Below, piece after piece: positions 1 through 64,000 of a stretch of 64,000 bases of DNA (positions within the stretch are counted from its first letter, which is position 1; the number at the start of each line of letters is the position of its first letter). The notes below the pieces were generated by a model that had not been told where the DNA came from, ran no database searches, and worked only from the letters and a program-made list of their open reading frames with translations. The stretch is from IMG/VR virus record IMGVR_UViG_3300046694_000202, positions 19,430-83,429 of that record. The stretch is one strand, 5' to 3'. Source of the DNA: a virus. A program made the translations under genes and the position numbers.

Positions 1-374
1 CACCAGATCTCTCCCATACGGTCTTTGTAGACTTCCAGAATTGCGGCGTGGTTCTTGATGTCTCCCTCGCGGTACATGAAGCGGACCAGCTCGTCGACCA
101 TCCAGAGGTTGTGCAGCAGGTCGCTGTGATAGTGCGCCCCTTCATCACTCCAGCGGGCGCCAGTGCAGAGGCCCATGCGGCTTCCTTCGAGGCGCAGCAC
201 ATAGCACTCGACCTCGCGCCCTTGGAAATACGGCTTCAACTCGGTCGGCCCTTTGATCAGGCGATCCGCGAGGATGAAGCGCTCCATGACCGGAGTCGCG
301 ACCTTGATCATGCGATCGGTGTTGTGCGCAGGCTCGAACTTCCACTCACGGCCGAACTTGTCGATGTGTGGCAT
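1..374 (-). CDS. Hypothetical early protein (reaches the window edge)
   Basis: Manual translation MPHIDKFGREWKFEPAH...DRMGEIW, open to position 3; lies directly downstream of the 377-691 ORF. Confidence 0.7.
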   Translation of the reverse strand, partial: MPHIDKFGREWKFEPAHNTDRMIKVATPVMERFILADRLIKGPTELKPYFQGREVECYVLRLEGSRMGLCTGARWSDEGAHYHSDLLHNLWMVDELVRFMYREGDIKNHAAILEVYKDRMGEIW

Positions 375-376
375 GG

Positions 377-691
377 TCACTCCCCCAGGAACTTGGTGAG
401 GTCTTCGATTGTGGTCTCGATGTGGCGCAACCCCTCGTTGATTGCGTCGACGGCCTTCTCCAGCTCGTCACGTGAGATCTCCAACTCCTCGATTTCGCGC
501 TCCACCTTCTGGCCACCCGTGGCCTCGCGCCAGTCTTCGTCCCGCGCGAGGAAGTCGTCTTCGTACTGCACGTGCGCGTCGTGGAGCTGCGAGTGCAGGT
601 CTTCGAGCGGCACGATCTGGATCGTCTCCAGATAGGCCTGGAGTTCGTTGCGAATGCGCTTGATGTCGTCGAACTGGGTCTTAGTCAGCAT
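377..691 (-). CDS. Hypothetical acidic coiled-coil protein
   Basis: MLTKTQFDD..., GGAG upstream, tightly packed in the leftward operon. Confidence 0.75.
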   Translation of the reverse strand: MLTKTQFDDIKRIRNELQAYLETIQIVPLEDLHSQLHDAHVQYEDDFLARDEDWREATGGQKVEREIEELEISRDELEKAVDAINEGLRHIETTIEDLTKFLGE

Positions 692-971
692 CACTGTCTC
701 CATACGCAGACTGGATCTTCTTGTTGGTATGGGAGCAGTACAGATCGACATCTTCCCAGTTGATGTCGAGCGCGATCACACGCCATCCGTTGCTCCGGTC
801 GTTCGCGATGATCGCGTTGCGGATCTCGTTGGCGTTCGCCACTGCTGCGTCCCACGACAGCGCTTCGCCGTCCGAGCAGATGAAGTAGCACGGGTAGCCA
901 CCGGGCCATGCATAGGGTCCATCTTCACGATGGATGGCCTTGTTGAAGTCCCACAGGGTTTTGATAAGCAT
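681..971 (-). CDS. Conserved phage hypothetical protein (YAWPGGYP motif)
   Basis: 96-aa ORF with GAGGA RBS; motif recalled from phage early proteins. Confidence 0.8.
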   Translation of the reverse strand: MLIKTLWDFNKAIHREDGPYAWPGGYPCYFICSDGEALSWDAAVANANEIRNAIIANDRSNGWRVIALDINWEDVDLYCSHTNKKIQSAYGDSDAD

Positions 972-1023
972 GATTGTCCTCGTTAGCCCGCCGAAGCGGG
1001 CGAATGCAGGTTGATGTGGGATG

Positions 1024-1275
1024 TCAGGAGATGGTGCAGCCGTGGGTCTTCGAGTACGTGAAGACGCGCACCTTGCCCTTGTAGTCGACGTTCACGGTGT
1101 CAACACGTGAGCCGGTTTCTTCGCGGAAGTCGCGCAGCATCGATTCGATCTGCAGGGCCAGCAGCTTCACTGCGGTGCTCATCTCGCGCTCGGTGTACGG
1201 TGCGGCTTCAGCGGGCGGTGCAGCGAGTTCGGTGGACTCGACGGCTGCGTGTTCGTTGTTCGTGATTGCGTTCAT
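1024..1275 (-). CDS. Hypothetical protein
   Basis: 83-aa ORF with GGATCAAGACACC leader. Confidence 0.7.
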   Translation of the reverse strand: MNAITNNEHAAVESTELAAPPAEAAPYTEREMSTAVKLLALQIESMLRDFREETGSRVDTVNVDYKGKVRVFTYSKTHGCTIS

Positions 1276-1331
1276 GGTGTCTTGATCCAGTGAAAGTGCG
1301 ACAGTCGCACGTTGTGGTGGTGTTGAACTGC

Positions 1332-1790
1332 TCAGTACTCGCGGTCTGCTTTCTGGAACAGGTGATCGAATGCCTTTTCGATCGCTGCCCGGTTACTGCT
1401 GTCAGCGTGTTGCCACGTCCCATACAACCTTGCTGCGAACTCGCCGAGGTTGATGAGCTTCTGGGCTGTGTGCTCTCGCTGCTCACGTGACATCGATCCC
1501 ATGTGCGTGCTCTCACGCTCGTAGTGCTGCCATGCGTTTGCAAGTGCTTCATCGATCGACTTGAAGTACAGACTCTTGCCGAGTTGGCGCGTCTGCCAGT
1601 AGCTACCCTCGGGGTTTTCGAGAATCTGATAGCCCCAAGGTGGCGGCATCTTCATCTCAGTGACCCAGTAGTCGGTGCCTTCGCACTCGCTGTCGATGAA
1701 GCTCGACACGTGGTCCGAATCCTCGAACGGGCCGTGATAGAACAGCCCCTCCACCGGGTTGCCGGTGATGACGAGTAGTTGCTTCTTCAT
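1332..1790 (-). CDS. Hypothetical protein
   Basis: 152-aa ORF, ATGA overlap with upstream gene. Confidence 0.75.
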   Translation of the reverse strand: MKKQLLVITGNPVEGLFYHGPFEDSDHVSSFIDSECEGTDYWVTEMKMPPPWGYQILENPEGSYWQTRQLGKSLYFKSIDEALANAWQHYERESTHMGSMSREQREHTAQKLINLGEFAARLYGTWQHADSSNRAAIEKAFDHLFQKADREY

Positions 1791-2071
1791 GCCGCCACCT
1801 GTTCGAACTGCTCGCCGAACACTTCAGCTTCTACGAGCTGATACGTGTAGCGCGGCCGGCCGTGGAAGTACTTCGTGTCGATGACGAGGCCGCATTGCTT
1901 GGCCAAGCGATCGATGATCTCTTCCGGGTGGTGCGAGCCGTGATAGTCCATGTGATGGAAGATCTGCTCTTCGAGCGCTGCGTGGAACGCGGCCTCGACG
2001 TAGGGTGCCCGGTCTTTCGCGTCGTCCATCATCTGCTCGAACGTTGCGAACGGGCCATGTGTGGTGGTCAT
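1787..2071 (-). CDS. Hypothetical protein
   Basis: 94-aa ORF with ACGGATCAA leader. Confidence 0.75.
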   Translation of the reverse strand: MTTTHGPFATFEQMMDDAKDRAPYVEAAFHAALEEQIFHHMDYHGSHHPEEIIDRLAKQCGLVIDTKYFHGRPRYTYQLVEAEVFGEQFEQVAA

Positions 2072-2120
2072 GGTGTGTTGATCCGTGAAGGTTGAAGGTT
2101 AAAAGTGCGACCGTCGCACT

Positions 2121-2318
2121 TTACATATCCGGCGTGTGCGTCACTTGCTTGCCGTGCCCATCGGGCTGCACATCCGTCTCGGCCAGGGTGACGGACACCA
2201 GATGCTGCTTGCTCTTCGGTGCCTTGAACTGGGCGATTGCCTTGGTCTTGGCTTCGAGTAGCGTGTTCGCGTAGATCTCCGCGCGTTTGCTGTTGAAGAA
2301 AGCGATGTATCCGTTCAT
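2121..2318 (-). CDS. Conserved small phage protein (MNGYIAFF...)
   Basis: AAAGGAGA RBS before the ATG at 2318; 65 aa. Confidence 0.8.
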   Translation of the reverse strand: MNGYIAFFNSKRAEIYANTLLEAKTKAIAQFKAPKSKQHLVSVTLAETDVQPDGHGKQVTHTPDM

Positions 2319-2328
2319 TGCATCTCCT

Positions 2329-2565
2329 TTAGGTGCTGCTGCTGAATCCCGCCAACAGTTCGACGGTAAGCGGGCCTTGAAACGTGCCGACGCGATCGCA
2401 CTGGTGAACGTAGTGGTCGCGGTCTTCCGGGTCATAGCCGTTGTCGTAGTACAGGCTGTGAACGAACAACTCAGTGGCCTGCTTCTCGGACTCAGCCGGG
2501 ATCAGGTCAGCGACATCATCGTCCCAGCCATCGAGTCGGCCGCAGAGAAGGAACAGGTGTTTCAT
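2329..2565 (-). CDS. Hypothetical protein
   Basis: 78-aa ORF, AAGGAG RBS. Confidence 0.7.
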   Translation of the reverse strand: MKHLFLLCGRLDGWDDDVADLIPAESEKQATELFVHSLYYDNGYDPEDRDHYVHQCDRVGTFQGPLTVELLAGFSSST

Positions 2566-2807
2566 TTACGTCTCCTTTTCTTGGTGGTGCGCAGGATGTC
2601 CCTTCGAATCGTCTGCACGAAGATCGCCAGCACGAATGCACCGATTGCGAGGAGGACGAACCAGACCAGGATCAGCCCGAGCGGGTTACTCGGATCGATG
2701 GGCGTGCGCTCTTGGAAGAGACCACGAACCATGCCGCTCGTTTCCGCCAGTGCTGTGCGTGCTGGGTTCGTGAGCAGGTACACGAGCAGCGCGACGTGCT
2801 TATTCAT
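2562..2807 (-). CDS. Small membrane protein
   Basis: MNKHVALL...; hydrophobic stretch LGLILVWFVLLAIGAFVLAIFV followed by a basic tail. Confidence 0.65.
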   Translation of the reverse strand: MNKHVALLVYLLTNPARTALAETSGMVRGLFQERTPIDPSNPLGLILVWFVLLAIGAFVLAIFVQTIRRDILRTTKKRRRK

Positions 2808-3027
2808 CAGCGTCCTCCACGCCTTCGATCGAGATCTCGATGTCGTAGCCTTCAACCGCGCCCGTGATGGTCGGATCCCCGTCGAACACCATCGTGCCTT
2901 CGGTGTCGAGATAGTTGTGGACCCACTCCAAGCGGCCCTCGGGCGGCACGTCATCGGGTACCTTGATGAACAGCGTCTCGCACTCCCACACCGCTTGCAT
3001 ACGGTGGACAGTCAGGATCTTAGGCAT
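2800..3027 (-). CDS. Hypothetical protein
   Basis: 75-aa ORF, GGAGG RBS, overlaps neighbours. Confidence 0.7.
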   Translation of the reverse strand: MPKILTVHRMQAVWECETLFIKVPDDVPPEGRLEWVHNYLDTEGTMVFDGDPTITGAVEGYDIEISIEGVEDADE

Positions 3028-3202
3028 CAGGAACCTCCACTTCGTTGAAGGACTTCACATCAGTCGAGCAGTCGTCGCAGAAGCCGTCGTCAAAGATGCC
3101 CGAGAGTTCCCAATCCTGCTTCTCGATGTTCCAGCGCACCGTCGCATCGCGGCCCACGTCATCGCCGCCGCAATATGGGCAGACCATCTTGATCTTAGGC
3201 AT
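3020..3202 (-). CDS. Small zinc-ribbon protein
   Basis: CPYC...CDDC pair, GAGGGAG RBS. Confidence 0.75.
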   Translation of the reverse strand: MPKIKMVCPYCGGDDVGRDATVRWNIEKQDWELSGIFDDGFCDDCSTDVKSFNEVEVPDA

Positions 3203-3209
3203 GGCTCCC

Positions 3210-3551
3210 TCAGACGTTCATGTATTCGGAGATCTCGACGAAGTACTTCCGTCCCTTGACCTTCTTCGCACGAGCACGCGCCTGCCAGTGCCCGCAGCAG
3301 TCGTGCTCGCAGCGGCAACCGTAGTCCAGCTCGAATTCGAGCGCCTTGACCGCATCGCGCTTCTTCACACCACGCGGTGCGACGACCGACAGCAGCCGGG
3401 TACGGTGCTCACCATCCGCGGAGTAGATGACGTTGTCGAATGAGTTGCCGAGCAGCTTGAATGCGCCTACATACTCCGAGCGTTCGAGATGACTCCAACC
3501 CGAGCGGTACTGGCTCGTGAGCGGCTTATGGGCGTACAGGATCTCAGGCAT
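3210..3551 (-). CDS. Hypothetical protein with Cys cluster (CRCEHDCCGH)
   Basis: MPEILYAHK..., GGAG RBS. Confidence 0.7.
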   Translation of the reverse strand: MPEILYAHKPLTSQYRSGWSHLERSEYVGAFKLLGNSFDNVIYSADGEHRTRLLSVVAPRGVKKRDAVKALEFELDYGCRCEHDCCGHWQARARAKKVKGRKYFVEISEYMNV

Positions 3552-3849
3552 GAGCAGGCTCCAGCGGCAGGTACATGGATGCCTTCGAGTACTCGTCGAG
3601 CACATCGCGAATCAGGCGTGCATTGCGGCGATCGACCGTGAGTGCGTTCACGACGTTGGCGAGCGTGAACTGCGTGGCTACATCGGGTGCCCCGAACTCG
3701 GCGGCGTACAGCTTGAACAGACGCTGTCGCAGCTTGGCGGGGATGGCAGTCTCGCATTCGTGCTTTGCTGCTTCAGCCATCGTGGCGAATTCGAGGCCGT
3801 CGCAACTCTTGTAACGCTTGAGTTCGCGCATGTTAGGCCTCGTCTTCAA
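3544..3849 (-). CDS. Hypothetical protein, paralog 1 (Y-x-S/T-x-DG...HE...AIP)
   Basis: 101-aa ORF sharing an N-terminal motif with two adjacent genes. Confidence 0.7.
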   Translation of the reverse strand: MKTRPNMRELKRYKSCDGLEFATMAEAAKHECETAIPAKLRQRLFKLYAAEFGAPDVATQFTLANVVNALTVDRRNARLIRDVLDEYSKASMYLPLEPAHA

Positions 3850-4171
3850 TGATACGGTCGACGATCGAGCGCTTCGATTCGAGGAACGATTTCATGTTGT
3901 CGAGCTGCTGCACATCGTGGCGCAGCTTGGTGTAGTCCGAGAGGAGTTCCCCGAACACTACCGACTGGCTCACAAGCACCAGCGCGAGCTTGTCAGCCGC
4001 AGAGGGTGAGAGTTCGATGCCCTCTTGCGTGAGTGCGCAGTGCTTGAGCAGCTTGGAGATGGAGCGCGGGATAGCAATGCCGTGTTCATGGCGTGTGGCT
4101 TCTTCACGGCTGGTGAAGGTGGCGCCGTCGCGCGTTTCGTAGGTCTCGATGACCTTGAGGGGTTTGTGCAT
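3833..4171 (-). CDS. Hypothetical protein, paralog 2
   Basis: MHKPLKVIETYETRDGATF...HEHGIAIP. Confidence 0.7.
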   Translation of the reverse strand: MHKPLKVIETYETRDGATFTSREEATRHEHGIAIPRSISKLLKHCALTQEGIELSPSAADKLALVLVSQSVVFGELLSDYTKLRHDVQQLDNMKSFLESKRSIVDRIIEDEA

Positions 4172-4257
4172 GGTCTTGATCCGTGAGATTAGAAGTGATG
4201 GTGGAAAGTGCGACGGTCGCACTTTCCACTTCGAAGCTCAGTGGTGGATGAGCTGTC

Positions 4258-4554
4258 TTACGCTGCTGCCTGTTCGTCGTGGTGCTTTTCGAGCGCGTCG
4301 ATCTGAGCCACGGTGTCGCGGGCTGCGATGTACTGATCGAGGAACGATCGCATCGCGTTCGGGTTCTGCAACATGGCGGTCACCAGCGGCTTGAGGCCGT
4401 CAGGGTTCAGCACCATGTTGTTGAGCGCTGCGTATGAGCCTTGGATCTGCTCGATGATCGCAGCCGGGATCGCCTTGGTCATCTCGTGGCGCAGGCCGTC
4501 TTTCTGCGTGTTGTGGTTGACGCCGTCACGCGATTGGTAGAGTTGTTTCAACAT
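4258..4554 (-). CDS. Hypothetical protein, paralog 3
   Basis: MLKQLYQSRDG...HEMTKAIP. Confidence 0.7.
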   Translation of the reverse strand: MLKQLYQSRDGVNHNTQKDGLRHEMTKAIPAAIIEQIQGSYAALNNMVLNPDGLKPLVTAMLQNPNAMRSFLDQYIAARDTVAQIDALEKHHDEQAAA

Positions 4555-4608
4555 GATGTTTGTTATCCGTTAGAGATTAGAGTTAGGTACAGCTCGAAGC
4601 TCACTGCA

Positions 4609-4785
4609 TCAGTGCGACTGTCGCACTTTTCGTTCGTCTTCCACTACGTTGACCGTCTGGCGCGGCCTATCTGTTGCCCACACGCGCAGGTCATTCGCGC
4701 GTATGAAATCGATGGCTTCATCGATTGTCTTGAACTCGCCGAATTCGTGGCCAGTTCGCTTGTGCTTCACGGTCCACGTGTTCAT
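4609..4785 (-). CDS. Hypothetical 58-aa protein (below ORF-track cutoff)
   Basis: MNTWTVKHKRTGHEFGEF...; ATGA overlap with the upstream gene. Confidence 0.6.
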   Translation of the reverse strand: MNTWTVKHKRTGHEFGEFKTIDEAIDFIRANDLRVWATDRPRQTVNVVEDERKVRQSH

Positions 4786-4970
4786 GCTGGGAACACCGCA
4801 AGCACGCTCTCCGGGAACAACAGCCGGCCACCCGAGAAGAAGATGATCCCGCTTCGTTCACCGATGCGGACGATCACATCCTGCTTCTCGACGCCGTAGT
4901 TGATGTAGCGCACGGTGTCGCCGACTTTGTACAGGTTGAGCGGGGGATTCGACTCGATCAGCTCGCTCAT
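4782..4970 (-). CDS. Small hypothetical protein (KVGDTV, KOW/SH3-like)
   Basis: 62-aa ORF coupled on both sides. Confidence 0.65.
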   Translation of the reverse strand: MSELIESNPPLNLYKVGDTVRYINYGVEKQDVIVRIGERSGIIFFSGGRLLFPESVLAVFPA

Positions 4971-5392
4971 GATGCGGCCTCGATCTTGACCTTCTGGAAG
5001 TCGTAGGGGTTGACCTGCACGAACATCACTTGATGGAACAGATCGGCGAGGTAGTCCTTGATCCCGTTGCGGTCAATGCCAGAGATCTTGAGAACCGCGC
5101 CATATTCGAGCGAGGGTGTGACCACGACTTGATGGTCTGTCCATCCGGCATACACGCCGTGCTCGTTCATGTGGTGAAACGACGTGTTGAACACGAGCTT
5201 GTTGCTCTTGCACTCGTCTTTCGCGAGCTTGACGCCCGCATCGAGGCCTGAACCAGAGGGCAAGTGCTCCTTGAGCATGGCGTCGAGGGTGTTGCGGTGG
5301 TGGTCGCGCCACTCGGTGTTGCCATCCGCGTCGCAGCGTTCGATGGTTGCCAGCAGCGATGCGATGGCTGAGTACAGCGGTACGGTGGTCAT
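4967..5392 (-). CDS. Conserved phage hypothetical protein (LPSGSGLD motif)
   Basis: 141-aa ORF, GGAG upstream. Confidence 0.8.
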   Translation of the reverse strand: MTTVPLYSAIASLLATIERCDADGNTEWRDHHRNTLDAMLKEHLPSGSGLDAGVKLAKDECKSNKLVFNTSFHHMNEHGVYAGWTDHQVVVTPSLEYGAVLKISGIDRNGIKDYLADLFHQVMFVQVNPYDFQKVKIEAAS

Positions 5393-5919
5393 GCGTCATG
5401 TCTCCGTGGTGGAAGGGTTTACCAGAGGCTCTACAACGGCCTCGTGCGGGCCTCTGGCTACGTGGGCCTATCCGAAGGCTCACGAGCGGCGTGGCGGTAC
5501 CGCAAATCAAGCGAGAAGTGCGACGGTCGCACTTTATGAGAGTGCGATTGCTGCGAGGCTGAGGAGAATGAGCACGCAGACGGCTCCGATTGCTCGATCC
5601 CAGCGATGCGCGGATTGCTGCTGTGCGGGCGTCAGGTGCAGGGTCACTCGCAGGTCGAGCGATGCGGAGCGTTGAGCGCGAGCACGAGCGCGGAGCGGGA
5701 GCTGGAGCGGCCACCTGATGGCGTCGAGCGCGGCCTCTACGTCGCGTAGCGATCGGAGGGCGTGACTAGGGCAGGAGCTGGAGCTAGAGCCGAGAGCAGG
5801 AGCTGAGAGCATGGTCGTGTTGTGTGGCGGTGTAGCTGTAGCGGCTTGCGTGGTGGTGGCCGCATTACGAAGGTGCAAGGATACCGGTTTCTTACGATCG
5901 GGATTCATGGTCGTGGTGG

Positions 5920-6350
5920 ATTTATCTGATAGAGAGGCCAAAACGCAACACGGGCCAGCGTGCAGCGTCCGCAGAGGGACAAGTAAAGGTTTCGTTTTTC
6001 CTTTTTTCTATTAAAAATTAAATATCTGATACTTGTTGCTCATGCATGAAAGAGAAATTCCTAATGCTTTCCTTGTCCCCTCTCTCTTTGATACTTCTTC
6101 TTCTTTTATTCTTTGAAAAGGAAGGAAGAAAGAAAGAATATAATATATAGCTAAGTACTTGATTTTAAAGGACTTTTGCCTCAACTATCTGATAGTTGAA
6201 ACGAGGAAAAATCCGCGCACGGCGCCCATTTTGGTTCCACTGTGGTCTCTTGGTGCCCCGCGAACCACCACTGTGGTACCGCGACGGTGCGGTCGGTTTA
6301 TCCACAATGTGGACAGCCGATGGTTACGCCCCCCACAAAATTCCACAATG
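5920..6350. promoter_or_regulatory. AT-rich non-coding block with IHF site, DnaA box and TATC-W-GATA palindromes (origin- or cos-like)
   Basis: AT-rich 5985-6200; IHF consensus WATCAANNNNTTR on the minus strand at 6152-6164; TTATCCACA 6298-6306; TCAACTATCTGATAGTTGA 6181-6199. Confidence 0.55.
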
Positions 6351-6448
6351 CGTAACGCATTTCACACTGTTGAACGCGCGCCGGCTACAGCTCCACCGCC
6401 GATTTCAACACGCACACAGTGCGGTTACCCACTAACCCGCACTAACTC

Positions 6449-6889
6449 TCACCGCGCCGGCTTCACACGCACGGAGCAGCCCCATGCCTCAGCCAACATC
6501 TCCACGCGCAGTACCCGCACCCGCTCCTGCGCCTTCTCCTGCTGCACGGCACGCTCCCGCGACCGGCTCAGACGCCGCTCCACATGCGTGCTAAAGCGCA
6601 CTGGTTCAGGCGCTGGAGCTGTAGCGGGTTCCGCGTCAGGACGCGCCCATTCCGGCATCTGTTCCAGAGTCGTGTCACCGCGCGCCAATGCACGGCGCAG
6701 CATGGCGATCTGGGCCTCGCGCGGCGTGAAGTTCTGCACGAGCTTCGGCTTGTCCAGCTGGTCCGTCTTGGGCGCATAAGCACGTGTCACAGACAGCGGC
6801 TTACGCCAGCGACCGGGGCCACGCTCCGGATCATCTTGCCCATACTCTTTCACGTACATCCACGAGAGCGCGCCCATCTTGGTCTCCAA
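6449..6889 (-). CDS. Hypothetical protein
   Basis: 146-aa ORF downstream of a palindrome copy; start uncertain (an internal ATG near 6877 follows GGAG). Confidence 0.55.
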   Translation of the reverse strand: METKMGALSWMYVKEYGQDDPERGPGRWRKPLSVTRAYAPKTDQLDKPKLVQNFTPREAQIAMLRRALARGDTTLEQMPEWARPDAEPATAPAPEPVRFSTHVERRLSRSRERAVQQEKAQERVRVLRVEMLAEAWGCSVRVKPAR

Positions 6890-7103
6890 TAAAGTGCGAC
6901 CGTCGCACTTTTCAAATAACGTCGCAAAAACGGATTATTAGACGCGCTACCACTCCAGCCGCTGCGTGAGAATTACGCGGCTGATAATGGCGCACGAGCA
7001 GACGCTGCCCCTGAAGCGGGAGCAGTTTTCATAATCGACCTCTTTAAATTTTGGTCCGATGAAGGGCCAAAATTTAAAGGGGCGCCTCTATAGGGGAAGC
7101 GCG

Positions 7104-7139
7104 AAAAGAACCAACCGGCGCGAGCCGGTCGGCTTTTTT
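7104..7139. terminator. Probable bidirectional intrinsic terminator
   Basis: AAAAGAA-CCAACCGGC-gcga-GCCGGTCGG-CTTTTT, downstream of the 7172-8035 gene. Confidence 0.65.
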
Positions 7140-7171
7140 AAAACGCGCCACTAGTGGCGCGCGCTAGGCGC

Positions 7172-8035
7172 TTACACTGCTACGGTTTCGGCCTTTGCCT
7201 TGCGCTTACCCTTCGGCGCGGATTGTGCGACCGTCGCACGTTCTGCTGCTGCTGCTGCCGCGCGTTCTGCGTCAGCCTTTTCCGCCTCTTCGCGCCGTGC
7301 GTTGCGTTCGATGCGTTCCTTGTTACCCTCAAGGAGTGCATACACCGTATCAAGCGGCAGCGTGTTCAGAACCGCGCTAGGCGCATACGGGAATAACTCC
7401 AGAATAAACGCTTCCGAGAATCGAACGCGTTCCTCATGCGGCAAAGCATCGAACGCGGCGCGCACATGTGCGACCAAGTCTGAACCCGTGCTAGGCGTAC
7501 CGTTCACGCCGACAGGGGTTTGGCGTTCCTCATCATCGGCGGGCGCTGCGGGCGCTGCGGGTTTCTTGGAGGGTTCCTTACCCTTGCTTTGCGCGAAATT
7601 GAAGTGCGCGAAAAGCGCTTCCTGAGTGTACAAATCGTTATCGGAAAAGAAACCTTTCACGAGTTCAATTGCCACCTCTTCAGATTCTGCCGCTTGCACG
7701 TCCGACAGATTCAAACCCTTTGCCGTCGCTTGCTTGCAGATACCCGTTCCTTTCTCCGCATAGCGCTTTGCCGTCGCTTGCGCCGCTTGCACTTTGGTCG
7801 CTTGCTCTTCGACCGTCAGGTTTTCCCAAGCGGCGCCAACGCGCGCCGCAGCAATGGAAACCTGCAAGCGGGGGATATTGTCCGATGCAAACCCGCGTTC
7901 CTCATATCCGCCAACGCGGGCGAATGCAGCGACCGTCGCGGCATATCCGCGCATAACAACAGACGATTCGCCCGCGACGATATGCGCGCCAACGAGTGCG
8001 GCAACTTCTTTCGAAACGATTTTCTTATCGGACAT
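7172..8035 (-). CDS. Hypothetical Ala/Glu/Lys-rich protein, first gene of the leftward early region
   Basis: 287-aa ORF with atypical codon usage, preceded by three palindrome copies. Confidence 0.75.
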   Translation of the reverse strand: MSDKKIVSKEVAALVGAHIVAGESSVVMRGYAATVAAFARVGGYEERGFASDNIPRLQVSIAAARVGAAWENLTVEEQATKVQAAQATAKRYAEKGTGICKQATAKGLNLSDVQAAESEEVAIELVKGFFSDNDLYTQEALFAHFNFAQSKGKEPSKKPAAPAAPADDEERQTPVGVNGTPSTGSDLVAHVRAAFDALPHEERVRFSEAFILELFPYAPSAVLNTLPLDTVYALLEGNKERIERNARREEAEKADAERAAAAAAERATVAQSAPKGKRKAKAETVAV

Positions 8036-8306
8036 TTTGAACCCCTATCGATTGGTACGCTTTGGTACCGATTAGTTAAAAGTGCGACCGTCGCACTTTC
8101 CGTCGCGCTTAGTGCGACCGTCGCACTTTGCGCACACGCTATGTGCGACGTCGCACATGGCGCGCGAACCCAACGAGCGCACGCGCCCCTTGGCCCCGCC
8201 TCCAGCCCTACACCTGCATCCATCTCCCACGTACACAGGATACCACACTTTAATAGGCTGTGCGGGGCACGCCGTGGGATGGCTGTCAAGACCTTCTTTT
8301 GAATTT

Positions 8307-8337
8307 TTGAGATTTTCCAGGTGTGGTATGCTATAGT
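8307..8337 (+). promoter_or_regulatory. Putative sigma70 promoter (extended -10 TG-C-TATAGT)
   Basis: TGCTATAGT at 8329-8337 upstream of the 8371 ATG. Confidence 0.45.
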
Positions 8338-8370
8338 CTACGCAACGCCCCAACTTATGCGCTGAAAACC

Positions 8371-8739
8371 ATGATCCACACCGACTCCAGCCTGCAGATC
8401 CTGCGGGCCATCACCACCGGCCGCGACCGCTTCACAGTCAGCACCGAAGACCTAACCGCCTACTTCCGCACCAACCCCCGCGAGTGGTTCGGGCGCAGCT
8501 ACACCGCCCTCACCCTCGCCGACATCGTGGTGCCGATCGGCAAGCGGGGCCACGGCCTGTTCTCGAACCTGATCCTCGAAACCGAATTCGTCGCCCAGGC
8601 CTGCCGCTTCGAGGCGGTCCTCATCGAGAACGCCCGCGACAGCCTCGTGAAGCCGCTCACGAAGCGCGGCTACATGCTCCGCACCCGCGGCTATCTCCTC
8701 GCCGGAGGCGGAATCGATTTGCTCAAGGAGATCAAGTAA
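8371..8739 (+). CDS. GNAT-like acetyltransferase
   Basis: Acetyl-CoA-binding motif A-like LADIVVP-x2-KRGHGLFSNLI and C-terminal LxKRGY. Confidence 0.5.
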   Translation: MIHTDSSLQILRAITTGRDRFTVSTEDLTAYFRTNPREWFGRSYTALTLADIVVPIGKRGHGLFSNLILETEFVAQACRFEAVLIENARDSLVKPLTKRGYMLRTRGYLLAGGGIDLLKEIK

Positions 8740-9302
8740 TGCCCATGAAACCCCTGCCCCGAGATGAGTTCACTGTCGCAATGGCGCGCGAGTGGTTCGC
8801 CTATGACTCCAGCGCCGGCTGCGTCATCCGAATCAAGAATCCAAAGAGGGGAAAGAAGACTGCGGGAGAGAGAGCTGGGTGTCTGCACAAAGCCTCGGGA
8901 TTCTTCCGAGTGGCCTTCCAAGGCCTCAACGTCTATGAGCACCACCTAGTCTGGGCACTCTGCAAGGGGTACTGGTCTCCTTTCCCTCTGAGACACAGAG
9001 ATGACAACCCGACAAATAACCGTATCGAGAATCTGGTTGAAGATACAAATGCCGGAATTGGTTACAACGAGTTACAAACTCCTTCCGATTCTTACCCAGA
9101 ATCAATGTCTGGAGTGGTCGCTGTAAAGAGCGGGAGATTCAGGGCACAAATTTTCAGAGAAAAATTAAGGTACCTTGGTACCTACGACACCCCTGCGGAG
9201 GCCCACGCAGCTTACGTTCGGGCCAAACAAGTACTCCACAGTCCTCTTAATGTTGGGAAACCAACTGAAGAACTGCTCTCTCAGCTGTTGAATGTTTCAT
9301 AA
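8739..9302 (+). CDS. HNH homing endonuclease with AP2-like DNA-binding C-terminus
   Basis: HHLVW...HRDDNPTNNRIENL; C-terminal FRAQI...YLGTYDTPAEAHAAY; lower GC than flanks. Confidence 0.85.
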   Translation: MPMKPLPRDEFTVAMAREWFAYDSSAGCVIRIKNPKRGKKTAGERAGCLHKASGFFRVAFQGLNVYEHHLVWALCKGYWSPFPLRHRDDNPTNNRIENLVEDTNAGIGYNELQTPSDSYPESMSGVVAVKSGRFRAQIFREKLRYLGTYDTPAEAHAAYVRAKQVLHSPLNVGKPTEELLSQLLNVS

Positions 9303-9377
9303 GCTTCATATGAGACTGACATTTCAGTGTTGAGTGTTGTCAAATTGCTAACAAGAGAGAGATTTGGCAGTTGAGAG

Positions 9378-9406
9378 TTGCTAACACAAAGTTGAGTGTG
9401 TATATT
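9378..9406 (+). promoter_or_regulatory. sigma70-type promoter for the candidate sRNA
   Basis: TTGCTA-17 nt-TATATT; no sizeable ORF before the next terminator. Confidence 0.6.
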
Positions 9407-9412
9407 TCGCAT

Positions 9413-9580
9413 CAATGCTTCGTGATCTGTGGTGGTGAGCGAAGCGCCTTGCAGCGGCCTCTAGGTCCACAAGGTCAAGATAGAAAGGTGGCCAGCCTGA
9501 CTATCGGTCCCGATCCAGGGATATGTTTTGATCCGTAGAAGTGATAAAAGCCCCGATGACTAGCTATCATCGGGGCTTTT
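9413..9580 (+). ncRNA. Candidate ~165-nt phage small RNA
   Basis: Bounded by a promoter and an intrinsic terminator; 5' hairpin GCTTCG/CGAAGC enclosing TGTGGTGGTGA; complementary to phage leaders (see findings). Confidence 0.45.
9546..9580. terminator. Bidirectional intrinsic terminator
   Basis: AAAAGCCCCGATGA-ctagcta-TCATCGGGGCTTTT between convergent units. Confidence 0.9.
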
Positions 9581-9628
9581 CCCATTCCAACTGTCAATAG
9601 TCTCGCTCTTTGTTGAATATTTGTAGAG

Positions 9629-12148
9629 CTAGACGGTGCTCAGCTGCTCTCCAGAAGGGGCTGCTTTCGTATTCGACGACCCCGTCACGCCCGCAAGAAT
9701 GAGATTTTCGTAGGTTATCTCCTGTCCCCCCATCTCCGTGCCTCTGATTGAAAGCTTGAATCCGAACTCTGTAGCCAGCTCCCGCATCTTGGCTCTGAAC
9801 TGAGTCGATCCAACAGGCCTGGCACTGCCCGGTCCTACGCAGAAGGACCAATATGCCTGATAGAGCTTCACCTCCTGAACTGAGGTGAGGGTTGAAGTCT
9901 TCGCGCCAGCGGACGACGGATTTTGGAGAGGGGCTATCCGCACCTTGCCGCTCTCCATCAGAAAAAAACGTACAGAATTGTTCAGATTCGCCACTTCACG
10001 CATTGTTTGCGCGTGCGACGCGGGAATCGTGTACTCGTTGCGCGCCCGCAGCCGGGGCATCGACTGCACCGCCCAAGCAACGATCGCTTCGCGCTCCTCA
10101 ACCACGATCACATCACCGAGATCGAGCCTGCGCTCACTGGCCTTCACCGGACGGTTAAATTGGAGCACCAACCATCGACGGTTAAATCCCTCGGATGTGT
10201 CCTCAGTCCTCGGATAATGGTTCGATGCGAACCAATGCGTGCAGACGGGGGAGAAACGGAAGATCTGTCCACCCTTCAGCTGCCCTGACATCTCAGCTCC
10301 GTCGATGATGTCCTTGAATCTTTGGCCATCCACAGCCTTCTTTTCAGAAAGCTCACCCGCGACGTTGATGATTTTCTCGAACATTTGGGTCGGCAGGAAC
10401 TTGTCTGCCCACTCATTAGGCGGCACCGCTGCCCGAGCTGAGTCCGGAACCAGCGCTTGAGCGATCTTCAGCAGCTGTGATTTCCCAGATTTTGGGGCAC
10501 CTTGCAGCAAAATCGCACGTTGATAGCGAGGTCCGAGGCCGAAAAGCGTGACCGCGAGGGCTTCCTGCAGAGCTGCGATCTTCTCCTCGCAGTCGTCATC
10601 ATCACCCCAACTTTTCCGCAGAAACTCGAAAAACATGTCACTTTTACCCGCAGTTTCGGGCAAATACCGGAACGGCAGCGTGTAAGTCATGCCATAACCG
10701 GAGTCGTGCGGCAGCAATTTCAGGTCTTCCGTGAGGAAACCATTGGCGAAATTCACGCCTTTCACGTCGATCGTCTTGATGCCTTGGGTCAACAGCATCC
10801 GCATGACCGCGTAGACACCCTTCATGTCGTTGAACTTCTTGCACGCAGCCAGATGGCCGTAGTCGGAGCTGATCTTCGACAGGATGAACTGGTCGTCGAC
10901 CTTGTCCCAGTGTGACCCCGCCCACTTCCAGATGAAGCCATTGTGGGCACGGATGGCATACAGCGCCTCCAGATCCTTGATCGCCGCGCGTGCGATCTCC
11001 GACTGGTCCTGGCCCTTGATGTCGCCCATGCGCAGCTCTTTCACGCGCGAGCGCAACGTCCCCACCTTCACGCCCATACCACCCGAGAGCGCGATGAACT
11101 CAAGCAACCGGTCCTCTTCGAGCTTATTGAGGTTCGACGTGGTCGCCACCTTGAAGAGCGCCTTGTCGATCGCAGCCGCGCGCTGCGGGCTGTCCTTCGG
11201 GAAGCGCTCGAACTCGTCGATCAGGAACGACTTCAAGTCCTCGAACGTGGCCTCTTCCTGCTCTTTCGAAAACTCAAGACCATAGGCCTTCTTGTCTTCA
11301 TCGGTCAGGCCCTCGTCCCAGCCAGTCGGCAACACCTTCGCCTTCTCAAACACGTCACGCTGCAGGAACTTGAGCATGTTGCGCACGTGCTTGTCGATAT
11401 CGATCGGGTCTCCCGCGACGTTCTCGACGAAGTCCGCGGCGTAGGCCTGCAGCATCCCGATCGCTTCCTTCACGCTCCGATCGCCGCGCATCACCGCGTA
11501 CGCGAAGAGGCCCGCGCGCTCGGTCAGCGACGTGTCGCGCGAACCAGCGGATGCGTAATCGACCACGCGCGTCCAACCCGAGTGCGACAGCTCGACGCCG
11601 GCCTCGGTGAGCGCCGCGCGCAACATCGCCTCGATGTTGTCATCGAGCGGCACCAGATTCTTGTGAACGTCCACCAGATCGCAGTTCGCCAGATACGGCT
11701 GCATCGTGTCGGGGTGGATCGAGGGCGGCAGCACGGACTGCGTGCGCGCGGAGAGCATTTCGCAGATCGTCTGGCCGCTCGTGTTCTTGATCCGGAACGT
11801 CTTCAGGCCCGAGTAGCGGTAAGCGAGCATGAAGCCCTTCTTGCCGACGCGGCGCCACGGCGAGCGCGGCAGCAGCTGCTCGATGACGTTCATCAGCTTC
11901 ACGTCTTCCGTGTCGATGTCCATCATCACGATGCCGGACTGCGGCCCGAGCACGATGCCGATGTTCCCGTCGCGGCACGACTCAATCCACTGTGCCTGCT
12001 GCTCGGGTTCGACCGGATGATCGAAATAGCGCGACCAGTCGTTCGGGACTGGCTTCTTTTCCATCGGATAAAGCGGGATCACTGGCAGGCCCGCCGCGTA
12101 ATAGCGCGGCGCTGTCAGTGCAAAGATAGGTTGGCGTTCGGCTTTCAT
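9629..12148 (-). CDS. Bifunctional primase-polymerase fused to D5-like SF3 helicase
   Basis: N-terminal Prim-Pol (VIPL..KKP, NIGIVLG, DID, PPSIHP), PriCT-like GSRD, Walker A GAPKSGKS, Walker B region INVAGEL, motif C ASNHYP, RRW. Confidence 0.9.
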   Translation of the reverse strand: MKAERQPIFALTAPRYYAAGLPVIPLYPMEKKPVPNDWSRYFDHPVEPEQQAQWIESCRDGNIGIVLGPQSGIVMMDIDTEDVKLMNVIEQLLPRSPWRRVGKKGFMLAYRYSGLKTFRIKNTSGQTICEMLSARTQSVLPPSIHPDTMQPYLANCDLVDVHKNLVPLDDNIEAMLRAALTEAGVELSHSGWTRVVDYASAGSRDTSLTERAGLFAYAVMRGDRSVKEAIGMLQAYAADFVENVAGDPIDIDKHVRNMLKFLQRDVFEKAKVLPTGWDEGLTDEDKKAYGLEFSKEQEEATFEDLKSFLIDEFERFPKDSPQRAAAIDKALFKVATTSNLNKLEEDRLLEFIALSGGMGVKVGTLRSRVKELRMGDIKGQDQSEIARAAIKDLEALYAIRAHNGFIWKWAGSHWDKVDDQFILSKISSDYGHLAACKKFNDMKGVYAVMRMLLTQGIKTIDVKGVNFANGFLTEDLKLLPHDSGYGMTYTLPFRYLPETAGKSDMFFEFLRKSWGDDDDCEEKIAALQEALAVTLFGLGPRYQRAILLQGAPKSGKSQLLKIAQALVPDSARAAVPPNEWADKFLPTQMFEKIINVAGELSEKKAVDGQRFKDIIDGAEMSGQLKGGQIFRFSPVCTHWFASNHYPRTEDTSEGFNRRWLVLQFNRPVKASERRLDLGDVIVVEEREAIVAWAVQSMPRLRARNEYTIPASHAQTMREVANLNNSVRFFLMESGKVRIAPLQNPSSAGAKTSTLTSVQEVKLYQAYWSFCVGPGSARPVGSTQFRAKMRELATEFGFKLSIRGTEMGGQEITYENLILAGVTGSSNTKAAPSGEQLSTV

Positions 12149-12690
12149 GCGTTTTCGTCGGTGGTGGTAGCAGTCGCGCCATCGTCGGACATGTCCTGAC
12201 GGGCCAGGGCGCTTCTAAGTCGATCCATTACCTCGGTGCGCTGGTCAGGCGTCATCGAGTCCTCCATGATCGCGAGCACGGTGTCCTGGAAGCCCTTGAT
12301 CTGCTTGACTCCCAGTGCTCGCTCTCGCGCCGTCACAAGCCGTTCGAGAAGACTGGTCGCCGTGCGGAAATACGCCATGCGCTCAGTTTGATCCGACTTC
12401 CCGATCGTCTTGCCATAATCTTTCAGCTCTTGAAACACGCCGTATAGATCCTCAGCCAGCGTGTTGTCGATCTCATCCTCTGAAATCGGGGATGACTCTG
12501 TATTTTCCTGCTTGTTCTCGCTCGTATCGAGCCTCATCCAGATCGAGTCCTGGATCAACTTCTTGAGTTGATCGTCATAAGGACAATCCGGACTCTTAAG
12601 GTAATTGCTGTCCTCACGAGCCAACGTGACGACTGTCTTGAAGGCCCACTGCGCGTGGTCCGTGATATCCGGATAGTGGTACTCGCTCAT
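12145..12690 (-). CDS. Hypothetical helical protein (possible terminase small subunit)
   Basis: 181 aa, AGAGG RBS, divergent from the large terminase and coupled to the primase. Confidence 0.6.
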   Translation of the reverse strand: MSEYHYPDITDHAQWAFKTVVTLAREDSNYLKSPDCPYDDQLKKLIQDSIWMRLDTSENKQENTESSPISEDEIDNTLAEDLYGVFQELKDYGKTIGKSDQTERMAYFRTATSLLERLVTARERALGVKQIKGFQDTVLAIMEDSMTPDQRTEVMDRLRSALARQDMSDDGATATTTDENA

Positions 12691-12855
12691 GCTGTGCCTC
12701 TTTGAAAGAGGGCAAGAATAGCGTCTGTTGTCCCACATAAAAAAGGAAATCAACACAACTATCAGATAAAGGACCGTAAATATCGTCTAGTCAGTTTTCC
12801 TTTGTGTTGCGCGCACGCGTCATCGAGAATAGCGCCTGTCCAACGGCCTGCCCTC

Positions 12856-14652
12856 ATGAGCAACCAGTACCTCCAATCTCTCCTCGATCGCGCCGCAAGT
12901 CGCTGGTCTACCGACCGGGCGTCGATGACCTATGGGGATTGGATGTGCGAGAACACCCATCTCGCCGACCGGCCGTTCAGCTTCAAACGGTACCCGTTCC
13001 AGAAGCAGATCGCCGACGACATGCATCCGAACATGGACGTGGTCAAGCCATCGCAGGTCGGCCTGACCGAGCTGCAGATCCGCAAGGTGCTCGCGTTCAT
13101 CTCGCGCAATCGCGGCGTGTCGGTCATCTACACGCTGCCCGACGAGAAGATGATGGAGCGGATCGCGGCGGGCCGGATCCGCCCGATCGTCGACGAAGAG
13201 AAGGTCTTCAACCTCGAATCCATCGGCAGTGGCAAGCCCACGCGCACGAAGGAAATGATCCAGGTCGGCAAGAGCTTCCTCTACGTGACCGCTGCCGGCG
13301 AAGGCGCCGCGACCTCGATCTCGGCCGACATGGTGGTCAACGACGAAGTCGACTTGACCGATCAGGCGATCCTCGCGCTCTTCAGCTCGCGCTTGCAGGG
13401 TTCCGACTACCGGATCGCGCACCGCTTCTCGACCCCGACGTTCGAGGACTTCGGCATCGACCAGACGTTCAAGGTGAGCGACCAGCACCAGTACATGCTG
13501 AAGTGCTCGCACTGCAACCACTGGCAGACGCCGGACTTCAACAAGACGTTCGTGCAGCTCCCCGGCCTCGGCGACCTGGAGTTCGAGGAGATCGAGCAAG
13601 GGATGATCGACGAAGGCCGCATCGACCTCGATCTCGCGACGGTCAACTGCGAGCACTGCGGTGGGCTGCTGGATCTCGGCGACCACGAGCGCCGCGAGTG
13701 GGTGGCCAAGTTCCCGAACCGCAAGCACGCGCGCGGCTATCAGGTGCTCCCCTTCTCCACCGAGCGCCTGAACCCGAAGTACATCATCACCCAGCTCTTC
13801 ATGTACAAGCGCAAGGACTTCTTGCGGGGCTGGTACAACACCGTGCTCGGGCGCTCACACACAGGTGGCGACCAGCGGCTGTCGGACGCCGACATCGCCG
13901 CGGCTTTCACCGAGCACGCGCTCAAGCAGCCGCCGATCAATGGCCTGCCCGCGTGGATCGGCGTCGACATGGGCCAGACCTGCCACATCGTGGTCGGCCA
14001 AGGCTACGACGTGAGTTCGATCCACGTGCGCGAGTTCATCGCCGTACCGGTCGGGCGCCTCCTCGAAGAGCTGGGCCGCATCTGCGCGGAATACCGCGTG
14101 GTCGGCGGCGCCTGCGACCGCCACCCGTACACGCCGACCTCCGAGGCCGCGCGCGACGTGACCTATCGCCGCGTGCTGCCGAACGAATATCGCGGCGCGA
14201 AAGAGATCAACCTCGTCAAAGACCCGACTGGCCAGATCCTGTACATGCAATCGAACCGCACGATGCTGCTCGACGAGGTCGCGCGCGCCATCCGCTTGCG
14301 CAAGATCAAGTTCTCGGGCTACGGCACGCAGCGCGCGGTGATCGTCGAGCACCTGAAGGACATGGTTCGGAACGAGGAGCCGGAAAAGGAAGCCGAGTGG
14401 AAGAAGCTCAACGGCAACGACCACTACTTCCACGCCATCGGCTTCCTGTTGAGCGCCGTGAAGCTGCACACGACGAACGCCTCGGCGCTCTTCGGCGGCG
14501 AAGTGCGCAGCGTCATCGCCATTGCTGGCGCTGACATCGGATTCAACTCGACTCCGGGACTGGTTCAGACGGCGAAGCCGAAGCAAAACCCCGGTGACAC
14601 TCAACTACGACAGCTCTATGGCCACTCCCAAAACAGCATCTTCCACTTCTAA
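12856..14652 (+). CDS. terL: Terminase large subunit, lambda GpA type
   Basis: PFQ adenine motif, KPSQVGLTE Walker A variant, VVNDEVD Walker B, STPT motif, CxxC pairs, nuclease GVDMG...DHYFHA. Confidence 0.92.
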   Translation: MSNQYLQSLLDRAASRWSTDRASMTYGDWMCENTHLADRPFSFKRYPFQKQIADDMHPNMDVVKPSQVGLTELQIRKVLAFISRNRGVSVIYTLPDEKMMERIAAGRIRPIVDEEKVFNLESIGSGKPTRTKEMIQVGKSFLYVTAAGEGAATSISADMVVNDEVDLTDQAILALFSSRLQGSDYRIAHRFSTPTFEDFGIDQTFKVSDQHQYMLKCSHCNHWQTPDFNKTFVQLPGLGDLEFEEIEQGMIDEGRIDLDLATVNCEHCGGLLDLGDHERREWVAKFPNRKHARGYQVLPFSTERLNPKYIITQLFMYKRKDFLRGWYNTVLGRSHTGGDQRLSDADIAAAFTEHALKQPPINGLPAWIGVDMGQTCHIVVGQGYDVSSIHVREFIAVPVGRLLEELGRICAEYRVVGGACDRHPYTPTSEAARDVTYRRVLPNEYRGAKEINLVKDPTGQILYMQSNRTMLLDEVARAIRLRKIKFSGYGTQRAVIVEHLKDMVRNEEPEKEAEWKKLNGNDHYFHAIGFLLSAVKLHTTNASALFGGEVRSVIAIAGADIGFNSTPGLVQTAKPKQNPGDTQLRQLYGHSQNSIFHF

Positions 14653-16216
14653 GGGCATCGGCGGCGCCATCAGTTCGGCGCTCGCGATCATCCTTCCGCG
14701 CACGAAGGGAGCTGGGAAAGGCTCGTCGATGCCGGGGACGTACAACCCGAGCGCGCCCGAGCAGATCCTCTCGCTGCCAACCTACCGCGAGCACCTGACC
14801 GACATCTTCACGACGCGCTCGGCGAACGACTCGCGCACGTTGATCAAGAGCCTGTTCACGCAGGATCCGGACATGTCGGCGGCGGTGAACGCGTACCTGA
14901 CGGTGGCCAACACCGATATGGTCGCGGTCGTCCGTGACGTGAACGGGATGATCGACCGCGAGGGGCAGAAGCTCCTGAACGCGGCGATGGAAGCCTACGA
15001 CACCCGCTTCGACTATTCGAAGGGGTTCGACCTGCGCCCGTCGTGGAAGGAGCTGGCCGAGAACTTCCGCTACCTGCTGCTCGCGGGCGGCACGCTGCCG
15101 GTCGAAATGGTGCTCTCGAAGACCTTCGCGCCGCAGGAGTTCCGGATGATCGATCCGGTCACGCTCAACTGGAAGCAGACGCAACCGGGCGTGTTCGCGC
15201 CGATCCAGAAGACGACGAGCGGCGAAATCATTGACTTGAACATCCCTACGTTCTTCGTCAAGTTCTTTCGTCGTGACCCAACCAATCTGTACACCTACTC
15301 ACCTTTCGTTTCGACGATCAACACCATCGCCGCGCGACAACAAGTCATCAACGACCTGTATCGCATCATGCAGCTGACGGGTTATCCCCGTATGGAGATC
15401 GTTGTAGTCGAAGAAGTCGTGACTCGTAATGCTCCGCTTGAGATCAAGGCGGATCAGGAGAAGCTTCAAGCGTACGTGCAGCAGGTTCTCGCCTCGATCA
15501 GCTCGTCTGTCGCCAACATCCGGCCGGATCAAGCGTTCGTCCACACCGATGCTGCTGAAGTGAAGATGACGAACGAGAAGAACCCAGGCATGGCCCTGGA
15601 CATCTCGAAGATCATCGACACGCTCAACTCGCAGAACCAGGCGGGCCTGCGGATCATGGGCACGATCATCGGTCGGGGCAACGCGGGTGTGAATACGGCC
15701 TCCGTCGAGGCGCGCATTTTCTCGATGATCGCCGAAGAGCTGAACCAGCCGATCGCCGACCTCTTCTCCGACATGCTGACACTGGCCATCCGCCTGCAAG
15801 GCTCGCAGTCGTCCGTGTCCGTGAAGTTCAAGCCCGTCGAGCTGCGGCCGGCGACCGAACTCGAACCGCAGTTCACGATGCGTCAAGCGCGCCTGAAGGC
15901 TGACCTGTCGCTCGGCATCATCGACGACGACGAATACCACCTTGAGATGTACGGCCGCTTGCGTCCGGACAGCGCACCAATCCTCACCGGCACGAACTTC
16001 ATGCCAGGGACCAACGCGCAGGCTCAAGCCCAGCTTGATCAGCAAACCGCCGCGGCGAGCGCGGCTGTGGGCGATCAGAACAACTCGAACAGCACGACGA
16101 GCAAGAACAATCCGTCGTCGAACGCGAAGAAGGTCTCGCCCAATTCTGACCCGATGGGACGCTCGCTTTCACCGAGTGGTTCGAAGTCCGCATCAAGCAA
16201 CGGTGTGAAGCCTTAA
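14618..16216 (+). CDS. Portal protein
   Basis: 532 aa directly after TerL, low-complexity C-terminal tail; assigned by position. Confidence 0.8.
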   Translation: MATPKTASSTSKGIGGAISSALAIILPRTKGAGKGSSMPGTYNPSAPEQILSLPTYREHLTDIFTTRSANDSRTLIKSLFTQDPDMSAAVNAYLTVANTDMVAVVRDVNGMIDREGQKLLNAAMEAYDTRFDYSKGFDLRPSWKELAENFRYLLLAGGTLPVEMVLSKTFAPQEFRMIDPVTLNWKQTQPGVFAPIQKTTSGEIIDLNIPTFFVKFFRRDPTNLYTYSPFVSTINTIAARQQVINDLYRIMQLTGYPRMEIVVVEEVVTRNAPLEIKADQEKLQAYVQQVLASISSSVANIRPDQAFVHTDAAEVKMTNEKNPGMALDISKIIDTLNSQNQAGLRIMGTIIGRGNAGVNTASVEARIFSMIAEELNQPIADLFSDMLTLAIRLQGSQSSVSVKFKPVELRPATELEPQFTMRQARLKADLSLGIIDDDEYHLEMYGRLRPDSAPILTGTNFMPGTNAQAQAQLDQQTAAASAAVGDQNNSNSTTSKNNPSSNAKKVSPNSDPMGRSLSPSGSKSASSNGVKP

Positions 16217-16223
16217 AAACTCT

Positions 16224-16252
16224 TTGACTCTCGTGTAGCCCGTCGAAATAAT
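16224..16252 (+). promoter_or_regulatory. Late promoter candidate overlapping an inverted repeat
   Basis: TTGACT-17-AATAAT; GTAGCCCGT/ACGGGCTAC arms flank the -10. Confidence 0.5.
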
Positions 16253-16293
16253 ACGGGCTACTTAAACCAGCCCGTCTCAACAGCACCACCACC

Positions 16294-17427
16294 ATGCCGA
16301 AGAGCGTAGTCATCACACCGAGGATTCAAGCCCTCATCGCCCAGAACAACGGCGGGGAGTCGGTCGATCTGAATTCGATCGGGGTGTTCGAGGCGTCGGT
16401 GCTGAACACGCGCGCGCTGTCGAAGCCGGGATCGATTTTCGACAAGGGTCAAGTGAGCGTTGCGACGCTCAACGAGATGGCGACGTACCTGAATAGCGGT
16501 GGATTCGTCCCGCTCCAGACGTTGCACCCGATGGGTGACGAGCTGCCGATCGGCCGCTTCTTCCACGGCCAAGTCATGCCGTCCACGCTCGGCGACGGTT
16601 CGAGCGAGCTGGTTTGCCTCTTCTACCTGCCGAAGTCCGATGCGAACTTCGAGAAGCTGGATCAGGGAATCATCGACGAAGTCAGCGTCGGTGTTGTGGC
16701 TCAGCACCTGAACTGCTCCCAGTGCAACTGGGATTTCATGGGCGCGGACGCGACCACTGAGAACTTCTGGGACCGCACGTGCGCCAACGGCCACGTGCTC
16801 GGCGTCGACGGCGTCCACCTTGCCCTCAACGGCCTCGACCGCTGGACGGAAACGTCGCTGGTCTCGAAGGGCGCCGCGAACAACGCAAAGATTCTGGGGC
16901 GCGCGAAGCAGCGCCTTGGACAAGAGCAGTACGACCGCTTGGCAGCTTCGGGCGTTGCACCCGAGCAGAAAATGTTGATTGCCACCACCACAGATACCCC
17001 TCGGAGCCTGAAGATGGACAAGGAATTGAAAGAACTGATCGAGCAAGCCGCCGAACTCAAGGCCGATGCAAAGCATCACGGCCTCGTGCTGACGGCCAAG
17101 GACACGGAAATCACCGCGCTCAAGGCATCGGTCGAAGCGAAGGACGCAGAGATCGCCACGCTCAAGGCTGGCACGGAGCTGGCAGCAGCGACCGCCCAGC
17201 TGGCTGCAGTTCAAGGTCAAGTCACCACGCTGACCGAAGCAAAAGACACCGCCGAAACCGCGCTGACAGCTGCACAAGCTGAACTCGCGACGGCTCAAGC
17301 GCAGATCGCAACGCTGCAAGCAGGCGCCGGCAACGGTGGCAAGGCTCAAGGCGCGGCGAATGCAGACGTGAAGCTCGGACAAGCCTCGCCGTCGTCGGCG
17401 TTCAAGGCTGCACCGCGCGCACGCTAA
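16294..17427 (+). CDS. Prohead protease/scaffold fusion
   Basis: N-terminal H...PIGR...EVSVG...ETSLV (herpes/HK97-type protease pattern) plus Ala-rich coiled-coil C-terminus. Confidence 0.75.
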   Translation: MPKSVVITPRIQALIAQNNGGESVDLNSIGVFEASVLNTRALSKPGSIFDKGQVSVATLNEMATYLNSGGFVPLQTLHPMGDELPIGRFFHGQVMPSTLGDGSSELVCLFYLPKSDANFEKLDQGIIDEVSVGVVAQHLNCSQCNWDFMGADATTENFWDRTCANGHVLGVDGVHLALNGLDRWTETSLVSKGAANNAKILGRAKQRLGQEQYDRLAASGVAPEQKMLIATTTDTPRSLKMDKELKELIEQAAELKADAKHHGLVLTAKDTEITALKASVEAKDAEIATLKAGTELAAATAQLAAVQGQVTTLTEAKDTAETALTAAQAELATAQAQIATLQAGAGNGGKAQGAANADVKLGQASPSSAFKAAPRAR

Positions 17428-17448
17428 TCCGCAACCCGAGAGGAAAGA

Positions 17449-17853
17449 ATGGCAAACGTAATTGGTAATGGCGTAAGTCTCCGTGGTCTCTACCATGACG
17501 ACTTCCAATACCCGTTCCTGCTCGCCGCTGGTATCACCAAGGCCGATCAAGGCAAAGCCGTTGCTCTCGATGCGACGGCTGCGAACACGGTGAAGCTGGC
17601 TGGCGACGGAGACCGGATCATTGGTCGGCTGGAAGTGGTTGAAAACCGCGTTCAGGAAGGCATCAACATCGGCACGGTCTCGATTCAAGGTGGTCTCGAC
17701 TACCCGGTCAAGGTCGGCGAAGCGCTCGTCAACGGCGATAGCCTCGTCGGTTCGGCGGGTGGTCTCGTCAAGAAGGCCGGCGCAGGCGTGCTCACGAACT
17801 GGGTGGTCGTTCAGGTTCTCACGAACGGCAACGCAGTCGCGATCAAAGGCTAA
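17449..17853 (+). CDS. Head decoration/cement protein
   Basis: 134 aa, Gly-rich beta protein between scaffold and capsid. Confidence 0.7.
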   Translation: MANVIGNGVSLRGLYHDDFQYPFLLAAGITKADQGKAVALDATAANTVKLAGDGDRIIGRLEVVENRVQEGINIGTVSIQGGLDYPVKVGEALVNGDSLVGSAGGLVKKAGAGVLTNWVVVQVLTNGNAVAIKG

Positions 17854-17924
17854 AGAAGCTCCGCAGCCCTGTCCACCACCAGGGCTGTTGAGCGGTTTCA
17901 CAACACCACCACACGGATCAGAAC

Positions 17925-19112
17925 ATGCCCGATTTGATTGATATCAAGCGCGAAGCGCCTGAAGCAGTCCTCAGCAACCTGCGTCCCGCAGATGCTTCGG
18001 ACCAAGGCAAGTCGGTGGATGCAGGCAAGCGCCTCATCCGCCTCGCTGCCGACGCAGGCCTCGGTCTGCGCGACTACCTCACGCTGGCGATCGACCCGCG
18101 TAAGGCCGCGGAACCCGCTCGCTACGATGGCCTCAACGGCTACGAAGCAGCTCTCTCGTACCTGAACCTCCCGGTTCGTACGGACCTCGAAAACGGCGTG
18201 CTGCTGCAAGCTGCATCGGAAACGTTCCAAACGTATCCGGGCACGCGTGCGATGTTCCCGGAAGTGATGGACGACGTGCTGCGCTGGCGCAACCGTCAGG
18301 ACCAGCTCGAACAAGTCGCTCCGCTGCTCGCGCAATCGCGCACGATCAACGGCACCGAGATGATCTCGACGTTCGTCGACGACGACTCGGCAGAGCGCAC
18401 GACGCACTCCGTCGCTGAATTCGGCCGCGTGCCGGTTCGCACGATCCGCACGTCGCAACAAACCGTGGGCATCTTCAAGCACGGCTCGGGCTACCGTACC
18501 TCGTACGAGTTCAACCGCCGCGCTTCGCTCGACATCATGACGCCGTTCGCGTCGCGTGTCGGTCGCGAGCTGGAAATCTCGAAGGTCCGCGCAGCAACCA
18601 GCATCCTGATCAACGGTGACGGCGTCAACGCTGCAGCTCCGGTGGTCGGCGTGTCGGCATTCGGCGGCAATCAAGCCAACGCGTTCTCGACGAACTACAA
18701 GGCTTTGGCCAAGTGGCTCATGAAGCGCGCGAAGGACGGCTACCCGATCGACACGATCGCAGGCAACTACGACATGTTCGTGGAACTGCTGTTCATGTTC
18801 CAGCCGGTCACGAACCTCGGCTCGAACACGGACATCGAAGCGATGGTTGCGCACGGCACGCCGAAGATCAACACGTCGCTGCCGATCCTCAACAAGTCGG
18901 TGAACTTCGTGCTGTCGAGCGGCGTCCCGGCTGGTCAGCTGATCGGCTTCACGAAGGGCGAAACGCTGGAAGAGCTGGTCGAAGCTGGTTCGAACATCGC
19001 TGAAAACGAGCGCTCGATCATCAACCAGTCCATCACCTACGTGCGTACCGAGAACACGGGCTACAAGCTCGCGTTTGGCGACACGCGTCAGATCCTGGAC
19101 ACCACGGCCTAA
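17925..19112 (+). CDS. Major capsid protein
   Basis: 395 aa, strong codon bias, HK97-like VAEFGRVP...KHG pattern, followed by a terminator. Confidence 0.85.
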   Translation: MPDLIDIKREAPEAVLSNLRPADASDQGKSVDAGKRLIRLAADAGLGLRDYLTLAIDPRKAAEPARYDGLNGYEAALSYLNLPVRTDLENGVLLQAASETFQTYPGTRAMFPEVMDDVLRWRNRQDQLEQVAPLLAQSRTINGTEMISTFVDDDSAERTTHSVAEFGRVPVRTIRTSQQTVGIFKHGSGYRTSYEFNRRASLDIMTPFASRVGRELEISKVRAATSILINGDGVNAAAPVVGVSAFGGNQANAFSTNYKALAKWLMKRAKDGYPIDTIAGNYDMFVELLFMFQPVTNLGSNTDIEAMVAHGTPKINTSLPILNKSVNFVLSSGVPAGQLIGFTKGETLEELVEAGSNIAENERSIINQSITYVRTENTGYKLAFGDTRQILDTTA

Positions 19113-19130
19113 CAGCCACTGGGTTGAGGT

Positions 19131-19161
19131 AAAGGCCCGCCCCGATCGGGCGGGCCTTTTT
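19131..19161 (+). terminator. Intrinsic terminator after the capsid gene
   Basis: AAAGGCCCGCCC-cgatc-GGGCGGGCCTTTTT. Confidence 0.9.
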
Positions 19162-19185
19162 CGCACCTGCTCTGGACTCCTACAC

Positions 19186-19506
19186 ATGAAAGTCATCGCC
19201 ATCACCACCGGCGCGTTCCAGCTGCTCGACTCGCTCACGGGCGACTTGATCTCTGCGTTCCGCCCGTCCGTCGTCGAGAAGACCTCGTTCCTGACCGCGC
19301 GCCACGCGATCGATCAGGTGAAGGTGCTCGCCGAAGTCGCGGACAGCGCAACCGACGACGAATTTGCCAAGCACTGGCACGAGGCCGGCAAAGACATCGA
19401 CCTCGCCGTTCAGTCGTTCACCGCAATCCACAGCCTCGTTGCCGCGGCTGCACCGGAAGCCGACCCGGCCCCGGCGAAGAAGTCGGCGAAGAAAGCCACT
19501 GAATAA
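19186..19506 (+). CDS. Hypothetical head-associated protein
   Basis: MKVIAITTG..., 106 aa, position after capsid. Confidence 0.7.
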   Translation: MKVIAITTGAFQLLDSLTGDLISAFRPSVVEKTSFLTARHAIDQVKVLAEVADSATDDEFAKHWHEAGKDIDLAVQSFTAIHSLVAAAAPEADPAPAKKSAKKATE

Positions 19507-19517
19507 CCGGAGCCATC

Positions 19518-19931
19518 ATGGCAAACGATCTCAAGTACAGCCCCACGCTGAAGAACGCGCAGCAGGACGCAATTACCGCCACGCTCGGCGCGAACGCTGT
19601 CCTCGAAATCTACAGCGGTTCAAAACCCGCTGGCCCGACGACCGCGATCGGCGCGCAAGTGCTGCTCGCCTCGCTGGCCTGCAACGCCACGTTCGCACCG
19701 GGTTCATCGAACGGCGTGCTGACGTTGAACAGCATCGCGAACGGCACGGGTACGGCCGGCGCTGCGGGCGGCACGGTCGCCACGTGGTTCCGTTTGAAGA
19801 CCTCGGGCGGCACCGCGCACGTCGACGGTACGGTCGGCATCAGCGGCTGCGACCTGAATATCAACAACACGAACATCGCGACGGGTCAGACCGTTAGCGT
19901 CACGGGCTTCACGCTGGCTAACGCTAACTAA
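19518..19931 (+). CDS. Virion structural protein
   Basis: 137 aa, LEIYSGSKP...ATWFRL...DGTVG pattern recalled from virion proteins; GGAG RBS. Confidence 0.75.
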   Translation: MANDLKYSPTLKNAQQDAITATLGANAVLEIYSGSKPAGPTTAIGAQVLLASLACNATFAPGSSNGVLTLNSIANGTGTAGAAGGTVATWFRLKTSGGTAHVDGTVGISGCDLNINNTNIATGQTVSVTGFTLANAN

Positions 19932-19943
19932 GCGGGGTAGCAA

Positions 19944-22652
19944 ATGGGTGCGCTGTCCGGCTCCAATTCCGTAACGAGCAGCGCTACCACTTTCAACCTG
20001 TCCTCGCCGGCACAGACGGATTACATCGTCTATCCGGCGACGACAACGCCGACCAGAAAGAGCGGTGCTGGCTCGACGATCATCGCGGCGGCGGTGCTCG
20101 GCGCCGTCTCGTTCGCGACGTTCAACTACGGCAACAACCTGTTCACCTGGACAGGGGGTGCGCCGACCGCGAGCGGAACGGCGGTCGCGGGCGGGATCTA
20201 CACGAACCCCACCACCGCTTCGGCGGTGGGTCAGGGTATTCGGCTCGTCCTTCCGGCCGATACGAATTCACGCACGGCCGTCATCTACTGGGGCGCGAAT
20301 AGCTGCGCGCCGCAGCTCGTCGCGACGCTCTCGGACGGCAGCGCCACACCCCTGACGCTCACGCCGACCGCGACCGGCTCGAACATCGACATCTACTACG
20401 CCGCGACCATCACGTTTGCGGCGAACAGCGCGGGCCAGACGCTGACGATCGACATGACGGTGAAGACGCTCCAGTCGGGCGGCAACATCTTCATCGGCGC
20501 GGCGAAGTATCTGACGGCGGTCTCGTCAATCACCGGCTCGGGCGCGGGTGTCCAGAACGCGAACACCAGCTCGGCGTCGGGCACGGTGGGCATCACCGGC
20601 TCGGGCGCCGGCACGCAGGCGAAGGACACCGCAGCGGCCACCGGTACGGTCAGCGTTTCTGGGGCCGCTGCATCGACGCAAGCGCCGGATAGCGCGGCGG
20701 CAACCGGCGCCGTGGGCATCAGTGGTACGGGCGCAGTCACCGAGGGCAAGGACGTAAGCACCGGCACCGGCGCGGTCGCCGTCTCGGGGTCTGCAGCGCT
20801 CACCGAAGGCAAGGACGTAAGCACGGCCACGGGCGCCGTAGGCGTGTCTGGGGCAGGCTCCGCGACCCAGGCGAAGGACAACGCAGCGGCAACCGGCGCC
20901 GTAGGCGTGGCGGGCCTCGGAAGCGCTTCCCAGGCCAAGAACACGGGCAGCGCGACCGCCACGGTTGGCATCAGCGGCTCGGGCGCGGCGACGCAGGCGA
21001 AGAACACCAGCTCGGCGACGGCGCAGCTCGGCGTGTCGGGCGCGGCCACGGGCACGCAGCAGAAGGATGTGAGCGCGGCGAGCGGCGCGACCGGTATCAG
21101 CGGCGCGGGCGCGGCCACGCAACAGAAGGACTCGGCGAGCGCGGCCGGCGCGGTTGAGGTTAGCGGCGCGGGCGCGGCGACCCAGCAGAAGAACACGGCG
21201 TCGGGAACCGGCGTCGTGCTCGATGGGATCGTCGGCAGCGGCGCGGGCACACAGGCACCGAACGCGGCAGCAGCCACTGGCACGGTGAGCGTGTCTGGCT
21301 CCGCTGCGGCGACGCAAGCGAAGGACACCAGCTCGGGAACGGGCACGGTCGGTATCACCGGCGCGGGCGCGGCGACGCAAGCGAAGGACACCAGCTCGGG
21401 AACGGGCACGGTCGGTATCACCGGCAGCGCGGCGATCACGCAGCAGCCGAACGTCAGCACCGCGACCGGCGCGATCGGCAACGTCTCGCAGGGCAGTGCG
21501 GCGATCACGCAGCAGCCGAACGCCGCCAGCGGAACAGGCACGGTCGGCATCACCGGCACGGGCGCGGCGACGCAGAAACCGGACGCGAGCGCGGCGAGCG
21601 CGGCGGTCTCAGTCGACGGCAGCGCAGCGGCGAGCGCCGCGCGCGACGGCGCGAACGGATCTGGCGCGGTCGAGATCACCGGCACGGGCGCCGCGACTCA
21701 GGCGCGCAACGTCATGAATGGCGTCGGCTCGGTCTCGAACAACGAGATCACCGGCACGGGCGCGGGTGTGCAAGCCCCGAACGTGTCGGCGGCGACGGGC
21801 GCCGTGGAAATCACCGGCACCGCTGCGCCCGTGCAGCGCGCCAACGTATCGCACGCAACAGCCTTCGTCGATAGCGGCGAAGCACCCCCGGCCCCGAGCC
21901 ATAACCCTGTTTTGAACAAAGGACGAACCATGAAATGGTTCCAAGCTGGTGAAGACCTCACCTTCGATATCGAGATCCTGGTCGGCGGGGTGCCCTCGCA
22001 GCCGGACCCTGGCACCGTCACGTTCACCGTGCGCGATCAGAACGGGGTGGCTATCCCCGGCCTGAACAACCAGCCGGTCAACGTGCCGGGAACGACCGCG
22101 TCGATCTCTGTGCCCGCCGCCTCGAACATGCTCGCCGATGGCGCGGAGAGCGAGTCGCGCTTCGTGACGCTCGCCTACATCGCATCGGGTCAAAGCCGGC
22201 AGCTGCGCACGTCGTACAGCCTGCACGCGTTCCTGCCGATCGAGGCCTCGTGCGACGCGGTGCGCAGCCTCGTCGGTGTGTCCTCGGACGAACTGCCGGA
22301 CGATGACATCGCGCTGGTGCTCAGCTACTTCGACCTCGTGGCCGAAGAGGGCGACACGTTCAAGGACGCCTTCCTCGCGAAGAACCAGACTCGAGCCGCG
22401 GCGAACCGCGCGCTCGCGCTGCGCGCCGCGCTCGAAGCGGTCCCGTCCTTGCAGCTGCGGATCTTCCAGTCGCGCCAGAGCGAGAACTCCTCGTTCAGCC
22501 GCTTCGGCGCCGTCGACTGGGAACGCCTGAAGCTCGACTTGCGCGACCAGCTCGCTGCAGCGCTGAAGTTCATTTCCTCGCCCACCACGACCGCCGCGAT
22601 CCCGACGTACTTCATGGTGTCCGCTCCGACCGATAACGTGACGAACTCATAA
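19944..22652 (+). CDS. Fibre-like 21-aa-repeat protein fused to a probable head-tail adaptor
   Basis: About 21 Gly/Ala/Thr/Ser repeats; C-terminal 240 aa has its own AAAGGA RBS and ATG at 21930. Confidence 0.75.
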   Translation: MGALSGSNSVTSSATTFNLSSPAQTDYIVYPATTTPTRKSGAGSTIIAAAVLGAVSFATFNYGNNLFTWTGGAPTASGTAVAGGIYTNPTTASAVGQGIRLVLPADTNSRTAVIYWGANSCAPQLVATLSDGSATPLTLTPTATGSNIDIYYAATITFAANSAGQTLTIDMTVKTLQSGGNIFIGAAKYLTAVSSITGSGAGVQNANTSSASGTVGITGSGAGTQAKDTAAATGTVSVSGAAASTQAPDSAAATGAVGISGTGAVTEGKDVSTGTGAVAVSGSAALTEGKDVSTATGAVGVSGAGSATQAKDNAAATGAVGVAGLGSASQAKNTGSATATVGISGSGAATQAKNTSSATAQLGVSGAATGTQQKDVSAASGATGISGAGAATQQKDSASAAGAVEVSGAGAATQQKNTASGTGVVLDGIVGSGAGTQAPNAAAATGTVSVSGSAAATQAKDTSSGTGTVGITGAGAATQAKDTSSGTGTVGITGSAAITQQPNVSTATGAIGNVSQGSAAITQQPNAASGTGTVGITGTGAATQKPDASAASAAVSVDGSAAASAARDGANGSGAVEITGTGAATQARNVMNGVGSVSNNEITGTGAGVQAPNVSAATGAVEITGTAAPVQRANVSHATAFVDSGEAPPAPSHNPVLNKGRTMKWFQAGEDLTFDIEILVGGVPSQPDPGTVTFTVRDQNGVAIPGLNNQPVNVPGTTASISVPAASNMLADGAESESRFVTLAYIASGQSRQLRTSYSLHAFLPIEASCDAVRSLVGVSSDELPDDDIALVLSYFDLVAEEGDTFKDAFLAKNQTRAAANRALALRAALEAVPSLQLRIFQSRQSENSSFSRFGAVDWERLKLDLRDQLAAALKFISSPTTTAAIPTYFMVSAPTDNVTNS
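20530..21870 (+). repeat. 63-nt (21-aa) degenerate tandem repeats
   Basis: GxGAxTQxKDxxxATGxVGxS units; near-identical adjacent units around 21306-21425. Confidence 0.9.
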
Positions 22653-23167
22653 TGTCCGCACTCCCTAACCTCACTCGCGTCCTGATCAACCTGACGCGCG
22701 GCAACGCGAAGATCTGGGGCAACGTCAATCTGCCTAGCGCCGGTTCGGGCGGCAGGATTGCGTTCGGCCCCGTGGCCAAGACCCTGCTCGCAAAGCGCGG
22801 CTCGGTCGCGCAACCGGGCGACACGGTGCTCGATCTCGGCGACCGCTACGTGCTCGGCTACTTCAGCGAGTCGGCAAACGACCAGCTGTATCGCATGTTC
22901 CGCACGCCCTACTCCGCCGATGTCATGCGCGCGAGCGCGGGGCACGACCCGGTGACCGGCTTCGACAAGGGCAGCAAGGCGGTCAAGGTCGGCTTCGCCT
23001 GGTTCGACGTGCAGACGAGCGGCATGGCCGCAGACGTTGATTCCCTCAAGCGCACGAAATATCGGATCCTCACCGGCTATCCGCTGCAGGTCAACGACGT
23101 GATCAACGGGATGAAGATCACAAGCGTCTCGGATGAGCTGGGCATCAAAATCGCCGAGGCCGAGTAA
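22652..23167 (+). CDS. Head closure/neck protein (putative)
   Basis: 171 aa, TAATG coupling, position. Confidence 0.6.
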   Translation: MSALPNLTRVLINLTRGNAKIWGNVNLPSAGSGGRIAFGPVAKTLLAKRGSVAQPGDTVLDLGDRYVLGYFSESANDQLYRMFRTPYSADVMRASAGHDPVTGFDKGSKAVKVGFAWFDVQTSGMAADVDSLKRTKYRILTGYPLQVNDVINGMKITSVSDELGIKIAEAE

Positions 23168-24003
23168 TGGAACTCGACCGCCCCTTTGAAAAAGACTGGG
23201 ACGACCTGAACGCCTACGTCGAGAACGTCTTCTTCACGAACGTGAACAAGGTGGTCAATGGGGCGGCGTACGACCTTGCGGATGACATCGAGAGGAAGCT
23301 CACGAAGCAGCTCGACACCTTCTTCTCGAACCTCTCGGACATGGTCGGCCGGTGGAAGAACGCCGCGCCGAAGTGGGTCCAGGACATCAACGGGCCGTGG
23401 ACCGACTACAGCGACGACTACGCCGACTTCAAGCAGGTCAGGGAGCGCGGCGCGCGCGACTACTTCGTGCTGCGCGAGATGGCGCCGGTCGCGCGCAGCA
23501 GAACCCGCCTCGCGCGCCGGCTACGCCGTGAGCGCTTCACGCGCGGGAAGAAGAAGGGAAAGCTGCGCGGGCCGAGTCTGAAGCAAGAACTCAAGACGCT
23601 CGGCAACCCCTCGGCGTACTGGGGTAGGGTCGTCGTTACGATCGAGTCGATGACGAACACGGACACGGGCAGGCGGCGCTACAACAAGGGCACGCAGCGT
23701 CGAGGCAAGCGCCCTGGTGGGCAGATCCTGAGTCCGGCCGCTGACTATCTCACCCTGCACATCGAATGGCTCCCCTCTCTGGAGGGGCTTGACGTGCTCG
23801 ACCGCGGTGTGACCGAAGAGCCGCGGGAAGGAATGCTGGGTCTGCCGGGCGAGATCGCCGTGAAGCTTGAGACGATCCAGTGGCGCAAAGACGGCAAGCA
23901 GGCATATCGTCCGCTGCTCGGCCCGTACATGCTCTGGTATCAGGACACAACGGTGCGACAGACAATCCAGAAAATCACGGCTCAACACGGAGCACAACTA
24001 TGA
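23167..24003 (+). CDS. Neck/tail completion protein with basic insertions (putative)
   Basis: 278 aa, Arg/Lys-rich segments, C-terminal RPLL motif, position. Confidence 0.6.
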   Translation: MELDRPFEKDWDDLNAYVENVFFTNVNKVVNGAAYDLADDIERKLTKQLDTFFSNLSDMVGRWKNAAPKWVQDINGPWTDYSDDYADFKQVRERGARDYFVLREMAPVARSRTRLARRLRRERFTRGKKKGKLRGPSLKQELKTLGNPSAYWGRVVVTIESMTNTDTGRRRYNKGTQRRGKRPGGQILSPAADYLTLHIEWLPSLEGLDVLDRGVTEEPREGMLGLPGEIAVKLETIQWRKDGKQAYRPLLGPYMLWYQDTTVRQTIQKITAQHGAQL

Positions 24004-24461
24004 TCAGCACCAATGTGTATGGCGACCATCTCGCCAGCTTGATGAAGTTCTGCAAGGACTTCGCCACTCAACTCAATGTCGTCGACGAAGATCCGTTCGA
24101 GCCGGTGCTTCTCGATGCGTACGACGACTATGAGCAGCTGCCGAAGGGGTCGTTGATTGGAGTCGCGGGCTACGCGATCGACATCGACGAGCACATCGTG
24201 TCGGTGAAGGTGATGATCGGGATCGGCACGGAGAATGACACCAACACGTTCCGCTTGACTGCGGCGATGAACAAGCTCGTTCAGCGGCTCTTGCCGACGA
24301 AACGTCTTGATGTGGTGGATTGCGAGACGGGGGCGCTGCTGGGGGTGATGACTATCGAGAACGGCGTTCGAGTGATGCCGGCGAGTAATGCTGGAGGAAG
24401 GACCATGAAGTATGTCGCTTTCATGGCCCAATCCGGTGTCACTGTGGATCTTGGTTCTTAA
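24000..24461 (+). CDS. Tail terminator (putative)
   Basis: 153 aa, GGAG RBS, immediately before the tail tube region. Confidence 0.6.
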   Translation: MISTNVYGDHLASLMKFCKDFATQLNVVDEDPFEPVLLDAYDDYEQLPKGSLIGVAGYAIDIDEHIVSVKVMIGIGTENDTNTFRLTAAMNKLVQRLLPTKRLDVVDCETGALLGVMTIENGVRVMPASNAGGRTMKYVAFMAQSGVTVDLGS

Positions 24462-24633
24462 GGCTCTCGATCAACCGCAGATCGCTCGCCGTTCCGGCGT
24501 CGATGCCTGCTTCAATCAGCAAGATCAGCTCGGCGTTCTTTGTGCGCCGGTTGATCTTCGCCCGATTCACTACTTGCTCGTGGACCTCGCGCGGCAAGCG
24601 GAGGGTGGATGCGATGAGATCTTCTAATTCCAT
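24439..24633 (-). CDS. Arc-like ribbon-helix-helix regulator
   Basis: TLRLPREVHEQVVNRAKINRRTKNAELILLI matches the Arc/Mnt pattern; AGGAG RBS. Confidence 0.85.
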   Translation of the reverse strand: MELEDLIASTLRLPREVHEQVVNRAKINRRTKNAELILLIEAGIDAGTASDLRLIESLKNQDPQ

Positions 24634-24661
24634 TTGTTGGTTCTCCTATCAACCAATAAAA

Positions 24662-24694
24662 ACCTTTGATTCTCAAAGGTAGCACAGCTACGAT
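24662..24694 (+). promoter_or_regulatory. Promoter for the tail tube gene with a palindromic operator over the -35
   Basis: TTGATT-17-TACGAT; ACCTTTGA-ttc-TCAAAGGT at 24662-24680, between the divergent Arc-like gene and the tail tube gene. Confidence 0.6.
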
Positions 24695-24729
24695 CCCGAC
24701 TACCAGATTTTTCAACCGGAGAACCCACG

Positions 24730-25521
24730 ATGGCTGGCGAAGCAAAGTCAAATAAGTTCATGCTGGGCACAGCCACCGTGATGGTGGGCGCCCAGTCTGA
24801 CCTGTTCAACCTGAACCCCACCGACCACTCGATCGGTCTCGTGAAGAACTTCACGATCAGCGGCCAACCGTCGTACACCGAACTCACGCAAGGCGTGAAG
24901 AACTCGGTCGTGTACTCAGTCATGACGGGCAACCCCGTGACCGCGACGATGGAAGTCTACGAGCACACGGCGAAGAACTTGGCCTACGGCCTCGGTCTCG
25001 ACGGCTCGGCGATGGCTCCGACCACGGTCGCCACCACGACCAACGCTGACGTGGCCGCGAACGTCGCCGGCACGAAGCTCATCCCGTGCGCGGCCGTCAC
25101 CGGCTTCCTGGTCGGCGACTGGATTCAGGCTCTGCCGGTCGGCCCGACCGACAAGGTGCTGGTCGCGAAGATCAAGTCGATCGACGCAACCGCCAAGACG
25201 ATCACGGTCCAAGACGACCACGGCTTCTCGTATGCCCTCGCCAGCGGCTCGCTGGTCAAGAAGGTGAACGTGGTTGGTATCGGTTCGAAGTCGGATCAGC
25301 CGTTCCTCTCGGCCAAGATCGTCGGCAACCTCGCGGACGGTACGCCGGTCGCGCTGTTGATCCCGAAGATCCGCGTCACGGGCGGCTTCACGCTGGCGTT
25401 CAAGTCGGACTCGTTCGGCAACCTGCCCTACAAGTTCCAGCCGTACGACCTGACCCAAGCGGATCCGTTCTACGACACCTTCCTGCCGTACGGTCAGGCG
25501 ATGTTGGCATCGGCCAACTAA
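24730..25521 (+). CDS. Major tail (tube) protein
   Basis: 263 aa, strong codon bias, followed by a terminator and chaperone genes. Confidence 0.8.
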   Translation: MAGEAKSNKFMLGTATVMVGAQSDLFNLNPTDHSIGLVKNFTISGQPSYTELTQGVKNSVVYSVMTGNPVTATMEVYEHTAKNLAYGLGLDGSAMAPTTVATTTNADVAANVAGTKLIPCAAVTGFLVGDWIQALPVGPTDKVLVAKIKSIDATAKTITVQDDHGFSYALASGSLVKKVNVVGIGSKSDQPFLSAKIVGNLADGTPVALLIPKIRVTGGFTLAFKSDSFGNLPYKFQPYDLTQADPFYDTFLPYGQAMLASAN

Positions 25522-25557
25522 GGTTCTTAGCGGTACGAAAAAGATCCTTGATGCACC

Positions 25558-25589
25558 AAGCCTCCAGACTCATAATCTGGAGGCTTTTT
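25558..25589 (+). terminator. Intrinsic terminator after the tail tube gene
   Basis: AAGCCTCCAGA-ctcataa-TCTGGAGGCTTTTT. Confidence 0.85.
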
Positions 25590-25605
25590 CATTCCTGGAT
25601 CCACC

Positions 25606-26028
25606 ATGACCACCACCCAAAAATCCGCGCCGGCGCCCCGCCTCAAAGTCACCGTCAATGACGTGCAGCGCGAGCTGTTCATGTCGTTCGGCTTGCTCAA
25701 CGAGCTTTGCCGCGGCGTCGGCAGCGTCCAGTCGGCGATTCAAATCCCGACCGATTCCGAGCTGCGCGACTACACGCTGCTGGCTACCCTGTCCGAGCGC
25801 AACGAGAACGGTGAAGTCGACACGCCGATCAACCTGCGTCTGATCGACATGTCGCTCGAAGATGCCGAGAACCTGCTGTCGTGGGCCTCCGATCACTGCG
25901 TCGATTTTTTTCTGCGGACGATGGAGAGAGTCGTCAAGACGCAGGAGAAGAACCTGGATCGGTTCGCAAGCCTGAAAGCAAAAAGCCCGGAAAGCTCACA
26001 GCCTTCGTCGACTGGTTCCGCGACCTGA
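25606..26028 (+). CDS. Tail assembly chaperone (gpG-like)
   Basis: 140 aa between tube and tape measure; contains the slippery T TTT TTT. Confidence 0.8.
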   Translation: MTTTQKSAPAPRLKVTVNDVQRELFMSFGLLNELCRGVGSVQSAIQIPTDSELRDYTLLATLSERNENGEVDTPINLRLIDMSLEDAENLLSWASDHCVDFFLRTMERVVKTQEKNLDRFASLKAKSPESSQPSSTGSAT

Positions 26029-26315
26029 GCTTCACAGACGGGGTGTGCTGGGCATTCGACGTGGTGCCCTCCGAGCTGCCCCGAATTCTCTGGAAGTACA
26101 CCCGAGAGGACATTAAAATTCGCACACGCTTGAAGCTTGGCGAGGGTCAAGCTCATCATGTGCAGCAATTCCAGACGATCGCCACCCTTCTCTCCGGATT
26201 CTTAGGTGGGGAAACTTCAGAATCAAGTGGCTCAGATAGTGAGTCGTCCTCTGAAAAGCCTAAGAACTTCGAGGATGCGCAACGTCAACTAGCAGCAGTC
26301 TTCGGGAAATCGTAG
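25905..26315 (+). CDS. Tail assembly chaperone -1 frameshift extension (gpT-like)
   Basis: In-frame heptamer T TTT TTT at 25905-25911; the -1 frame stays open to 26315, just before the tape measure start. Confidence 0.75.
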   Translation, partial: FFSADDGESRQDAGEEPGSVRKPESKKPGKLTAFVDWFRDLSFTDGVCWAFDVVPSELPRILWKYTREDIKIRTRLKLGEGQAHHVQQFQTIATLLSGFLGGETSESSGSDSESSSEKPKNFEDAQRQLAAVFGKS

Positions 26316-26317
26316 GA

Positions 26318-29300
26318 ATGGCAGATAACCAGCAGATCAAAGATGTCGAAGTAGGCATCGGCCCCGCCGAATCTTCCTTCAGGAAGTTCGAACAGTTCTC
26401 CGACATGCTGAAGGGCGTGCATCGCGCACTCCTCGAAGTGAAGGAGGTCGCCGCGGGCATTCAGGTCGGGGAGAAGAAGGACCAGCAGTCCTTCATCCAA
26501 GAGCTGAAGGGTCTGCAAAGTGAGATGCGGGTTCTGCTCAACTCCGTTCGCTCGGGGGCCCCGAACATCCAGGCGAACGCTGCCGTCCTCTCGGGCGCGG
26601 AACAGACGCGCAAGTTCGCCGACAAGAACATGGAGCTGCTGTCGAACCAGCAGCTCATCGCGTATTTGGAGCGCCGTGTCCTGCTCGAAAAGCAGCTGGG
26701 TGTCGCGAGCGAGGCGAACCGCCAGTACGCAGCCGGCCAGATCAGCATCAACAACGAGATCGAGGCGACGACCAAGCGCGTCGTGCTGCAGGCCGAGCGC
26801 TACAAGCAAGCGCTGATCGAAGGCGACCGCACCGCGGAAGACTCAGCCAAGCGCGAACTGCGCAATGGCCGCGACCGGATCGAACTGCTTCAGAAGGAAC
26901 TTGAGCTGCGCGAGCGCGGCGCGAAGGTGCGCCTCGGCCGCGCGCTCGACCAGCAGAACAATCAGGACGCCACGCTCGCGCGCGCTCAGCTCGATGAGTT
27001 GAACGACGACAAGAGCAGCGTGGCTGCGGCCCGCCGCACGATCGGCTCCGCTCAACGCCAAGCCGAAGCGCTGGCCAAGGCAGAACTCGACCGCACCGGT
27101 AAGCAGATGCGCAGCGCGCAGGTTGAGGATAACCGCCGTGCCATCGCCGAAGGCCTGCAGCTTGAGCGCCAGATGCGTGAGGCTGAAGTCTGGAAGCGCA
27201 TGGACGATGCGAAGAAGGAAGCCGCGCTCGAAAAGATGATGCGCGCGGCGCTCATCGAAGACACGGCGCGCACGAACGCGCAAGCCGCCCAGCTCGAAAG
27301 TCGCACCCGTCAGGCCGAACTCTGGAAGCGGATGGACGACTCGCAGAAGGAAGCCGCGCTCGAAAAGATGATGCGCGCGGCACAGGCCGAGGACGCGCGG
27401 CGCGACCGCAACGAATCAGCCAGGATCGATGCACAGATCCGTGCAGCTGAAGTCTGGAAGCGTCAGGATGACGCGAAGAAGGAGGCTGCGGCCGAGAGGA
27501 TGCTGCGCGCGGCACAGGCCGAGGACAAGCGCCGCGAAGAAACCGAGGCGGATCAGCTCGAACGGCGCACCCGTCAGGCCGAACTCTGGAAGCGCATGGA
27601 CGATGCGCAGAAGGAAGCCGCGCTCGAAAAGATGATGCGGCAGGCGAGCGCTGAGGACAAGCGCCGCACGCTGGCCGAAGCCGACAAGCTCGAAACGCAG
27701 ACCCGTGCAGCCGAAGTCTGGAAGCGGATGGATGACGCGAAGAAAGAGATCGCGCTCGAAAAGATGATGCGCGCAGCAGCGGCCGAGGACGCGCGGCGGG
27801 ACCGAAAGGAAGCTGCGCAGCTCGATGCGCAGATCCGCCAAGCCGAAGTGTGGAAGCTCCTCGACGACCGGAAGAAAGAGCAGGCGCTCGAAAAGGCGAT
27901 GCGTCAGGCCTACGCCGAAGACCTCCGCCGTGATCAAGCCAAGCAGAGCCAGACGCCCGCCTCGCAAGAAGCTCGGGACGCGGCGACGCGCGAGCGCCGC
28001 TACAACCAGACCTTCGGAGACGGCGGCGCTGCCATCGCTCTGACGCAGACCGCCCTGTTGGCCAACTACACGGTCACGCAAGGCTTCATGCAGGCGTTCA
28101 GGTCCGCGATCCAGTTCACGGTCGAGTACGAAGAAGCGCTGGCCCACCTGAAGACGATCACGCAAGCGACGAACTCCCAGATGATGGAGCTGTCGGGCAC
28201 GATCGAGGGCGTCTCGAACGCGTCGCGCTACAGCGCAGTGGATCTGGCCAAGGCCGCTGCGGCCCTGTCCGAGACCGGCGTCACGGTCAGCCAGATGGGC
28301 GTCGCGCTCAAGGGCGTCGCGGATCTCGCGACCGCCACGGGCGAGAGCTTCGACCAGACGGTTCAGACGGTCACCGGCGCGTTCGGCGCGTGGAACCTGT
28401 CGGCCACCGACACGCTGCAGATCACGAACCAGATCGCGCAGGCGGTCAACTCGTCCCGCCTGACGATGGACAAGCTGCGCATGTCGATCGAAACGGCCGG
28501 CGAGACCGCGAGCGAAGCAGGCGTCTCGTTCAAGGACATGCTGGCCGCGACCGTGGCAATCACCGACAGCGGCACCGCCTCGGGCGCGACGCTCGGCGGC
28601 GGTCTGCGCCAGCTCCTCATCGATCTGGAAAAGCCCAGCAAGTCGATGAAGGCGATCCTCGACCAGCTCGGTCTCACGCAGGAAGACATCAGCGTCAAGA
28701 CGCACGGCTTGGCCGGCGCTCTGCAGAACCTGAAGGACGCGGGCTTCACGTCGGCCGACGCGATGCAGGCGTTCGAAGCACGTAGCGCCTCCGCGTTCAC
28801 GTCGCTCTCGACCAACCTGCCACGCATGGCCGAGTTCCAGCTGTCGCTGAACAACACCGACGCGGCCGCGCGCGCCAACGCCGACCAGATGAACACGCTC
28901 GGCGCGCAGTTCGATCGCTTCAAGAACCAGACGAGCATCCTGGTGGGCGAAGCGTTCAAGCCGCTGCTCGACGGTTTCAAGAACCTGTTGATGGTGGTCT
29001 CGGACTTCGAGTCCGCGATGCGCGAAAGCACGCTGCTGGTTGAAGGTCTGGGCCTCGCCTTCGGTACGGGCGCGCTGGCGGTAGCACTGCGCTACATCGG
29101 CGGGCTGCTGGGGGGTCTGGCAGGCCTCGCGGTCGGTGGCTTCGAAGCAGCAGCTGGGGTCGCGGCGATCGGCGCGGCGATCGGCCCGGTCGTTGCCCTC
29201 GTCGCGGGTCTCGGCGCGGGCCTCTACTTCCTCATGCAGAAGGCGAACGAATCGACGGACACGTTCGAGACGCAGCGCACCGCCGTCAACGGTGCGAAGG

Positions 29301-32300
29301 ACGCGATGAAGGAATCGAAGCAGGCCTACGATAGTGTCGGCCAGCAGATCGAAACGCTGCGCAACAAGACGCAAGCGCTGAACAACGATCACGGCCTGCT
29401 GAAGCAAGCGACCGACGACGCTGGCCAGCAGTTCGAGAAGTACGGCGTCCAGCTCGACAAGAACGGGATCGAGAAGACCGAAGACCTGATCCAGAAGCTC
29501 GAAGATCTGCGCGGCCAGCTCGCCAAGCGCTACGAGATGAACACCGATGTGCTCGGCGCGCAGCTCGGCTACATGGTCCAGAAGGCGCAGGAGGCCGCAG
29601 GCGAGCGCGCGCGCGAGCTGCAGGGCCGCATCGCTGGCCCGAACGGTCTGATCCGGAAGGCACTCGATAACGACCTCCCGACTGTCGATGGCGGTGAGGG
29701 CTTCCTCTCGCGCACTGAGCGCGACCAGTCCAGCTTCGGTCTGCTCACCGGCCGCAAGCAGTCGCAGGGTGGCATCCCGCTCAGCACCGGCCTGAACGCT
29801 CAAACCATCCCCGGCGTCGTCCAGTACCTGAAGGATCTGGGCGTGAACGTCACGGAGAAGGTTGTGGCGGGCTTCGTCGACGCGGCTGGTGTCAACGGAC
29901 AGCCTCACGACCTCGTGGCCCAAGGCGCGGCAGCTACGGCCCTCAACGAAGCACTGGGGAACGTGACGCGCGCGCGGCGCGCGCCGGGGATGAGCGAAGA
30001 CGACAAGCTCATCACGAAGGCGCAGGAGCAAGCGCTCTCGAACCTGCTCGCGGAAATGACGAAGGTCACGCAGGGCGTCCAGACCGCAGAGAGCTACCAG
30101 CGGGATCTGAAGCGCGAGCAGGAATCGTCGGCGAACCAGAAGTTCGCGAACAGCGACCCGCGCGCGAAGGCGATCAGCGACGCCGTCACGGCGGCACGTC
30201 AAGACACGCTGAACACGCTCGGCCTTGCCACCGGCCCGGTCGAGCGCGTCTGGTCGGCGCTCAAGATGCAGGAGAGCGGCAACCGCCAGCTGGACGCGAA
30301 CGGTAACCCGATCCGCTCGATGCCGGGGAACCCTGACAGCCCGGTCGGCATCGCACAGATCAAGCCGAGCACGGCGCGCGATGTCGCGCAGCGCAACGGT
30401 ATCCCGTTCGACCAGCACGCGCTCGAATACGATTCGGCCTACAACGAGCGTCTGGGCAAGCTTTACCTGAAGCAGAACATCGACGCCTACGGCGGCGACG
30501 TGAACATGGGCCTCGCCTCATACAACTGGGGACCGGGAGCCTTTGCGAACTTCGTCTCGCAGAAGACGAAGGACGGCCGCTCGTACGACTATCGAGACCC
30601 GACTGGTGTCACCAAAGACGAGTTCATCCAGCTCCTGACGCAAGCGCACCCCGAGACCGGTAAGTATGTCTCGCAAGTGGGGCGCGGCCTTGGCGCGCTC
30701 GGCCGGCTCAACACGCTCGAAGGCAACTCGGCTCTCACGCAGCAGAGCGCGTCGAACGCCACCCTGCTCCGTCAGCTCGAAGGCGAGCTGGCCGAGACGA
30801 CCGAAGGGCCGAAGAAGGAATTCCTGAAGGGGCAAATCGACGATCTGCAGAAGTCGCAGAACGAGGTTCGCTCGAAGCTGGAATCCGCTCGTGCAGAAGC
30901 TGCCTCGGATCTGAAGAAGACCGACGAGGCCTCGGCAAAGGCTCTCAAGGCGCGGCTCGGCGAAGTCAACCGGCAGATCGAAGGCACGCTGGACCCGAAG
31001 AAGGCAGGCGCACTCGGCGACGACGCGGTTGGCCTCATCCGCGAAACGTATCAAGGTCACATCGACACGATCGAGCGATCGAGCGCGAAGATGGGCAAGA
31101 CCGGGGAATTCTCGGACGCGGTGAAGCAGCAGCTCGAATCGCTTCACGAGGAGATGGACGCCGCGATCCGGACACAGATCGACAAGAACAAGCAGAAGGT
31201 CGACCAGCTCAAGGAGCGGATCGAGCAACTGAAGTTCAAGTCGGATCTGCGTGCGAGCGACCGCGCGTTCAGCTCCTTCATGCAGAGCATGAAGGACTTC
31301 GAGGATGCTCGTGCCAACCGCATGGGCATCGAGCTGAAGGAGAACGCCCGCCCGGTGTCGATGGACAACGCGCGCGCGGCGCTCATGGGCGACCCGCGCT
31401 ACGCCGCGCGCTTCAGCGGTGTCCAACGCCAGAGCCTCAGCATGAGGACGGCGGTGGATCAGGACAACACTGACGCGAAGGACATGGTCACCTACGCGGC
31501 GAACCTGCGTCAGCTCCAAGAAGAGAAGGCCCGGTATGCCGCCGCGCTCGCCCAGACAGCGGCGCTCGGCGTCGAGGGGGATGGCACGAAGGGGTCCGCA
31601 ACCGGCCTGTACGCGAAGCGCGACGAGCTGGAGCTGGACCCCGAGAAGCAGAACGAACTCAAGCGCGTCGAGCAGACGATCGCCGACCTCGCGAAGAAGC
31701 GCGAAGCGTCGCAGGCCGCGCTCAACGACCTGAAGCTCAAGGAGAACACGCTCACCGAGAAGCAATCCGCGCTGCAAGCGAAGCTGGCCGCGAAGGACGG
31801 GACGAAGGCCTATACGCTGATGGAAGGCATCAACGAGGCGAACCAGAACTTCCTGCTGACGCACGATGAGATGGCCCTGGCGATCGACGGCTACAACAGC
31901 CTGCTCGGCACGGCCACGACTGGCTTCGCCACGTTCTTCGACAACATCGTCACCGGCTCGATGTCAGCGGGTGAGGCGATCAAGTCCTTCGCCAGCTCGT
32001 TCATCAAGGCGATGCTCCAGATCCTCGAACAGCAGGCCGCGCTGGCTATCGTGAAGACGATCATCGGGGCCTTCGGCGGGGCGATGGCTGGAGGCGCCTC
32101 GGGCACGACGACCGGGAACAACACCTTCAACTTCGACTCCGGGATCGCCCCTGCCGTGGGCACCGAAGGCGTCGGCAACAACACCTTCTCGTTCTCGATT
32201 CCCGACGTGTCGAAGATCCAAGGCGGTAAGGTTGGTGGCGCTATGGTGCGCTTCGCACGCGGTGGCACCGTGCAGGGTTCGATGGTCACGCGGGACTCGG

Positions 32301-32596
32301 TCCACGCACTGCTGCAACCGGGCGAAGTGGTCATGAACACGGGCGCGGTCGGCGCGGTCGGCGAAGACTTCCTCAACGGGCTGAACGCACAAGGCAACCG
32401 CGTGATCTCGAAGAGCACGCCGGCCCCGCAGGCGAAGCGTGAAAAGCAACCTGACCACGTGAACGTGTGGGTCGTCGCGCCTGACCAGAAGCCGCAGCTC
32501 GGCCCGCGCGACATCCTGGCCACAATCTCGGACGACGTGATGCGCGGCGGCACGACGAAACAACTCATCAAGCAAGTTGCAATGGGGCAAATGTAA
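26318..32596 (+). CDS. Tape measure protein with lytic transglycosylase domain
   Basis: 2092 aa helical protein; TP901-like core; SLT motifs QESG, GIAQIKPSTA, ASYNWGPG; 44-aa repeats. Confidence 0.93.
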   Translation: MADNQQIKDVEVGIGPAESSFRKFEQFSDMLKGVHRALLEVKEVAAGIQVGEKKDQQSFIQELKGLQSEMRVLLNSVRSGAPNIQANAAVLSGAEQTRKFADKNMELLSNQQLIAYLERRVLLEKQLGVASEANRQYAAGQISINNEIEATTKRVVLQAERYKQALIEGDRTAEDSAKRELRNGRDRIELLQKELELRERGAKVRLGRALDQQNNQDATLARAQLDELNDDKSSVAAARRTIGSAQRQAEALAKAELDRTGKQMRSAQVEDNRRAIAEGLQLERQMREAEVWKRMDDAKKEAALEKMMRAALIEDTARTNAQAAQLESRTRQAELWKRMDDSQKEAALEKMMRAAQAEDARRDRNESARIDAQIRAAEVWKRQDDAKKEAAAERMLRAAQAEDKRREETEADQLERRTRQAELWKRMDDAQKEAALEKMMRQASAEDKRRTLAEADKLETQTRAAEVWKRMDDAKKEIALEKMMRAAAAEDARRDRKEAAQLDAQIRQAEVWKLLDDRKKEQALEKAMRQAYAEDLRRDQAKQSQTPASQEARDAATRERRYNQTFGDGGAAIALTQTALLANYTVTQGFMQAFRSAIQFTVEYEEALAHLKTITQATNSQMMELSGTIEGVSNASRYSAVDLAKAAAALSETGVTVSQMGVALKGVADLATATGESFDQTVQTVTGAFGAWNLSATDTLQITNQIAQAVNSSRLTMDKLRMSIETAGETASEAGVSFKDMLAATVAITDSGTASGATLGGGLRQLLIDLEKPSKSMKAILDQLGLTQEDISVKTHGLAGALQNLKDAGFTSADAMQAFEARSASAFTSLSTNLPRMAEFQLSLNNTDAAARANADQMNTLGAQFDRFKNQTSILVGEAFKPLLDGFKNLLMVVSDFESAMRESTLLVEGLGLAFGTGALAVALRYIGGLLGGLAGLAVGGFEAAAGVAAIGAAIGPVVALVAGLGAGLYFLMQKANESTDTFETQRTAVNGAKDAMKESKQAYDSVGQQIETLRNKTQALNNDHGLLKQATDDAGQQFEKYGVQLDKNGIEKTEDLIQKLEDLRGQLAKRYEMNTDVLGAQLGYMVQKAQEAAGERARELQGRIAGPNGLIRKALDNDLPTVDGGEGFLSRTERDQSSFGLLTGRKQSQGGIPLSTGLNAQTIPGVVQYLKDLGVNVTEKVVAGFVDAAGVNGQPHDLVAQGAAATALNEALGNVTRARRAPGMSEDDKLITKAQEQALSNLLAEMTKVTQGVQTAESYQRDLKREQESSANQKFANSDPRAKAISDAVTAARQDTLNTLGLATGPVERVWSALKMQESGNRQLDANGNPIRSMPGNPDSPVGIAQIKPSTARDVAQRNGIPFDQHALEYDSAYNERLGKLYLKQNIDAYGGDVNMGLASYNWGPGAFANFVSQKTKDGRSYDYRDPTGVTKDEFIQLLTQAHPETGKYVSQVGRGLGALGRLNTLEGNSALTQQSASNATLLRQLEGELAETTEGPKKEFLKGQIDDLQKSQNEVRSKLESARAEAASDLKKTDEASAKALKARLGEVNRQIEGTLDPKKAGALGDDAVGLIRETYQGHIDTIERSSAKMGKTGEFSDAVKQQLESLHEEMDAAIRTQIDKNKQKVDQLKERIEQLKFKSDLRASDRAFSSFMQSMKDFEDARANRMGIELKENARPVSMDNARAALMGDPRYAARFSGVQRQSLSMRTAVDQDNTDAKDMVTYAANLRQLQEEKARYAAALAQTAALGVEGDGTKGSATGLYAKRDELELDPEKQNELKRVEQTIADLAKKREASQAALNDLKLKENTLTEKQSALQAKLAAKDGTKAYTLMEGINEANQNFLLTHDEMALAIDGYNSLLGTATTGFATFFDNIVTGSMSAGEAIKSFASSFIKAMLQILEQQAALAIVKTIIGAFGGAMAGGASGTTTGNNTFNFDSGIAPAVGTEGVGNNTFSFSIPDVSKIQGGKVGGAMVRFARGGTVQGSMVTRDSVHALLQPGEVVMNTGAVGAVGEDFLNGLNAQGNRVISKSTPAPQAKREKQPDHVNVWVVAPDQKPQLGPRDILATISDDVMRGGTTKQLIKQVAMGQM
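27182..27930 (+). repeat. Six 132-nt (44-aa) tandem repeats within the tape measure gene
   Basis: AE(V/L)WKRMDDAKKEAALEKMMRAA units starting at 27182, 27314 and onward at a 132-nt period. Confidence 0.9.
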
Positions 32597-32991
32597 TGGC
32601 CGTCTCACCGACATTCGATTTCTCAAACCACATGGTCGAGGAGAAGTACCCGGATCCGGGTACGACTCTCCAGCTCGGCAACTCGTACCGGTTCGCGACG
32701 CCGCCGACCGCGCCGGACCAGCGCATCTTCGTGCTGTCGTTCGAGTCGATGTGGCGTGGCATCACGTCAACCGGCGCGCTCGACGCGACCACGAACTACA
32801 TCAACAACGCGGGCGCCCTGCTGCTCTTCTACGAGAACTACAAGCTTCATAAGACCTTCCAGTACAAGCACCCCTGGCTCGGGGTGATCTTGAACGTGCG
32901 CTTCAGCAAGCCACTCGAACTGCCGAAGGGCATCAAGGGCGGCGACGGATGGACCGAGGGCTTCAGCGTTGAATTCGTGGAGATGCCATGA
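32596..32991 (+). CDS. Distal tail protein (gpM-like)
   Basis: 131 aa after the tape measure; FYE...F.Y.HP pattern. Confidence 0.7.
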   Translation: MAVSPTFDFSNHMVEEKYPDPGTTLQLGNSYRFATPPTAPDQRIFVLSFESMWRGITSTGALDATTNYINNAGALLLFYENYKLHKTFQYKHPWLGVILNVRFSKPLELPKGIKGGDGWTEGFSVEFVEMP

Positions 32992-33485
32992 CGATCGATA
33001 CGATTCCGCAGTCCCACAAGGACGACGCGTACCTACTCGACGCCGATGCCAAGGTCGATCTGTTCCGGATCGTCCTCAATCAACAGGGCGGGAACGTCGT
33101 CATCTGCCTCACGGCGAAGAAAGCTGTGGCGTGGCAGGGGATGATGTTCGAGTCGATCCCGGTGAGCTTGGCGCAGGAAGGCACGAATGCAACCGGCGAG
33201 TGGAAGCGGCCGAAGTTCACGCTGGCCAACCCCGATGGTGTCTGGTCGGCGTTCATTGCGCAGGGCAAGCTCGACGGCGCGCAGATCACGCGCTACCGCG
33301 TGCTGCTCTCGCACCTGAATGCGAACGCGGGCATCTATCAGATGAACACGTGGCGCATCTCGAAGCCGCTCCAATTGAACAAGACGCTCGCCGTGTTCGA
33401 GCTGCGCTCCCCGCTCGACGGTCAACAGTTCCTGCTGCCCGGTCGTGCGTTCTATCCGCCAGAGTTTCCTCATGTCTCTCTATGA
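32988..33485 (+). CDS. Minor tail protein (gpL-like)
   Basis: WQG...RPKFTLAN...FELRSPLD...LPGR pattern. Confidence 0.75.
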   Translation: MTIDTIPQSHKDDAYLLDADAKVDLFRIVLNQQGGNVVICLTAKKAVAWQGMMFESIPVSLAQEGTNATGEWKRPKFTLANPDGVWSAFIAQGKLDGAQITRYRVLLSHLNANAGIYQMNTWRISKPLQLNKTLAVFELRSPLDGQQFLLPGRAFYPPEFPHVSL

Positions 33486-33987
33486 AAAGTACACGGTAGG
33501 CTACGAAGGCGTGCCGTACAAGGTTGGCCGCGACGACTGTTATGGTCTCGCGCGCCGTTGGCTGAAGGACAAGTACGGCGTGACGCTGACCAACTACGCG
33601 CGCCCGTTCGGCTTCGAAGAGGAAGGCCTCAACCTGCTCACGGACTTCTTCCAGAAGGAAGGGTTCGTCATCGTCAGCGTGCCGTTCAACCGGCTCGAAA
33701 TCGGCGATGGTTTGATCATGCGTCTCGCGAACCGCAGCGGGAACCCGAACCACGTCGGCGTCTACGTCGGCAATGGTTACATGCTGCACCACCTGTACAA
33801 CCAGAAGTCAGTGGCCGACCCTCTCACCACGCGATGGACTAGCCGCGTGGTGGACATCTACCGCCACCCTGATGTCACAGCTAAAAATCAGGAGTTGAAT
33901 GCGAAAGTCGACATCTTGAACTTCCTGCCACCGCACTTGAAAGCGAAATATGAACGAGCTTCTGCCGCTATGGAATCCGCAAGTTGA
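33472..33987 (+). CDS. NlpC/P60 tail-tip protein (gpK C-terminal-like)
   Basis: DCYGL catalytic Cys, NHVGVYVG, MLHH. Confidence 0.85.
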   Translation: MSLYEKYTVGYEGVPYKVGRDDCYGLARRWLKDKYGVTLTNYARPFGFEEEGLNLLTDFFQKEGFVIVSVPFNRLEIGDGLIMRLANRSGNPNHVGVYVGNGYMLHHLYNQKSVADPLTTRWTSRVVDIYRHPDVTAKNQELNAKVDILNFLPPHLKAKYERASAAMESAS

Positions 33988-34315
33988 GCGCTGCGGTTTC
34001 ATCCTCACCGATGGGTCGATCATCGAGTGTCCTAACGTTGATCTTAACCCTGAGAAATCCTTTGAAATCAGTGTGGATTGCATCGGACAATACGAGGGCC
34101 GCGTGTCAGCCACCTGGCACACGCACCCGAGGACCGGGCCGAACCTATCGGCCGAGGACTATCGGGCCTTCGTGAACTACCCCGACTGGTTTCATTACAT
34201 CGTCGCCGAGAACGAGGTGTGGTGTTACTTCGTGCGGAACAAAGCGGTGATCCTGCTCGATGAAGACGATCTATCTACATGGCTCCCTGAAGGAGCTGCA
34301 TCCGGAGCCGATTAA
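33950..34315 (+). CDS. JAB/MPN-domain tail-tip protein (gpK N-terminal-like)
   Basis: ERCG...WHTHP...LSAED JAMM motif. Confidence 0.85.
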   Translation: MNELLPLWNPQVERCGFILTDGSIIECPNVDLNPEKSFEISVDCIGQYEGRVSATWHTHPRTGPNLSAEDYRAFVNYPDWFHYIVAENEVWCYFVRNKAVILLDEDDLSTWLPEGAASGAD

Positions 34316-34895
34316 GGTCCACGCTCAGACGGTGGCCGAAGCGCTCACCATCCTGAAGCAGTACCCCGGCTTCGATGTCGAGAACCCTATCCCGGTGCGC
34401 GTGAAAGGCGTCGAGTGTCGCGACGGGGTCTACGCGCAGACCGAAGAGACCGAGCTGCACGTGTACCCCGCGCTCGCTGGCTCGGGTGGCAACGGCGGCG
34501 TTCTGCAGATCATCATCGGCGCGGTGATGGTCGTGGTCGGCGCCATCATGATGATCTTCCCGGCGACGGCCCCCTACGGCTTTGCCATTGCGATGTCGGG
34601 CGCGATGATGATCTTGGGCGGCATCCTCCAGCTGCTCGCGCCATCCCCGAAGTCGAGCAGCAACTCCAGCCAGTCGCTGTACGTCCCCTCGAATCAGAAC
34701 ACGGTGAAGATCGGCACGCGCATCCCGCTGATCTACGGCCGCGTGCGGCACTTCGGCCACTACCTCTCGTTCAACGTCGACGCGAAGCGTCTCGACGACA
34801 GCACGATGAACCTTGCTGGCTATTGCTCCGGTCGCACCGACGCCAATGGCAACCGCTATTCGTACGGTCAAGATGGCCACTGCCTGCTTGCCTAA
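34260..34895 (+). CDS. Tail assembly protein (gpI-like)
   Basis: Ubiquitin-like N-terminus, hydrophobic middle, G..IPLIYG motif. Confidence 0.85.
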   Translation: MKTIYLHGSLKELHPEPIKVHAQTVAEALTILKQYPGFDVENPIPVRVKGVECRDGVYAQTEETELHVYPALAGSGGNGGVLQIIIGAVMVVVGAIMMIFPATAPYGFAIAMSGAMMILGGILQLLAPSPKSSSNSSQSLYVPSNQNTVKIGTRIPLIYGRVRHFGHYLSFNVDAKRLDDSTMNLAGYCSGRTDANGNRYSYGQDGHCLLA

Positions 34896-34907
34896 CCAGA
34901 AGACAAT

Positions 34908-37900
34908 ATGACCGACGCAGTAATTCCCTTCCGTGGGGCGGGCGGTGGCCAGAAGCAGCCGACCCGCACCGACGACAACCTCTTCTCTCGCGACGTAGTC
35001 GAGATCGTCTTTGCCCTCGGCGAAGGCCCGATCCGCGGCCCGGTCGACGGTATGAAGTCGATCTACGTGGGCGGCACGCCCGCGATGTCGCAGGACGGCT
35101 CCACGAATTTCGACAGCTTCAACGTCGGTATCATGCGCGGCCACGCGGGCGATCCGCCGGTCAACTATCGGCTCGGTGGCGAAACCTCGAACACGTCGGT
35201 CGGCGTTCGACTCTTCCAGAACACGTGGGTCTCGCGCACGACCGATGACTCGCTGCGCAACAAGGTTGACCAGCTCCAGGCGCGGATTCTCTTCAACACG
35301 CTGTACAAGTCCAACGACGATGGCACGTTCAACAACACCGCGTCGTTCGAACTCCAGTATCGCCAGTCGACCAACCCGAACTGGTCAGCGGTCAACGGTG
35401 GCACGATCAACGTCACAGGCAAGACCACGGCTGGCTATGTGGTCGACTATGTGTGGGACGTGCCGCGCGTGAATGACACGTGGGTCATCCGCGTGAAAAA
35501 GAACAACCCGGATTCGAGCAACACCGACTTCTGTGACTTTAGCTGGGAGAGCTTTCAGGAAGTCACGAAGGGCAACCGCACGTACGACCGCGTGGCCCTC
35601 ATGCACATCGTCGCGCTCGCGACGAGCCAGTTCTCGTCGGTGCCCGACATCGGCATCGATCTGGACGGTCTCGAGATTTTGGTCCCGACGAACTACAACC
35701 CCGACGCGCACGCAACCGCTGGCACGTGGGATGGCTCCTTCAAGCAGGCGTGGACGAACAATCCGGCGTGGATCCTGTACGACCTCATCATGAACACGAG
35801 CTACGGGCTGCGGAAATATTACCCGTGGCTCACGTGCAACCGCTTCGACTTCTACGACGCGGCAGCATGGTGCGACGCGCCTGTCCCGAACGGTGTGGGT
35901 GGCTCGCAGCCGCGCTACACGTTCAGCATGGTCGTCAAGGACCAGCAGTCGGGCCTCGACATGCTCCAATACGTGGCGGGTTCCTTCGGCGCGTGCATCT
36001 TCGATGACGCGACGGGAACGGTGCATCTGCGCGTGGACAAGTGGGAAGAGCCGTCTATGCTCTTCACCCCAGAGAACGTGACCCCGGAAGGCTTCGCCTA
36101 CACGTTCTCGGACATGAGCACTCGATACAACGACATCGAGGTCAAGTTCGTGAACCCGGACCTGGACTGGCAGCAGGACATCCGGCCCGCGCGCAATCAG
36201 GATCACATCAATCTCAACGGCAGCATCCCACTCTCCTTTGACGCCATCGGCTGCACGAACGAGCACGAAGCACTGCGCCGCGCCTACTATCGCCTCGTCA
36301 CGGCCACGACGGAAGTCGCGACGGTGCAGTTCACGACCACGCGCCTCGGCGTGCTGCTCGACCCCTTCAAGCCGATCTACGTCGCCGACCCGGTGACGGG
36401 CTGGGCCGAGAGCGGCCGGATCAAGTCGATCATCAACGGCAAGATCAACCTGCGCGACCCGATCTACTTCACGAGCAACCAGAACTACACGCTGAAGCTG
36501 CAGACCACCACGGGCATCTCGACGTTCACTGTGAACCCCGGCATGATCGGCTCGGTGTATGCGCTCAACATCGTGTCTGGCATCGTGCCGGCGAACGTGC
36601 CTGATCGCTCGGTGTTCTCGCTGGAGGACACAGGTGGCTTCGGTCTGTCGAAGCCGTTCCGTGTGATCTCGGTGGAGCCGGCCGACAACAGCCCGAACGC
36701 ATACTCGGTCACCGCTGTTGAGATGAACATCAACAAGCAGTGGGCCGCAGACAACTGCATCCCGATCGGCTCGGTCCCGTACTCGTTCAAGAACCCGCTG
36801 ATTCCGCCGCCGCCGAGCAACCTCGTCTGCGAGTCGGGCACGGACATGCTGCTGCTCGGGCAAGACGGCTCGATCATGGCGCGGATCTTCGCCCACTGGG
36901 ATCCGCCCGGTAGCGCGCTGGTCGACCGCTACATCATCCGCTGGAAGGAAAGCCTCCAGAACACGTGGTTCGAGACGAACTCCACGGGCGAGAGCGTCAT
37001 CCTCGCACCGTGCAAGACCGGCACGACCTACGACATCGTGATCGAGGCGGTGAGCGCGTTCGGCTATCGCAGCTCGCAGCTGCAGCTCTGGAACTATAAG
37101 TGCGTCGGCAAGGACCAGCCGCCGAGCAACGTGAAGAACTTCCGCTTCACGCGCCGCGCGCTCGACATCCTGCTGACGTGGGATGCGATCCCTGACTTGG
37201 ACCGCTTCGGCTACGAGCTGCGCCTTGGCTCCACGTGGGACACCGCGAAGGTGCTCGTGACCGACTACGCGGCCACGCAGTTCGCCTGGACGACGGACAC
37301 GGGCGGCAGCTACAACTTCCTGATCCGCGCGAAGGACACGTCGGGCAACCTGTCGCTGCAAGCGACGATCTGCTCGGCGCTGCTCACCGGCCCGTCGCCG
37401 GTTGGCGGCGTCATCGCGATCCAGTCGGGCAACCGCGTGGACTTGCGCTGGGATCCGAACCCCGAGGACAACATCCTCGACTACGAGATCCGCGAAGGCT
37501 CGACGTGGGCCACCGGCATCTTCTTGGCGAAGGTCAAGTCGACGAGCTACAGCGTGACCGCTGGTTCGTCTGGCACGCGCCTCTTCTGGCTCAAGGCCAT
37601 CGCCTCACCGGGGATCTACTCCGACAAGGCGACGTTCGTCACGACCGACATCGCGAAGTCCGACAACACGAACATCATCTACACCACAGACGAAGTGGTG
37701 AACCAGTTCGCCGGCACGAAGTACAACATGGTCACCTACGGCCCCGCGCAGCTGCGGATGGACGACGGCAAGGCCAAGTCGGAATACATGTTCTCGGTCG
37801 CGCTCGCGGACGTGTTCAAGGCACAGAACTCGCTGTTCATCGGCCTGGACGCGATCGTCGACGACAAGACGACCTGGGCGCAATCGACCTATCCTTGGAA

Positions 37901-38492
37901 AGACCCGCAAGCGAACAAGGGCTGGACGACCCCTGGCGACGTGGCGTCGATCAAGTACTCGATCCAGATCTCGATGTCGACGGGCAACCCGACCGGCGTG
38001 CTGTACCAGTGGCGCATGGACAACACGCTGACTTACGCGGGCGTTGGCGAAGATGGCTCGGTCACCGAAAGCCAGACGGTCACGTACAAACCGAGCAAGT
38101 ACGGCGCCGGACTCTACTGTCAAGTCGCCCCGCTGCAACCGCTGCCGACGAAGGTCACGTTCAGCACCAACGTGCCGAACATCTTCAGCACCACGTTCTG
38201 GATCCTGCCGGATGACCTGACCGACAAGGTGTTCATGACGGTGGTCGGCCGTGACGGGAAGTTCATCAAGCTCGGCTACACCGCCGCCACCCTGTCGCTG
38301 TATGCGATCGACAACGATGGCACGAAAGTCTCGATGCCGATCGGTCTCGCAGTGGGCGAGCGCTTCCTCGTCGGTCTGTCGCAAGACACGAACGATCGCC
38401 GGATCTACTTCGCGAAGGAAAGCGGCGCGTGGTATCGCGCGTCGATCGCCAAGGGTGGAATCGGCGCTGGCGTCCAAGTCAAACTCTACTGA
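34908..38492 (+). CDS. Central tail fibre/tip attachment protein (gpJ-like)
   Basis: GEGPIRG, WDGSFKQAWTNNPAWILYD, FN3-like repeats; 1194 aa. Confidence 0.92.
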   Translation: MTDAVIPFRGAGGGQKQPTRTDDNLFSRDVVEIVFALGEGPIRGPVDGMKSIYVGGTPAMSQDGSTNFDSFNVGIMRGHAGDPPVNYRLGGETSNTSVGVRLFQNTWVSRTTDDSLRNKVDQLQARILFNTLYKSNDDGTFNNTASFELQYRQSTNPNWSAVNGGTINVTGKTTAGYVVDYVWDVPRVNDTWVIRVKKNNPDSSNTDFCDFSWESFQEVTKGNRTYDRVALMHIVALATSQFSSVPDIGIDLDGLEILVPTNYNPDAHATAGTWDGSFKQAWTNNPAWILYDLIMNTSYGLRKYYPWLTCNRFDFYDAAAWCDAPVPNGVGGSQPRYTFSMVVKDQQSGLDMLQYVAGSFGACIFDDATGTVHLRVDKWEEPSMLFTPENVTPEGFAYTFSDMSTRYNDIEVKFVNPDLDWQQDIRPARNQDHINLNGSIPLSFDAIGCTNEHEALRRAYYRLVTATTEVATVQFTTTRLGVLLDPFKPIYVADPVTGWAESGRIKSIINGKINLRDPIYFTSNQNYTLKLQTTTGISTFTVNPGMIGSVYALNIVSGIVPANVPDRSVFSLEDTGGFGLSKPFRVISVEPADNSPNAYSVTAVEMNINKQWAADNCIPIGSVPYSFKNPLIPPPPSNLVCESGTDMLLLGQDGSIMARIFAHWDPPGSALVDRYIIRWKESLQNTWFETNSTGESVILAPCKTGTTYDIVIEAVSAFGYRSSQLQLWNYKCVGKDQPPSNVKNFRFTRRALDILLTWDAIPDLDRFGYELRLGSTWDTAKVLVTDYAATQFAWTTDTGGSYNFLIRAKDTSGNLSLQATICSALLTGPSPVGGVIAIQSGNRVDLRWDPNPEDNILDYEIREGSTWATGIFLAKVKSTSYSVTAGSSGTRLFWLKAIASPGIYSDKATFVTTDIAKSDNTNIIYTTDEVVNQFAGTKYNMVTYGPAQLRMDDGKAKSEYMFSVALADVFKAQNSLFIGLDAIVDDKTTWAQSTYPWKDPQANKGWTTPGDVASIKYSIQISMSTGNPTGVLYQWRMDNTLTYAGVGEDGSVTESQTVTYKPSKYGAGLYCQVAPLQPLPTKVTFSTNVPNIFSTTFWILPDDLTDKVFMTVVGRDGKFIKLGYTAATLSLYAIDNDGTKVSMPIGLAVGERFLVGLSQDTNDRRIYFAKESGAWYRASIAKGGIGAGVQVKLY

Positions 38493-38494
38493 TC

Positions 38495-38962
38495 ATGCCG
38501 CATACCATCTCCGACATCACCTTCAAGTCGACCGTGCTCGACGACGACAGCTTCGTGAAGAAGGTCAACTACGACGCCCCGGAGGGGTTCTCCCCCTTCC
38601 AGAACTTCTTCGCGGGCGACTACACGTACAAGAACGCGATCTTCCGGCTCGGGATGGAGTCGGAAGCAGGCGACCGCGGCATCATCAACAAGCTGCAGCT
38701 GGTGGTCGACGTGCCCGACATCTTCGACCGTGGCCTCACGATCGTGAACACGGCCGGCATCATCCGCGTGTTCTTCAACCGCCCTTTTCACATCCCGCCC
38801 ACGATGGTCGTGGCGGTGGAAAGCGCGAGCGACGCCTGCGTGGCGCGCGTGGTTTCCGGAGCGCTCGGGGTCACAAAGACCTACTTCGACTGCTATCTCG
38901 AACGCACGAGCGACAAAGCGAAGATCACCGGAGCGTTGACGTGGGCCGCGCACGCCTACTAA
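38495..38962 (+). CDS. Tail-tip accessory protein
   Basis: 155 aa, VDVPDIFDRG...F..PP pattern typical of J-associated domains. Confidence 0.65.
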   Translation: MPHTISDITFKSTVLDDDSFVKKVNYDAPEGFSPFQNFFAGDYTYKNAIFRLGMESEAGDRGIINKLQLVVDVPDIFDRGLTIVNTAGIIRVFFNRPFHIPPTMVVAVESASDACVARVVSGALGVTKTYFDCYLERTSDKAKITGALTWAAHAY

Positions 38963-39022
38963 AACTCCTGGGCTGCGCTGGCCCGCGCCCGTAAAATCCG
39001 GATAGCTTAAGGACACCACACC

Positions 39023-40507
39023 ATGCAGAATTACACCCAGATTCCGGACAGCCAGCGGATCTCCGATTCGCTGCTGCCGCTCCTGAATAACGACCAGACC
39101 GGGATCTCGCGCAACGCCGGGGACAACTACCCGACCATCGGTCTCGTCGTGGGGATGCCCTACTACAGCACGAGCCAGAACAAGCTGTTCCGCCTGTCGA
39201 GCCTGTCACCGCTCACGTGGGTGGTCGAGATCGACTACAACCGGCCGTACGCGTATCAGGATAGCGTCGATGCTGCAAACGCAAACGCCAACGGGCGCGT
39301 GTCGCGGGCCGGCGACATCATGTCGGGCTTCCTCACGCTGAGCGGCGACCCGACCGCCGCGCTGCACGCCGCGTCGAAACGGTACGTCGATGCGCAGACC
39401 ACCGTCGCGATCAACAGCGCGAACTCGCGCGTCTCGCGCGGCGGCGACAGCATGTCTGGTTTCCTGACGCTGTACACCGACCCGCAGCAGCCCTACCACG
39501 CCGCGACGAAGAACTACGTCGACGTGTACATCAACAGCTTGGCGGGCAGCAAGCTCGCGAAGAACGGCGACACGCTCGGCGAAGTGTTCAACAACGGCTG
39601 GTATCGCTCAAACGGCGCGGTGGGCTGGTACAACCAGACGTATGGTGGCGGCATCTTCCAGAACCAGGGGGGCTACGTCAGCACCTTTGGCGGCACAGGC
39701 TTCCTGACTCCGTGGCACACGCTCGAAGTGAACACGGGCGGCATCTGGACGGCGCGCTACGGCTGGCTCGAAAACCGGTTCGCGGACAAGAGCGCCGAGG
39801 GCAGCTTCAACTCGTGCGGCACGCTGAACAACTCGACGAACCCGACCGTGGTCCCCGGCTCGTTCTATCTCCAGGCGAGCGGCCGTCAGGTGCAGCTCGT
39901 GCGTACCTTCGGCAACTGCAACTGCAACTGCGCCTGCACGTGCTTCCCCGCAGGCACGCGGATCCTGATGGGCGACAAGAAGACGTGGCGCGCGGTCGAG
40001 ACGCTGCAGGTCGGCGAGATCGTCATGACCCCGACCGGCCCCGAGCCGATCCTTGAGATCGAGACGCCGTACCTTGGCTCGCGCAAGATGTGCATGTTCG
40101 CCGACGGCTCGCTGAAGTGGACCGATGACCACGCGTTCTGGACGCGCCGCGACGGCGTGCAGGGATTCTCGGTGGTCGACAAGGACTCGTTCATGAACGG
40201 CGTCGAGGCGGGTCTCGTGAAGGGCCTGAAGAACCACGACGACCTGCTGGTGATGAACGACCGCCTGGACGAGTTCGCGCACCTTGAGGGCTGGAAGAAG
40301 AAGCGCGTGTTCCGCTACACGCAGCCGGCCGAAACGAAGGTCTATCTGCCGATCGTCGGTGGCTCGCACATGATCATCGCTGAAGGCTTCGTCGTCAGCG
40401 CGGGCATGGACGAAGAGACGTTCGACTACAAATCGCTGGACTGGAAGGGCATGGACATCGCTCACCAGCCAATCAACCGTGAGGCGTTCTTCGATGCTCG
40501 TTCATAA
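39023..40507 (+). CDS. Tail fibre protein with CxCxCxCxC motif and C-terminal Hint domain
   Basis: GD.MSGFLTL..DP....HAA.K.YVD fibre repeats; GWYRSNG..GWYNQTYGGG domain; NCNCNCACT|CFPAGTRI (Hint block A), TDDH (block B), VY...GSH..IAEGFVVSA (blocks F/G). Confidence 0.85.
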   Translation: MQNYTQIPDSQRISDSLLPLLNNDQTGISRNAGDNYPTIGLVVGMPYYSTSQNKLFRLSSLSPLTWVVEIDYNRPYAYQDSVDAANANANGRVSRAGDIMSGFLTLSGDPTAALHAASKRYVDAQTTVAINSANSRVSRGGDSMSGFLTLYTDPQQPYHAATKNYVDVYINSLAGSKLAKNGDTLGEVFNNGWYRSNGAVGWYNQTYGGGIFQNQGGYVSTFGGTGFLTPWHTLEVNTGGIWTARYGWLENRFADKSAEGSFNSCGTLNNSTNPTVVPGSFYLQASGRQVQLVRTFGNCNCNCACTCFPAGTRILMGDKKTWRAVETLQVGEIVMTPTGPEPILEIETPYLGSRKMCMFADGSLKWTDDHAFWTRRDGVQGFSVVDKDSFMNGVEAGLVKGLKNHDDLLVMNDRLDEFAHLEGWKKKRVFRYTQPAETKVYLPIVGGSHMIIAEGFVVSAGMDEETFDYKSLDWKGMDIAHQPINREAFFDARS

Positions 40508-41201
40508 AAGCCTGATCCCCACGGATCTCACCGAAGAGGAAGCGCAGCAGACCGTTGACATCGTCAACGTTCTGCCGGTCGGCAACGGCTTCACGATGCA
40601 GTGCGCGTCGCTGAGCCTCTACTGGCAGTTCAATCTCGACCTCGTCAAGTACGGCAACGACGTGATGTACCTGTGTCGTACCCGTACCAACCAGTGGGTC
40701 GTGATGTGGGCCACGGATCTGCACGAGTCGAAGGACAGCTTTTCCTCGGCTATGCTGCGCAAGAACGTGGATGAGTTCAAACCAGTGGTGATGATCGGCA
40801 TCAACGCGGACAAGACCGACTACACCGCCCTCTTCTTCTGCAACTCGCGCGAACCTAACAACCCGAATCCCCAGGTTGATGACGCCGCCGAGAGTGGTGA
40901 CATGACGATGAAGCGGTTGATGCCATCGATCGAGCCGTTGTTGCAACGTCATTGGGCCAAGCACAAGCTGCTCAAGGACACGAAAACGAACGACTCATTG
41001 GCCGCTCTGGAGGCCCAAGTGGACCTGCTCACGAGCTGGCTGCTGATGCTCCTGCCCCTGCAGGCCGACAAGCTCCAAAGACTCCTTGACGTTGGCGTGC
41101 TGACGTTGAAAGATAGTGACGTAGCCCTGGATGACGTGGTCGCATTTAAAAGCGCACTCCGTGAAAGGCAGGCGCTTTACCTCGCGACTATCGGCAAATG
41201 A
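40494..41201 (+). CDS. Hypothetical protein coupled to fibre and radical SAM genes
   Basis: 235 aa; overlaps the fibre stop and has an ATGA overlap with the rSAM gene; C-terminal coiled coil SLAALEAQVDLL. Confidence 0.8.
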   Translation: MLVHKSLIPTDLTEEEAQQTVDIVNVLPVGNGFTMQCASLSLYWQFNLDLVKYGNDVMYLCRTRTNQWVVMWATDLHESKDSFSSAMLRKNVDEFKPVVMIGINADKTDYTALFFCNSREPNNPNPQVDDAAESGDMTMKRLMPSIEPLLQRHWAKHKLLKDTKTNDSLAALEAQVDLLTSWLLMLLPLQADKLQRLLDVGVLTLKDSDVALDDVVAFKSALRERQALYLATIGK

Positions 41202-42559
41202 CAACCTTCGTTCTCAAGACGCTCGACGCTAACAACGTCGAGCGTCGGTTTTTCTACAACAACATGCGCAGCACGCTGGTCGAGGCACAGACCGGCCGCT
41301 CGGTGATTCCGACTCGAGCCGCAGACACCCCGCAAAGCCCCGCCCAGCAAGACTTCCGCAAATCGAAAACGATCCGGACGCTGAAGATCCAGCTCGGTCT
41401 CTCGTGTAATTACAGCTGCGATTACTGCTCGCAGCGCTTCGTGCCGCACGACGAGCCGACTGGCCCCTACTCCGTCGACCACTTCATCTCGCGCTTGAGC
41501 TGGAACGCCTCGCTCGCCGACGATGCCACGATCGAGTTCTGGGGTGGCGAGCCGCTGGTCTACTGGAAGACGCTGGTCCCGCTGGTCGAGCAGCTGCGCA
41601 TCCGCTACCCCGCGCTCACGTTCCGCATGATCACGAACGGCTCGCTGCTGGACCCGATGAAGGCGAGCTGGCTGATCACGAACGGCTTCCACATCGGCAT
41701 CAGCCACGACGGTCCTGGCCAGCACGTGCGCGGCCCCGATCCGCTCGATGATCCGGAGAAGCGCGAGGCGATCCTCATGCTGTACCGGCGCCTGCGTCCG
41801 CTCGGCCGTATCAGTTTCAACGCGATGCTGCACTCGCAAAATACGTCGCGCGCGGCGATCCAGCAGTTCTTCGTGAAGCTCACGGGCGACGAGGAAGTGC
41901 CGGTCGGTGAAGGCATGTTCGTCGATGCCTACGATGAAGGTGGCCGGGGCATGTCTTTCCTTGACGCCGCGGATCACGTCGAATATCGTCGCAAGGCGTT
42001 CACCGAGCTGAAGTCTGGGCTGGCCCTCAACTTCGGATCGGTGACCGAAAAGATTCACGACTTTGCAGAGTCAGTCGCCACGGGTCGGCCGGCGTCTACC
42101 GTAGGGCAGAAGTGCGGTTCCGATCGCGCGGACACCCTCACGGTGACACTGACAGGCGACGTTCTCACTTGCCAAAACGTCTCGGCTGTTTCCGTTGCCC
42201 CGAACGGGAAGAGCCACCGCGCTGGCAATTGGGACGAAATGGATCAGGTGCGGGTCGCCTCCTCGCGCCACTGGTCGACTCGTGAGCACTGTTCGAGCTG
42301 CCCGGTCGTGCAATTGTGCAAGGGCAGCTGCATGTTCCTCGAAGGCGATCTCTGGAATGTCACGTGCGATACGGCCTACAGCGATAACGTCGTGTTCCTC
42401 GCGACCGCCCTTCTGGAGCTGACCGGCTGCACCCTGCAACGCATCGAGCCGATGACTGGCTCGTTGCCTGAGCACCGCCAGGACGTTTTCACGCCACTGG
42501 CGAAAAAGAGCGGGACCACCACCCCGCGCAAAATCATACGGATCAACACGGAAAAGTAA
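41198..42559 (+). CDS. Radical SAM enzyme with SPASM domain
   Basis: CNYSCDYC (CxxxCxxC), FWGGEPL, ITNG, ISHDG; SPASM cysteines C...GDVLTC and CSSCPVVQLCKGSC...C. Confidence 0.93.
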   Translation: MTTFVLKTLDANNVERRFFYNNMRSTLVEAQTGRSVIPTRAADTPQSPAQQDFRKSKTIRTLKIQLGLSCNYSCDYCSQRFVPHDEPTGPYSVDHFISRLSWNASLADDATIEFWGGEPLVYWKTLVPLVEQLRIRYPALTFRMITNGSLLDPMKASWLITNGFHIGISHDGPGQHVRGPDPLDDPEKREAILMLYRRLRPLGRISFNAMLHSQNTSRAAIQQFFVKLTGDEEVPVGEGMFVDAYDEGGRGMSFLDAADHVEYRRKAFTELKSGLALNFGSVTEKIHDFAESVATGRPASTVGQKCGSDRADTLTVTLTGDVLTCQNVSAVSVAPNGKSHRAGNWDEMDQVRVASSRHWSTREHCSSCPVVQLCKGSCMFLEGDLWNVTCDTAYSDNVVFLATALLELTGCTLQRIEPMTGSLPEHRQDVFTPLAKKSGTTTPRKIIRINTEK

Positions 42560-42561
42560 TC

Positions 42562-42837
42562 ATGGATCAGCAACCGCAACAGCAAGACCCGACGCCCCTC
42601 ATCCGCGCTCTGCAAGGCCAGCGCAACGAAGCGCTCGACCACATGGCCGACGCACGTGCCGCACTCGAATTCACGCAAGCACAGCTGCGCGGCGCGACCG
42701 AAGCGCTCGCCGTGCAAGAGTCGCTGGTCGACGACCTGCGTATGCAGCTCGACACGACGAAGGCAGCGATGGCCGTTCTGCAAGAACAGCTCGAAGCCGC
42801 GCGCGCACCGCAGGCTGAACTCACACTGGTGGAGTAA
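42562..42837 (+). CDS. Small coiled-coil protein
   Basis: 91 aa, heptad Leu/Ala pattern. Confidence 0.7.
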   Translation: MDQQPQQQDPTPLIRALQGQRNEALDHMADARAALEFTQAQLRGATEALAVQESLVDDLRMQLDTTKAAMAVLQEQLEAARAPQAELTLVE

Positions 42838-42840
42838 GCC

Positions 42841-42924
42841 ATGCCGCTCGGCCTGATCATGTGGCTGTTCTGGGGCGTCCTCCTCTCGCCGACGCGCCCC
42901 GGCGACAAACTACCGAAAGCCTGA
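42841..42924 (+). CDS. 27-aa hydrophobic peptide
   Basis: GGAG RBS at 42831; MPLGLIMWLFWGVLLSPTRPGDKLPKA. Confidence 0.45.
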   Translation: MPLGLIMWLFWGVLLSPTRPGDKLPKA

Positions 42925-43020
42925 CCTGAACACTGGCACTTAAACAGCGCTACAAGGGGTGCTCTGTTCCCCGACATTACTGCCGCTTGTAGCGTGCGCG
43001 AATGGTTCAGCGTGGTTCAC

Positions 43021-43046
43021 AAGGACACCTACGGGTGTCCTTTTTC
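43021..43046 (+). terminator. Intrinsic terminator ending the fibre/rSAM unit
   Basis: AAGGACACC-tacg-GGTGTCCTTTTT. Confidence 0.85.
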
Positions 43047-43065
43047 ATTTGCCGTCCGAAACTCT

Positions 43066-43094
43066 TTGTATCGAGTAAACCCCGTCGATAAAAT
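43066..43094 (+). promoter_or_regulatory. Promoter for the lysis cassette
   Basis: TTGTAT-17-TAAAAT; shares AAACTCTTTG and CCCGTCGA with the 16224 promoter. Confidence 0.6.
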
Positions 43095-43127
43095 TTGGGC
43101 CACTCACCACCACAACGAGTGCCCACG

Positions 43128-43661
43128 ATGTCAATCACATCCGACCAACTTCGGCAGATCTGGAGAAACGCTTCGGCCACGCGCTGCGAGAAGTTTGCTC
43201 CCCTCCTGTCCGATGCGATGGCGCGCTTCGGTATCGATACGAACGAAGAGATCGTCTACTTCCTCGCGCAAGTCTCACACGAGTCTGGCGAAGCCCAATG
43301 GCTGGAAGAGCTGGCATCAGGCAAGGCGTACGAGGGCCGCAAGGATCTCGGCAATACGCAGCCCGGTGACGGTGTTCGTTACAAGGGCCGAGGCCTCATC
43401 CAATGTACGGGCCGGACGAACTATCAGCTGATGGGGATGATGCTCGACCTCGATCTGATCTCGAACCCCGAGCAGCTGTGTGAGCCGAAGAACGCTGTCG
43501 ATAGCGCTGCCGCCTTCTGGTGGAACCACAAGCTCGACAACATCGCGCTCAAGAAAGACTTCGTCGCTGTGACGAAGGTCATCAACGGTGGCACCAACGG
43601 TCTGGCCGACCGGCAGTTGTATCTGTCGCGCGCTCGGGCAGCGATCCCGGAGGCGGCATAA
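43128..43661 (+). CDS. Endolysin, glycoside hydrolase family 19
   Basis: FLAQVSHESG, YKGRGLIQCTGRTNY, INGGTNGLADR. Confidence 0.92.
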   Translation: MSITSDQLRQIWRNASATRCEKFAPLLSDAMARFGIDTNEEIVYFLAQVSHESGEAQWLEELASGKAYEGRKDLGNTQPGDGVRYKGRGLIQCTGRTNYQLMGMMLDLDLISNPEQLCEPKNAVDSAAAFWWNHKLDNIALKKDFVAVTKVINGGTNGLADRQLYLSRARAAIPEAA

Positions 43662-44048
43662 ATGACCCGGAAAGACTTCTTCGTTCGTGCGGCATTCACA
43701 TCGTGGGCGTTGGTCGTTGCGGGGATCGCGGTAGGCAATACGTGCGCCGTTGGCGGCTGGGGCTTCACCGCCCTGATGGTGGTTGTGAGTGCTCTGCTCG
43801 TGGCTGACTTAGTCGTCAACGACTTCATGCCAGAGCGATTCACTTTCACGTGGGCTTTGGATGCACGCAAGTGGACTTACACGCTTGCTTCCTTTTCCTA
43901 CGCAAGTCATCTGTTCGTAGCTGAACAGTCATCCCGAAGCGTGCGTTTCGACATGCTCTTCATTTTTAGCTCAATGGCGATATTCGCCCTGACCTTGAGT
44001 TTTCGAAATCTTTTACACATGCGGGGCCGAGAGTGCAACAGACCTTAA
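43662..44048 (+). CDS. Multi-TM membrane protein (holin/antiholin candidate)
   Basis: 128 aa, about four hydrophobic segments, adjacent to the endolysin. Confidence 0.65.
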   Translation: MTRKDFFVRAAFTSWALVVAGIAVGNTCAVGGWGFTALMVVVSALLVADLVVNDFMPERFTFTWALDARKWTYTLASFSYASHLFVAEQSSRSVRFDMLFIFSSMAIFALTLSFRNLLHMRGRECNRP

Positions 44049-44434
44049 AGCAGTGGACCGTCTTCCTGGCCCTTATGTGGTCAGCCACCGCTTATGCGGC
44101 CACTCATGCTGAGATCGCGTTCGGCGCGGACTTGGCAAGCATCCCGGTGATCGCGTACCTGATCACCTTGATCCTCAGTGGCATCGGTGGATCGGCGTCT
44201 ACGCTTCAGCGCCTCTCGGTCGCACCTGATCTCTCTCGATGGAAGCTCGAAGTCGCGAAGGATCTCGTGTGCGGCATGGCGTCAGGTCTCGTCACTTTCT
44301 TCTTCTGCGAAGCACTCGGGTGGTCCTCGGTCAGCGAGGCCGGCGCAATCACGATCGCTGGCTACGGCAGCTCGAAGGTGCTTGATCTTTTCCTCTCCCG
44401 CTTCACGCAGCAAGTCAGCGACGCCAAGTCTTAA
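44033..44434 (+). CDS. Holin (LydA-like)
   Basis: About three TM segments, AGYGSSKVLD motif, charged C-terminus. Confidence 0.7.
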   Translation: MQQTLKQWTVFLALMWSATAYAATHAEIAFGADLASIPVIAYLITLILSGIGGSASTLQRLSVAPDLSRWKLEVAKDLVCGMASGLVTFFFCEALGWSSVSEAGAITIAGYGSSKVLDLFLSRFTQQVSDAKS

Positions 44435-44444
44435 AGGATTCTAA

Positions 44445-47400
44445 ATGGCCAATACCGGTCTTCCGACAAACCCGGATGGGCAGTCCGTAACCACGGTCAT
44501 CGCCCCGGTTCTGTCGACCTCCCCTCACGCAGCGATCAAGATCCTGTATGGCTCGGGTGTACCCGCGACCAGCGTCGGCGCCGATGGCGATTTTTATCGC
44601 AACGTCGATAACGATGACCTCTACGGCCCGAAGATCAGCGGGGCATGGCCCGACGCATTCTCGATCCGTGGCTACAAGGGCGACCAAGGCCCTCCGGGTC
44701 CGGCTGGCTCGCTGAATACCGACGACCAGGACGCGCTCGATACCGCCGCAGCAGCTGCGCAAGCAAGCGCGCAAGCCGCCGCCGCGAGCGCGACTGCCGC
44801 GGCCACCAGCGCTGCTGCCGTCGCGGCAAACAAAGCCGCCGCCGCAGCCAGCGCGCAAGCCGCAGCGAACTCGGAAACGAACTCGAACACGTCGAAGGGT
44901 GCCGCCGCAGCCAGCGCGACCGCGAGCGCCGCGAGCGCGACTCAGGCCGCAGCCAGCAACACGGCTGCGGGCACCGCGCGTGATGCCGCGTCGGCCAGCG
45001 CGACGGCCGCGAACGCTTCGAAGGTAGCAGCAGGCGTCTCGGAAACGAACTCGGCCGCGAGCGCGACCGCCGCGAACACGTCGAAGCTCGCAGCAGGAGT
45101 CTCGGAACAGAACGCCGCGAACGCGGCCACAGCCGCCGCTGGTTATCGCGATCAAGCGCAGACCGCAGCTCAGCAAGCGCTCTCGGGCGCCGCACCGAAC
45201 GCGTCCCCGACGTTCACTGGTATCCCGCGCGCACCGACGCCGGCACCGGGTACGAACTCCACGCAGCTCGCCACGACTGCCTTCGTCGTTGCAGCCGTCG
45301 CCGCAGGCGGCGGTGGTGGTGGCGCAGTGTCGTCCGTCGCCGGCCGCACGGGCGCAGTTGTGCTCACGATCGCCGACATCACGGGCGCCGCACCGCTGGC
45401 CTCCCCCGCTCTCACCGGCACGCCGACTGTTCCCACTGCGGCCACCGCGACGAACACCACGCAGGCAGCGAGCACGGCCTTCGTGAAGGCGCAGGGCTAC
45501 GCAACCCTGGCATCGCCTGCGTTCACCGGCACGCCGACTGTCCCGACCGCGACGGCCGGCACGAACACGGCGCAGGCAGCGAGCACCGCATTCGTCATGG
45601 CCGCGATGGCAGCGGGCGGCGGCAGCGGCGGCAGCACCGACGCAGGTATGCGCTATGTCGAGTCGTTCACCGCTGGTGGCACCGACAACACCGTGCAGCT
45701 GCAGGCCGCGTACGCATGGCTCCAGGCCGCGCCGTACCGCACGCTCGCGTTCCAGCACAACAAGGTGTACACGGTCAGCGCGCAGTGCAATCTGCAAGCA
45801 GCTCACTGGTTCCGCATTGAAGGCAACGGCGCGACCATCAAGGGCGCGGCGGGCATGTCGACCGACTACGGTTGGCTGCTGCTGAACATGACCTCGTGTA
45901 CCGATGGCCTCGTGGTCGATCTGTTCTTGGACGGCAACCGCTCGGCACGCCCGGTCGCAGTCGGCAAGGAAGAAGCGCACAACGTTCAGGTCTGGACCGG
46001 CAACCAGCGCGTCACGTTCGTGCGCGTGCAGTCGGACAACGCCTGCTGCGATGGCTTCTATCTCGGCGCGGACGATCCGACGAACTCGGCGACGTTCCCG
46101 ACCGACATCAGGTTCATCGACTGCCAAGCCAACAACGGCTTCCGCAACAACATGTCGTTGATCAACACCGTTCGGTTCCGCGACTATGCCGGGTTCTACA
46201 ACGGCGCGAATGGCACCGATCCGCAAGACGGGATCGACCTCGAACCGAATGGCACGCAGGCAGACGGCAACCTCGGCAACATCAACCCCGAGTTCCACGG
46301 CACGACGACGAACAACAACAACGGCCTCGGGATCCAGATCTACCTGGACAGCAACACGGGCGCCAAGTTCTACGACATCACGGCGAAGAACAACCCGAGC
46401 GGTGCGTTCGGCTGCGCAGGCGGCGACTTCGAAATCCGCGGCTTCACGGTTGAGGATCACTACTGGGACACCGACCGCGGTGTGATCGACATCGGCCCGA
46501 ACACTGGCAACGTGCTGATCACCAATGTCGTGTCGAAGAACAACAACACCGAAGATCCGACGAACAAGCCGCTCATCTACGTGGACGCGGCTGTGACAGG
46601 CCTCGTTGCGATCGATGGTGTGATGCACAGTGATTCGGACTGCCCGGTCTTGATCGCCGAGGCTGGGGTACAGCTCCAGAACGTCGAGTCGCACAACCAG
46701 AGTCTGGGGTACATCGCCGAGCTGCACGCTGGCACCGATCTGTCGCTCATCAAGAACGTGGTGGGCCGCAACTCGCTTCGAGGGCTGTACGTCAACGCAC
46801 CGGACGTTGTGGTGTCGAACGTGCGCTTGACGAGTCCGCGCGACAACGCCCCGCTGCTGCTGTTTGATACCGGCGCGCTGCGTGCGTCGCTCGACGGCTA
46901 CGACGTGTATCAGGATTCGGCGGTCCCCGCTGGTCAGATCGGTGCGCGCTTCATCAACGCCCCGGCTCGCGTCACGAATGTGATCGGCCGCAGCGGTGGC
47001 ACGGCCTGGACGGCAGCTCAGCTGCTGAGCTACGCGGGCGGCACGACTGGCTCGCTGATCGCCAACATCTCGCCGTCCTCGGGCGGTACCGGCGCCGTGA
47101 CCTCGGTCGCTGGCCGCACGGGTGTCGTGACGCTGGCTGTCGCCGACGTGTCGGGTGCAGCACCGCTGGCCTCCCCCTCCTTCACGGGCACGCCGCTCGT
47201 GCCGACTGCAACCGCTGGCACGAACAACACGCAGGCCGCGAGCACGGCATTCGTGACCGCAGCCATCGCGGCAGCGGGCGGCGGCAGCGGTGGTGGTGCA
47301 GTGTCCTCGGTGGCTGGCCGCACGGGCGCTGTGGTGCTGACGATCGCCGACATCACGGGTGCAGCTCCGCTCGCGTCGCCGGCCTTCACGGGCACGCCTA

Positions 47401-48755
47401 CGGTTCCAACCGCTGGAGTCACGACGAACACCACGCAGGCCGCGAGCACGGCGTTTGTGAAGGCACAGGGCTACGCGACGCTGGCGTCCCCGGCCTTCAC
47501 GGGAACGCCGACCGTTCCCACCGCAACCGCTGGCACGAACACCACGCAGGCAGCGAGCACGGCCTTCGTCACGACGGCAGTGGCGGCAGTGAGCGGCGGC
47601 GGCGGTGCGGCGGCGACGGTGAAGGCGAGCGCCTGGAACAACTTCAAGAAGTCGAACACCCAGAAGCTGTCGGCCATCATCGCGCGCGGCGCGGCGGGCC
47701 GTCTGCGTGGCCGGATCACCATCATCGGTGACTCGTACTCGATGGGCTACGGCGCGGGCGACGGCGACAACATGAACGGCGGGCGCGCGAAGAACTACTC
47801 GACGCAGCTCGCGGCCATGCTGACTGCACGTGGCGTCGCAGCGCGCGCGGACTGGACGGTCGGCACGGGCTTCACCGGCAGCATCGCCGAGCTGAACCTG
47901 TACGACCCGCGCGTGACGTTCACGGGCTGCTCGATCCTCACCGACTACAACGCAATCGGCGGGAACATGATCCAGCTCGGATCGACGACCGACAAGATGA
48001 CGTTCACGCCGGGTGTCACGTTCAACACGATCGAAATCCTGGTCGCCTGCAACAACCAAGCTGGCGTCTCGGGCAACTTCGACGTGCTGCTCAACGGCGG
48101 CACGACGGTGTCCTCGACGCAGACCAGCAACGACATCATGGGCGTCAAGAAGATCACGCTCACGGTGGCAGCTGGCACGACCTCGGTATCGCTGCGCGGC
48201 AAGACGAACAACACGTTCATCGCTGGCATCGGCACGCGCAACTCGGCGGCACCGGGCATCGAGGTCATCTGCGGTGCATCGACGGGTGAGAAGGTCAACA
48301 TCCTGGCTGCAGCGCCGACCACGAGCGGCGACGTGAACACGTGGAATAACCGCGCGTCGTCCACTGCCCTGCTCGACACGAACGCCTTGAACGTGACGAT
48401 CATCAACGGTTGGTACAACGATCGCGCGGGTCTGGGCCGGACGACGGCACAGGTGCAGAGCGATCTGGCCACGCTGATCGGCTTCTACAAGACGTACGGT
48501 GACGTGATCTTCCTCGGCTACGTGCCGCTGATCACCAGCGACATCCCGCAGGTTGACTTCGACACGTACCAGAACGCGGCGTTTGCGACCTGTGTGGCGG
48601 CTGACATCCCCTACATCAACCCGCCTGCGGCGCTCGGCACCAACGCTGTGATGTTGGCGCAGGGCTTCTTCGGCGACAACGGGTTGCACTGCGGATCCAT
48701 CGGCCATGCCGCCGTGGCGCGCTTGATCCTCGGCGCCATCGACTCAGTCATCTAA
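44445..48755 (+). CDS. Tailspike/fibre with beta-helix (pectate-lyase-like) and SGNH hydrolase domains
   Basis: Ala-rich stalk, LASPxFTGTPTVPT repeats, Asn-rich beta-helix (DGFYLG, NGFRNNMS, DGIDLEPN), C-terminal GDS...GWYND...DNGLH. Confidence 0.85.
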   Translation: MANTGLPTNPDGQSVTTVIAPVLSTSPHAAIKILYGSGVPATSVGADGDFYRNVDNDDLYGPKISGAWPDAFSIRGYKGDQGPPGPAGSLNTDDQDALDTAAAAAQASAQAAAASATAAATSAAAVAANKAAAAASAQAAANSETNSNTSKGAAAASATASAASATQAAASNTAAGTARDAASASATAANASKVAAGVSETNSAASATAANTSKLAAGVSEQNAANAATAAAGYRDQAQTAAQQALSGAAPNASPTFTGIPRAPTPAPGTNSTQLATTAFVVAAVAAGGGGGGAVSSVAGRTGAVVLTIADITGAAPLASPALTGTPTVPTAATATNTTQAASTAFVKAQGYATLASPAFTGTPTVPTATAGTNTAQAASTAFVMAAMAAGGGSGGSTDAGMRYVESFTAGGTDNTVQLQAAYAWLQAAPYRTLAFQHNKVYTVSAQCNLQAAHWFRIEGNGATIKGAAGMSTDYGWLLLNMTSCTDGLVVDLFLDGNRSARPVAVGKEEAHNVQVWTGNQRVTFVRVQSDNACCDGFYLGADDPTNSATFPTDIRFIDCQANNGFRNNMSLINTVRFRDYAGFYNGANGTDPQDGIDLEPNGTQADGNLGNINPEFHGTTTNNNNGLGIQIYLDSNTGAKFYDITAKNNPSGAFGCAGGDFEIRGFTVEDHYWDTDRGVIDIGPNTGNVLITNVVSKNNNTEDPTNKPLIYVDAAVTGLVAIDGVMHSDSDCPVLIAEAGVQLQNVESHNQSLGYIAELHAGTDLSLIKNVVGRNSLRGLYVNAPDVVVSNVRLTSPRDNAPLLLFDTGALRASLDGYDVYQDSAVPAGQIGARFINAPARVTNVIGRSGGTAWTAAQLLSYAGGTTGSLIANISPSSGGTGAVTSVAGRTGVVTLAVADVSGAAPLASPSFTGTPLVPTATAGTNNTQAASTAFVTAAIAAAGGGSGGGAVSSVAGRTGAVVLTIADITGAAPLASPAFTGTPTVPTAGVTTNTTQAASTAFVKAQGYATLASPAFTGTPTVPTATAGTNTTQAASTAFVTTAVAAVSGGGGAAATVKASAWNNFKKSNTQKLSAIIARGAAGRLRGRITIIGDSYSMGYGAGDGDNMNGGRAKNYSTQLAAMLTARGVAARADWTVGTGFTGSIAELNLYDPRVTFTGCSILTDYNAIGGNMIQLGSTTDKMTFTPGVTFNTIEILVACNNQAGVSGNFDVLLNGGTTVSSTQTSNDIMGVKKITLTVAAGTTSVSLRGKTNNTFIAGIGTRNSAAPGIEVICGASTGEKVNILAAAPTTSGDVNTWNNRASSTALLDTNALNVTIINGWYNDRAGLGRTTAQVQSDLATLIGFYKTYGDVIFLGYVPLITSDIPQVDFDTYQNAAFATCVAADIPYINPPAALGTNAVMLAQGFFGDNGLHCGSIGHAAVARLILGAIDSVI

Positions 48756-48778
48756 AGCTTCACTCCGTGCTTGATCTT

Positions 48779-48804
48779 GGGCGTCCTTCGGGGCGCCCTT
48801 TTTT
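48779..48804 (+). terminator. Intrinsic terminator after the tailspike gene
   Basis: GGGCGTCC-ttcg-GGGCGCCCTTTTTT. Confidence 0.9.
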
Positions 48805-48940
48805 ATGTGTGTATGTATGGCCGTACATGCATATGTACATACATTGATATGTATAGCAATACAGACGTCGATATATATGTCTGTACATACATACTGATGT
48901 ACATGTGTGCGTCACGACACACATACATACATACATAGGT
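48805..48940. repeat. parS-like centromere (ATGT/ACAT tetramer array)
   Basis: Dense TGTATGTA/TACATACA repeats directly upstream of parA. Confidence 0.7.
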
Positions 48941-48979
48941 GTAACCTTCCTTCTTTCCACCACAGAAGGAGAAGGAGAC

Positions 48980-49669
48980 ATGCCAACAATCGTTTTCATC
49001 AGCCCGAAGGGCGGTGTCGGTAAGACTACATCATCCATGCTTCTCGGTTCGCAGTTCGCCAAGCAAGGCTATCCGACCACCTTGATCGACGCTGATCGGA
49101 ACAAGCCTCTTGTGAAGTGGGCCGGCGATCGTGTGCCGCCTGCGCCGAACATGAGCGTGGTAGGCGAGACCGATGAAGATGCAATCATTGATGTGATCGA
49201 TGAGGCCGCTGCGCGCACACCGATCGTCATCGTCGATCTTGAAGGCTCAGCCGGGAAGGTCGCCTTGCTGGCCGTGAGTCAGGCGGATCTCGTGATCATT
49301 CCCATGCAGCCGTCTGAACTCGATGCTTCGGAAGCAGGGCGCGCGTTGCGCGTCGTCAAACAGCAAGAGCGCGTCTCTGGTCGTGCCAAGCCCCACGCGG
49401 TGCTCTTCACCCGCACGTCGCCCACCATCGTGACGCGGACGTTCAAGATCATTCGCAAGAATCTGCAAGAAGCGAATGTCCGGATGTTCAAGACCGAGCT
49501 GATCGAGCGAGAGGCGTTCCGCGGCATGTTCGCGTTTCAGAAGACGTTAGAGCAGCTGGACCCGAAGGAAGTCCCGAACATCCCAGCAGCAATCACCAAT
49601 GCCGAGACGTACATGGCCGAGGTCGCGGCCATGCTTCGTGGCGAGGAGAAGGAGGTCGCAAATGGCTGA
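48980..49669 (+). CDS. parA: ParA partition ATPase (type Ib)
   Basis: Deviant Walker A PKGGVGKTT, LIDAD, IVIVDLEG, ADLVIIP; no N-terminal HTH. Confidence 0.93.
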   Translation: MPTIVFISPKGGVGKTTSSMLLGSQFAKQGYPTTLIDADRNKPLVKWAGDRVPPAPNMSVVGETDEDAIIDVIDEAAARTPIVIVDLEGSAGKVALLAVSQADLVIIPMQPSELDASEAGRALRVVKQQERVSGRAKPHAVLFTRTSPTIVTRTFKIIRKNLQEANVRMFKTELIEREAFRGMFAFQKTLEQLDPKEVPNIPAAITNAETYMAEVAAMLRGEEKEVANG

Positions 49670-50033
49670 GCGCGTCAACTCGTTCGTCGGTCTCGATGAT
49701 CTTGAATTTCACACGAAGCAGAAGGGCGCCCACCCGCCCGTTGATGCCGTGGCCATCGAGCAGATCGCTGACGACAATGGATTCACCGGTGGCGGTTCCG
49801 CGAAGCCGCAGGAGCCTCAGCCCACCACCCCCTTGCAGACGCTTTTAAAAAAGTCTGAGCAAACCAAACTTACAAGCTTCAACCTTCCACTTTCGATGAG
49901 GTTGATGCTCAAGGAGATCTCGGAAGCGACTGGCGCCACGATGACGGAAGTACTGGTCAAGTCGAGCCGGCCGGTGCTTGACCAGTGGGTCGCGGAAGTG
50001 CGGTCGAGGAAACCGAAGCGCAGGGAGATGTAA
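49662..50033 (+). CDS. Centromere-binding partner, C-terminal ribbon-helix-helix (ParG-like)
   Basis: 123 aa coupled to parA, AGGAGG RBS; TSFNLPLSMRLMLKEIS...TMTEVL RHH-like pattern. Confidence 0.7.
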   Translation: MAERVNSFVGLDDLEFHTKQKGAHPPVDAVAIEQIADDNGFTGGGSAKPQEPQPTTPLQTLLKKSEQTKLTSFNLPLSMRLMLKEISEATGATMTEVLVKSSRPVLDQWVAEVRSRKPKRREM

Positions 50034-50036
50034 GAG

Positions 50037-50345
50037 TTATCCACACTTCAAATTTCCTTCGCGCGCGTGTAAGTGGTTTACCAGCTGTGGACATGTCGCT
50101 TCGCGACACCGTGTGGACAAGTGTGGACGGACTTCGCCGCCCACATCTTGCCCACACTTGCCCACAGCGCGCGTCGGTGCGCGACTGTCGTATTCCTACG
50201 ACATTAAGAGGAAAGAAGCGACAAAACCACCCCTTAGAATCATTAGAAAGGACGAGATTTCGAAGGCTTTACAAATCAATAACTTACAAGAGGGGGGTAC
50301 GCAAGCGGGTTGCGTAGGGGTACGCAAGCGTGTTGCGTAGGATGG
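50037..50345. promoter_or_regulatory. Plasmid replication origin candidate
   Basis: DnaA box TTATCCACA 50037-50045, several TGTGGAC/TGCCCACA variants, IHF consensus AATCAATAACTTA 50274-50286, tandem GGGGTACGCAAGCG(G/T)GTTGCGTAG repeats about 50294-50340. Confidence 0.75.
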
Positions 50346-50464
50346 GTAAACCCGAAGCTTGTTTTTCAACGATACCTTAGCCACACTTCATTCAATCTAT
50401 TGCGGTCTGCAGGAAATCTGTTTACAGTTTTCTCGAAATTTAGCTTCGTGAAAAAGGACAGATT

Positions 50465-51034
50465 ATGCGTACCCCTGCGCAAGACGGTGCAAAGACCGAT
50501 GGTGGTGGCTCCTTTGGGCGAGCGAACTTTGTCATGTACGAAAAAGACGCACTGCTGCTGTTCTCGAAGATGATGGCTAAAAAGCCACGAGCGGCCTCTC
50601 TATTCGCGTTTCTCACCGCTAACATGGGCGACAAGAATGCGCTCGTGATCAACCAGCGGCTGATCGCAAAGATGATGGGTGTCAGCACCCGTACGGTCCA
50701 GTACGCGCTTGCGGAATTGGTCGAACGAAACTGGGTTGAAGTGGTTCACCTACATGGCCCCGGCTCCGTTGCTGCGTATGTGGTGAACTCCAACGTGGCG
50801 TGGGCGCAGCCCCGCAGCGAGCTTTGTTACTCGACGTTCTCGGCCGAGGTCATCGCTGACTTCGAGGATCAGCCGAAGGTTGAGTCGAAGCGAAAGCTCA
50901 ACAAGATGTCGAGGGAAGCTATCGCGGAGATGATGGCTTTGGATACCGAGGAGGCCTCCGAGCCTGATGAAGTCTCTGATTTGCAGATCGAGGTTGATCA
51001 ACGCCAAACCATGCTCTTCGAGGCACACGAGTGA
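50465..51034 (+). CDS. rep: Plasmid replication initiator, pBBR1 Rep-like HTH protein
   Basis: KPRAA...NALVINQ...RTVQYA..L....W...GPGSV.AYVVN..VAW.QPR...FSA.V..D..DQ follows the pBBR1 Rep sequence as recalled. Confidence 0.85.
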   Translation: MRTPAQDGAKTDGGGSFGRANFVMYEKDALLLFSKMMAKKPRAASLFAFLTANMGDKNALVINQRLIAKMMGVSTRTVQYALAELVERNWVEVVHLHGPGSVAAYVVNSNVAWAQPRSELCYSTFSAEVIADFEDQPKVESKRKLNKMSREAIAEMMALDTEEASEPDEVSDLQIEVDQRQTMLFEAHE

Positions 51035-51279
51035 GCCTTCATAACGACTTCTCACGATCCATCTCTCAATTCGAACGATACATGTTGGTCGCGCTATACG
51101 CAGGGCCTTGCCCGTTTCCTTTTGAGGAACCACGCGGCGAAGATGCCGACGTGGAAGAGGAAGCTATCACCAAGTTGATCGAGAGGGGTTGGGCCTCAGT
51201 GTTCAATAACAAGGCGATACTGACGCTCCCTGGCATCGAAGCGTATGGGAAGCTGCCTGTCTGTTTCCAGCGGGGGTGA
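51031..51279 (+). CDS. Hypothetical protein (wHTH-like C-terminus)
   Basis: 82 aa, coupled to rep; LIERGW...LTLPG. Confidence 0.6.
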   Translation: MSLHNDFSRSISQFERYMLVALYAGPCPFPFEEPRGEDADVEEEAITKLIERGWASVFNNKAILTLPGIEAYGKLPVCFQRG

Positions 51280-51440
51280 AACCAATCCTCGCGATTCTGC
51301 TGCTCGTCGCGACGCTCGAAGTGGTAGGCGCGGTGGCATGGGAGGCCTTCACCGATTCGCAGGATCCAGCGTGCGTCGATAGCGACAAGGTTTGCGCCGA
51401 GTCGCTGACGTGGCTGGAGAAGTATGGAGAGAGTAAATGA
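51276..51440 (+). CDS. Small membrane-anchored or exported peptide
   Basis: MKPILAILLLVATLEVVGAVAW..., GTGA/ATGA overlaps on both sides. Confidence 0.55.
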   Translation: MKPILAILLLVATLEVVGAVAWEAFTDSQDPACVDSDKVCAESLTWLEKYGESK

Positions 51441-51748
51441 CGGTCGTGGAATACTTTAACGCCCAGCTCGAAGAACGTCAGATGAGCTTGGCCCAGCTGA
51501 GCCGGGATATAGATGGCGAGCTGCTGCCGAACATGCTGTCGATGATCCGCAGGGGCAAGGTCAAGATGCCGAGGGAGCGCATCCCCAGCATCGCTAAAGC
51601 GCTCGGCGTCGATCCATTTTTCATGTGGCGGATGGCGACCCAGGAATACGAGCCAGAGGAGTGGACTGCGTTTCACGAGACCTTCGGCGAGGTCTTGACG
51701 AAGAACGAGGCTGAGATCATCCGGTGGTATCGGAGGCAGAAGAAGTGA
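51437..51748 (+). CDS. XRE-family HTH regulator
   Basis: SLAQLSRDI...NMLSMIRRGKVKMP...IAKALGVD. Confidence 0.85.
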   Translation: MTVVEYFNAQLEERQMSLAQLSRDIDGELLPNMLSMIRRGKVKMPRERIPSIAKALGVDPFFMWRMATQEYEPEEWTAFHETFGEVLTKNEAEIIRWYRRQKK

Positions 51749-52074
51749 TCAAGATCGAAGATCGAGAACGCCTGACTGAGCAGCGTGGCCGCGAGATCGC
51801 TGAGCGCGACGGCTACCGCAACTACGTGATGTTCCCCAGTGGCCACGACGCGGCCATCTGCAACTACATCTACACGCACGCGATCGTCTCGGAGCTGACA
51901 GAGTGGGGCTTCGGCGGGCGCTGGTGCTATCACAGCTACTACGAGGCTCTGCTCGCGCTGACTGAGTGGACGGAGCGGGGTGGGGAAGGGGAGCCAGAGG
52001 GTTGGCATCGTGAACCGATCACAGGCCGTCGTCGACCAGATGGTGACGCGAGCAAGGAGTACATAAACCGGTGA
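51745..52074 (+). CDS. Conserved phage hypothetical protein (RWCY...GWHR)
   Basis: GTG start overlapping the upstream stop; GRWCY and EPEGWHR motifs. Confidence 0.7.
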   Translation: MIKIEDRERLTEQRGREIAERDGYRNYVMFPSGHDAAICNYIYTHAIVSELTEWGFGGRWCYHSYYEALLALTEWTERGGEGEPEGWHREPITGRRRPDGDASKEYINR

Positions 52075-52080
52075 AGCACA

Positions 52081-53935
52081 ATGACTGAAGCAGAGATTCA
52101 GGCTTGTCTCGATGAGATCGGTGATCCCCGCACGAGCGGCAAACGTCGGCACGAGCTGATCCTCGACGTGTTCGCCCGAGGCTGGAACAGTTGCGCTGAT
52201 AAGTTCGGCCCCGACATCCCGCATGTAATTCCGAACGGGCAGGGTGAATGATCCGCACCGGGGACGAGATCCAGATCGAGTGCAAGGGTAAGCGCGTGGC
52301 GGCTAAGGTCGTGCTGGCGTCCCCGAATGGGAAGTCTTTGGCGCTTACCTTCGACGAGTTTCTGGACGGCCACGTGGGGATGATGCCGGTGCTGCTTGGC
52401 GAAGATGGCGTCTTCCGGTCGATCATCAACGGCGTTGAAGTGAAGGTATGGAAACGGTGAGACGGCAAAAACGAACGCCCGATCCGGTATGACGAATGCT
52501 AGACATGCCCCTGACAGTTGCCCAAAGCAACCTGACAGGAGACGAACGTGGAAACAACAGCCAAGGAGTTGGCGCTCGCTCTGCAAGATGCGTGCGCTCG
52601 GTTGCGCTTAGAAGTGGCAGAACTTGAAATCCTCATGGAGCGCATCGAAGCACTCGCCCCGCAGCTGGAAGGGATGCTGGAGGGCACACGATGACGATCA
52701 AATGGATTCCGGTGCGCCCTGATGGGTTGCTGCTTGGCTGGCTGATGGCCGACTCTGAACGTGCCGCTTGGGACAAGCTCATGCTCGACGACGAATACTT
52801 CGGGAAGGCTCGGACCTCGGGCGAATACAAAGCGCTCGGCTTCCGGGTCGAGGAGTACGAGGTAGTAACTTGAAACTGCAAGCCCAAGACTACGAGCGGG
52901 CGTATGTCCTTCAGAAAACCGACGACTACGAAGTCTTAGGTTGGCTCACTGGTGAGCGCGGGATCTACTGCCTCCACTGCTCCCACGTTTCGTTCAACAA
53001 GAACGACATCGAGAGATGCTACTGCGCCCATTGCAAAATGTTCCACCCCGATCGATGGGCGAAGAGGAAACAATGAACGGATCAGACACCATGCTTGATG
53101 TACTCCACAAGCTCGAAGAGCTGCGGGACAACCAGACACTATCGGTCGAGCAGCGTTGTCACGATCTGCTGCAAGTCGCGGCCTTCGCAGCGAGCTTTCG
53201 AAGCGCGCTGATTCGAGGCGAGGAGGAGAGCGAGTGACGTTCGAATTCGAGACCGACCCGACAGGGAAGTACGACGACGTGGCGACCACCGTGCGCGAGA
53301 TGGTGGAAGCCGAAATGATCGGGCTGTTCGTGATCAAGGGAAACAATGGTACGGGCTTCACCGTTCAATCGGCCAACCCTGTCCTTCTGAGCCTAGTGCC
53401 GGACATGCTGGAGAGCATGGCCAGGAACATCCGTGAGCAGCAGAATGGGAAGCTGCAATGAGCGAACATCCGATCTGCTCCTGGTGTGGAGAGCCTGTCC
53501 TGCCGGGGGAGGAGGTAGATCCGAACTTCCGATCTCAACCGACGCATCTTGAGTGCGGGATACGTTCGATCATCGGGGGTGTGAACCACCAGAAGGGCAC
53601 ATGCTCATGTTGCGGTGGGACTGATGATCCGGATCCACCGAACACGTCCCGCCGCATAGCTGCGGTCTTGGCCGCACACCACTTCTGGATGACGCAACAT
53701 GAAGGTTCGGTACATTAAGCGCGCCCGTGACCGCCAGACGCGCCGTCACTGGTTGCATGAGTGGGTGTTCACGCGGCTCCTCTTAACCGGGGGCGGGGTT
53801 TTCTCCAGCTCCATCACGATGCAAGACATCATGAGAGGCGCACGCCGCGCTGGCTTTGACGTGCGCCTGAAGCTCGTGCCGAATCAGTACTCTTCGACAT
53901 CGACCAGCTCGGGCGCGAACACGAACGGTTCATAG
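52081..53935 (+). other. Cluster of small rightward hypothetical genes (52081-52251, 52248-52460, 52548-52694, 52691-52873, 52870-53076 Zn-ribbon, 53073-53237, 53234-53461, 53458-53718 Cys-rich, 53699-53935)
   Basis: Chain of short ORFs, mostly with 4-nt start/stop overlaps. Confidence 0.65.
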
Positions 53936-54219
53936 CTCACGAGCCTGATGCCCCACGAACCATCGAGCGGCGGGAAGCCTTCGACAGCTCCGTTGTTGAA
54001 CTGAGCCTCGGGATCGAAGTTCTCCGAGCTTTGCGCCATGAACTCGGCACACAGCATCTTCAGCACAGCATCGAGCACCGTGTCGTACATGAGACGGTAC
54101 TGGCCGTTGGACCAGAAGTTGTTGATCAGGTGCAGCTTCTCTTCGGTCAGGATCTCATGGTCGATCTCGACCTTCATCTGGTAGCCATCAGCGTACGTCA
54201 GTATGTATTGCTTTATCAC
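53884..54219 (-). CDS. DUF2528-like phage protein
   Basis: VEIDH...LHLINNFWS...VLKML...GFPPLDGSWGI pattern as recalled. Confidence 0.6.
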   Translation of the reverse strand: MIKQYILTYADGYQMKVEIDHEILTEEKLHLINNFWSNGQYRLMYDTVLDAVLKMLCAEFMAQSSENFDPEAQFNNGAVEGFPPLDGSWGIRLVSYEPFVFAPELVDVEEY

Positions 54220-55297
54220 TTTCCATCTCCACAGGGTACGACGATGTGACCGGGTGGGATCAGACCCGCACGCGCGAAGATCGCGAAGTCTCCGAGCACA
54301 GTGAGATCCAGCTCGCTGAGCGGCCGACGAATGCCGGCTAACGCGGCCCACCGCAGAACATCTTCACGAGACACTGCGTCTTTAGAGGTCGTCATCTTCA
54401 GGCTCCGCAGCAGGGTCAGAGAAACGGTACTTGAGGTCGCGCTTCCACGCGAACTCCTCAGCACGTGCGCGGTTCGAGAACATCCACACGCCCTTGTAGG
54501 GGCCGTCCTCGAACTGACAGACCACGGCTTCGGTCAGCGCCTTCTCATCCATGAAGAAGTTCATGTCGAGCGGCCGAGTATCGAAGACAACTTCTTTCTC
54601 AGCCATTGCGGCCTTCCTTGACGCGCACCAGCACGTCGCCGTCGAAGAGGAAGTCGATGCCTTGGATCCTCATGACCGCGCAGTGTTTGCGCACTAGGCG
54701 GAAGTAAAGGCAGGCGGGCAGGCAACGCAGGTACTTACGCAGCATCGAACATCTCCTTGTGCGCCTGACGCTTCGCGCGGATCGCGTCCAGCAGTTCACG
54801 TTCCTTCGCCTTGTCACGCTTCGGCAGCGGTGCCCATGCGAGGTAGTTCTCACCGGCTTCGCCGAGCCAGCTGCCGACGATCGTGATCCCACCGATGGTC
54901 AACAGCAGTGTCTTGGCGCCGCCGTGCGACGGCTTCGCGTAGGTCCAGGCCACGTATTCCGCGGCCACGTATTCTTTAGCGGTCATTCAATCGTCCTCGC
55001 GGAAGGCGGTGCGTCTGGCGTGGTAGCTCACTTCGAACCAACCGCCGCAGTTGTGCTGGAACTGCTCGCCTTTGAAGTCGCCAGCTTCCAGCTCGACGAG
55101 CAGGTCACAGTGCGGGCAGTCCACATAGATGTCGTTGCTGTTGCTCTCGCGGTGATACTCCTTCACCGTCAGGATCTCGTCGGTCACTTGACGCATACCG
55201 TTCTCCTGAAGGTGTCGGAACTCACGCAGCTCACCACACCGATGGCGACCAAGCCGAACATGCACAGCGTGATGATCACGTCTTTGATGGCCTTCAT
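54216..55297 (-). other. Cluster of small leftward hypothetical genes (54216-54395, 54382-54606, 54599-54745, 54735-54986, 54987-55196 Zn-ribbon, 55184-55297 TM peptide)
   Basis: Overlapping short ORFs, several with RBSs. Confidence 0.6.
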
Positions 55298-55866
55298 GAT
55301 TTCACCACGTGCGGTTTCTGCTTGCGGATCGTGCCGTTGCCGGTCATGACCAGCATCCGCTCGTTCGAGCGAAGTCGATCGAACTTCTTGTGAGCCTGAA
55401 AATCTGCGTCGATCTTCGCAACCCACTCCAGGTCGCGGATGCACAGCAGCACGTCGGCCGCTTCGCCCGCGACTTCCTTCGGGTCGTACTCTTCGCTGAC
55501 CTCGCTCGGGAACACCGTGTTGCCCGTCTCGTGCGAGGCCTTCAGCGCCTGATTGGCCAGCGAGTCACCGACGACGAGGAGAATGCCACCCGGATGCACA
55601 CCCGTGGCCAGACACAGCTCGACGCACTCTTCGAGCATCCGTGCGGCCACGGATGCGGGCGTGCGGCGCTCGATGTGCTCGAACCGCGTGCCGACGCTGT
55701 CGATGAAGAGACCGATGTCCTCACCGCGCACGTGCGACTTCTGAAGATGGTTGCGGATCTTGTCGCGAGTTTCCACCACGCCTTTCGACGTGGCACCTGA
55801 CTTCTCTGCTTTCTCTGCTACGTGGTCGACCATCTCAAGGACGCGACCGATGCTTGCTGGTGTCAT
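55294..55866 (-). CDS. MazG-like nucleotide pyrophosphohydrolase
   Basis: MLEECVEL...GEAADVLLC...KKFDRL all-alpha NTP-PPase motifs. Confidence 0.65.
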   Translation of the reverse strand: MTPASIGRVLEMVDHVAEKAEKSGATSKGVVETRDKIRNHLQKSHVRGEDIGLFIDSVGTRFEHIERRTPASVAARMLEECVELCLATGVHPGGILLVVGDSLANQALKASHETGNTVFPSEVSEEYDPKEVAGEAADVLLCIRDLEWVAKIDADFQAHKKFDRLRSNERMLVMTGNGTIRKQKPHVVKS

Positions 55867-55972
55867 GACTTTCTCTGAATGAAGTGCTTGTCGCGCGGTT
55901 CGCAGCAGCGTTCGTCTTTCTCAAGCTCACGAGCGCACCACCAACAGCGCGACCAGTAACGCAGCCGCATGG

Positions 55973-56164
55973 CTACTCCGGTCGGGTGTGCTCGCGCTTG
56001 AGCCAGAAGTTCACGGTCGGACGATGGTTGCCCGTCGCGAGCGGCTTCTGCGGTTTGCGGATGAGTTCGAAGTTGATGCCGTGGGCGTCTGCGTACTCGA
56101 CCAAGTCGTCGAGCTTGGTCAACAACACGAACTTGACTGCCGGGTCGATCATAACGTTGCTCAT
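55973..56164 (-). CDS. Hypothetical protein
   Basis: 63-aa ORF, PQKPLATGNH motif. Confidence 0.6.
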   Translation of the reverse strand: MSNVMIDPAVKFVLLTKLDDLVEYADAHGINFELIRKPQKPLATGNHRPTVNFWLKREHTRPE

Positions 56165-56209
56165 AGGATACCTAATGAAATGTTGATAGCAGTTATTATG
56201 TCTAGTCGC

Positions 56210-56503
56210 CTAGACACCGCCGAAGTTTGTGTACACGCGCAGCTGCTCGCGGAACAAGAGACCAGCGATGCGGTCATCGTCCGTGAACTTAGCGCCACCG
56301 TACGGGAAGCATTGGCCATCCCACTTCGGCGGCAGGTCGTAGATACTCAAGACGCGCTCAGCCTTCGACCAACCAGCTTCCGAGGCACGGGTGTCGTTGA
56401 CCACGTCGCGGTACTCGGTCTCCGCAACCTCGCGCGCATGTTCAACGTCGTCGGCCTCGACCACGACATCGATGGAGATTTTCAGTTTGAAGAGCGGCAT
56501 CAC
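56210..56503 (-). CDS. Hypothetical protein
   Basis: 97-aa ORF coupled to the kinase gene. Confidence 0.65.
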   Translation of the reverse strand: MMPLFKLKISIDVVVEADDVEHAREVAETEYRDVVNDTRASEAGWSKAERVLSIYDLPPKWDGQCFPYGGAKFTDDDRIAGLLFREQLRVYTNFGGV

Positions 56504-57105
56504 TCGGCCTCGCAGTCGAACTGGAGCACGTGCTCCAGCAGCTTGTCGGCCTGGATGTACAGCCCGCCCAGCTCGTTCTCGCGGTTGGTGATCTCGAAGT
56601 CCATGCCCCAGTCATCGAGGCCACCCTCGCTGCTGTGGTTGCGGATCGAGCGCGGCGCACCGGGGCGCGTCACGCGTGCGAACGTCGGCTCCACGTCGCC
56701 TGCGAGCAAGCGGCCACCTTCACCTTCGGGATAGCGCCAGTCGTCGATGCAGAACACGAGCGACGGATCGGCGATGTGCTCCGCGTGGATGGCGTTCATC
56801 GTGATGTTCGCCCAGAACTCCGGGTCGATGTTCCGGCCGATGTCGCCGACAGCGCGCATCAGATCGCGCGGCGACTGCTGGTACAACTCACGGATCGGCA
56901 CGTCCTTCAGGGCCGGGGCATCCACAATGGCCTCAGCGTGGTCGCGGCGGTCGCCTGCCTGCACCAGCAGCTCGGACACGAGCGCCTTGATCGGGCCAGC
57001 GAAGCGGTGGCGCATCACGCCGTACTGCTTCTCCAAATACTTGGCAACCGTGGTCTTGCCGTGGAACATGTCCCCGGCCAGTACGATGATTCGTGGCTTG
57101 CTCAC
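56500..57105 (-). CDS. Deoxynucleoside monophosphate kinase
   Basis: GDMFHGKTT P-loop, FAGPIK, SPRDLMRAVG, DDWRYPEG, HSSE. Confidence 0.85.
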   Translation of the reverse strand: MSKPRIIVLAGDMFHGKTTVAKYLEKQYGVMRHRFAGPIKALVSELLVQAGDRRDHAEAIVDAPALKDVPIRELYQQSPRDLMRAVGDIGRNIDPEFWANITMNAIHAEHIADPSLVFCIDDWRYPEGEGGRLLAGDVEPTFARVTRPGAPRSIRNHSSEGGLDDWGMDFEITNRENELGGLYIQADKLLEHVLQFDCEAE

Positions 57106-58079
57106 ATCTCCTCCCCGATCAGCACGCGGTTGGTCTTCACGCGCATCTCTTCCTGATCCATCTGCAGGCGCAGGCCGTCCTTCTGGCGCTCGGTGAGCTG
57201 CGCGCCGAAGCGGGCAACTTCCGCGTCGGTGAGCGAGCGGCGCATACGCGGCGACTCGAACATCGTCAGGCGCTGCTCGATGTCGTAGCGATGCTGCTCC
57301 CAGCCTCGGATGTTGCTGGTGCGCGTCTCGGCGTGCAGGTACGGCGTAGCTTGGTGTTCAGCGGGGGATGCATGGATCGGCTGTGAGCCGACCAGCTTGG
57401 TGTAGCGCTCGTGCTCCTTCTCGATGGACGGGTTGCCGTCGAAGGGCGTGTAGCTGATTCGCGCACACCGTGCGACCGAGAGTTTGATCTGGTCTTGGAG
57501 GGGGAGCGAGCGACGTTCTTCGGTGAGGACATACGGGAGATGCCACTCGCCGTTCTTGACCAGCTTAGGCACGCTGGTCTCGATCGCCGTCATGATCTCG
57601 ATGGCGAGGTCGCGCATCGTCGGGTCCGCGTCGGGGTGACAGCGGAGCATGTCGAAGTTGTCCCAGTCCGTGCCCGAGATCAGCACGTCGATGTACTGGT
57701 ACGGCTCAGTCACGCGGTTGGCGATCTGCTTCGCGGCGCCGAGCTTCATCATCGCCCAGCTGATCGCTCCAGCGATCACCGCCGAGGTACGCCAGAGCGC
57801 CTTCACGCCAAAGAGCGGGAAGCCTTCGAGCTGTGTGTGGGCTTGCATACCGGGTTGAGCTGCGCCCCACTCTACCGGGCACGCAGGCGCGCTGAAGATC
57901 TGCCGCAGCATGGCAGCGATCGGCTTGGCGCGGGAGGAACCAGCGTTCTTCGACAACGCTCGATGCGTCATCATTTCACTATGGACGATACGGGGGTAAC
58001 GGACCTGCACCGTGGTAAGGCGCACGCCGTTCGTGGCGATCGAGTCTTCGATCACCGTGGCCAGGATTGTCGGTTTCAT
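57102..58079 (-). CDS. thyX: FAD-dependent thymidylate synthase
   Basis: THRALSKNAGSSR (RHRxxSxxxxSxR variant), KQIANR, SVARCARISY, HASPAEH. Confidence 0.88.
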   Translation of the reverse strand: MKPTILATVIEDSIATNGVRLTTVQVRYPRIVHSEMMTHRALSKNAGSSRAKPIAAMLRQIFSAPACPVEWGAAQPGMQAHTQLEGFPLFGVKALWRTSAVIAGAISWAMMKLGAAKQIANRVTEPYQYIDVLISGTDWDNFDMLRCHPDADPTMRDLAIEIMTAIETSVPKLVKNGEWHLPYVLTEERRSLPLQDQIKLSVARCARISYTPFDGNPSIEKEHERYTKLVGSQPIHASPAEHQATPYLHAETRTSNIRGWEQHRYDIEQRLTMFESPRMRRSLTDAEVARFGAQLTERQKDGLRLQMDQEEMRVKTNRVLIGEEM

Positions 58080-58121
58080 CAGCTTCAGGGACGGTGGTGG
58101 ACGCCCCTGCCAGTTCGTGTT

Positions 58122-58697
58122 TTATGAGTTGCGTGCGTCAAGCCCGCCCTTGTCTGCTCGTCCTTCAGCAGCCGCGTTCGTGTACTTCTCCGGGAAACGC
58201 TTCTGAAGCTTGTCGATGTTCTCGACCATGAGATCTTCGATCGCAAAGCCAAGCGCATCACAAGCGTGGGAGACCGAACAAACGATGTTGAGCAGGCCGC
58301 GCATAATGGATTCTCTGCTGCGGGCGTCATGAAGCAGCGGAGCTTGGAAGGCAATGAAGCCGACTTCCATCGTGATCCGGCAGGCGACCATGTTCAACTG
58401 GGTGGGAGTGTCGAACGACTCGTAGTCTTCGAACAGGTATTGATATTCGGGGATATCGCAGTCGATAGCATCCGCAGCGATGGCGACGTACCAGAGAAGA
58501 TCGCCAAGCTCTTCGCGCATGTGACCGATGAACTCCACCGAGATGGGCTTTTCATAGATCGCGATACGCTTGACCGTCGTGGTGAACTCACCGTTCTCAG
58601 TGGCCAGACCGAGGATTGCGTGGTTCAGACGAAGGTGCGTCGAGGGCAGCGGCTTCTCCGTTCGCAATGCGAGCGGTTTGTATTGCTGGAAGTTCAT
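58122..58697 (-). CDS. MazG-like nucleotide pyrophosphohydrolase
   Basis: LGLATENGE...EELGDLLWY...NIDKLQKRFP. Confidence 0.85.
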   Translation of the reverse strand: MNFQQYKPLALRTEKPLPSTHLRLNHAILGLATENGEFTTTVKRIAIYEKPISVEFIGHMREELGDLLWYVAIAADAIDCDIPEYQYLFEDYESFDTPTQLNMVACRITMEVGFIAFQAPLLHDARSRESIMRGLLNIVCSVSHACDALGFAIEDLMVENIDKLQKRFPEKYTNAAAEGRADKGGLDARNS

Positions 58698-58719
58698 GGT
58701 TTCAATCGTTGTGGTGGTG

Positions 58720-59064
58720 TTAATACGTCTCGGGAGGCGCTGTGAACCACAGTCGCCTACCCTTCCCCTCGCCGGGGAACGCATACTGGATCAGGAATCC
58801 CTGATCCTTCTTTTGCATCATGGTTACTTGACCGCGGTCGTGCTGTATGCGGGCTGAGTACAAGATGCTCTGATCCCTTTCGTGCCATCTCCAATCGCTT
58901 GGCAATCGACGCGCCAGGATGTATGCGTAAAGCTTTGGGTCGCCCCAGTGGAGGAGATCAAGTTCCTTCATCTCTTCCACTACACGCTCCACGGTGGTGG
59001 CGAGGAGCGTGGCGATATACGGGGGCGAGCAGTTCTGATCCAGGAGTGATTTTATTGTTTCCAT
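58720..59064 (-). CDS. Hypothetical protein (N-terminal HTH-like)
   Basis: 114-aa ORF, GAGGA RBS. Confidence 0.65.
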   Translation of the reverse strand: METIKSLLDQNCSPPYIATLLATTVERVVEEMKELDLLHWGDPKLYAYILARRLPSDWRWHERDQSILYSARIQHDRGQVTMMQKKDQGFLIQYAFPGEGKGRRLWFTAPPETY

Positions 59065-59074
59065 AGTCCTCAGT

Positions 59075-61102
59075 TCATGCCGCTTCCTTTAACGGGAGGG
59101 TGAACACGTGATCGGCGATGGGTCGTTTGTGAGTCACGACAATCACCTGCTTGATGGTCTCCTTCAACCTCTGAAGGCACTCGGCGGTATAGCGAGCGCG
59201 CTCCTCGTCCATGCTTTCATCGAACTCGTCAGCCATGAAGACGGAGAACACACCATTGGTCAGCACCTGCCCCAGCCCGATTCGCAGTGCGAGATTGGCG
59301 ACGGCCTTACCAGACCCAGACAACGTTTGAACCTGCTGACCGTCGACGGTGATGTTGAAGTCATCGTCAACGATGATCGAGCTGCGTGCGCCGCCCGTCA
59401 TCTGGTTCAGCAGCAAACTTGCAACCTTGTTCAGCGACGGGATCAGGAACGACTTGATCACCGTCTTTGCTTCGACGATCGCCGACTTGGCTTTCGTGTA
59501 GTCCTCGGCCTGCGCGACCAGCGCATCGAGCTTCGCCTTGTCCGCTGCGTAGTTCAGCGACGCAGCTTCGAACGCTGCCTGTGCCTGCTCGAACGTGCGC
59601 GAGATCACCAGCTTCTGCTCGATGGTCTTCAGCTGCGCCTCGACCGGCGCCAGCTCGGCGATGCGCGCTTCGCGCTCAGCGAGGCGCGCAAAGAAGTCCT
59701 CGTACGCCGCGAGCTGCGCGGTATGCGCGAGCAGCGCGCCTTCGTGCTTCTGGCGTGCGGCGATCTTTTCCGACTGGTCGGGGTTGTTCACCAGCAGCTC
59801 GGTGAGCTGCGCGACGTTCGCCTCGTTCGCGTTGAAGTCGCGCTGCTTAAAGGCGATCTCAACCTCCTTGTCGGAGATGGCCTTGTACAGCGCTTGCTTC
59901 TCGTCGATGAGTTGCTGCGCCAGCTCGGCGATCGACTCTTCGAGATCCACCTTGCGCTGGACGTTCTCGTTCAGCCGGCGCTGCTCCATCAACCACGCGC
60001 GGGTGTGGATCGGGGCAGGCATCTCGACGACATCGGCGTACGCCTTCAGCGCGTCGCTGGCGAGCGGCCAGTGATGGTCGCAGCTCGGGCAGACGTGCTC
60101 GCCCTGCGCCAGCAGCTTCTGCTTGGCCTTCCAGCTGTCGTGCATGTCCCACTGGCGCTCGACAATGCTGATCTGGTCGTGCGTCAGGGTCGGCATCACG
60201 AGCGCGGCGAGGTTCTTCTGGCACTTGGCCAGCTCTTTCGCCGTGCGCGACTCGCCGTTCAGCTCAGCGGCGAGCTTCTGGCGCTCCGACTCCAACGCCA
60301 TGCGCTGGCGGGCCAGGGTTGCTGCGGTGCCGTCTGCCAGCGCGCGTGCGTCCAGGAGCTGTTTGCGCACCGCCTGGAGGCTTTCCAGCGTGCCGATGGT
60401 CTCTGAGACCTCGCAGGTCGGCGCGACCGGCTGTGCGGGCTTGTGAGCGACCATACCGCGCAGCTGGTTCAGTTCCGTGGCGAAGCCGACCGCGAGCGCG
60501 CGTGCGCGCTCCAGCGTCGTGCTCGACTCATAGCCTTCCGGCGTCTCAGGCTTGACCGGCTCGCGCAGCACGCTCGCGATACCCTCGGCTTGGCGGCGGA
60601 ACGTGAGCGCTTCGTCGTTCGCGTCCTTCGCGAGATCGTCGAGCACGTGCAGGCCGATCGTCTGGTCGACGATCTTCTTGCGCTCGGTCGGCTTCGAGTC
60701 CGACAGCTTCTCGATCTGCCCCTGCAGGCAGGCGTTCGCCATCGTGAACACGTCGAAGTCATAGCCGAAGATCTCCTTCATCTTGGCGTTGACCGGCTTC
60801 GTGCCGACCGCGACATCCCGCTCGCCGTCAGCCATCAGCTCGAACAGCTTCGCGTTCTTGGTCGTGCGCTCGATGCGGTAGCGGCGATCCTTCACCACGA
60901 ACATCAGCGTGACGACCAGCTTCTTGTAGTCTTCAGCGGCGCCGCGCAGCGCGACGCTGCCCCACAGCGCGAAGAGGATCATCTCCAGCGTCACACTCTT
61001 GCCGGATTCGTTCTTACCCGTGATCGCCGTCTGGCCGGCCTGGAAGTCAAACAGCGAGTTCGGGTGACGGTAACCGTTTTTGATCTTGAGAGTTTCGAGC
61101 AT
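59075..61102 (-). CDS. Rad50/SbcC-like SMC ATPase
   Basis: GKNESGKS Walker A, Q-loop, coiled coil with CPSC zinc hook, LSGSG signature, ADEFD Walker B, VTH. Confidence 0.92.
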   Translation of the reverse strand: MLETLKIKNGYRHPNSLFDFQAGQTAITGKNESGKSVTLEMILFALWGSVALRGAAEDYKKLVVTLMFVVKDRRYRIERTTKNAKLFELMADGERDVAVGTKPVNAKMKEIFGYDFDVFTMANACLQGQIEKLSDSKPTERKKIVDQTIGLHVLDDLAKDANDEALTFRRQAEGIASVLREPVKPETPEGYESSTTLERARALAVGFATELNQLRGMVAHKPAQPVAPTCEVSETIGTLESLQAVRKQLLDARALADGTAATLARQRMALESERQKLAAELNGESRTAKELAKCQKNLAALVMPTLTHDQISIVERQWDMHDSWKAKQKLLAQGEHVCPSCDHHWPLASDALKAYADVVEMPAPIHTRAWLMEQRRLNENVQRKVDLEESIAELAQQLIDEKQALYKAISDKEVEIAFKQRDFNANEANVAQLTELLVNNPDQSEKIAARQKHEGALLAHTAQLAAYEDFFARLAEREARIAELAPVEAQLKTIEQKLVISRTFEQAQAAFEAASLNYAADKAKLDALVAQAEDYTKAKSAIVEAKTVIKSFLIPSLNKVASLLLNQMTGGARSSIIVDDDFNITVDGQQVQTLSGSGKAVANLALRIGLGQVLTNGVFSVFMADEFDESMDEERARYTAECLQRLKETIKQVIVVTHKRPIADHVFTLPLKEAA

Positions 61103-61117
61103 GGTGATCCCCTTTTA

Positions 61118-62128
61118 TTAGGCTGCGTTTCGTTTATCGAGGTACTTCGCCAGCAGGTTGCTTGTTACCGTCTTGCTCACGCCGTGCTTGTTGAAGCAGC
61201 GGCCGAGGATGTCTTCCATGTCAAACGACTCGACCTGCATGGTGATGTCGACAAAGTCTTCACCGTTGGCGGCGATCGGCTTGGTCGTGACCGACCATGC
61301 GTCGATCGGGAAGTCGATCTGCTCGCCAGGTTTCAGGAGAACGCGCACGGCGTTGTCGTGCAGGATCGTCGGGTCCGACATCAGCAGCGTCTTCAGCTCT
61401 TCGAGTTCGTACGTCACGTAGATCTGCTCATCCGGATCTTCACCGTGGCTGTACGGCTGCATCGAGCCGGGGAACACGACGCGGATGCCGTTGATCTCTT
61501 CGTCGAACGGACGGTGGTCGTGGCCGCTCACCACCAGCTTCGTGAACGGGCGCAGCTCGAACATCGGGATTGCGTTGTGGGGCTGCTCTTCGAACGTCAC
61601 GCGGTCCCAGTGGCCCACGACGAGGTCGTATTCCATGAAGTCCGTACCAGCGCCCAGAGTGCGCGCCATCTCTTTAGAGTTGATGAACGGATGCCACGGC
61701 AGAACGCCCAGGCGGAAGTTGCCCTTCTCGACGACCTCTGCGTTGTCCAGCGACACGACGACGTTATCGATGCCGAACAGCAGCTGGTGCAGAAGATCAT
61801 AGGAGCTGGCTTTGTCCGCGTTGCGCGAAGCATCGTGGTTGCCGCGCACCATCACGAAGATCGTGTCGGGGTACAGCTTCGCGGCTGTGCGGTAAGCCAT
61901 CGCCACGCGCAGCACGTACTCGGGAGCGACCACGTACTGGTCGAAGATGTCACCGAGGCAGATGTTGAAGTCGAGGTCCGGCGTGACCAGCTCGGCCGAG
62001 AACTGGTTGAACACCGAAGCTTCGCGCTCGCCCTGACGTTCGAGAGGAACGCCGGTCTTGAACGTGCGGCCCAGATGCACGTCTCCAATAAAGCCGACGC
62101 GAGCGCCGGCAATTTCCATGATCTTCAT
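61118..62128 (-). CDS. Mre11/SbcD-like metallophosphoesterase nuclease
   Basis: GDVHLG, GDIFD, GNHD, GHDH, PGS. Confidence 0.92.
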   Translation of the reverse strand: MKIMEIAGARVGFIGDVHLGRTFKTGVPLERQGEREASVFNQFSAELVTPDLDFNICLGDIFDQYVVAPEYVLRVAMAYRTAAKLYPDTIFVMVRGNHDASRNADKASSYDLLHQLLFGIDNVVVSLDNAEVVEKGNFRLGVLPWHPFINSKEMARTLGAGTDFMEYDLVVGHWDRVTFEEQPHNAIPMFELRPFTKLVVSGHDHRPFDEEINGIRVVFPGSMQPYSHGEDPDEQIYVTYELEELKTLLMSDPTILHDNAVRVLLKPGEQIDFPIDAWSVTTKPIAANGEDFVDITMQVESFDMEDILGRCFNKHGVSKTVTSNLLAKYLDKRNAA

Positions 62129-62138
62129 GACAAACCCC

Positions 62139-62255
62139 TTAATGGGTGAATGCGTATCCGAGAAGAAAAATCGCGCCGCAGGCGAAGAGCGAAGCGGCGA
62201 CGAGCTGGACCTTCTTCAGCAGAAGGTCAACCTGCGTGCTTTCAGCTTGCGACAT
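62139..62255 (-). CDS. 38-aa membrane peptide
   Basis: MSQAESTQVDLLLKKVQLVAASLFACGAIFLLGYAFTH fills the intergenic gap. Confidence 0.45.
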   Translation of the reverse strand: MSQAESTQVDLLLKKVQLVAASLFACGAIFLLGYAFTH

Positions 62256-62853
62256 CGACAACTTCGCCTTGGACAGAGAGGGACGGGTGACGCGTGGAAT
62301 GGTCACGAACGGCGTAGATCACCTTGAGCTGGTGGAATACGTCGAACAGCGCGCTGTGCGCGTCGCCCGTGAACGGGATGGTCCGTTCGAAAGGCGGCGG
62401 GGTCTGCGGCCAGTAGCGGCCACGGATCCAGCTGTTCATGTCGTTGACTTCACGGAAATGGAAGGGGTTCGCGATCTCGAACTGGTGGCAGTAGCTTTCC
62501 AGAAACGGGAACTCGAAGTGGCTCGGCTTGGCCCAGAGGCGCAGCGTGTCGTTGTACGGATCGACACCGACCTTGCACCACTGCACGAAGTCCTTCAGCA
62601 CGACATCCGGCCGCTCCATGCGGTTCATGATGCCTTGAAGGATGTGCCGTTTGTCTTTGAGCCACCAGTCGCGTGTACTTTCGTCGAAATAGCGGCCGGG
62701 AGGAACCATGAGGCAGCGATCGAACATCTCGGGCATGATCTCGCCCGTTGCGTAATCGAAGCGCACACCTGCGATCTGGATGATTGCCGAAGCGCCGGGT
62801 TCAGTGCCCGTCGTTTCCAGATCGATCATGCAATCGAGATACTTGGTCGTCAT
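62242..62853 (-). CDS. DEDDh 3'-5' exonuclease
   Basis: IDLETTG (Exo I), IIQIAGV, HSALFD (Exo III). Confidence 0.85.
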   Translation of the reverse strand: MTTKYLDCMIDLETTGTEPGASAIIQIAGVRFDYATGEIMPEMFDRCLMVPPGRYFDESTRDWWLKDKRHILQGIMNRMERPDVVLKDFVQWCKVGVDPYNDTLRLWAKPSHFEFPFLESYCHQFEIANPFHFREVNDMNSWIRGRYWPQTPPPFERTIPFTGDAHSALFDVFHQLKVIYAVRDHSTRHPSLSVQGEVVDVAS

Positions 62854-63307
62854 GTTGTTGCTTGGCCAGAAGTAGAAGTGGGGCAAACAGTGGGTTGTTC
62901 AAGATTCGGTGGTGGTCGATCTCGGCCCACTTCATCGACTTTGCGTCATGGTCGATGATGTGTACTGCGTGAATCACATACCACTCGCCGGTTGATTCCC
63001 GACGAATGAAAAACTGATAATCCCCGCCAGCTGCAACAGCTTTGCGCGCGGCTCGCCACTGGTTCTTCGAGATCATGCTGAAGGAAAACGACGGCTCGTT
63101 TGCCGTGCTCTTCACTTCCGCGTAGAACATGCGACCTTCCCACGTGACGACGAAGTCAGCGGGTTGTGCGTCCTTGATTGATTTCTTGAGACCTGTGGCT
63201 CCGCGCACGTAGGCGGTATCGGTCAGGCGCTCTACTGCTGCGCGCTTCCCGAATCGCGCGAAGAAGAGTTCAAACTCATCCTCCGCGTCCTTCCAGACGT
63301 GCTTCAT
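62801..63307 (-). CDS. RecU-like Holliday junction resolvase (PD-(D/E)XK)
   Basis: PADF...YAEVKST...NQ...AAGG. Confidence 0.7.
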   Translation of the reverse strand: MKHVWKDAEDEFELFFARFGKRAAVERLTDTAYVRGATGLKKSIKDAQPADFVVTWEGRMFYAEVKSTANEPSFSFSMISKNQWRAARKAVAAGGDYQFFIRRESTGEWYVIHAVHIIDHDAKSMKWAEIDHHRILNNPLFAPLLLLAKQQHDDQVSRLHDRSGNDGH

Positions 63308-63410
63308 GTTCGACTACTTTACCGGTGGTGGTGGCGTGAAAAGAATTATATGTAAGACCGAACCTTTAGGGTTCGGTGTTGTAAAAATAATTCTTTAAAC
63401 GTAATATTTC

Positions 63411-64000
63411 TTAAATGATCTTGTCAGTTCTGAAGCGAACGTATATGGGATTCCGAAGAGACCCATCGGAAGTTTTTTCCATGTACTCGCACTCCATCAC
63501 CAGACCCAGCATCTGCTCGCGCTTCTCCCAGAACTCGGCGCGCTCAGCCTCGGTGTAGCCACCGCCGACATCGACCCGGAAGGTGCTGCCGTCTTCGAGC
63601 GTGCCTTCGATCGTGAAGCCGCCGAGGATCTTCTCGTACTTGGACTTCTTCTTGCCCTTGTAGAAGTCAACGATCTTGCCCTCGGCCGTGTGCAGGGGCT
63701 TGCCCTTGAGCCAGTGTGAGCTGCGGCCCCACACGTACGGCGCGTTGATATTCTTGAGCATGAAGCCCTCGTAGCCCTGCGCGAGCGCAATGTCGAAGAA
63801 CGTGTTCACTTCCTGGCGGTTGTTGACGATCTGCTTGTAGCTCGGCAGCAGCTTGCCGGTCCACTCCAGCCCATCCTCGGTCGGCGTCGTGCAGACCTTC
63901 TCCAGCGCCGCGTCGAGCTGCGCGCTGCGCTCGCCCTGCGGACGCAGACAAACCTGCTGATCCCACTCCACGCGGGTGAGCCAGTCGTAGGCATAGAAGC
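63411..64000 (-). CDS. ATP-dependent DNA ligase (5' part outside the window)
   Basis: FYAYD, EGFMLK, WLKGKP, OB-fold VGGG and LRNPIYVRFRTDK. Confidence 0.92.
   Translation of the reverse strand, partial: FYAYDWLTRVEWDQQVCLRPQGERSAQLDAALEKVCTTPTEDGLEWTGKLLPSYKQIVNNRQEVNTFFDIALAQGYEGFMLKNINAPYVWGRSSHWLKGKPLHTAEGKIVDFYKGKKKSKYEKILGGFTIEGTLEDGSTFRVDVGGGYTEAERAEFWEKREQMLGLVMECEYMEKTSDGSLRNPIYVRFRTDKII

Follow-up and report, generated by a model that had tools for sequence, protein, structure and literature searches.

A predicted small RNA of a Burkholderia-type phage with two conserved seeds complementary to the start regions of many phage genes

The window analysed here, a stretch of 64,000 nt from an 83-kb Burkholderia-type phage, is predicted to encode a non-coding RNA of approximately 170 nt at positions 9413-9582 of the plus strand. 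The locus sits between two convergent genes: an HNH endonuclease gene, found directly 5' of the RNA in all homologous loci, and the primase gene, with which the RNA is itself convergent and whose open reading frame (ORF) ends at 9629 on the minus strand. The HNH protein is a small homing-type enzyme of the HNH_3 type, and no further domain was found in it. All 15 coordinates and sequence strings of a preliminary description of this DNA were found in the window as given, including a sigma-70-like promoter, TTGCTA-17-TATATT (9378-9406, +), which matches the consensus at 9/12 positions and from the -10 box of which the 5' end of the RNA was inferred. An equivalent site (8-9/12), lying 8-11 nt 5' of hairpin 1, was placed in 13/13 homologues, though a promoter scan by itself was not significant (2 promoter-like sites versus 0.9 +/- 1.0 in shuffles). 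Its position is fixed although the spacer sequences differ among the homologues, and in the L008 group it overlaps the end of the HNH ORF. The strong terminator of the same description was recovered at 9547-9582 (+) as a 14-bp G+C-rich hairpin (9547-9578) followed by UUUU; its UAGCUA loop is conserved, and 7/13 pairs have changed on both sides. An automated terminator scan did not list it because the U tail in the window has only 4 U, as against 5-8 U in most relatives. Read on the opposite strand, the terminator also stands 3' of the primase gene.

The earlier statement that this segment holds no real ORF needs qualification. Two ORFs do overlap the locus, one of 55 aa with a TTG start (9371-9538, +) and one of 44 aa (9281-9415, -), and the statement stands in that no ORF is shared in place, frame or length among the 13 homologues. 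Small-protein readings were rejected because the two ORFs are unconserved and neither has a match in Pfam. A conserved gene opposite the RNA was likewise not found; the antisense ORFs of 25-65 aa include none common to the 13 homologues, and L016 has no ORF of at least 25 aa on that strand. With a promoter, no conserved ORF, and a terminator hairpin bearing a U tail, the locus has the make-up of an independent unit of the kind that encodes trans-acting small RNAs (sRNAs) of Hfq-type architecture.

The RNA is organized as four hairpins and the terminator. Its fold is unusually stable (z = -3.45; 0/200 shuffles equally stable), and 95.9% of 467 cells pair, compared with 80.3% in shuffles (0/500) and 36-50% with slid partners; 20/39 tested pairs covary, having changed on both sides. 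The proportion of paired cells is 95.9% on the plus strand and 82.4% on the minus strand, and the presence of 67 G-U versus 4 A-C cells places the RNA on the plus strand. Hairpin 1 (9416-9446, +) has an 8-bp covarying stem with GC/CG/AU swaps, in which 100% of cells are paired, and a loop of 15-16 nt. Hairpin 2 (9447-9474, +) is variable in sequence, yet it forms in 12/12 homologues from unrelated sequence (-8.9 to -13.3 kcal/mol). Hairpin 3 (9479-9505, +) carries the invariant GGUGGCCAGC (9487-9496) at its tip, with 6/10 pairs changed on both sides, and the same holds for 4/5 pairs of hairpin 4 (9507-9522, +; GUCCC/GGGAU). The covariation of the pairs, the strand bias of the mismatches, the placed promoter and the lack of a conserved ORF together bear out a conserved, structured, non-coding unit on the plus strand.

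The two seeds that had been proposed proved to be the invariant, exposed parts of this RNA. Seed 1 (9424-9439, +) is the loop of hairpin 1, GAUCUGUGGUGGUGAG, and is identical in 12/12 aligned homologues; it is complementary to leaders with CACCACCAC(A) and to CCACCAC hairpin loops. Seed 2 (9523-9545, +), the single-stranded AUGUUUUGAUCCGUAGAAGUGAU, consists of a conserved core and a lineage-specific 3' part, and the core GUUUUGAUC (9525-9533) is invariant apart from a single U-to-C substitution in the lineage of L007 and G005. Loop 1 (16 nt) and GUUU(U/C)GAUC thus stay the same while the stems vary, and conservation of exposed seeds with compensatory change of the structural parts is the pattern expected of an sRNA. 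The tip of hairpin 3 was considered as a third seed and rejected, its enrichment in start regions being weak: the count at -11 was raised (61 versus 33.5 and 42.5), but the best-10 mean was not (16/150 and 36/150 shuffles reached it).

Syntenic homologues were located in 12 related IMG/VR phage contigs and in a prophage of Burkholderia paludis MSh1, the IMG/VR loci comprising 11 full and 2 truncated ones, and a covariance model recovers the RNA full-length in 13 sources with 120-178 bits. An apparent second copy in B. paludis (20 bits with the model) was discounted because it corresponds to a target read on the opposite strand, the antisense of the capsid leader. A blastn search with 9300-9630 returned nothing from phage or plasmid collections, and the exact 22-mer of hairpin 1 was absent from IMG/VR because the stems differ between homologues. 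In IMG/VR, a pattern combining loop 1 with the hairpin-3 tip recovered the 11 contigs that the primase gene had already yielded and no others. A looser pattern gave 32 stretches in JGI metagenomes; 0/32 matched the covariance model at E <= 1e-6 and, by eye, they lacked GAUC, the hairpins and seed 2. These were judged to be chance matches, and hence the family remains 12 IMG/VR contigs plus one GTDB genome. No Rfam family was detected in the 64-kb window at the gathering score; at E <= 10, the region 9250-9700 gave seven weak matches, none of them C4, the best with 22.1 bits against a cut-off of 45. ARAGORN found 0 tRNA or tmRNA genes in the window. The RNA family is absent from the databases searched, and at the level of titles and abstracts the literature yielded neither an sRNA for JWF-like or Burkholderia phages nor a shared phage leader cassette.

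Complementarity to start regions was assessed in genome G000 with 109 regions (-45 to +10) and 150 shuffles, the controls being shuffled seeds and dinucleotide-shuffled leaders. Gene starts were taken from a heuristic gene caller and some are wrong; the caller put that of the endolysin at 43218, for instance, whereas it is at 43128. For seed 2, 17/109 start regions paired at <= -13 kcal/mol, compared with 3.0 for shuffled seeds and 4.7 for shuffled leaders (0/150 for either control). At this lenient cut-off, seed 1 matched 36 start regions, the same as its shuffles (33 and 35), and its best-10 mean was -19.6 versus -16.9 and -17.2 (0/150 and 1/150). With stricter cut-offs picked after the -13 result had been seen (<= -18 for seed 1 and <= -14 for seed 2), seed 1 had 10-18 matching start regions in each of 6/6 genomes, where shuffles had 2-3, a count reached by at most 1/50 seed shuffles and 0/50 leader shuffles, and seed 2 was enriched in 4/6 genomes; it was not significant in G003 (3/50 and 6/50 shuffles reached the count) or G005 (6/50 and 4/50). 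At the same seed-1 threshold, 10/109 start regions of G000 matched versus 16/600 coding windows. Complementarity of the seeds to start regions exceeds that in the shuffled-seed, shuffled-leader and coding-window controls, with the exception of the seed-1 count at -13 and of seed 2 in G003 and G005. The enrichment of the motifs is restricted to the sense strand of start regions, and among seed-2 matches whose start is secure, the five strongest end at -2 to +2 relative to the AUG. One further control, the complement of the seed without reversal, was invalid because CACCACCAC is palindromic in letter order and reads the same backwards. A Chi-like DNA role, which we took to be conceivable for GTGGTGG, was dropped because the motif adjoins GGAUCAAAAC-AUG on the sense strand and sits in RNA hairpin loops.

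As the preliminary description had proposed, the leader of the major head protein (identified by PHROG), ACACCACCACACGGAUCAGAACAUG (17903-17927, +), holds both targets side by side, with predicted duplexes of -22.9 kcal/mol for seed 1 and -20.5 kcal/mol for seed 2, the latter spanning -13 to +2. A hairpin 5' of the same gene (17863-17888, +) presents a UCCACCAC loop as a seed-1 target; its loop is kept while its stems differ in 5/6 genomes. The leader GCACCACCACC-AUG (16283-16296, +) of a 377-aa gene of the head region is also complementary to seed 1 (-17.5), but the name "protease" given to this gene has to be withdrawn, as it belongs to a PHROG family without known function. In the start region of the endolysin gene (43097-43130, +; PHROG), a hairpin with a ACCACCACAAC loop stops 3 nt short of the AUG (43128). 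It matches seed 1 at 12/12 positions, and the seed would pair with the loop and with 3 nt from the 5' arm; all genomes that have the gene, 5/6, retain this hairpin. Ahead of a 91-aa gene that precedes the lysis genes, complementarity and a hairpin scan identified a CCACCAC-loop hairpin together with a seed-2 site, AUCAUACGGAUCAACACGG (42510-42551, +). The seed-1 site of the parA leader (48947-48971, +) is likewise a hairpin, with a UUCCACCAC loop and the word AGAAGGAG in its 3' arm.

On the minus strand, the leader ACACCACCACAACGAUUGAAACC-AUG of a MazG-like gene (58695-58720; PHROG) matches seed 1 at -20.3 kcal/mol, and its motif is kept in 4/4 clade orthologues. A hairpin with a UCCACCAC loop stands ahead of a thymidylate-synthase-like gene (58086-58109; hairpin scan and PHROG). 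Three early-gene leaders on this strand are predicted targets of seed 2: AUCACUUCUAAUCUCACGGAUCAAGACC-AUG (4169-4199; -19.9), which matches the core and the 3' part of the seed; UUCACGGAUCAACACACC-AUG (2069-2089; -16.4); and a leader in which ACACCACCACAACG is followed by a 15-nt palindrome and then CUGGAUCAAGACACC-AUG (1273-1323; -16.5). A 168-aa ORF missed by the heuristic gene caller has a seed-1 site in its leader, CGCCACCACCACC...AUG (63305-63336, -).

Seed-1 sites had been regarded as linear leader sequences, which applies to some of them; those at the endolysin gene, at parA and upstream of the capsid gene are instead hairpin loops. Hairpins with a CCACCAC loop number 5-12 per RNA-bearing genome, compared with 0.3-0.8 for other permutations of the 7-mer, and 3-6 of these precede starts on the sense strand, as against 0 in four outgroups. 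At both the capsid and the endolysin gene, the loop is unchanged while the stems vary. That many seed-1 targets are CCACCAC loops of conserved hairpins suggests loop-loop kissing as the mode of contact.

Comparison of related phages revealed a correspondence between the RNA and the leaders. When the variable 18 nt of seed 2 were considered alone, the best fit was to the own genome in 4/5 distinct variants; the tail of G000 scored -17.6 on its own leaders versus -12.6 to -16.1, and those of G001 and G004 scored -16.8 and -18.3, respectively, versus -13.3 to -13.9. The tail of G005 had no such preference. The pairings at the capsid leader track lineage, with CACGGAUC opposite GAUCCGU in G000, CACAAUGGAUC opposite GAUCCAUUGUG in G004 and GGAUCGAAAC opposite GUUUCGAUCC in G005, and strict leaders carry GGAUCG in 3/3 cases in G005 and GGAUCA in 17/20 elsewhere. 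Covariation of seeds and leaders, proposed earlier as a check, was thus observed. Four related phages, JWF, 2-1, Lumi and Seuss (GC 57-61%), in which the RNA was not found, are also without the leader motifs: they have 2-4 seed-1 start regions, which is the shuffle level, CACCACC occurs in 1-2 of their leaders versus 8-16 in RNA-bearing phages, and CACCACCAC occurs 3-6 times per genome versus 14-30. Their capsid and endolysin leaders have AGGAA/GGAG instead. The RNA-bearing and RNA-free phages form two clades, so this co-occurrence amounts effectively to one evolutionary event.

Exposed parts of the RNA are complementary to start regions at capsid, lysis and many early genes, so that numerous phage genes are probably under the translational control of this one RNA. 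This proposal of the preliminary description finds support in silico from the conservation of the RNA, the exposure of its seeds, the enrichment and covariation of their targets, and the co-occurrence of RNA and motifs. Host RNA polymerase would transcribe the RNA of about 170 nt from its own promoter as far as the intrinsic terminator, and the scaffold of covarying hairpins would present the two invariant recognition elements. Seed 1, the large loop GAUCUGUGGUGGUGAG, would pair with C/A-rich CACCACCAC tracts in leaders and would also kiss, loop to loop, the CCACCAC loops of small hairpins upstream of or on start regions. Seed 2, composed of single-stranded (A)UGUUUUGAUCC and the lineage-specific tail, would pair with a GGAUCAAAAC(AUG) word that stands where a normal Shine-Dalgarno region would be; covering about -20 to +2, it should block the 30S subunit. 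Approximately 10-20 phage mRNAs, for the major head protein, the endolysin, nucleotide-metabolism enzymes and many small early proteins, have one or both words and would consequently be held down together at the level of translation. On balance, we favour the view that the RNA, with its own promoter and terminator, acts in trans by base-pairing to repress these many leaders during the carrier state, perhaps with a role in immunity. Its likeliest use would be to keep lytic and early messages that leak through in the carrier state silent; it may also act against incoming relatives, with the variable tail of seed 2 setting specificity. A switch between lysis and plasmid state, as put forward in the preliminary description, is possible. 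A point against this view is that lytic growth would require a way around constitutive repression of the capsid and endolysin genes.

Lytic growth demands strong expression of the capsid and endolysin genes, and the same pairing might instead have the opposite or a mixed outcome, with the RNA activating or timing translation or processing and being needed for late expression rather than for silencing. It could do so by opening start-region hairpins, by creating RNase III sites or by changing termination at the CCACCAC hairpins. DsrA opens a start-region hairpin at rpoS, and at hairpin targets such as that of the endolysin the outcome of pairing could likewise be an opened hairpin and activated translation; only 3 nt separate the conserved endolysin hairpin from the AUG, no Shine-Dalgarno word is present, and pairing of seed 1 would free the 3' arm. 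Moreover, a Shine-Dalgarno-like word is present in only 14-33% of motif-carrying leaders, compared with 42-57% for other genes, and the former may thus need help for translation. We nevertheless consider activation unlikely, since seed-2 sites take up the 15-20 nt immediately before the AUG, in some cases including it, which is the classic position for occlusion, and the early-gene leaders are unstructured C/A-rich stretches that offer nothing to open. It is less likely again that a real RNA has some other job, such as the binding of a protein, pairing with host mRNAs, dimerization through its palindromic loops or a part in replication beside the primase gene, and that its complementarity to leaders is the relic of an inverted duplication of a leader module. 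Recombination could keep the repeated leader modules and the inverted copy in the RNA gene alike, the RNA model gives a weak score to the antisense of the capsid leader region, and neither the invariant GGUGGCCAGC tip nor the UAGCUA terminator loop has an obvious counterpart in start regions; the unspecific tail of G005 points the same way. A relic, however, would not keep 16 nt invariant while the flanking stems change compensatorily, and such a reading sits poorly with motifs whose enrichment is confined to the sense strand of start regions and which are missing from relatives without the RNA, and with a seed-2 tail that follows the own genome's leaders in 4/5 variants.

The position of the locus between two convergent genes, the bidirectional sequence of the terminator and a promoter scan that alone is not above chance would all be expected if there were no independent RNA but merely a structured 3' untranslated region with a terminator shared by the HNH and primase genes. 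We regard this as very improbable: the promoter-like site is held at a fixed distance in 13/13 homologues despite diverged surroundings, even where it overlaps the end of the HNH ORF (L008 group), and four conserved hairpins with invariant loops far exceed the needs of termination. An RNA derived from a 3' untranslated region could, in any case, still act identically. Hardly credible, finally, is a partner or guide RNA of the adjacent endonuclease, as might be supposed from the HNH_3 gene directly 5' in all homologous loci. Neither HEARO nor any other Rfam family was matched, and the neighbour has only the HNH_3 domain of a small homing-type enzyme, unlike the RuvC-HNH proteins, nucleases of the IscB type, that go with HEARO or omega RNAs; JWF and 2-1 have HNH genes at the same place and no such RNA, and guides of this sequence would have ten or more matches within the phage's own genome.

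A repressor RNA of the kind favoured here invites comparison with the c4 antisense RNA of the phage-plasmids P1 and P7 (Rfam family C4), relatives of which are the CI RNA of P4 and the CA RNA of N15. The c4 RNA is cut from the operon that it controls and acts on one downstream message (icd-ant), where it prevents lytic-pathway genes from being expressed, in a layer of control additional to the protein repressor; changes in its seed and target define immunity specificity between relatives. P1 is treated in PMC8198154. The present RNA resembles c4 as a small structured RNA of a phage able to live as a plasmid that would base-pair through more than one exposed element. It differs in having its own promoter and terminator rather than being cut from, and directed against, its own operon's leader, in matching approximately 10-20 leaders dispersed over 83 kb, many of them hairpin loops, and in lacking any sequence or structure match to Rfam C4. 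The T4 protein repressor RegA and the nuclease RegB recognize a short word in many early start regions, and here too a shared word would let one factor shut all of them down, except that an RNA would take the place of the protein and that the word stands in for the Shine-Dalgarno region. Loop-loop kissing is established for CopA/CopT of R1, RNAI/RNAII of ColE1 and OxyS-fhlA, with one target each. Loop-loop complementarity of 6-8 nt as a first contact is common to these systems and the present RNA, as are two contact sites in the case of OxyS-fhlA, whereas 5-12 hairpins per genome share one loop here.

Among phage sRNAs, VpdS of vibriophage VP882 and PreS of lambda are Hfq-dependent and trans-acting and, like the RNA proposed here, are phage-encoded, form their own transcription units and engage several mRNAs through short seeds; VpdS also affects phage messages (PMC12197685). 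They are described mainly in terms of host targets and competition for Hfq, their sequences are unrelated to that of the present RNA, and the available text of this source describes no leader word shared across the phage's own genes for either of them (PMC12197685). According to that source, STnc6030 of the Salmonella prophage BTP1, sar of P22, and OOP and aQ of lambda pair with phage messages, that of a structural gene in the case of STnc6030, and limit lytic development or superinfection by relatives; each is cis-encoded and fully complementary to one overlapping gene (PMC12197685). No target gene overlaps the present RNA on the opposite strand among the 13 homologues, and it would act through matches of 7-20 nt at distant sites. 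By analogy, it may be read as a variant of the phage antisense immunity RNAs.

A further, tentative step, which we think possible but doubtful, would be to regard the system as RNA-based immunity, the counterpart of a repressor and its operators. Some 10-20 genes would have exchanged the Shine-Dalgarno sequence for a cassette of CCACCAC tract or loop plus GGAUCAAAAC-AUG, one RNA would lock all of them by a kissing loop and a linear seed, and the seed-2 tail with matching changes in the leaders would set apart heteroimmune groups of related phage-plasmids. Leaky lytic messages of a resident copy, and the messages of incoming phages belonging to its group, would then be silenced, while those of phages from other groups would not. 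Known phage antisense RNAs serve one gene or one operon each; if the present RNA functions as its sequence implies, the phage has altered the start regions of its early, nucleotide-metabolism, head and lysis genes so that all respond to one RNA, and the part of that RNA which determines specificity co-evolves with the leaders. Such an arrangement would represent a compact post-transcriptional regulon in a virus, a natural two-site design of kissing loop and linear seed, and a candidate determinant of immunity groups in Burkholderia phage-plasmids. A cultured carrier exists in B. paludis MSh1, which makes the RNA directly testable.

The small RNA proposed in the preliminary description lies between two convergent genes, encoding an HNH_3 endonuclease (8484..9302, + strand) and a primase-polymerase of the D5 type (9629..12148, - strand), in an IMG/VR source record of 83,429 bp with direct terminal repeats, of which the window covers 19430-83429. 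Primase similarity links the phage to four named relatives: JWF and 2-1 of Achromobacter (68-69% identity), then Lumi of Xylophilus (54%) and Seuss of Caulobacter (45%); a closer relative (79%) is located in Burkholderia paludis MSh1. The RNA element was found 3' of the primase gene in B. paludis and at 11 full-length and two truncated IMG/VR loci, where primase identity is 77-88%; L014, L015 and L019, which are more distant loci, lack it. Metagenome matches obtained with a looser pattern were judged to be chance matches. The HNH_3 gene is immediately 5' of the RNA in all homologous loci (window 8484-9302; locus L086, 5612-7023), and JWF and 2-1 carry two HNH genes at the corresponding place, without such an RNA.

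All of the strings and coordinates quoted in the preliminary description were correct on checking. Its promoter (TTGCTA-17-TATATT, 9378-9406) is present, and a promoter match of 8-9/12 stands 8-11 nt 5' of hairpin 1 in 13/13 copies, in surrounding sequence that diverges. The strong terminator it reported is a 14-bp G+C-rich hairpin followed by UUUU at the 3' end, missing from a simple terminator scan because its U tail in the window is only four nt long. The lack of a real ORF was largely upheld, with no ORF common to the copies in place, frame or length. The fold of the 178-nt stretch had a z of -3.45, with an equally good fold in 0/200 shuffles; no match was obtained to Rfam families, tRNA or tmRNA, nor by blastn to phage and plasmid collections. 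Twelve copies were aligned with MAFFT without any structure as guide. Three parts are invariant in this alignment, namely loop 1 (16 nt), GUGGCCAGC and GUUU(U/C)GAUC, and the stems vary. The RNAalifold structure pairs 95.9% of 467 cells, compared to 80.3% in column shuffles (0/500), pairing drops to 36-50% of cells when partners are slid by 1-3 columns, and changes on both sides are seen in 20/39 pairs. The segment between hairpins 1 and 3 aligns poorly, yet forms a hairpin in 12/12 copies from unrelated sequences. An excess of G-U over A-C cells (67 vs. 4) places the RNA on the + strand of the window. Given this structure and strand, together with the promoter and the lack of a shared ORF, we conclude from sequence that 9413-9582 is predicted to encode an independent non-coding RNA of approximately 170 nt. 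Among the six sequencing runs found, no RNA run contains the locus. Hairpin 1, with seed 1 in its loop (9424-9439), comes first from the 5' end; a spacer of variable sequence (hairpin 2), the invariant-tipped hairpin 3 and hairpin 4 follow, and then seed 2 (9523-9545), which is single-stranded, and the terminator. The remaining conserved loops hold palindromic hexamers, UGGCCA at the hairpin-3 tip (9487-9496) and UAGCUA in the terminator loop (9560-9566), and the palindrome GAUC is present in both seeds; neither loop found a partner in start regions, and self-pairing (dimerization) or a protein partner is possible for them.

The proposal that both seeds are complementary to many translation starts was compared with chance, using start regions of -45..+10 for genes from a simple codon-usage caller, some starts of which are wrong. 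With the 109 start regions of the window's genome, seed 2 formed 17 duplexes of ≤-13 kcal/mol; shuffling the seed gave 3.0 and dinucleotide-shuffling the leaders 4.7, with the observed count reached in 0/150 shuffles of either control. Seed 1, being G-rich and sticky, was no different from its shuffles in count at -13 (36 vs. 33 and 35), but its ten best duplexes were stronger (-19.6 vs. -16.9 and -17.2; 0/150 and 1/150). Stricter cut-offs, set after this first result, were applied to six RNA-bearing genomes. Seed 1 at ≤-18 then matched 10-18 start regions in each genome, where 2-3 would be expected; the observed count was reached by at most 1/50 seed shuffles and 0/50 leader shuffles in all six; in the window's genome, 10/109 start regions matched compared to 16/600 coding-sense windows. 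Seed 2 at ≤-14 was enriched in 4/6 genomes, with no enrichment in G003 and G005. Mapped along the RNA, the matches concentrate on loop 1 and on seed 2 in each of the five genomes covered, with a weak concentration at the tip of hairpin 3. In the five strongest seed-2 matches with a secure start, the site ends at -2 to +2 of the AUG. The targets that PHROGs could name encode the major head protein, endolysin, a MazG-like enzyme and a thymidylate synthase; no function is known for the PHROGs family of the supposed protease, and the small early target genes fall in no PHROGs family.

The seed-1 targets are indeed complementary, but many are hairpin loops of 7-8 nt rather than linear leaders, with the form stem-(U)CCACCAC-stem and variable stems. 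Each RNA-bearing genome has 5-12 CCACCAC-loop hairpins whose stems reach 5 bp or more, compared to 0.3-0.8 when the 7-mer is permuted in its 20 other ways, and 3-6 per genome precede a start codon in sense orientation, with none in the four outgroups (JWF, 2-1, Lumi and Seuss). CCACCAC is predicted to be unpaired more often in leaders (0.86) than in coding sense sequence (0.69). Upstream of the capsid gene, the loop is kept with different stems in 5/6 genomes, and the endolysin hairpin ends 2-5 nt 5' of the AUG in all five genomes with the gene. With a loop placed opposite its complementary loop, loop-loop kissing is suggested as the first contact. In G003 (L074), the capsid leader (record ~10280-10331) reads AAAAGGAAAGAACAUC-AUG in place of GGAUCAAAAC, the upstream CCACCAC hairpin is absent and no endolysin orthologue was found by tblastn; targets can thus be lost within the clade.

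The covariation of seeds and leaders, offered in the preliminary description as a check, was observed. The 3' tail of seed 2 varies among lineages (GAUCCGUAGAAGUGAU in the window, GAUCCAUUGUAGAAGCU in G001 and G004, GAUCAAUGUUAGCUGUU in G002, GAUCCUUGGUAGUUUCU in G003 and GAUCCAGCAGUGCCUG in G005) and leaders track the tail of their lineage, as with CACAAUGGAUCAAAC-AUG (capsid) and ACUUCUUCAAUGGAUCAAUC-AUG in G004, UAAACUGGCUAAGGAUCAAAAUC-AUG in G003 and AAACAGCUAACAUU in G002. When only the variable 18 nt of seed 2 were scored against the start regions of every genome, the own genome was best for 4/5 distinct variants; the G+C-rich tail of G005 was unspecific and gave no own-genome best value. 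The seed-2 core differs only in G005, by one U-to-C change; the leaders of this genome match it, the strict ones having GGAUCG in 3/3, compared to GGAUCA in 17/20 elsewhere (chance ~0.006 by our own arithmetic). The words are preserved in orthologous leaders, the flanks of which diverge.

The outgroups, of similar G+C content (57-61%), lack both the RNA and the enrichment of leader motifs: the whole records of JWF, Lumi and Seuss gave no match to the covariance model of the RNA, and 2-1 only a 21-bit terminator-like match. Their seed-1 start regions (2-4) are at shuffle level, CACCACC occurs in 1-2 leaders compared to 8-16 in RNA-bearing genomes, and CACCACCAC 3-6 times per genome compared to 14-30. 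Their capsid and endolysin leaders have an ordinary AGGAA or GGAG, where the RNA-bearing clade has GGAUCAAAAC or the hairpin instead; within that clade, an SD-like word precedes 14-33% of motif leaders compared to 42-57% of other genes. As RNA-bearing and RNA-free phages form two clades, this co-occurrence counts as one evolutionary event, not ten.

We favor, with moderate confidence, a trans-acting antisense RNA that would pair, through a kissing loop plus a linear seed, with some 10-20 phage messages and cover their start regions, lowering their translation. At the endolysin gene, the hairpin could instead be opened by pairing that takes in its loop and 3 nt of the 5' arm. The promoter looks host-type and should therefore supply the proposed silencing RNA in the carried state, where it would silence leaky lytic messages. 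A small RNA silences targets made slower than itself and is overrun once they are induced, kinetics that fit such a role. The c4 RNA of P1 and P7 is an immunity-specificity determinant with such seed-target covariation, and by analogy the tail-leader covariation is what a determinant of this kind would look like.

Among known systems (PMC12197685; PMC8198154), the closest are the c4/CI/CA immunity RNAs of P1, P4 and N15. VpdS and PreS, which act in trans, are also close, as are the cis-antisense RNAs sar, OOP and STnc6030. The RNA of the window is not a member of Rfam C4 and, unlike c4-type RNAs, is not cut from its target operon; nor is it cis-antisense like the sar/OOP/STnc6030 type. No such small RNA or shared leader cassette was found in the literature searched. 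What is new here is that one leader cassette is shared across the proposed regulon, that many targets are hairpin loops, and that the tail proposed to set specificity co-evolves with the leaders.

Several further features of these genomes were observed. No Shine-Dalgarno word precedes the endolysin AUG (43128), which is directly 3' of the conserved hairpin (43097-43130); the start hairpin has orthologues in G001, G002, G004 and G005, and the endolysin orthologue of JWF and 2-1 has GGAG and a GTG start. Immediately 5' of the primase start in three relatives are 21-22 nt complementary to loop 1 and the 3' arm of hairpin 1 (L004, 2268-2288; L005, 1953-1974; L010, 3972-3992); the primase leader in the window (12146-12170) holds only CUACCACCACC. 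At 44415-48755, a + strand ORF of 1436 aa, the frame picked by the codon-usage caller, is shadowed by an open frame of 1430 aa on the minus strand, probably a shadow of the kind usual for G+C-rich genes. Finally, ten copies of the palindrome (AAA)GTGCGAC-N-GTCGCAC(TTT) are restricted to the minus-strand early region (window 1296-8126, plus genome position 15747 upstream of the window), several of them flanked by a CACCACCACAACG word and a GGAUCAAGAC leader, and they resemble operator sites or small RNA hairpins.

Follow-up and report, generated by a model that had tools for sequence, protein, structure and literature searches.

A putative fibre-tip maturation module of JWF-like tailed phages: a cysteine ladder, a Hint domain and a radical SAM/SPASM enzyme

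The window analysed here, 64,000 nucleotides of viral DNA (IMG/VR record IMGVR_UViG_3300046694_000202, positions 19,430 to 83,429), carries a compact group of plus-strand genes between the gene for the central tail fibre J protein (gpJ; 34908-38492; phrog_31 match, E 7e-162) and an endolysin gene (43095-43661). The gpJ gene is followed by a conserved neighbour, a 177-aa ORF (38429..38962), and then by the gene for a 494-aa fibre precursor (39023..40507, with the stop codon TAA at 40505-40507), a 235-aa accessory ORF (40494..41201), the gene for a 453-aa radical SAM/SPASM enzyme (41198..42559) and a 91-aa ORF (42562..42837) that starts 2 nt past the stop of the enzyme gene. A terminator-like hairpin on the plus strand (43021..43042; 9-pair stem, 5 GC pairs, T-rich tail) ends the unit ahead of the endolysin gene, and a terminator is annotated at the equivalent place in phage JWF. 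The first-pass annotation described a fibre gene overlapping a 235-aa ORF, which in turn overlaps the radical SAM gene, and both overlaps are borne out: the 235-aa ORF starts at the ATG at 40494, a start set by homologues that begin with the equivalent Met, overlapping the fibre gene by 14 nt, and its stop overlaps the enzyme start as ATGA (41198-41201). The unit was also described as ending at the terminator at 43021, and it does, but it holds four genes rather than three, with the 91-aa ORF as the last.

The fibre precursor consists of an attachment/shaft region, a distal domain with the motif WTARYGWLENRF, a short ladder of alternating cysteines and a Hint autoprocessing domain, and it is 46-47% identical to gp28 of JWF and to the homologue in phage 2-1. 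The position of its gene after gpJ, the weak PHROG tail-fibre matches (3.4e-5 and 2.3e-4), the collagen-like repeats in its relatives and the annotation of the ladder protein of phage RSP15 as a side tail fibre suggest a virion fibre. Its distal domain, modelled as a monomer by AF2 (model residues 185-494), has pLDDT below 50 and is not confidently predicted. The ladder (39914..39943, plus strand) can be read directly from the DNA, as aac tgc three times, then gcc tgc and acg tgc, translated as N298 C299 N300 C301 N302 C303 A304 C305 T306 C307 and followed by FPAGTRILM, in agreement with the five alternating cysteines, the last of them C307, noted on first reading. A six-frame examination of the window (554 ORFs of 60 aa or more) yields no other (C-x)4-C run, and this one contains three overlapping NxxC motifs (N298 to C301, N300 to C303, N302 to C305). 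The equivalent ladder is NCNCDCNCNCSC in JWF and NCNCDCNCSC in phage 2-1. Across 88 distinct ladder contexts, Asn makes up 67.7% of the residues alternating with the cysteines, Asp 12.9% (81% for the two together) and Ala 11.2%, against a background of 7.1% Asn and 6.7% Asp in the remainder of the same proteins. The proteins that carry ladders vary from 103 to 691 aa.

Downstream of the ladder, the Hint domain extends from C307 to approximately residue 479, followed by a short tail (39941..40507, plus strand). The AF2 model has pLDDT of 83-96 across residues 305-479, and a Foldseek comparison against the PDB returned 38 matches at E<=1e-3, those listed being, without exception, inteins, BIL domains or hedgehog autoprocessing domains. 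The Tetrahymena BIL2 domain ranks first (6y75_B, E 1.8e-7, target TM 0.77), and the hedgehog domain 1at0 is also present (E 1.1e-4). It is thus by predicted fold that C307 can be recognized as residue 1 of a Hint domain, as had been proposed, since the Pfam models for this sequence remain below threshold (Hom_end_hint, 15.0 versus 32.1 bits; Hint_2, 14.9 versus 28.4; Vint, 12.4 versus 27), while some of the homologues do have precomputed matches to PF05203 or PF01079. Among 19 proteins of the Hint type, C301, C303, C305 and C307 are invariant, and so are F308, G331 and H370, with T or S three residues ahead of the His, making C307 and T367-x-x-H370 (40121-40132) the catalytic candidates. An intein was considered and rejected: the domain ends the protein, and the alignment contains neither a conserved terminal Asn nor a following extein. 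Hedgehog domains and some BIL domains typically stand at the C-terminus of their proteins and cut on their N-terminal side alone. The fibre domain shares with these the fold, Cys1 and the (T/S)xxH block but differs in that its Cys1 is also the last rung of a cysteine ladder, and in its sub-threshold Pfam scores. A functional analogy can also be drawn with the self-cleaving C-terminal intramolecular chaperone domains of the Peptidase_S74 type on tail spikes and fibres, which remove themselves from the fibre end after their job is done, as the Hint domain would, though their fold and chemistry are unrelated to those of the Hint domain and no Pfam match to this family was found here.

The Hint domain appears to be an optional part of these proteins. 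In 78 of the 88 distinct contexts the ladder is the very C-terminus, and in the other 10 it is capped by Hint. Some Hint-less fibres, 71-78% identical to a Hint-bearing fibre (locus L046), end exactly at the end of the ladder, where the Hint domain of the latter begins, and when mapped on the tree of the enzyme, the Hint state changed, by gain or loss, at least four times. These comparisons lend strong support to the earlier suggestion that Hint cleavage would expose the ladder as a new C-terminus, which in the window would be T306.

The enzyme combines the radical SAM motif C70-x3-C74-x2-C77 (41405-41428) with seven SPASM cysteines (C306, C325, C365, C368, C374, C378 and C390; within 42113-42367, plus strand). 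The seven-Cys SPASM motif is C-x(9-15)-G-x4-C ... C-x2-C-x5-C-x3-C ... C. Every one of 143 distinct family members keeps all ten cysteines, the G320-x4-C325 spacing is invariant as well, a PHROG match was also obtained, and the scores for Pfam Radical_SAM (PF04055; 30.9 versus a gathering threshold of 29.5) and for the SPASM model TIGR04085 (32.5 versus a cut-off of 27) place the protein in the superfamily and among SPASM proteins, consistent with the full SPASM cysteine set reported before. The best NCBIfam matches are to thioether-forming enzymes, PapB (NF047865; 55.6 bits versus a cut-off of 340, the best stretch covering residues 59-174 only) and QhpD (TIGR03906; 45.9 versus 453), with lower scores for anSME (TIGR03942; 43.7 versus 349.45) and the CrpC family (TIGR04463; 32.1 versus 525). 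As every named maturase model scores far below its cut-off, the type of reaction cannot be read from homology. The characterised enzymes among these matches (PapB, QhpD, anSME, CcpM, DynA and others) act on peptides or proteins, and the closest solved chains are likewise RiPP maturases and anSME, 8vpo being top by score. A RiPP recognition element was not detected in the enzyme, which has some 55 residues before the core, with PDB profile alignments starting at residues 48-71.

The remaining ORFs of the unit are more difficult to place. The 235-aa ORF is modelled well (AF2 pLDDT 84.8), with a beta domain at the N-terminus and a helical bundle at the C-terminus, no Foldseek match at E<=1e-3 and a best VIA Z of 5.7 that represents a generic helical match. 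It was put forward on first reading as a hypothetical chaperone or recognition factor; it has 19 relatives among 5.8 billion proteins, and the family is present in only 13 of 83 clustered loci. The 91-aa ORF has weak homologues at the same position in loci L003-L006, L009 and L010, and no family match above noise in Pfam, PHROG or NCBIfam. Homologues of the 177-aa ORF (153-219 aa) are found upstream of the fibre in JWF, in phage 2-1 and in loci L003-L010, and at other loci this domain is part of 450-aa proteins immediately 5' of ladder fibres; neither Pfam nor PHROG gave a match. A hairpin followed by a U-run (41218..41246, plus strand) occupies codons 8-17 of the radical SAM gene (-20.8 kcal/mol, z -4.6) and was also picked up by the terminator scan. 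Eleven of 12 JWF-like loci retain this hairpin, with compensatory changes in 3 of 11 pairs, and it may be an attenuator that would keep the enzyme below fibre levels.

As to the association of the ladder with the enzyme, it is near-obligate. Searches seeded with the enzyme gave 80 viral loci, 64 of them with at least 3.5 kb of upstream DNA, and in 58 of these 64 a frame of 90 aa or more, upstream on the same strand, has a ladder, bare or followed by Hint, at its end. The same is true for 51 of the 54 loci with enough upstream DNA among 80 loci from bacterial genomes. Control frames were almost devoid of such ends, with 0/670 downstream and 0/1630 opposite-strand frames at the viral loci and 1/784 and 1/1573, respectively, at the bacterial ones (2/4657 with all controls pooled). 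The reciprocal search, seeded with ladder DNA (120 loci), revealed the enzyme downstream of 33 of the 34 frames that end in a ladder and have 4 kb or more of downstream sequence, and of both Hint forms (2/2), but at only 3 of the 22 loci with the pattern in short frames, and a third search, seeded with the fibre distal domain, revealed it at 68 of 69 informative ladder loci. Exceptions are few: six of the 64 viral loci and three of the 54 genome loci lack a ladder within 6 kb, two of these nine holding relaxed or cut ladders, and the enzyme is absent nearby at one ladder locus each in the ladder-DNA (L194) and distal-domain (L364) searches. Close relatives, from similar samples of freshwater and soil, make up many of the loci, so that there were fewer independent events than the counts suggest. 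The idea of a functional pair, for which the first-pass annotation named a lack of co-occurrence between radical SAM homologues and cysteine-rich fibre motifs as a refuting result, has withstood searches from three independent seeds, with co-occurrence near total. Considered together, the pairing, the terminal ladders and the ends of the Hint-less relatives make the ladder the likely substrate of the enzyme and the Hint domain a likely removable cap, a conclusion drawn from sequence comparison.

We propose that the module serves fibre-tip maturation in a JWF-like tailed phage, and we give a probability of roughly 60% to the reading in which Hint release is followed by modification of the then-terminal ladder by the radical SAM enzyme, with formation of thioethers. 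The fibre would be made as a 494-aa precursor, whose Hint domain would drive an N-to-S acyl shift between T306 and C307. Resolution of the resulting thioester, most simply by water, would release a 188-aa Hint fragment and leave a fibre of 306 aa with NCNCNCACT at its end. The co-transcribed enzyme would then act on the ladder cysteines, most likely by binding a Cys thiolate at the open iron of auxiliary cluster I and joining it to an acceptor, either a carbon in the side chain of a neighbouring Asn or Asp or the one beside the free C-terminal carboxylate. The products would be reduction-proof, ranthionine-type thioether links, within or between chains, made in the cytoplasm. Cys-to-Asn/Asp thioethers appear to be the most likely chemistry because of the 81% Asn/Asp partners and the presence of only seven SPASM cysteines.

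A number of known systems resemble parts of this scheme. One example is NxxcB, which joins the Cys sulfur to the beta carbon of the Asn three residues upstream in an NxxC motif, with Ala, Gln and Asp tolerated at that position (PMC9389541). The comparison is by substrate motif, as NxxC occurs in the window ladder in three overlapping copies, but the NxxcA substrate is a short, leader-bearing peptide from a quorum-sensing-linked streptococcal cluster, while the phage substrate would be a putative virion protein. Another example is PapB, the best NCBIfam match, a SPASM enzyme forming Cys-Asp/Glu thioethers with acceptors at i+1 to i+7, which can also link Cys to the carbon beside a free C-terminal carboxylate and does not process peptides without a free carboxylate (PMC12373016). 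Such a need would explain why the ladder is either terminal or unmasked by Hint, though PapA, a leader-dependent peptide with CxxxD repeats, is unlike the phage ladder. QhpD and CrpC (the latter of TIGR04463) are SPASM enzymes that put Cys-Asp/Glu or ranthionine links into proteins (QhpC and CrpA, the latter a large Cys-rich repeat protein) rather than into small peptides (PMC13692751). Both are non-viral (the words 'phage' and 'viral' do not occur in the CrpC paper) and rely on a leader at the N-terminus and on a recognition element, in contrast to the C-terminal site in the phage protein. A further relative is anSME, acting on a Cys of a folded protein.

It is also possible, if somewhat unlikely, that the enzyme modifies the ladder by other chemistry, such as formation of formylglycine, alpha-carbon (sactionine) thioethers or another radical reaction, with Asn and Asp having a structural or recognition role. 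Among solved structures, only the anSME alignment spans the core and SPASM regions together (residues 71-380, E 2.4e-10), and the homologous JWF gene is named an anaerobic sulfatase-maturating enzyme in GenBank KP202971, but the anSME model scores far below its cut-off here, and the first SPASM stretch of anSME (CGMNGTCTC) has three cysteines, opposite which the phage family has C306 alone; CteB, too, has a single Cys there. In anSMEs, auxiliary cluster I has a full set of Cys ligands. The sulfatase motif for formylglycine is C/S-x-P/A-x-R, and the ladder does not match it. The top-scoring chain, 8vpo, is cited in a paper on cyclopropylglycine synthases, suggesting that near neighbours of the phage enzyme perform varied reactions; the abundance of Asn/Asp partners is nevertheless what a Cys-to-Asn/Asp link predicts.

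The fibre tip might instead present a metal, iron-sulfur or disulfide site, with the enzyme serving another substrate or helping to load a cofactor, which we consider improbable. Phage T4, in which His-x-His motifs provide iron sites at the tip of the long fibre, offers a comparison for such a reading, and cysteines alternating with Asn or Asp on a beta strand would place all thiols on one face, so that three chains could build metal sites. Metal binding is also suspected for CrpA, another Cys-rich protein and a substrate of a radical SAM enzyme (PMC13692751). Simple binding, in turn, would not need a near-obligate SPASM partner, recovered from all three seeds, nor would it explain the strict terminal position or the Hint cap, and the characterised enzymes among the matches have peptides and proteins as substrates. 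Less probable still is transfer of the fibre C-terminus from the Hint thioester to another nucleophile, be it a neighbouring ladder thiol (as a thiolactone), a small molecule or an amine of another virion protein. Models for this are the transfer of cholesterol by hedgehog proteins and the Tetrahymena BIL-ubiquitin-like loci. The best structural match is to the Tetrahymena BIL2 domain, a hedgehog domain matches as well, and the thioester would have four thiols no more than eight residues away; yet the Hint-less majority of contexts end in a plain carboxylate, so that the common end state needs no transfer, and no acceptor is evident in the locus. Shared ancestry of a single tail module, in which enzyme and ladder travel together without interacting, would fit the close relatedness of many loci and the fact that no locus of the distal-domain search separated the ladder from that fibre domain. 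We find it very hard to credit, as the pair persists despite the variation in the size of the ladder proteins, at least three unrelated families of intervening genes and gaps from direct adjacency to 5.3 kb, and in carriers that include JWF, a siphovirus (PMC9959647), and RSP15, a phage of the Ackermannviridae.

In conclusion, the current evidence favors maturation of the ladder by Hint release and thioether formation. Our literature searches found no description of a fibre system combining a ladder, a Hint domain and a radical SAM enzyme, in agreement with the first-pass annotation, which knew of no characterised example. The comparative evidence suggests that phages probably finish their fibre tips chemically.

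The observation from which the first-pass annotation started, a tail fibre whose alternating Cys residues run into a Hint domain and whose gene shares a unit with one for a radical SAM enzyme, is confirmed. The phage is a relative of Achromobacter phage JWF, and in its tail module, downstream of the gene for the central tail fibre J (34908-38492, plus strand; phrog_31, E = 7e-162), four packed genes are arranged head to tail on the plus strand: the gene for the 494-aa fibre (39023-40507), a 235-aa ORF (40494-41201) sharing 14 nt with it, the gene for the 453-aa radical SAM protein (41198-42559), joined to that ORF through an ATGA overlap, and a 91-aa ORF (42562-42837), 3' of which lies a terminator-like hairpin (43021-43042, plus strand). 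A GH19-type endolysin and holins are encoded downstream of the unit. Gene order is identical in phages JWF and 2-1, at 66-68% DNA identity, and the annotations of the genes in question read Hint family protein, hypothetical protein and radical SAM protein. A 177-aa ORF (38429-38962, plus strand) precedes the fibre gene and is homologous to part of the 450-aa proteins encoded directly 5' of ladder fibres in many other loci (E 1e-25 to 1e-27); it may represent a conserved adaptor or fibre-attachment partner. A second fibre-like ORF, of 1436 aa (44445-48755, plus strand), is located 3' of the lysis genes and consists of repeated ...SPAFTGTPTVPTA... units, with no Pfam match at E<=1e-3 and no Cys ladder. 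One further feature of the unit is a hairpin at 41218-41246 (plus strand), spanning codons 8-17 of the radical SAM gene and followed by a U-run (-20.8 kcal/mol, z -4.6), which is retained in 11 of 12 JWF-like loci despite differing encoded residues, with compensatory double changes at three of its 11 pairs. It may act on transcription as an attenuator ahead of the enzyme, or it may slow translation of the enzyme gene. Among sequencing runs that contain sampled words of the window, no RNA run was listed, and one run, from a rhizosphere metagenome, contains 0.96 of these words and probably represents the source sample.

The ladder itself, N-C-N-C-N-C-A-C-T-C, is encoded at 39914-39943 and is followed, after C307, by FPAGTRILM. 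Alternating Cys occupy the equivalent site in JWF (six) and in phage 2-1 (five), in fibres that are only 46-47% identical overall. In the contexts collected with the enzyme as the seed, the longest run comprises three to seven X-Cys units, with X being Asn (67.7%), Asp (12.9%), Ala (11.2%) or another residue (each at most 2.5%), against a background, in the remainder of the ladder proteins, of 7.1% Asn, 6.7% Asp and 1.0% Cys. The window ladder contains three overlapping NxxC motifs, and many carriers possess additional N-C pairs 5' of the ladder. At the DNA level, an exact tandem repeat, (AACTGC)3, encodes the first three units of the ladder (39914-39931), and ladder length varies among close relatives (five Cys in 2-1 versus six in JWF), a pattern expected of replication slippage. 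A group of small Hint-capped proteins (300-340 aa), comprising P0156-P0161 and the product of 4997-5992 in locus L078, is made almost wholly of Asn-Cys-rich segments, with many N-C pairs ahead of the final ladder; in L078 the radical SAM gene is directly next.

Whether homologues of the enzyme co-occur with Cys-rich fibres was addressed from three starting points, the enzyme, the ladder DNA and the distal domain of the fibre, and all three speak for the association anticipated in the first-pass annotation. With the enzyme as the seed, the best 80 of at least 593 viral stretches were inspected, 64 of them with at least 3.5 kb upstream, and in 58 of these 64 an upstream frame of at least 90 aa on the same strand ends in a ladder or in a ladder plus Hint, while the same rule finds none among 670 downstream and none among 1630 opposite-strand control frames. 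The six exceptions include locus L061, with a looser terminal ladder, and L064, whose ladder is truncated by the locus edge. Likewise, 80 loci from bacterial genomes, mostly of Burkholderiales (e.g., Limnohabitans, Polynucleobacter, Burkholderia paludis MSh1) alongside some Alphaproteobacteria and a mix of metagenome bins, show the ladder in 51 of 54 cases (controls 1/784 and 1/1573). A chance origin of the ladder is rejected on the counts in the control frames. The ladder-DNA search, using a degenerate 24-base pattern, matched at least 120 viral stretches; among the matches listed, 71 carry the ladder in a frame of at least 90 aa, inside its final 25 residues, the enzyme is found 3' on the same strand in 33 of the 34 that are followed by 4 kb or more of sequence, as well as downstream of both Hint forms (2/2), and matches to the pattern in short frames (low-complexity DNA, giant-virus bins) are accompanied by the enzyme in only 3 of 22. 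The third seed, the fibre distal domain with its conserved W-T-A-N-Y-G-W-L block, returned 80 loci, in which the enzyme lies downstream of 67 ladder-ended fibres and one Hint form, that is, in 68 of 69 informative ladder loci, a single ladder locus with 4 kb or more of downstream DNA being devoid of it; the rest are six ladder loci short of downstream DNA, three cut frames and two proteins outside the ladder rule (one with a three-Cys ladder). No ladder-less homologue of the distal domain was found among these 80 loci, so that this seed comes without a contrast group. The seeds share contigs (six of the first 24 ladder-DNA contigs were already among the enzyme-seeded set). Overall, ladder and enzyme are near-obligate partners with all three seeds and across hundreds of phage loci, the figures counting loci rather than independent events, as many are near-copies from similar samples.

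As to the Hint domain, it falls below Pfam detection (15 bits), and its structure was predicted from 19 relatives, with high confidence in residues 305-479 (pLDDT 83-96). At E<=1e-3 the model matches 38 PDB chains, and those listed (through rank 38) are without exception inteins, bacterial intein-like or hedgehog autoprocessing domains, with Tetrahymena BIL2 the closest (E = 1.8e-7). C307, F308, G331 and H370 are invariant, along with a Thr or Ser three residues ahead of the His, and thus a Hint-fold domain with intact catalytic residues starts at the last rung of the conserved ladder. An intein proper is ruled out by the lack of an extein; as the alignment of relatives reveals neither an extein 3' of the domain nor a conserved terminal Asn, Hint is expected to cut only on its N-terminal side, at T306/C307. 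The distribution of the domain is informative in this respect. In 78 of 88 distinct enzyme-seeded contexts the ladder closes the protein (0-12 residues after it), the other 10 having Hint after the ladder, and the residues most commonly following the ladder, with all three seeds, are none, C, CC, CGC or CGCC. One example is the fibre set 71-78% identical to the Hint-bearing fibre of locus L046, in which three Hint-less proteins end at the end of the ladder, at the very point where the L046 ladder continues into CFPLDT. In the enzyme tree (FastTree, 157 sequences), at least four changes of Hint state are needed for the 15 Hint-linked rows, and at least three are forced by well-supported branches. 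Hint is thus an optional cap, repeatedly gained or lost, on a normally free C-terminal ladder, and this is the strongest support available for the earlier proposal that Hint cleavage would expose the ladder. PapB has been described to join Cys to acceptors at positions i+1 to i+7 and also to use the carbon adjoining the free C-terminal carboxylate, peptides without a free carboxylate not being processed (PMC12373016). A like need in the phage enzyme would explain chemically why the ladder is terminal.

The enzyme carries a CxxxCxxC and a seven-Cys SPASM motif, and these ten Cys are the only ones conserved in all 143 distinct family sequences (C411 is present in just 84 of the 143). Its scores for the Radical_SAM and SPASM domain models lie above the thresholds, and it is assigned to phrog_1802. 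All named maturase models score far under their cut-offs, the top ones (PapB, QhpD, GG-samocin maturase, anSME and DynA) reaching 43-56 bits versus the 300-453 required. The nearest solved structures by profile are 8vpo, cited in a paper on cyclopropylglycine synthases, CteB (5wgg) and anSME (4k37). In a stretch where anSME has three Cys, the phage family aligns only one, C306, and CteB likewise has a single one. Auxiliary cluster I is ligated by four Cys in anSME, while CteB leaves one iron open for the substrate Cys. If this ligation holds, the phage enzyme would be built like the thioether formers; the reading as an anaerobic sulfatase maturase, the name given in one JWF record, is rejected on score and on Cys pattern. 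The family is large, as 2690 of 8000 scored candidates reach E<=1e-10, and it is present in at least 593 viral stretches and in three cultured phages, JWF, 2-1 and RSP15. In RSP15 (Ralstonia phage, Ackermannviridae, NC_030948; locus L283, genes at 2395-3267 and 4965-6305), the enzyme is 48% identical, the annotated side tail fibre terminates in a very short ladder, ...NTNCQCGN, and two hypothetical genes separate fibre and enzyme. Some loci encode more than one relative: in L050, a second, more distant radical SAM gene (3322-4329; Pfam Radical_SAM, 5e-12) adjoins the main one, and L114, L136 and L137 contain second matches to the family profile (E 1e-22 to 1e-26). In the viral contigs L094, L132 and L141, proteins ending in ...QCNCNCNCDCSDDSGGG are paired with a much more distant relative of the enzyme (profile E ~1e-29), and thus the system may reach beyond the family sampled.

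The genes between ladder and enzyme are variable. A single family supplies the gene directly 5' of the enzyme in 49 loci; of five members tested, four match Pfam 2OG-FeII_Oxy_5 (PF13759), two of them above the gathering score (members include L011 5397-6008, L012 4876-5433, L019 5160-5834, L030 5278-5988 and L046 5264-5890). This putative 2OG-Fe(II) oxygenase adjoins the radical SAM gene in most Hint-less loci, which suggests a second modification, perhaps a hydroxylation, in those phages; the window unit contains no such gene. Another family, of proteins of about 270-310 aa with no Pfam match, follows the ladder protein in 45 loci. The 235-aa ORF represents a third, small family, found in 13 loci, both Hint and Hint-less, and absent from all loci that hold the previous family; it stays at 16 ORFs in iterated HMM searches across the loci, and the profiles of the three families show no relation to each other by hhalign. 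The 235-aa protein is modeled as a beta domain plus a helical bundle (pLDDT 84.8), with no Foldseek match at E<=1e-3 and no usable match in the protein atlas; in a wide VIA-align search the highest score was Z 5.7, for the helical part, and the beta domain aligned to SPP1 gp22 with Z 5.2 over 95 residues, both within the range the tool calls common. A complex prediction for this protein with the enzyme scored 0.00 ('no answer') and speaks neither for nor against binding. In some loci a mere 4-8 nt separate the ladder gene from the enzyme gene. With the accessory genes varying in this way, the constant core is ladder plus enzyme, and the window unit represents one variant, in which Hint and the 235-aa ORF are present and the oxygenase is missing.

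The closest characterized systems are NxxcB/NxxcA, PapB/PapA, QhpD/QhpC and CrpC/CrpA, and the curated models place the phage family in none of these groups. The recently described CrpC/CrpA pair demonstrates that such enzymes can act on large Cys-rich proteins, and the words 'phage' and 'viral' are absent from that paper (PMC13692751). The partner residues of the ladder are known acceptors in radical thioether formation; for PapB and QhpD the acceptors reported are Asp and Glu (PMC12373016; PMC13692751). A full-text literature search produced nothing on a radical SAM enzyme together with a phage fibre, nor on a Hint-capped fibre, and passages in PMC12801897, PMC2938197, PMC9959647 and PMC3556154 are unrelated to the ladder-enzyme system. 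Radical SAM/SPASM maturation of a Cys-rich substrate is known; a virion fibre as the substrate, along with a self-removing Hint cap, would be new.

What the module presents is a SPASM radical SAM enzyme that carries motifs for three clusters, co-transcribed with a laddered fibre, and the explanation we favor, with a probability of roughly 0.6, is maturation of the fibre tip by the enzyme acting on a ladder unmasked by Hint. Comparative genomics supports this reading, already offered in the first-pass annotation. Self-excision of Hint would leave a fibre ending in ...NCNCNCACT, a ladder Cys would be bound at auxiliary cluster I of the enzyme, and the enzyme would take hydrogen from Asn, Asp or the terminal carbon and close thioether rings. 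Disulfides cannot form in the reducing cytoplasm; the benefit would be a cross-linked tip that can nevertheless be made there and that withstands reduction and proteases outside. A more far-reaching version, which we put forward tentatively and hold to be less likely than not, is that hundreds of tailed phages staple C-terminal Asn/Asp-Cys fibre-tip ladders by thioethers, possibly between chains, each through a dedicated radical SAM enzyme, the tip thus becoming covalently closed and reduction-proof while still in the reducing cytoplasm, with Hint serving as a self-removing cap that supplies a free C-terminus where sequence follows the ladder.

The host range of a phage is set by its receptor-binding fibres, and fibre maturation is usually thought to be limited to folding, chaperones and occasional self-cleavage. 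If true, the proposed maturation would bring RiPP-type radical modification to a structural protein of a virus for the first time, extending this chemistry from small peptides to virion proteins, and a widespread covalent tip modification installed by an enzyme would introduce a further layer into the assembly and stability of phages. For enzymologists, the phage proteins would offer a large untouched SPASM family with an obvious candidate substrate that is genetically linked, and as JWF, 2-1 and RSP15 are cultured and carry the enzyme, the question is directly testable. Fibres produced alone in heterologous hosts may be unmodified, a possible confounder for structural work and for the design of engineered phages.
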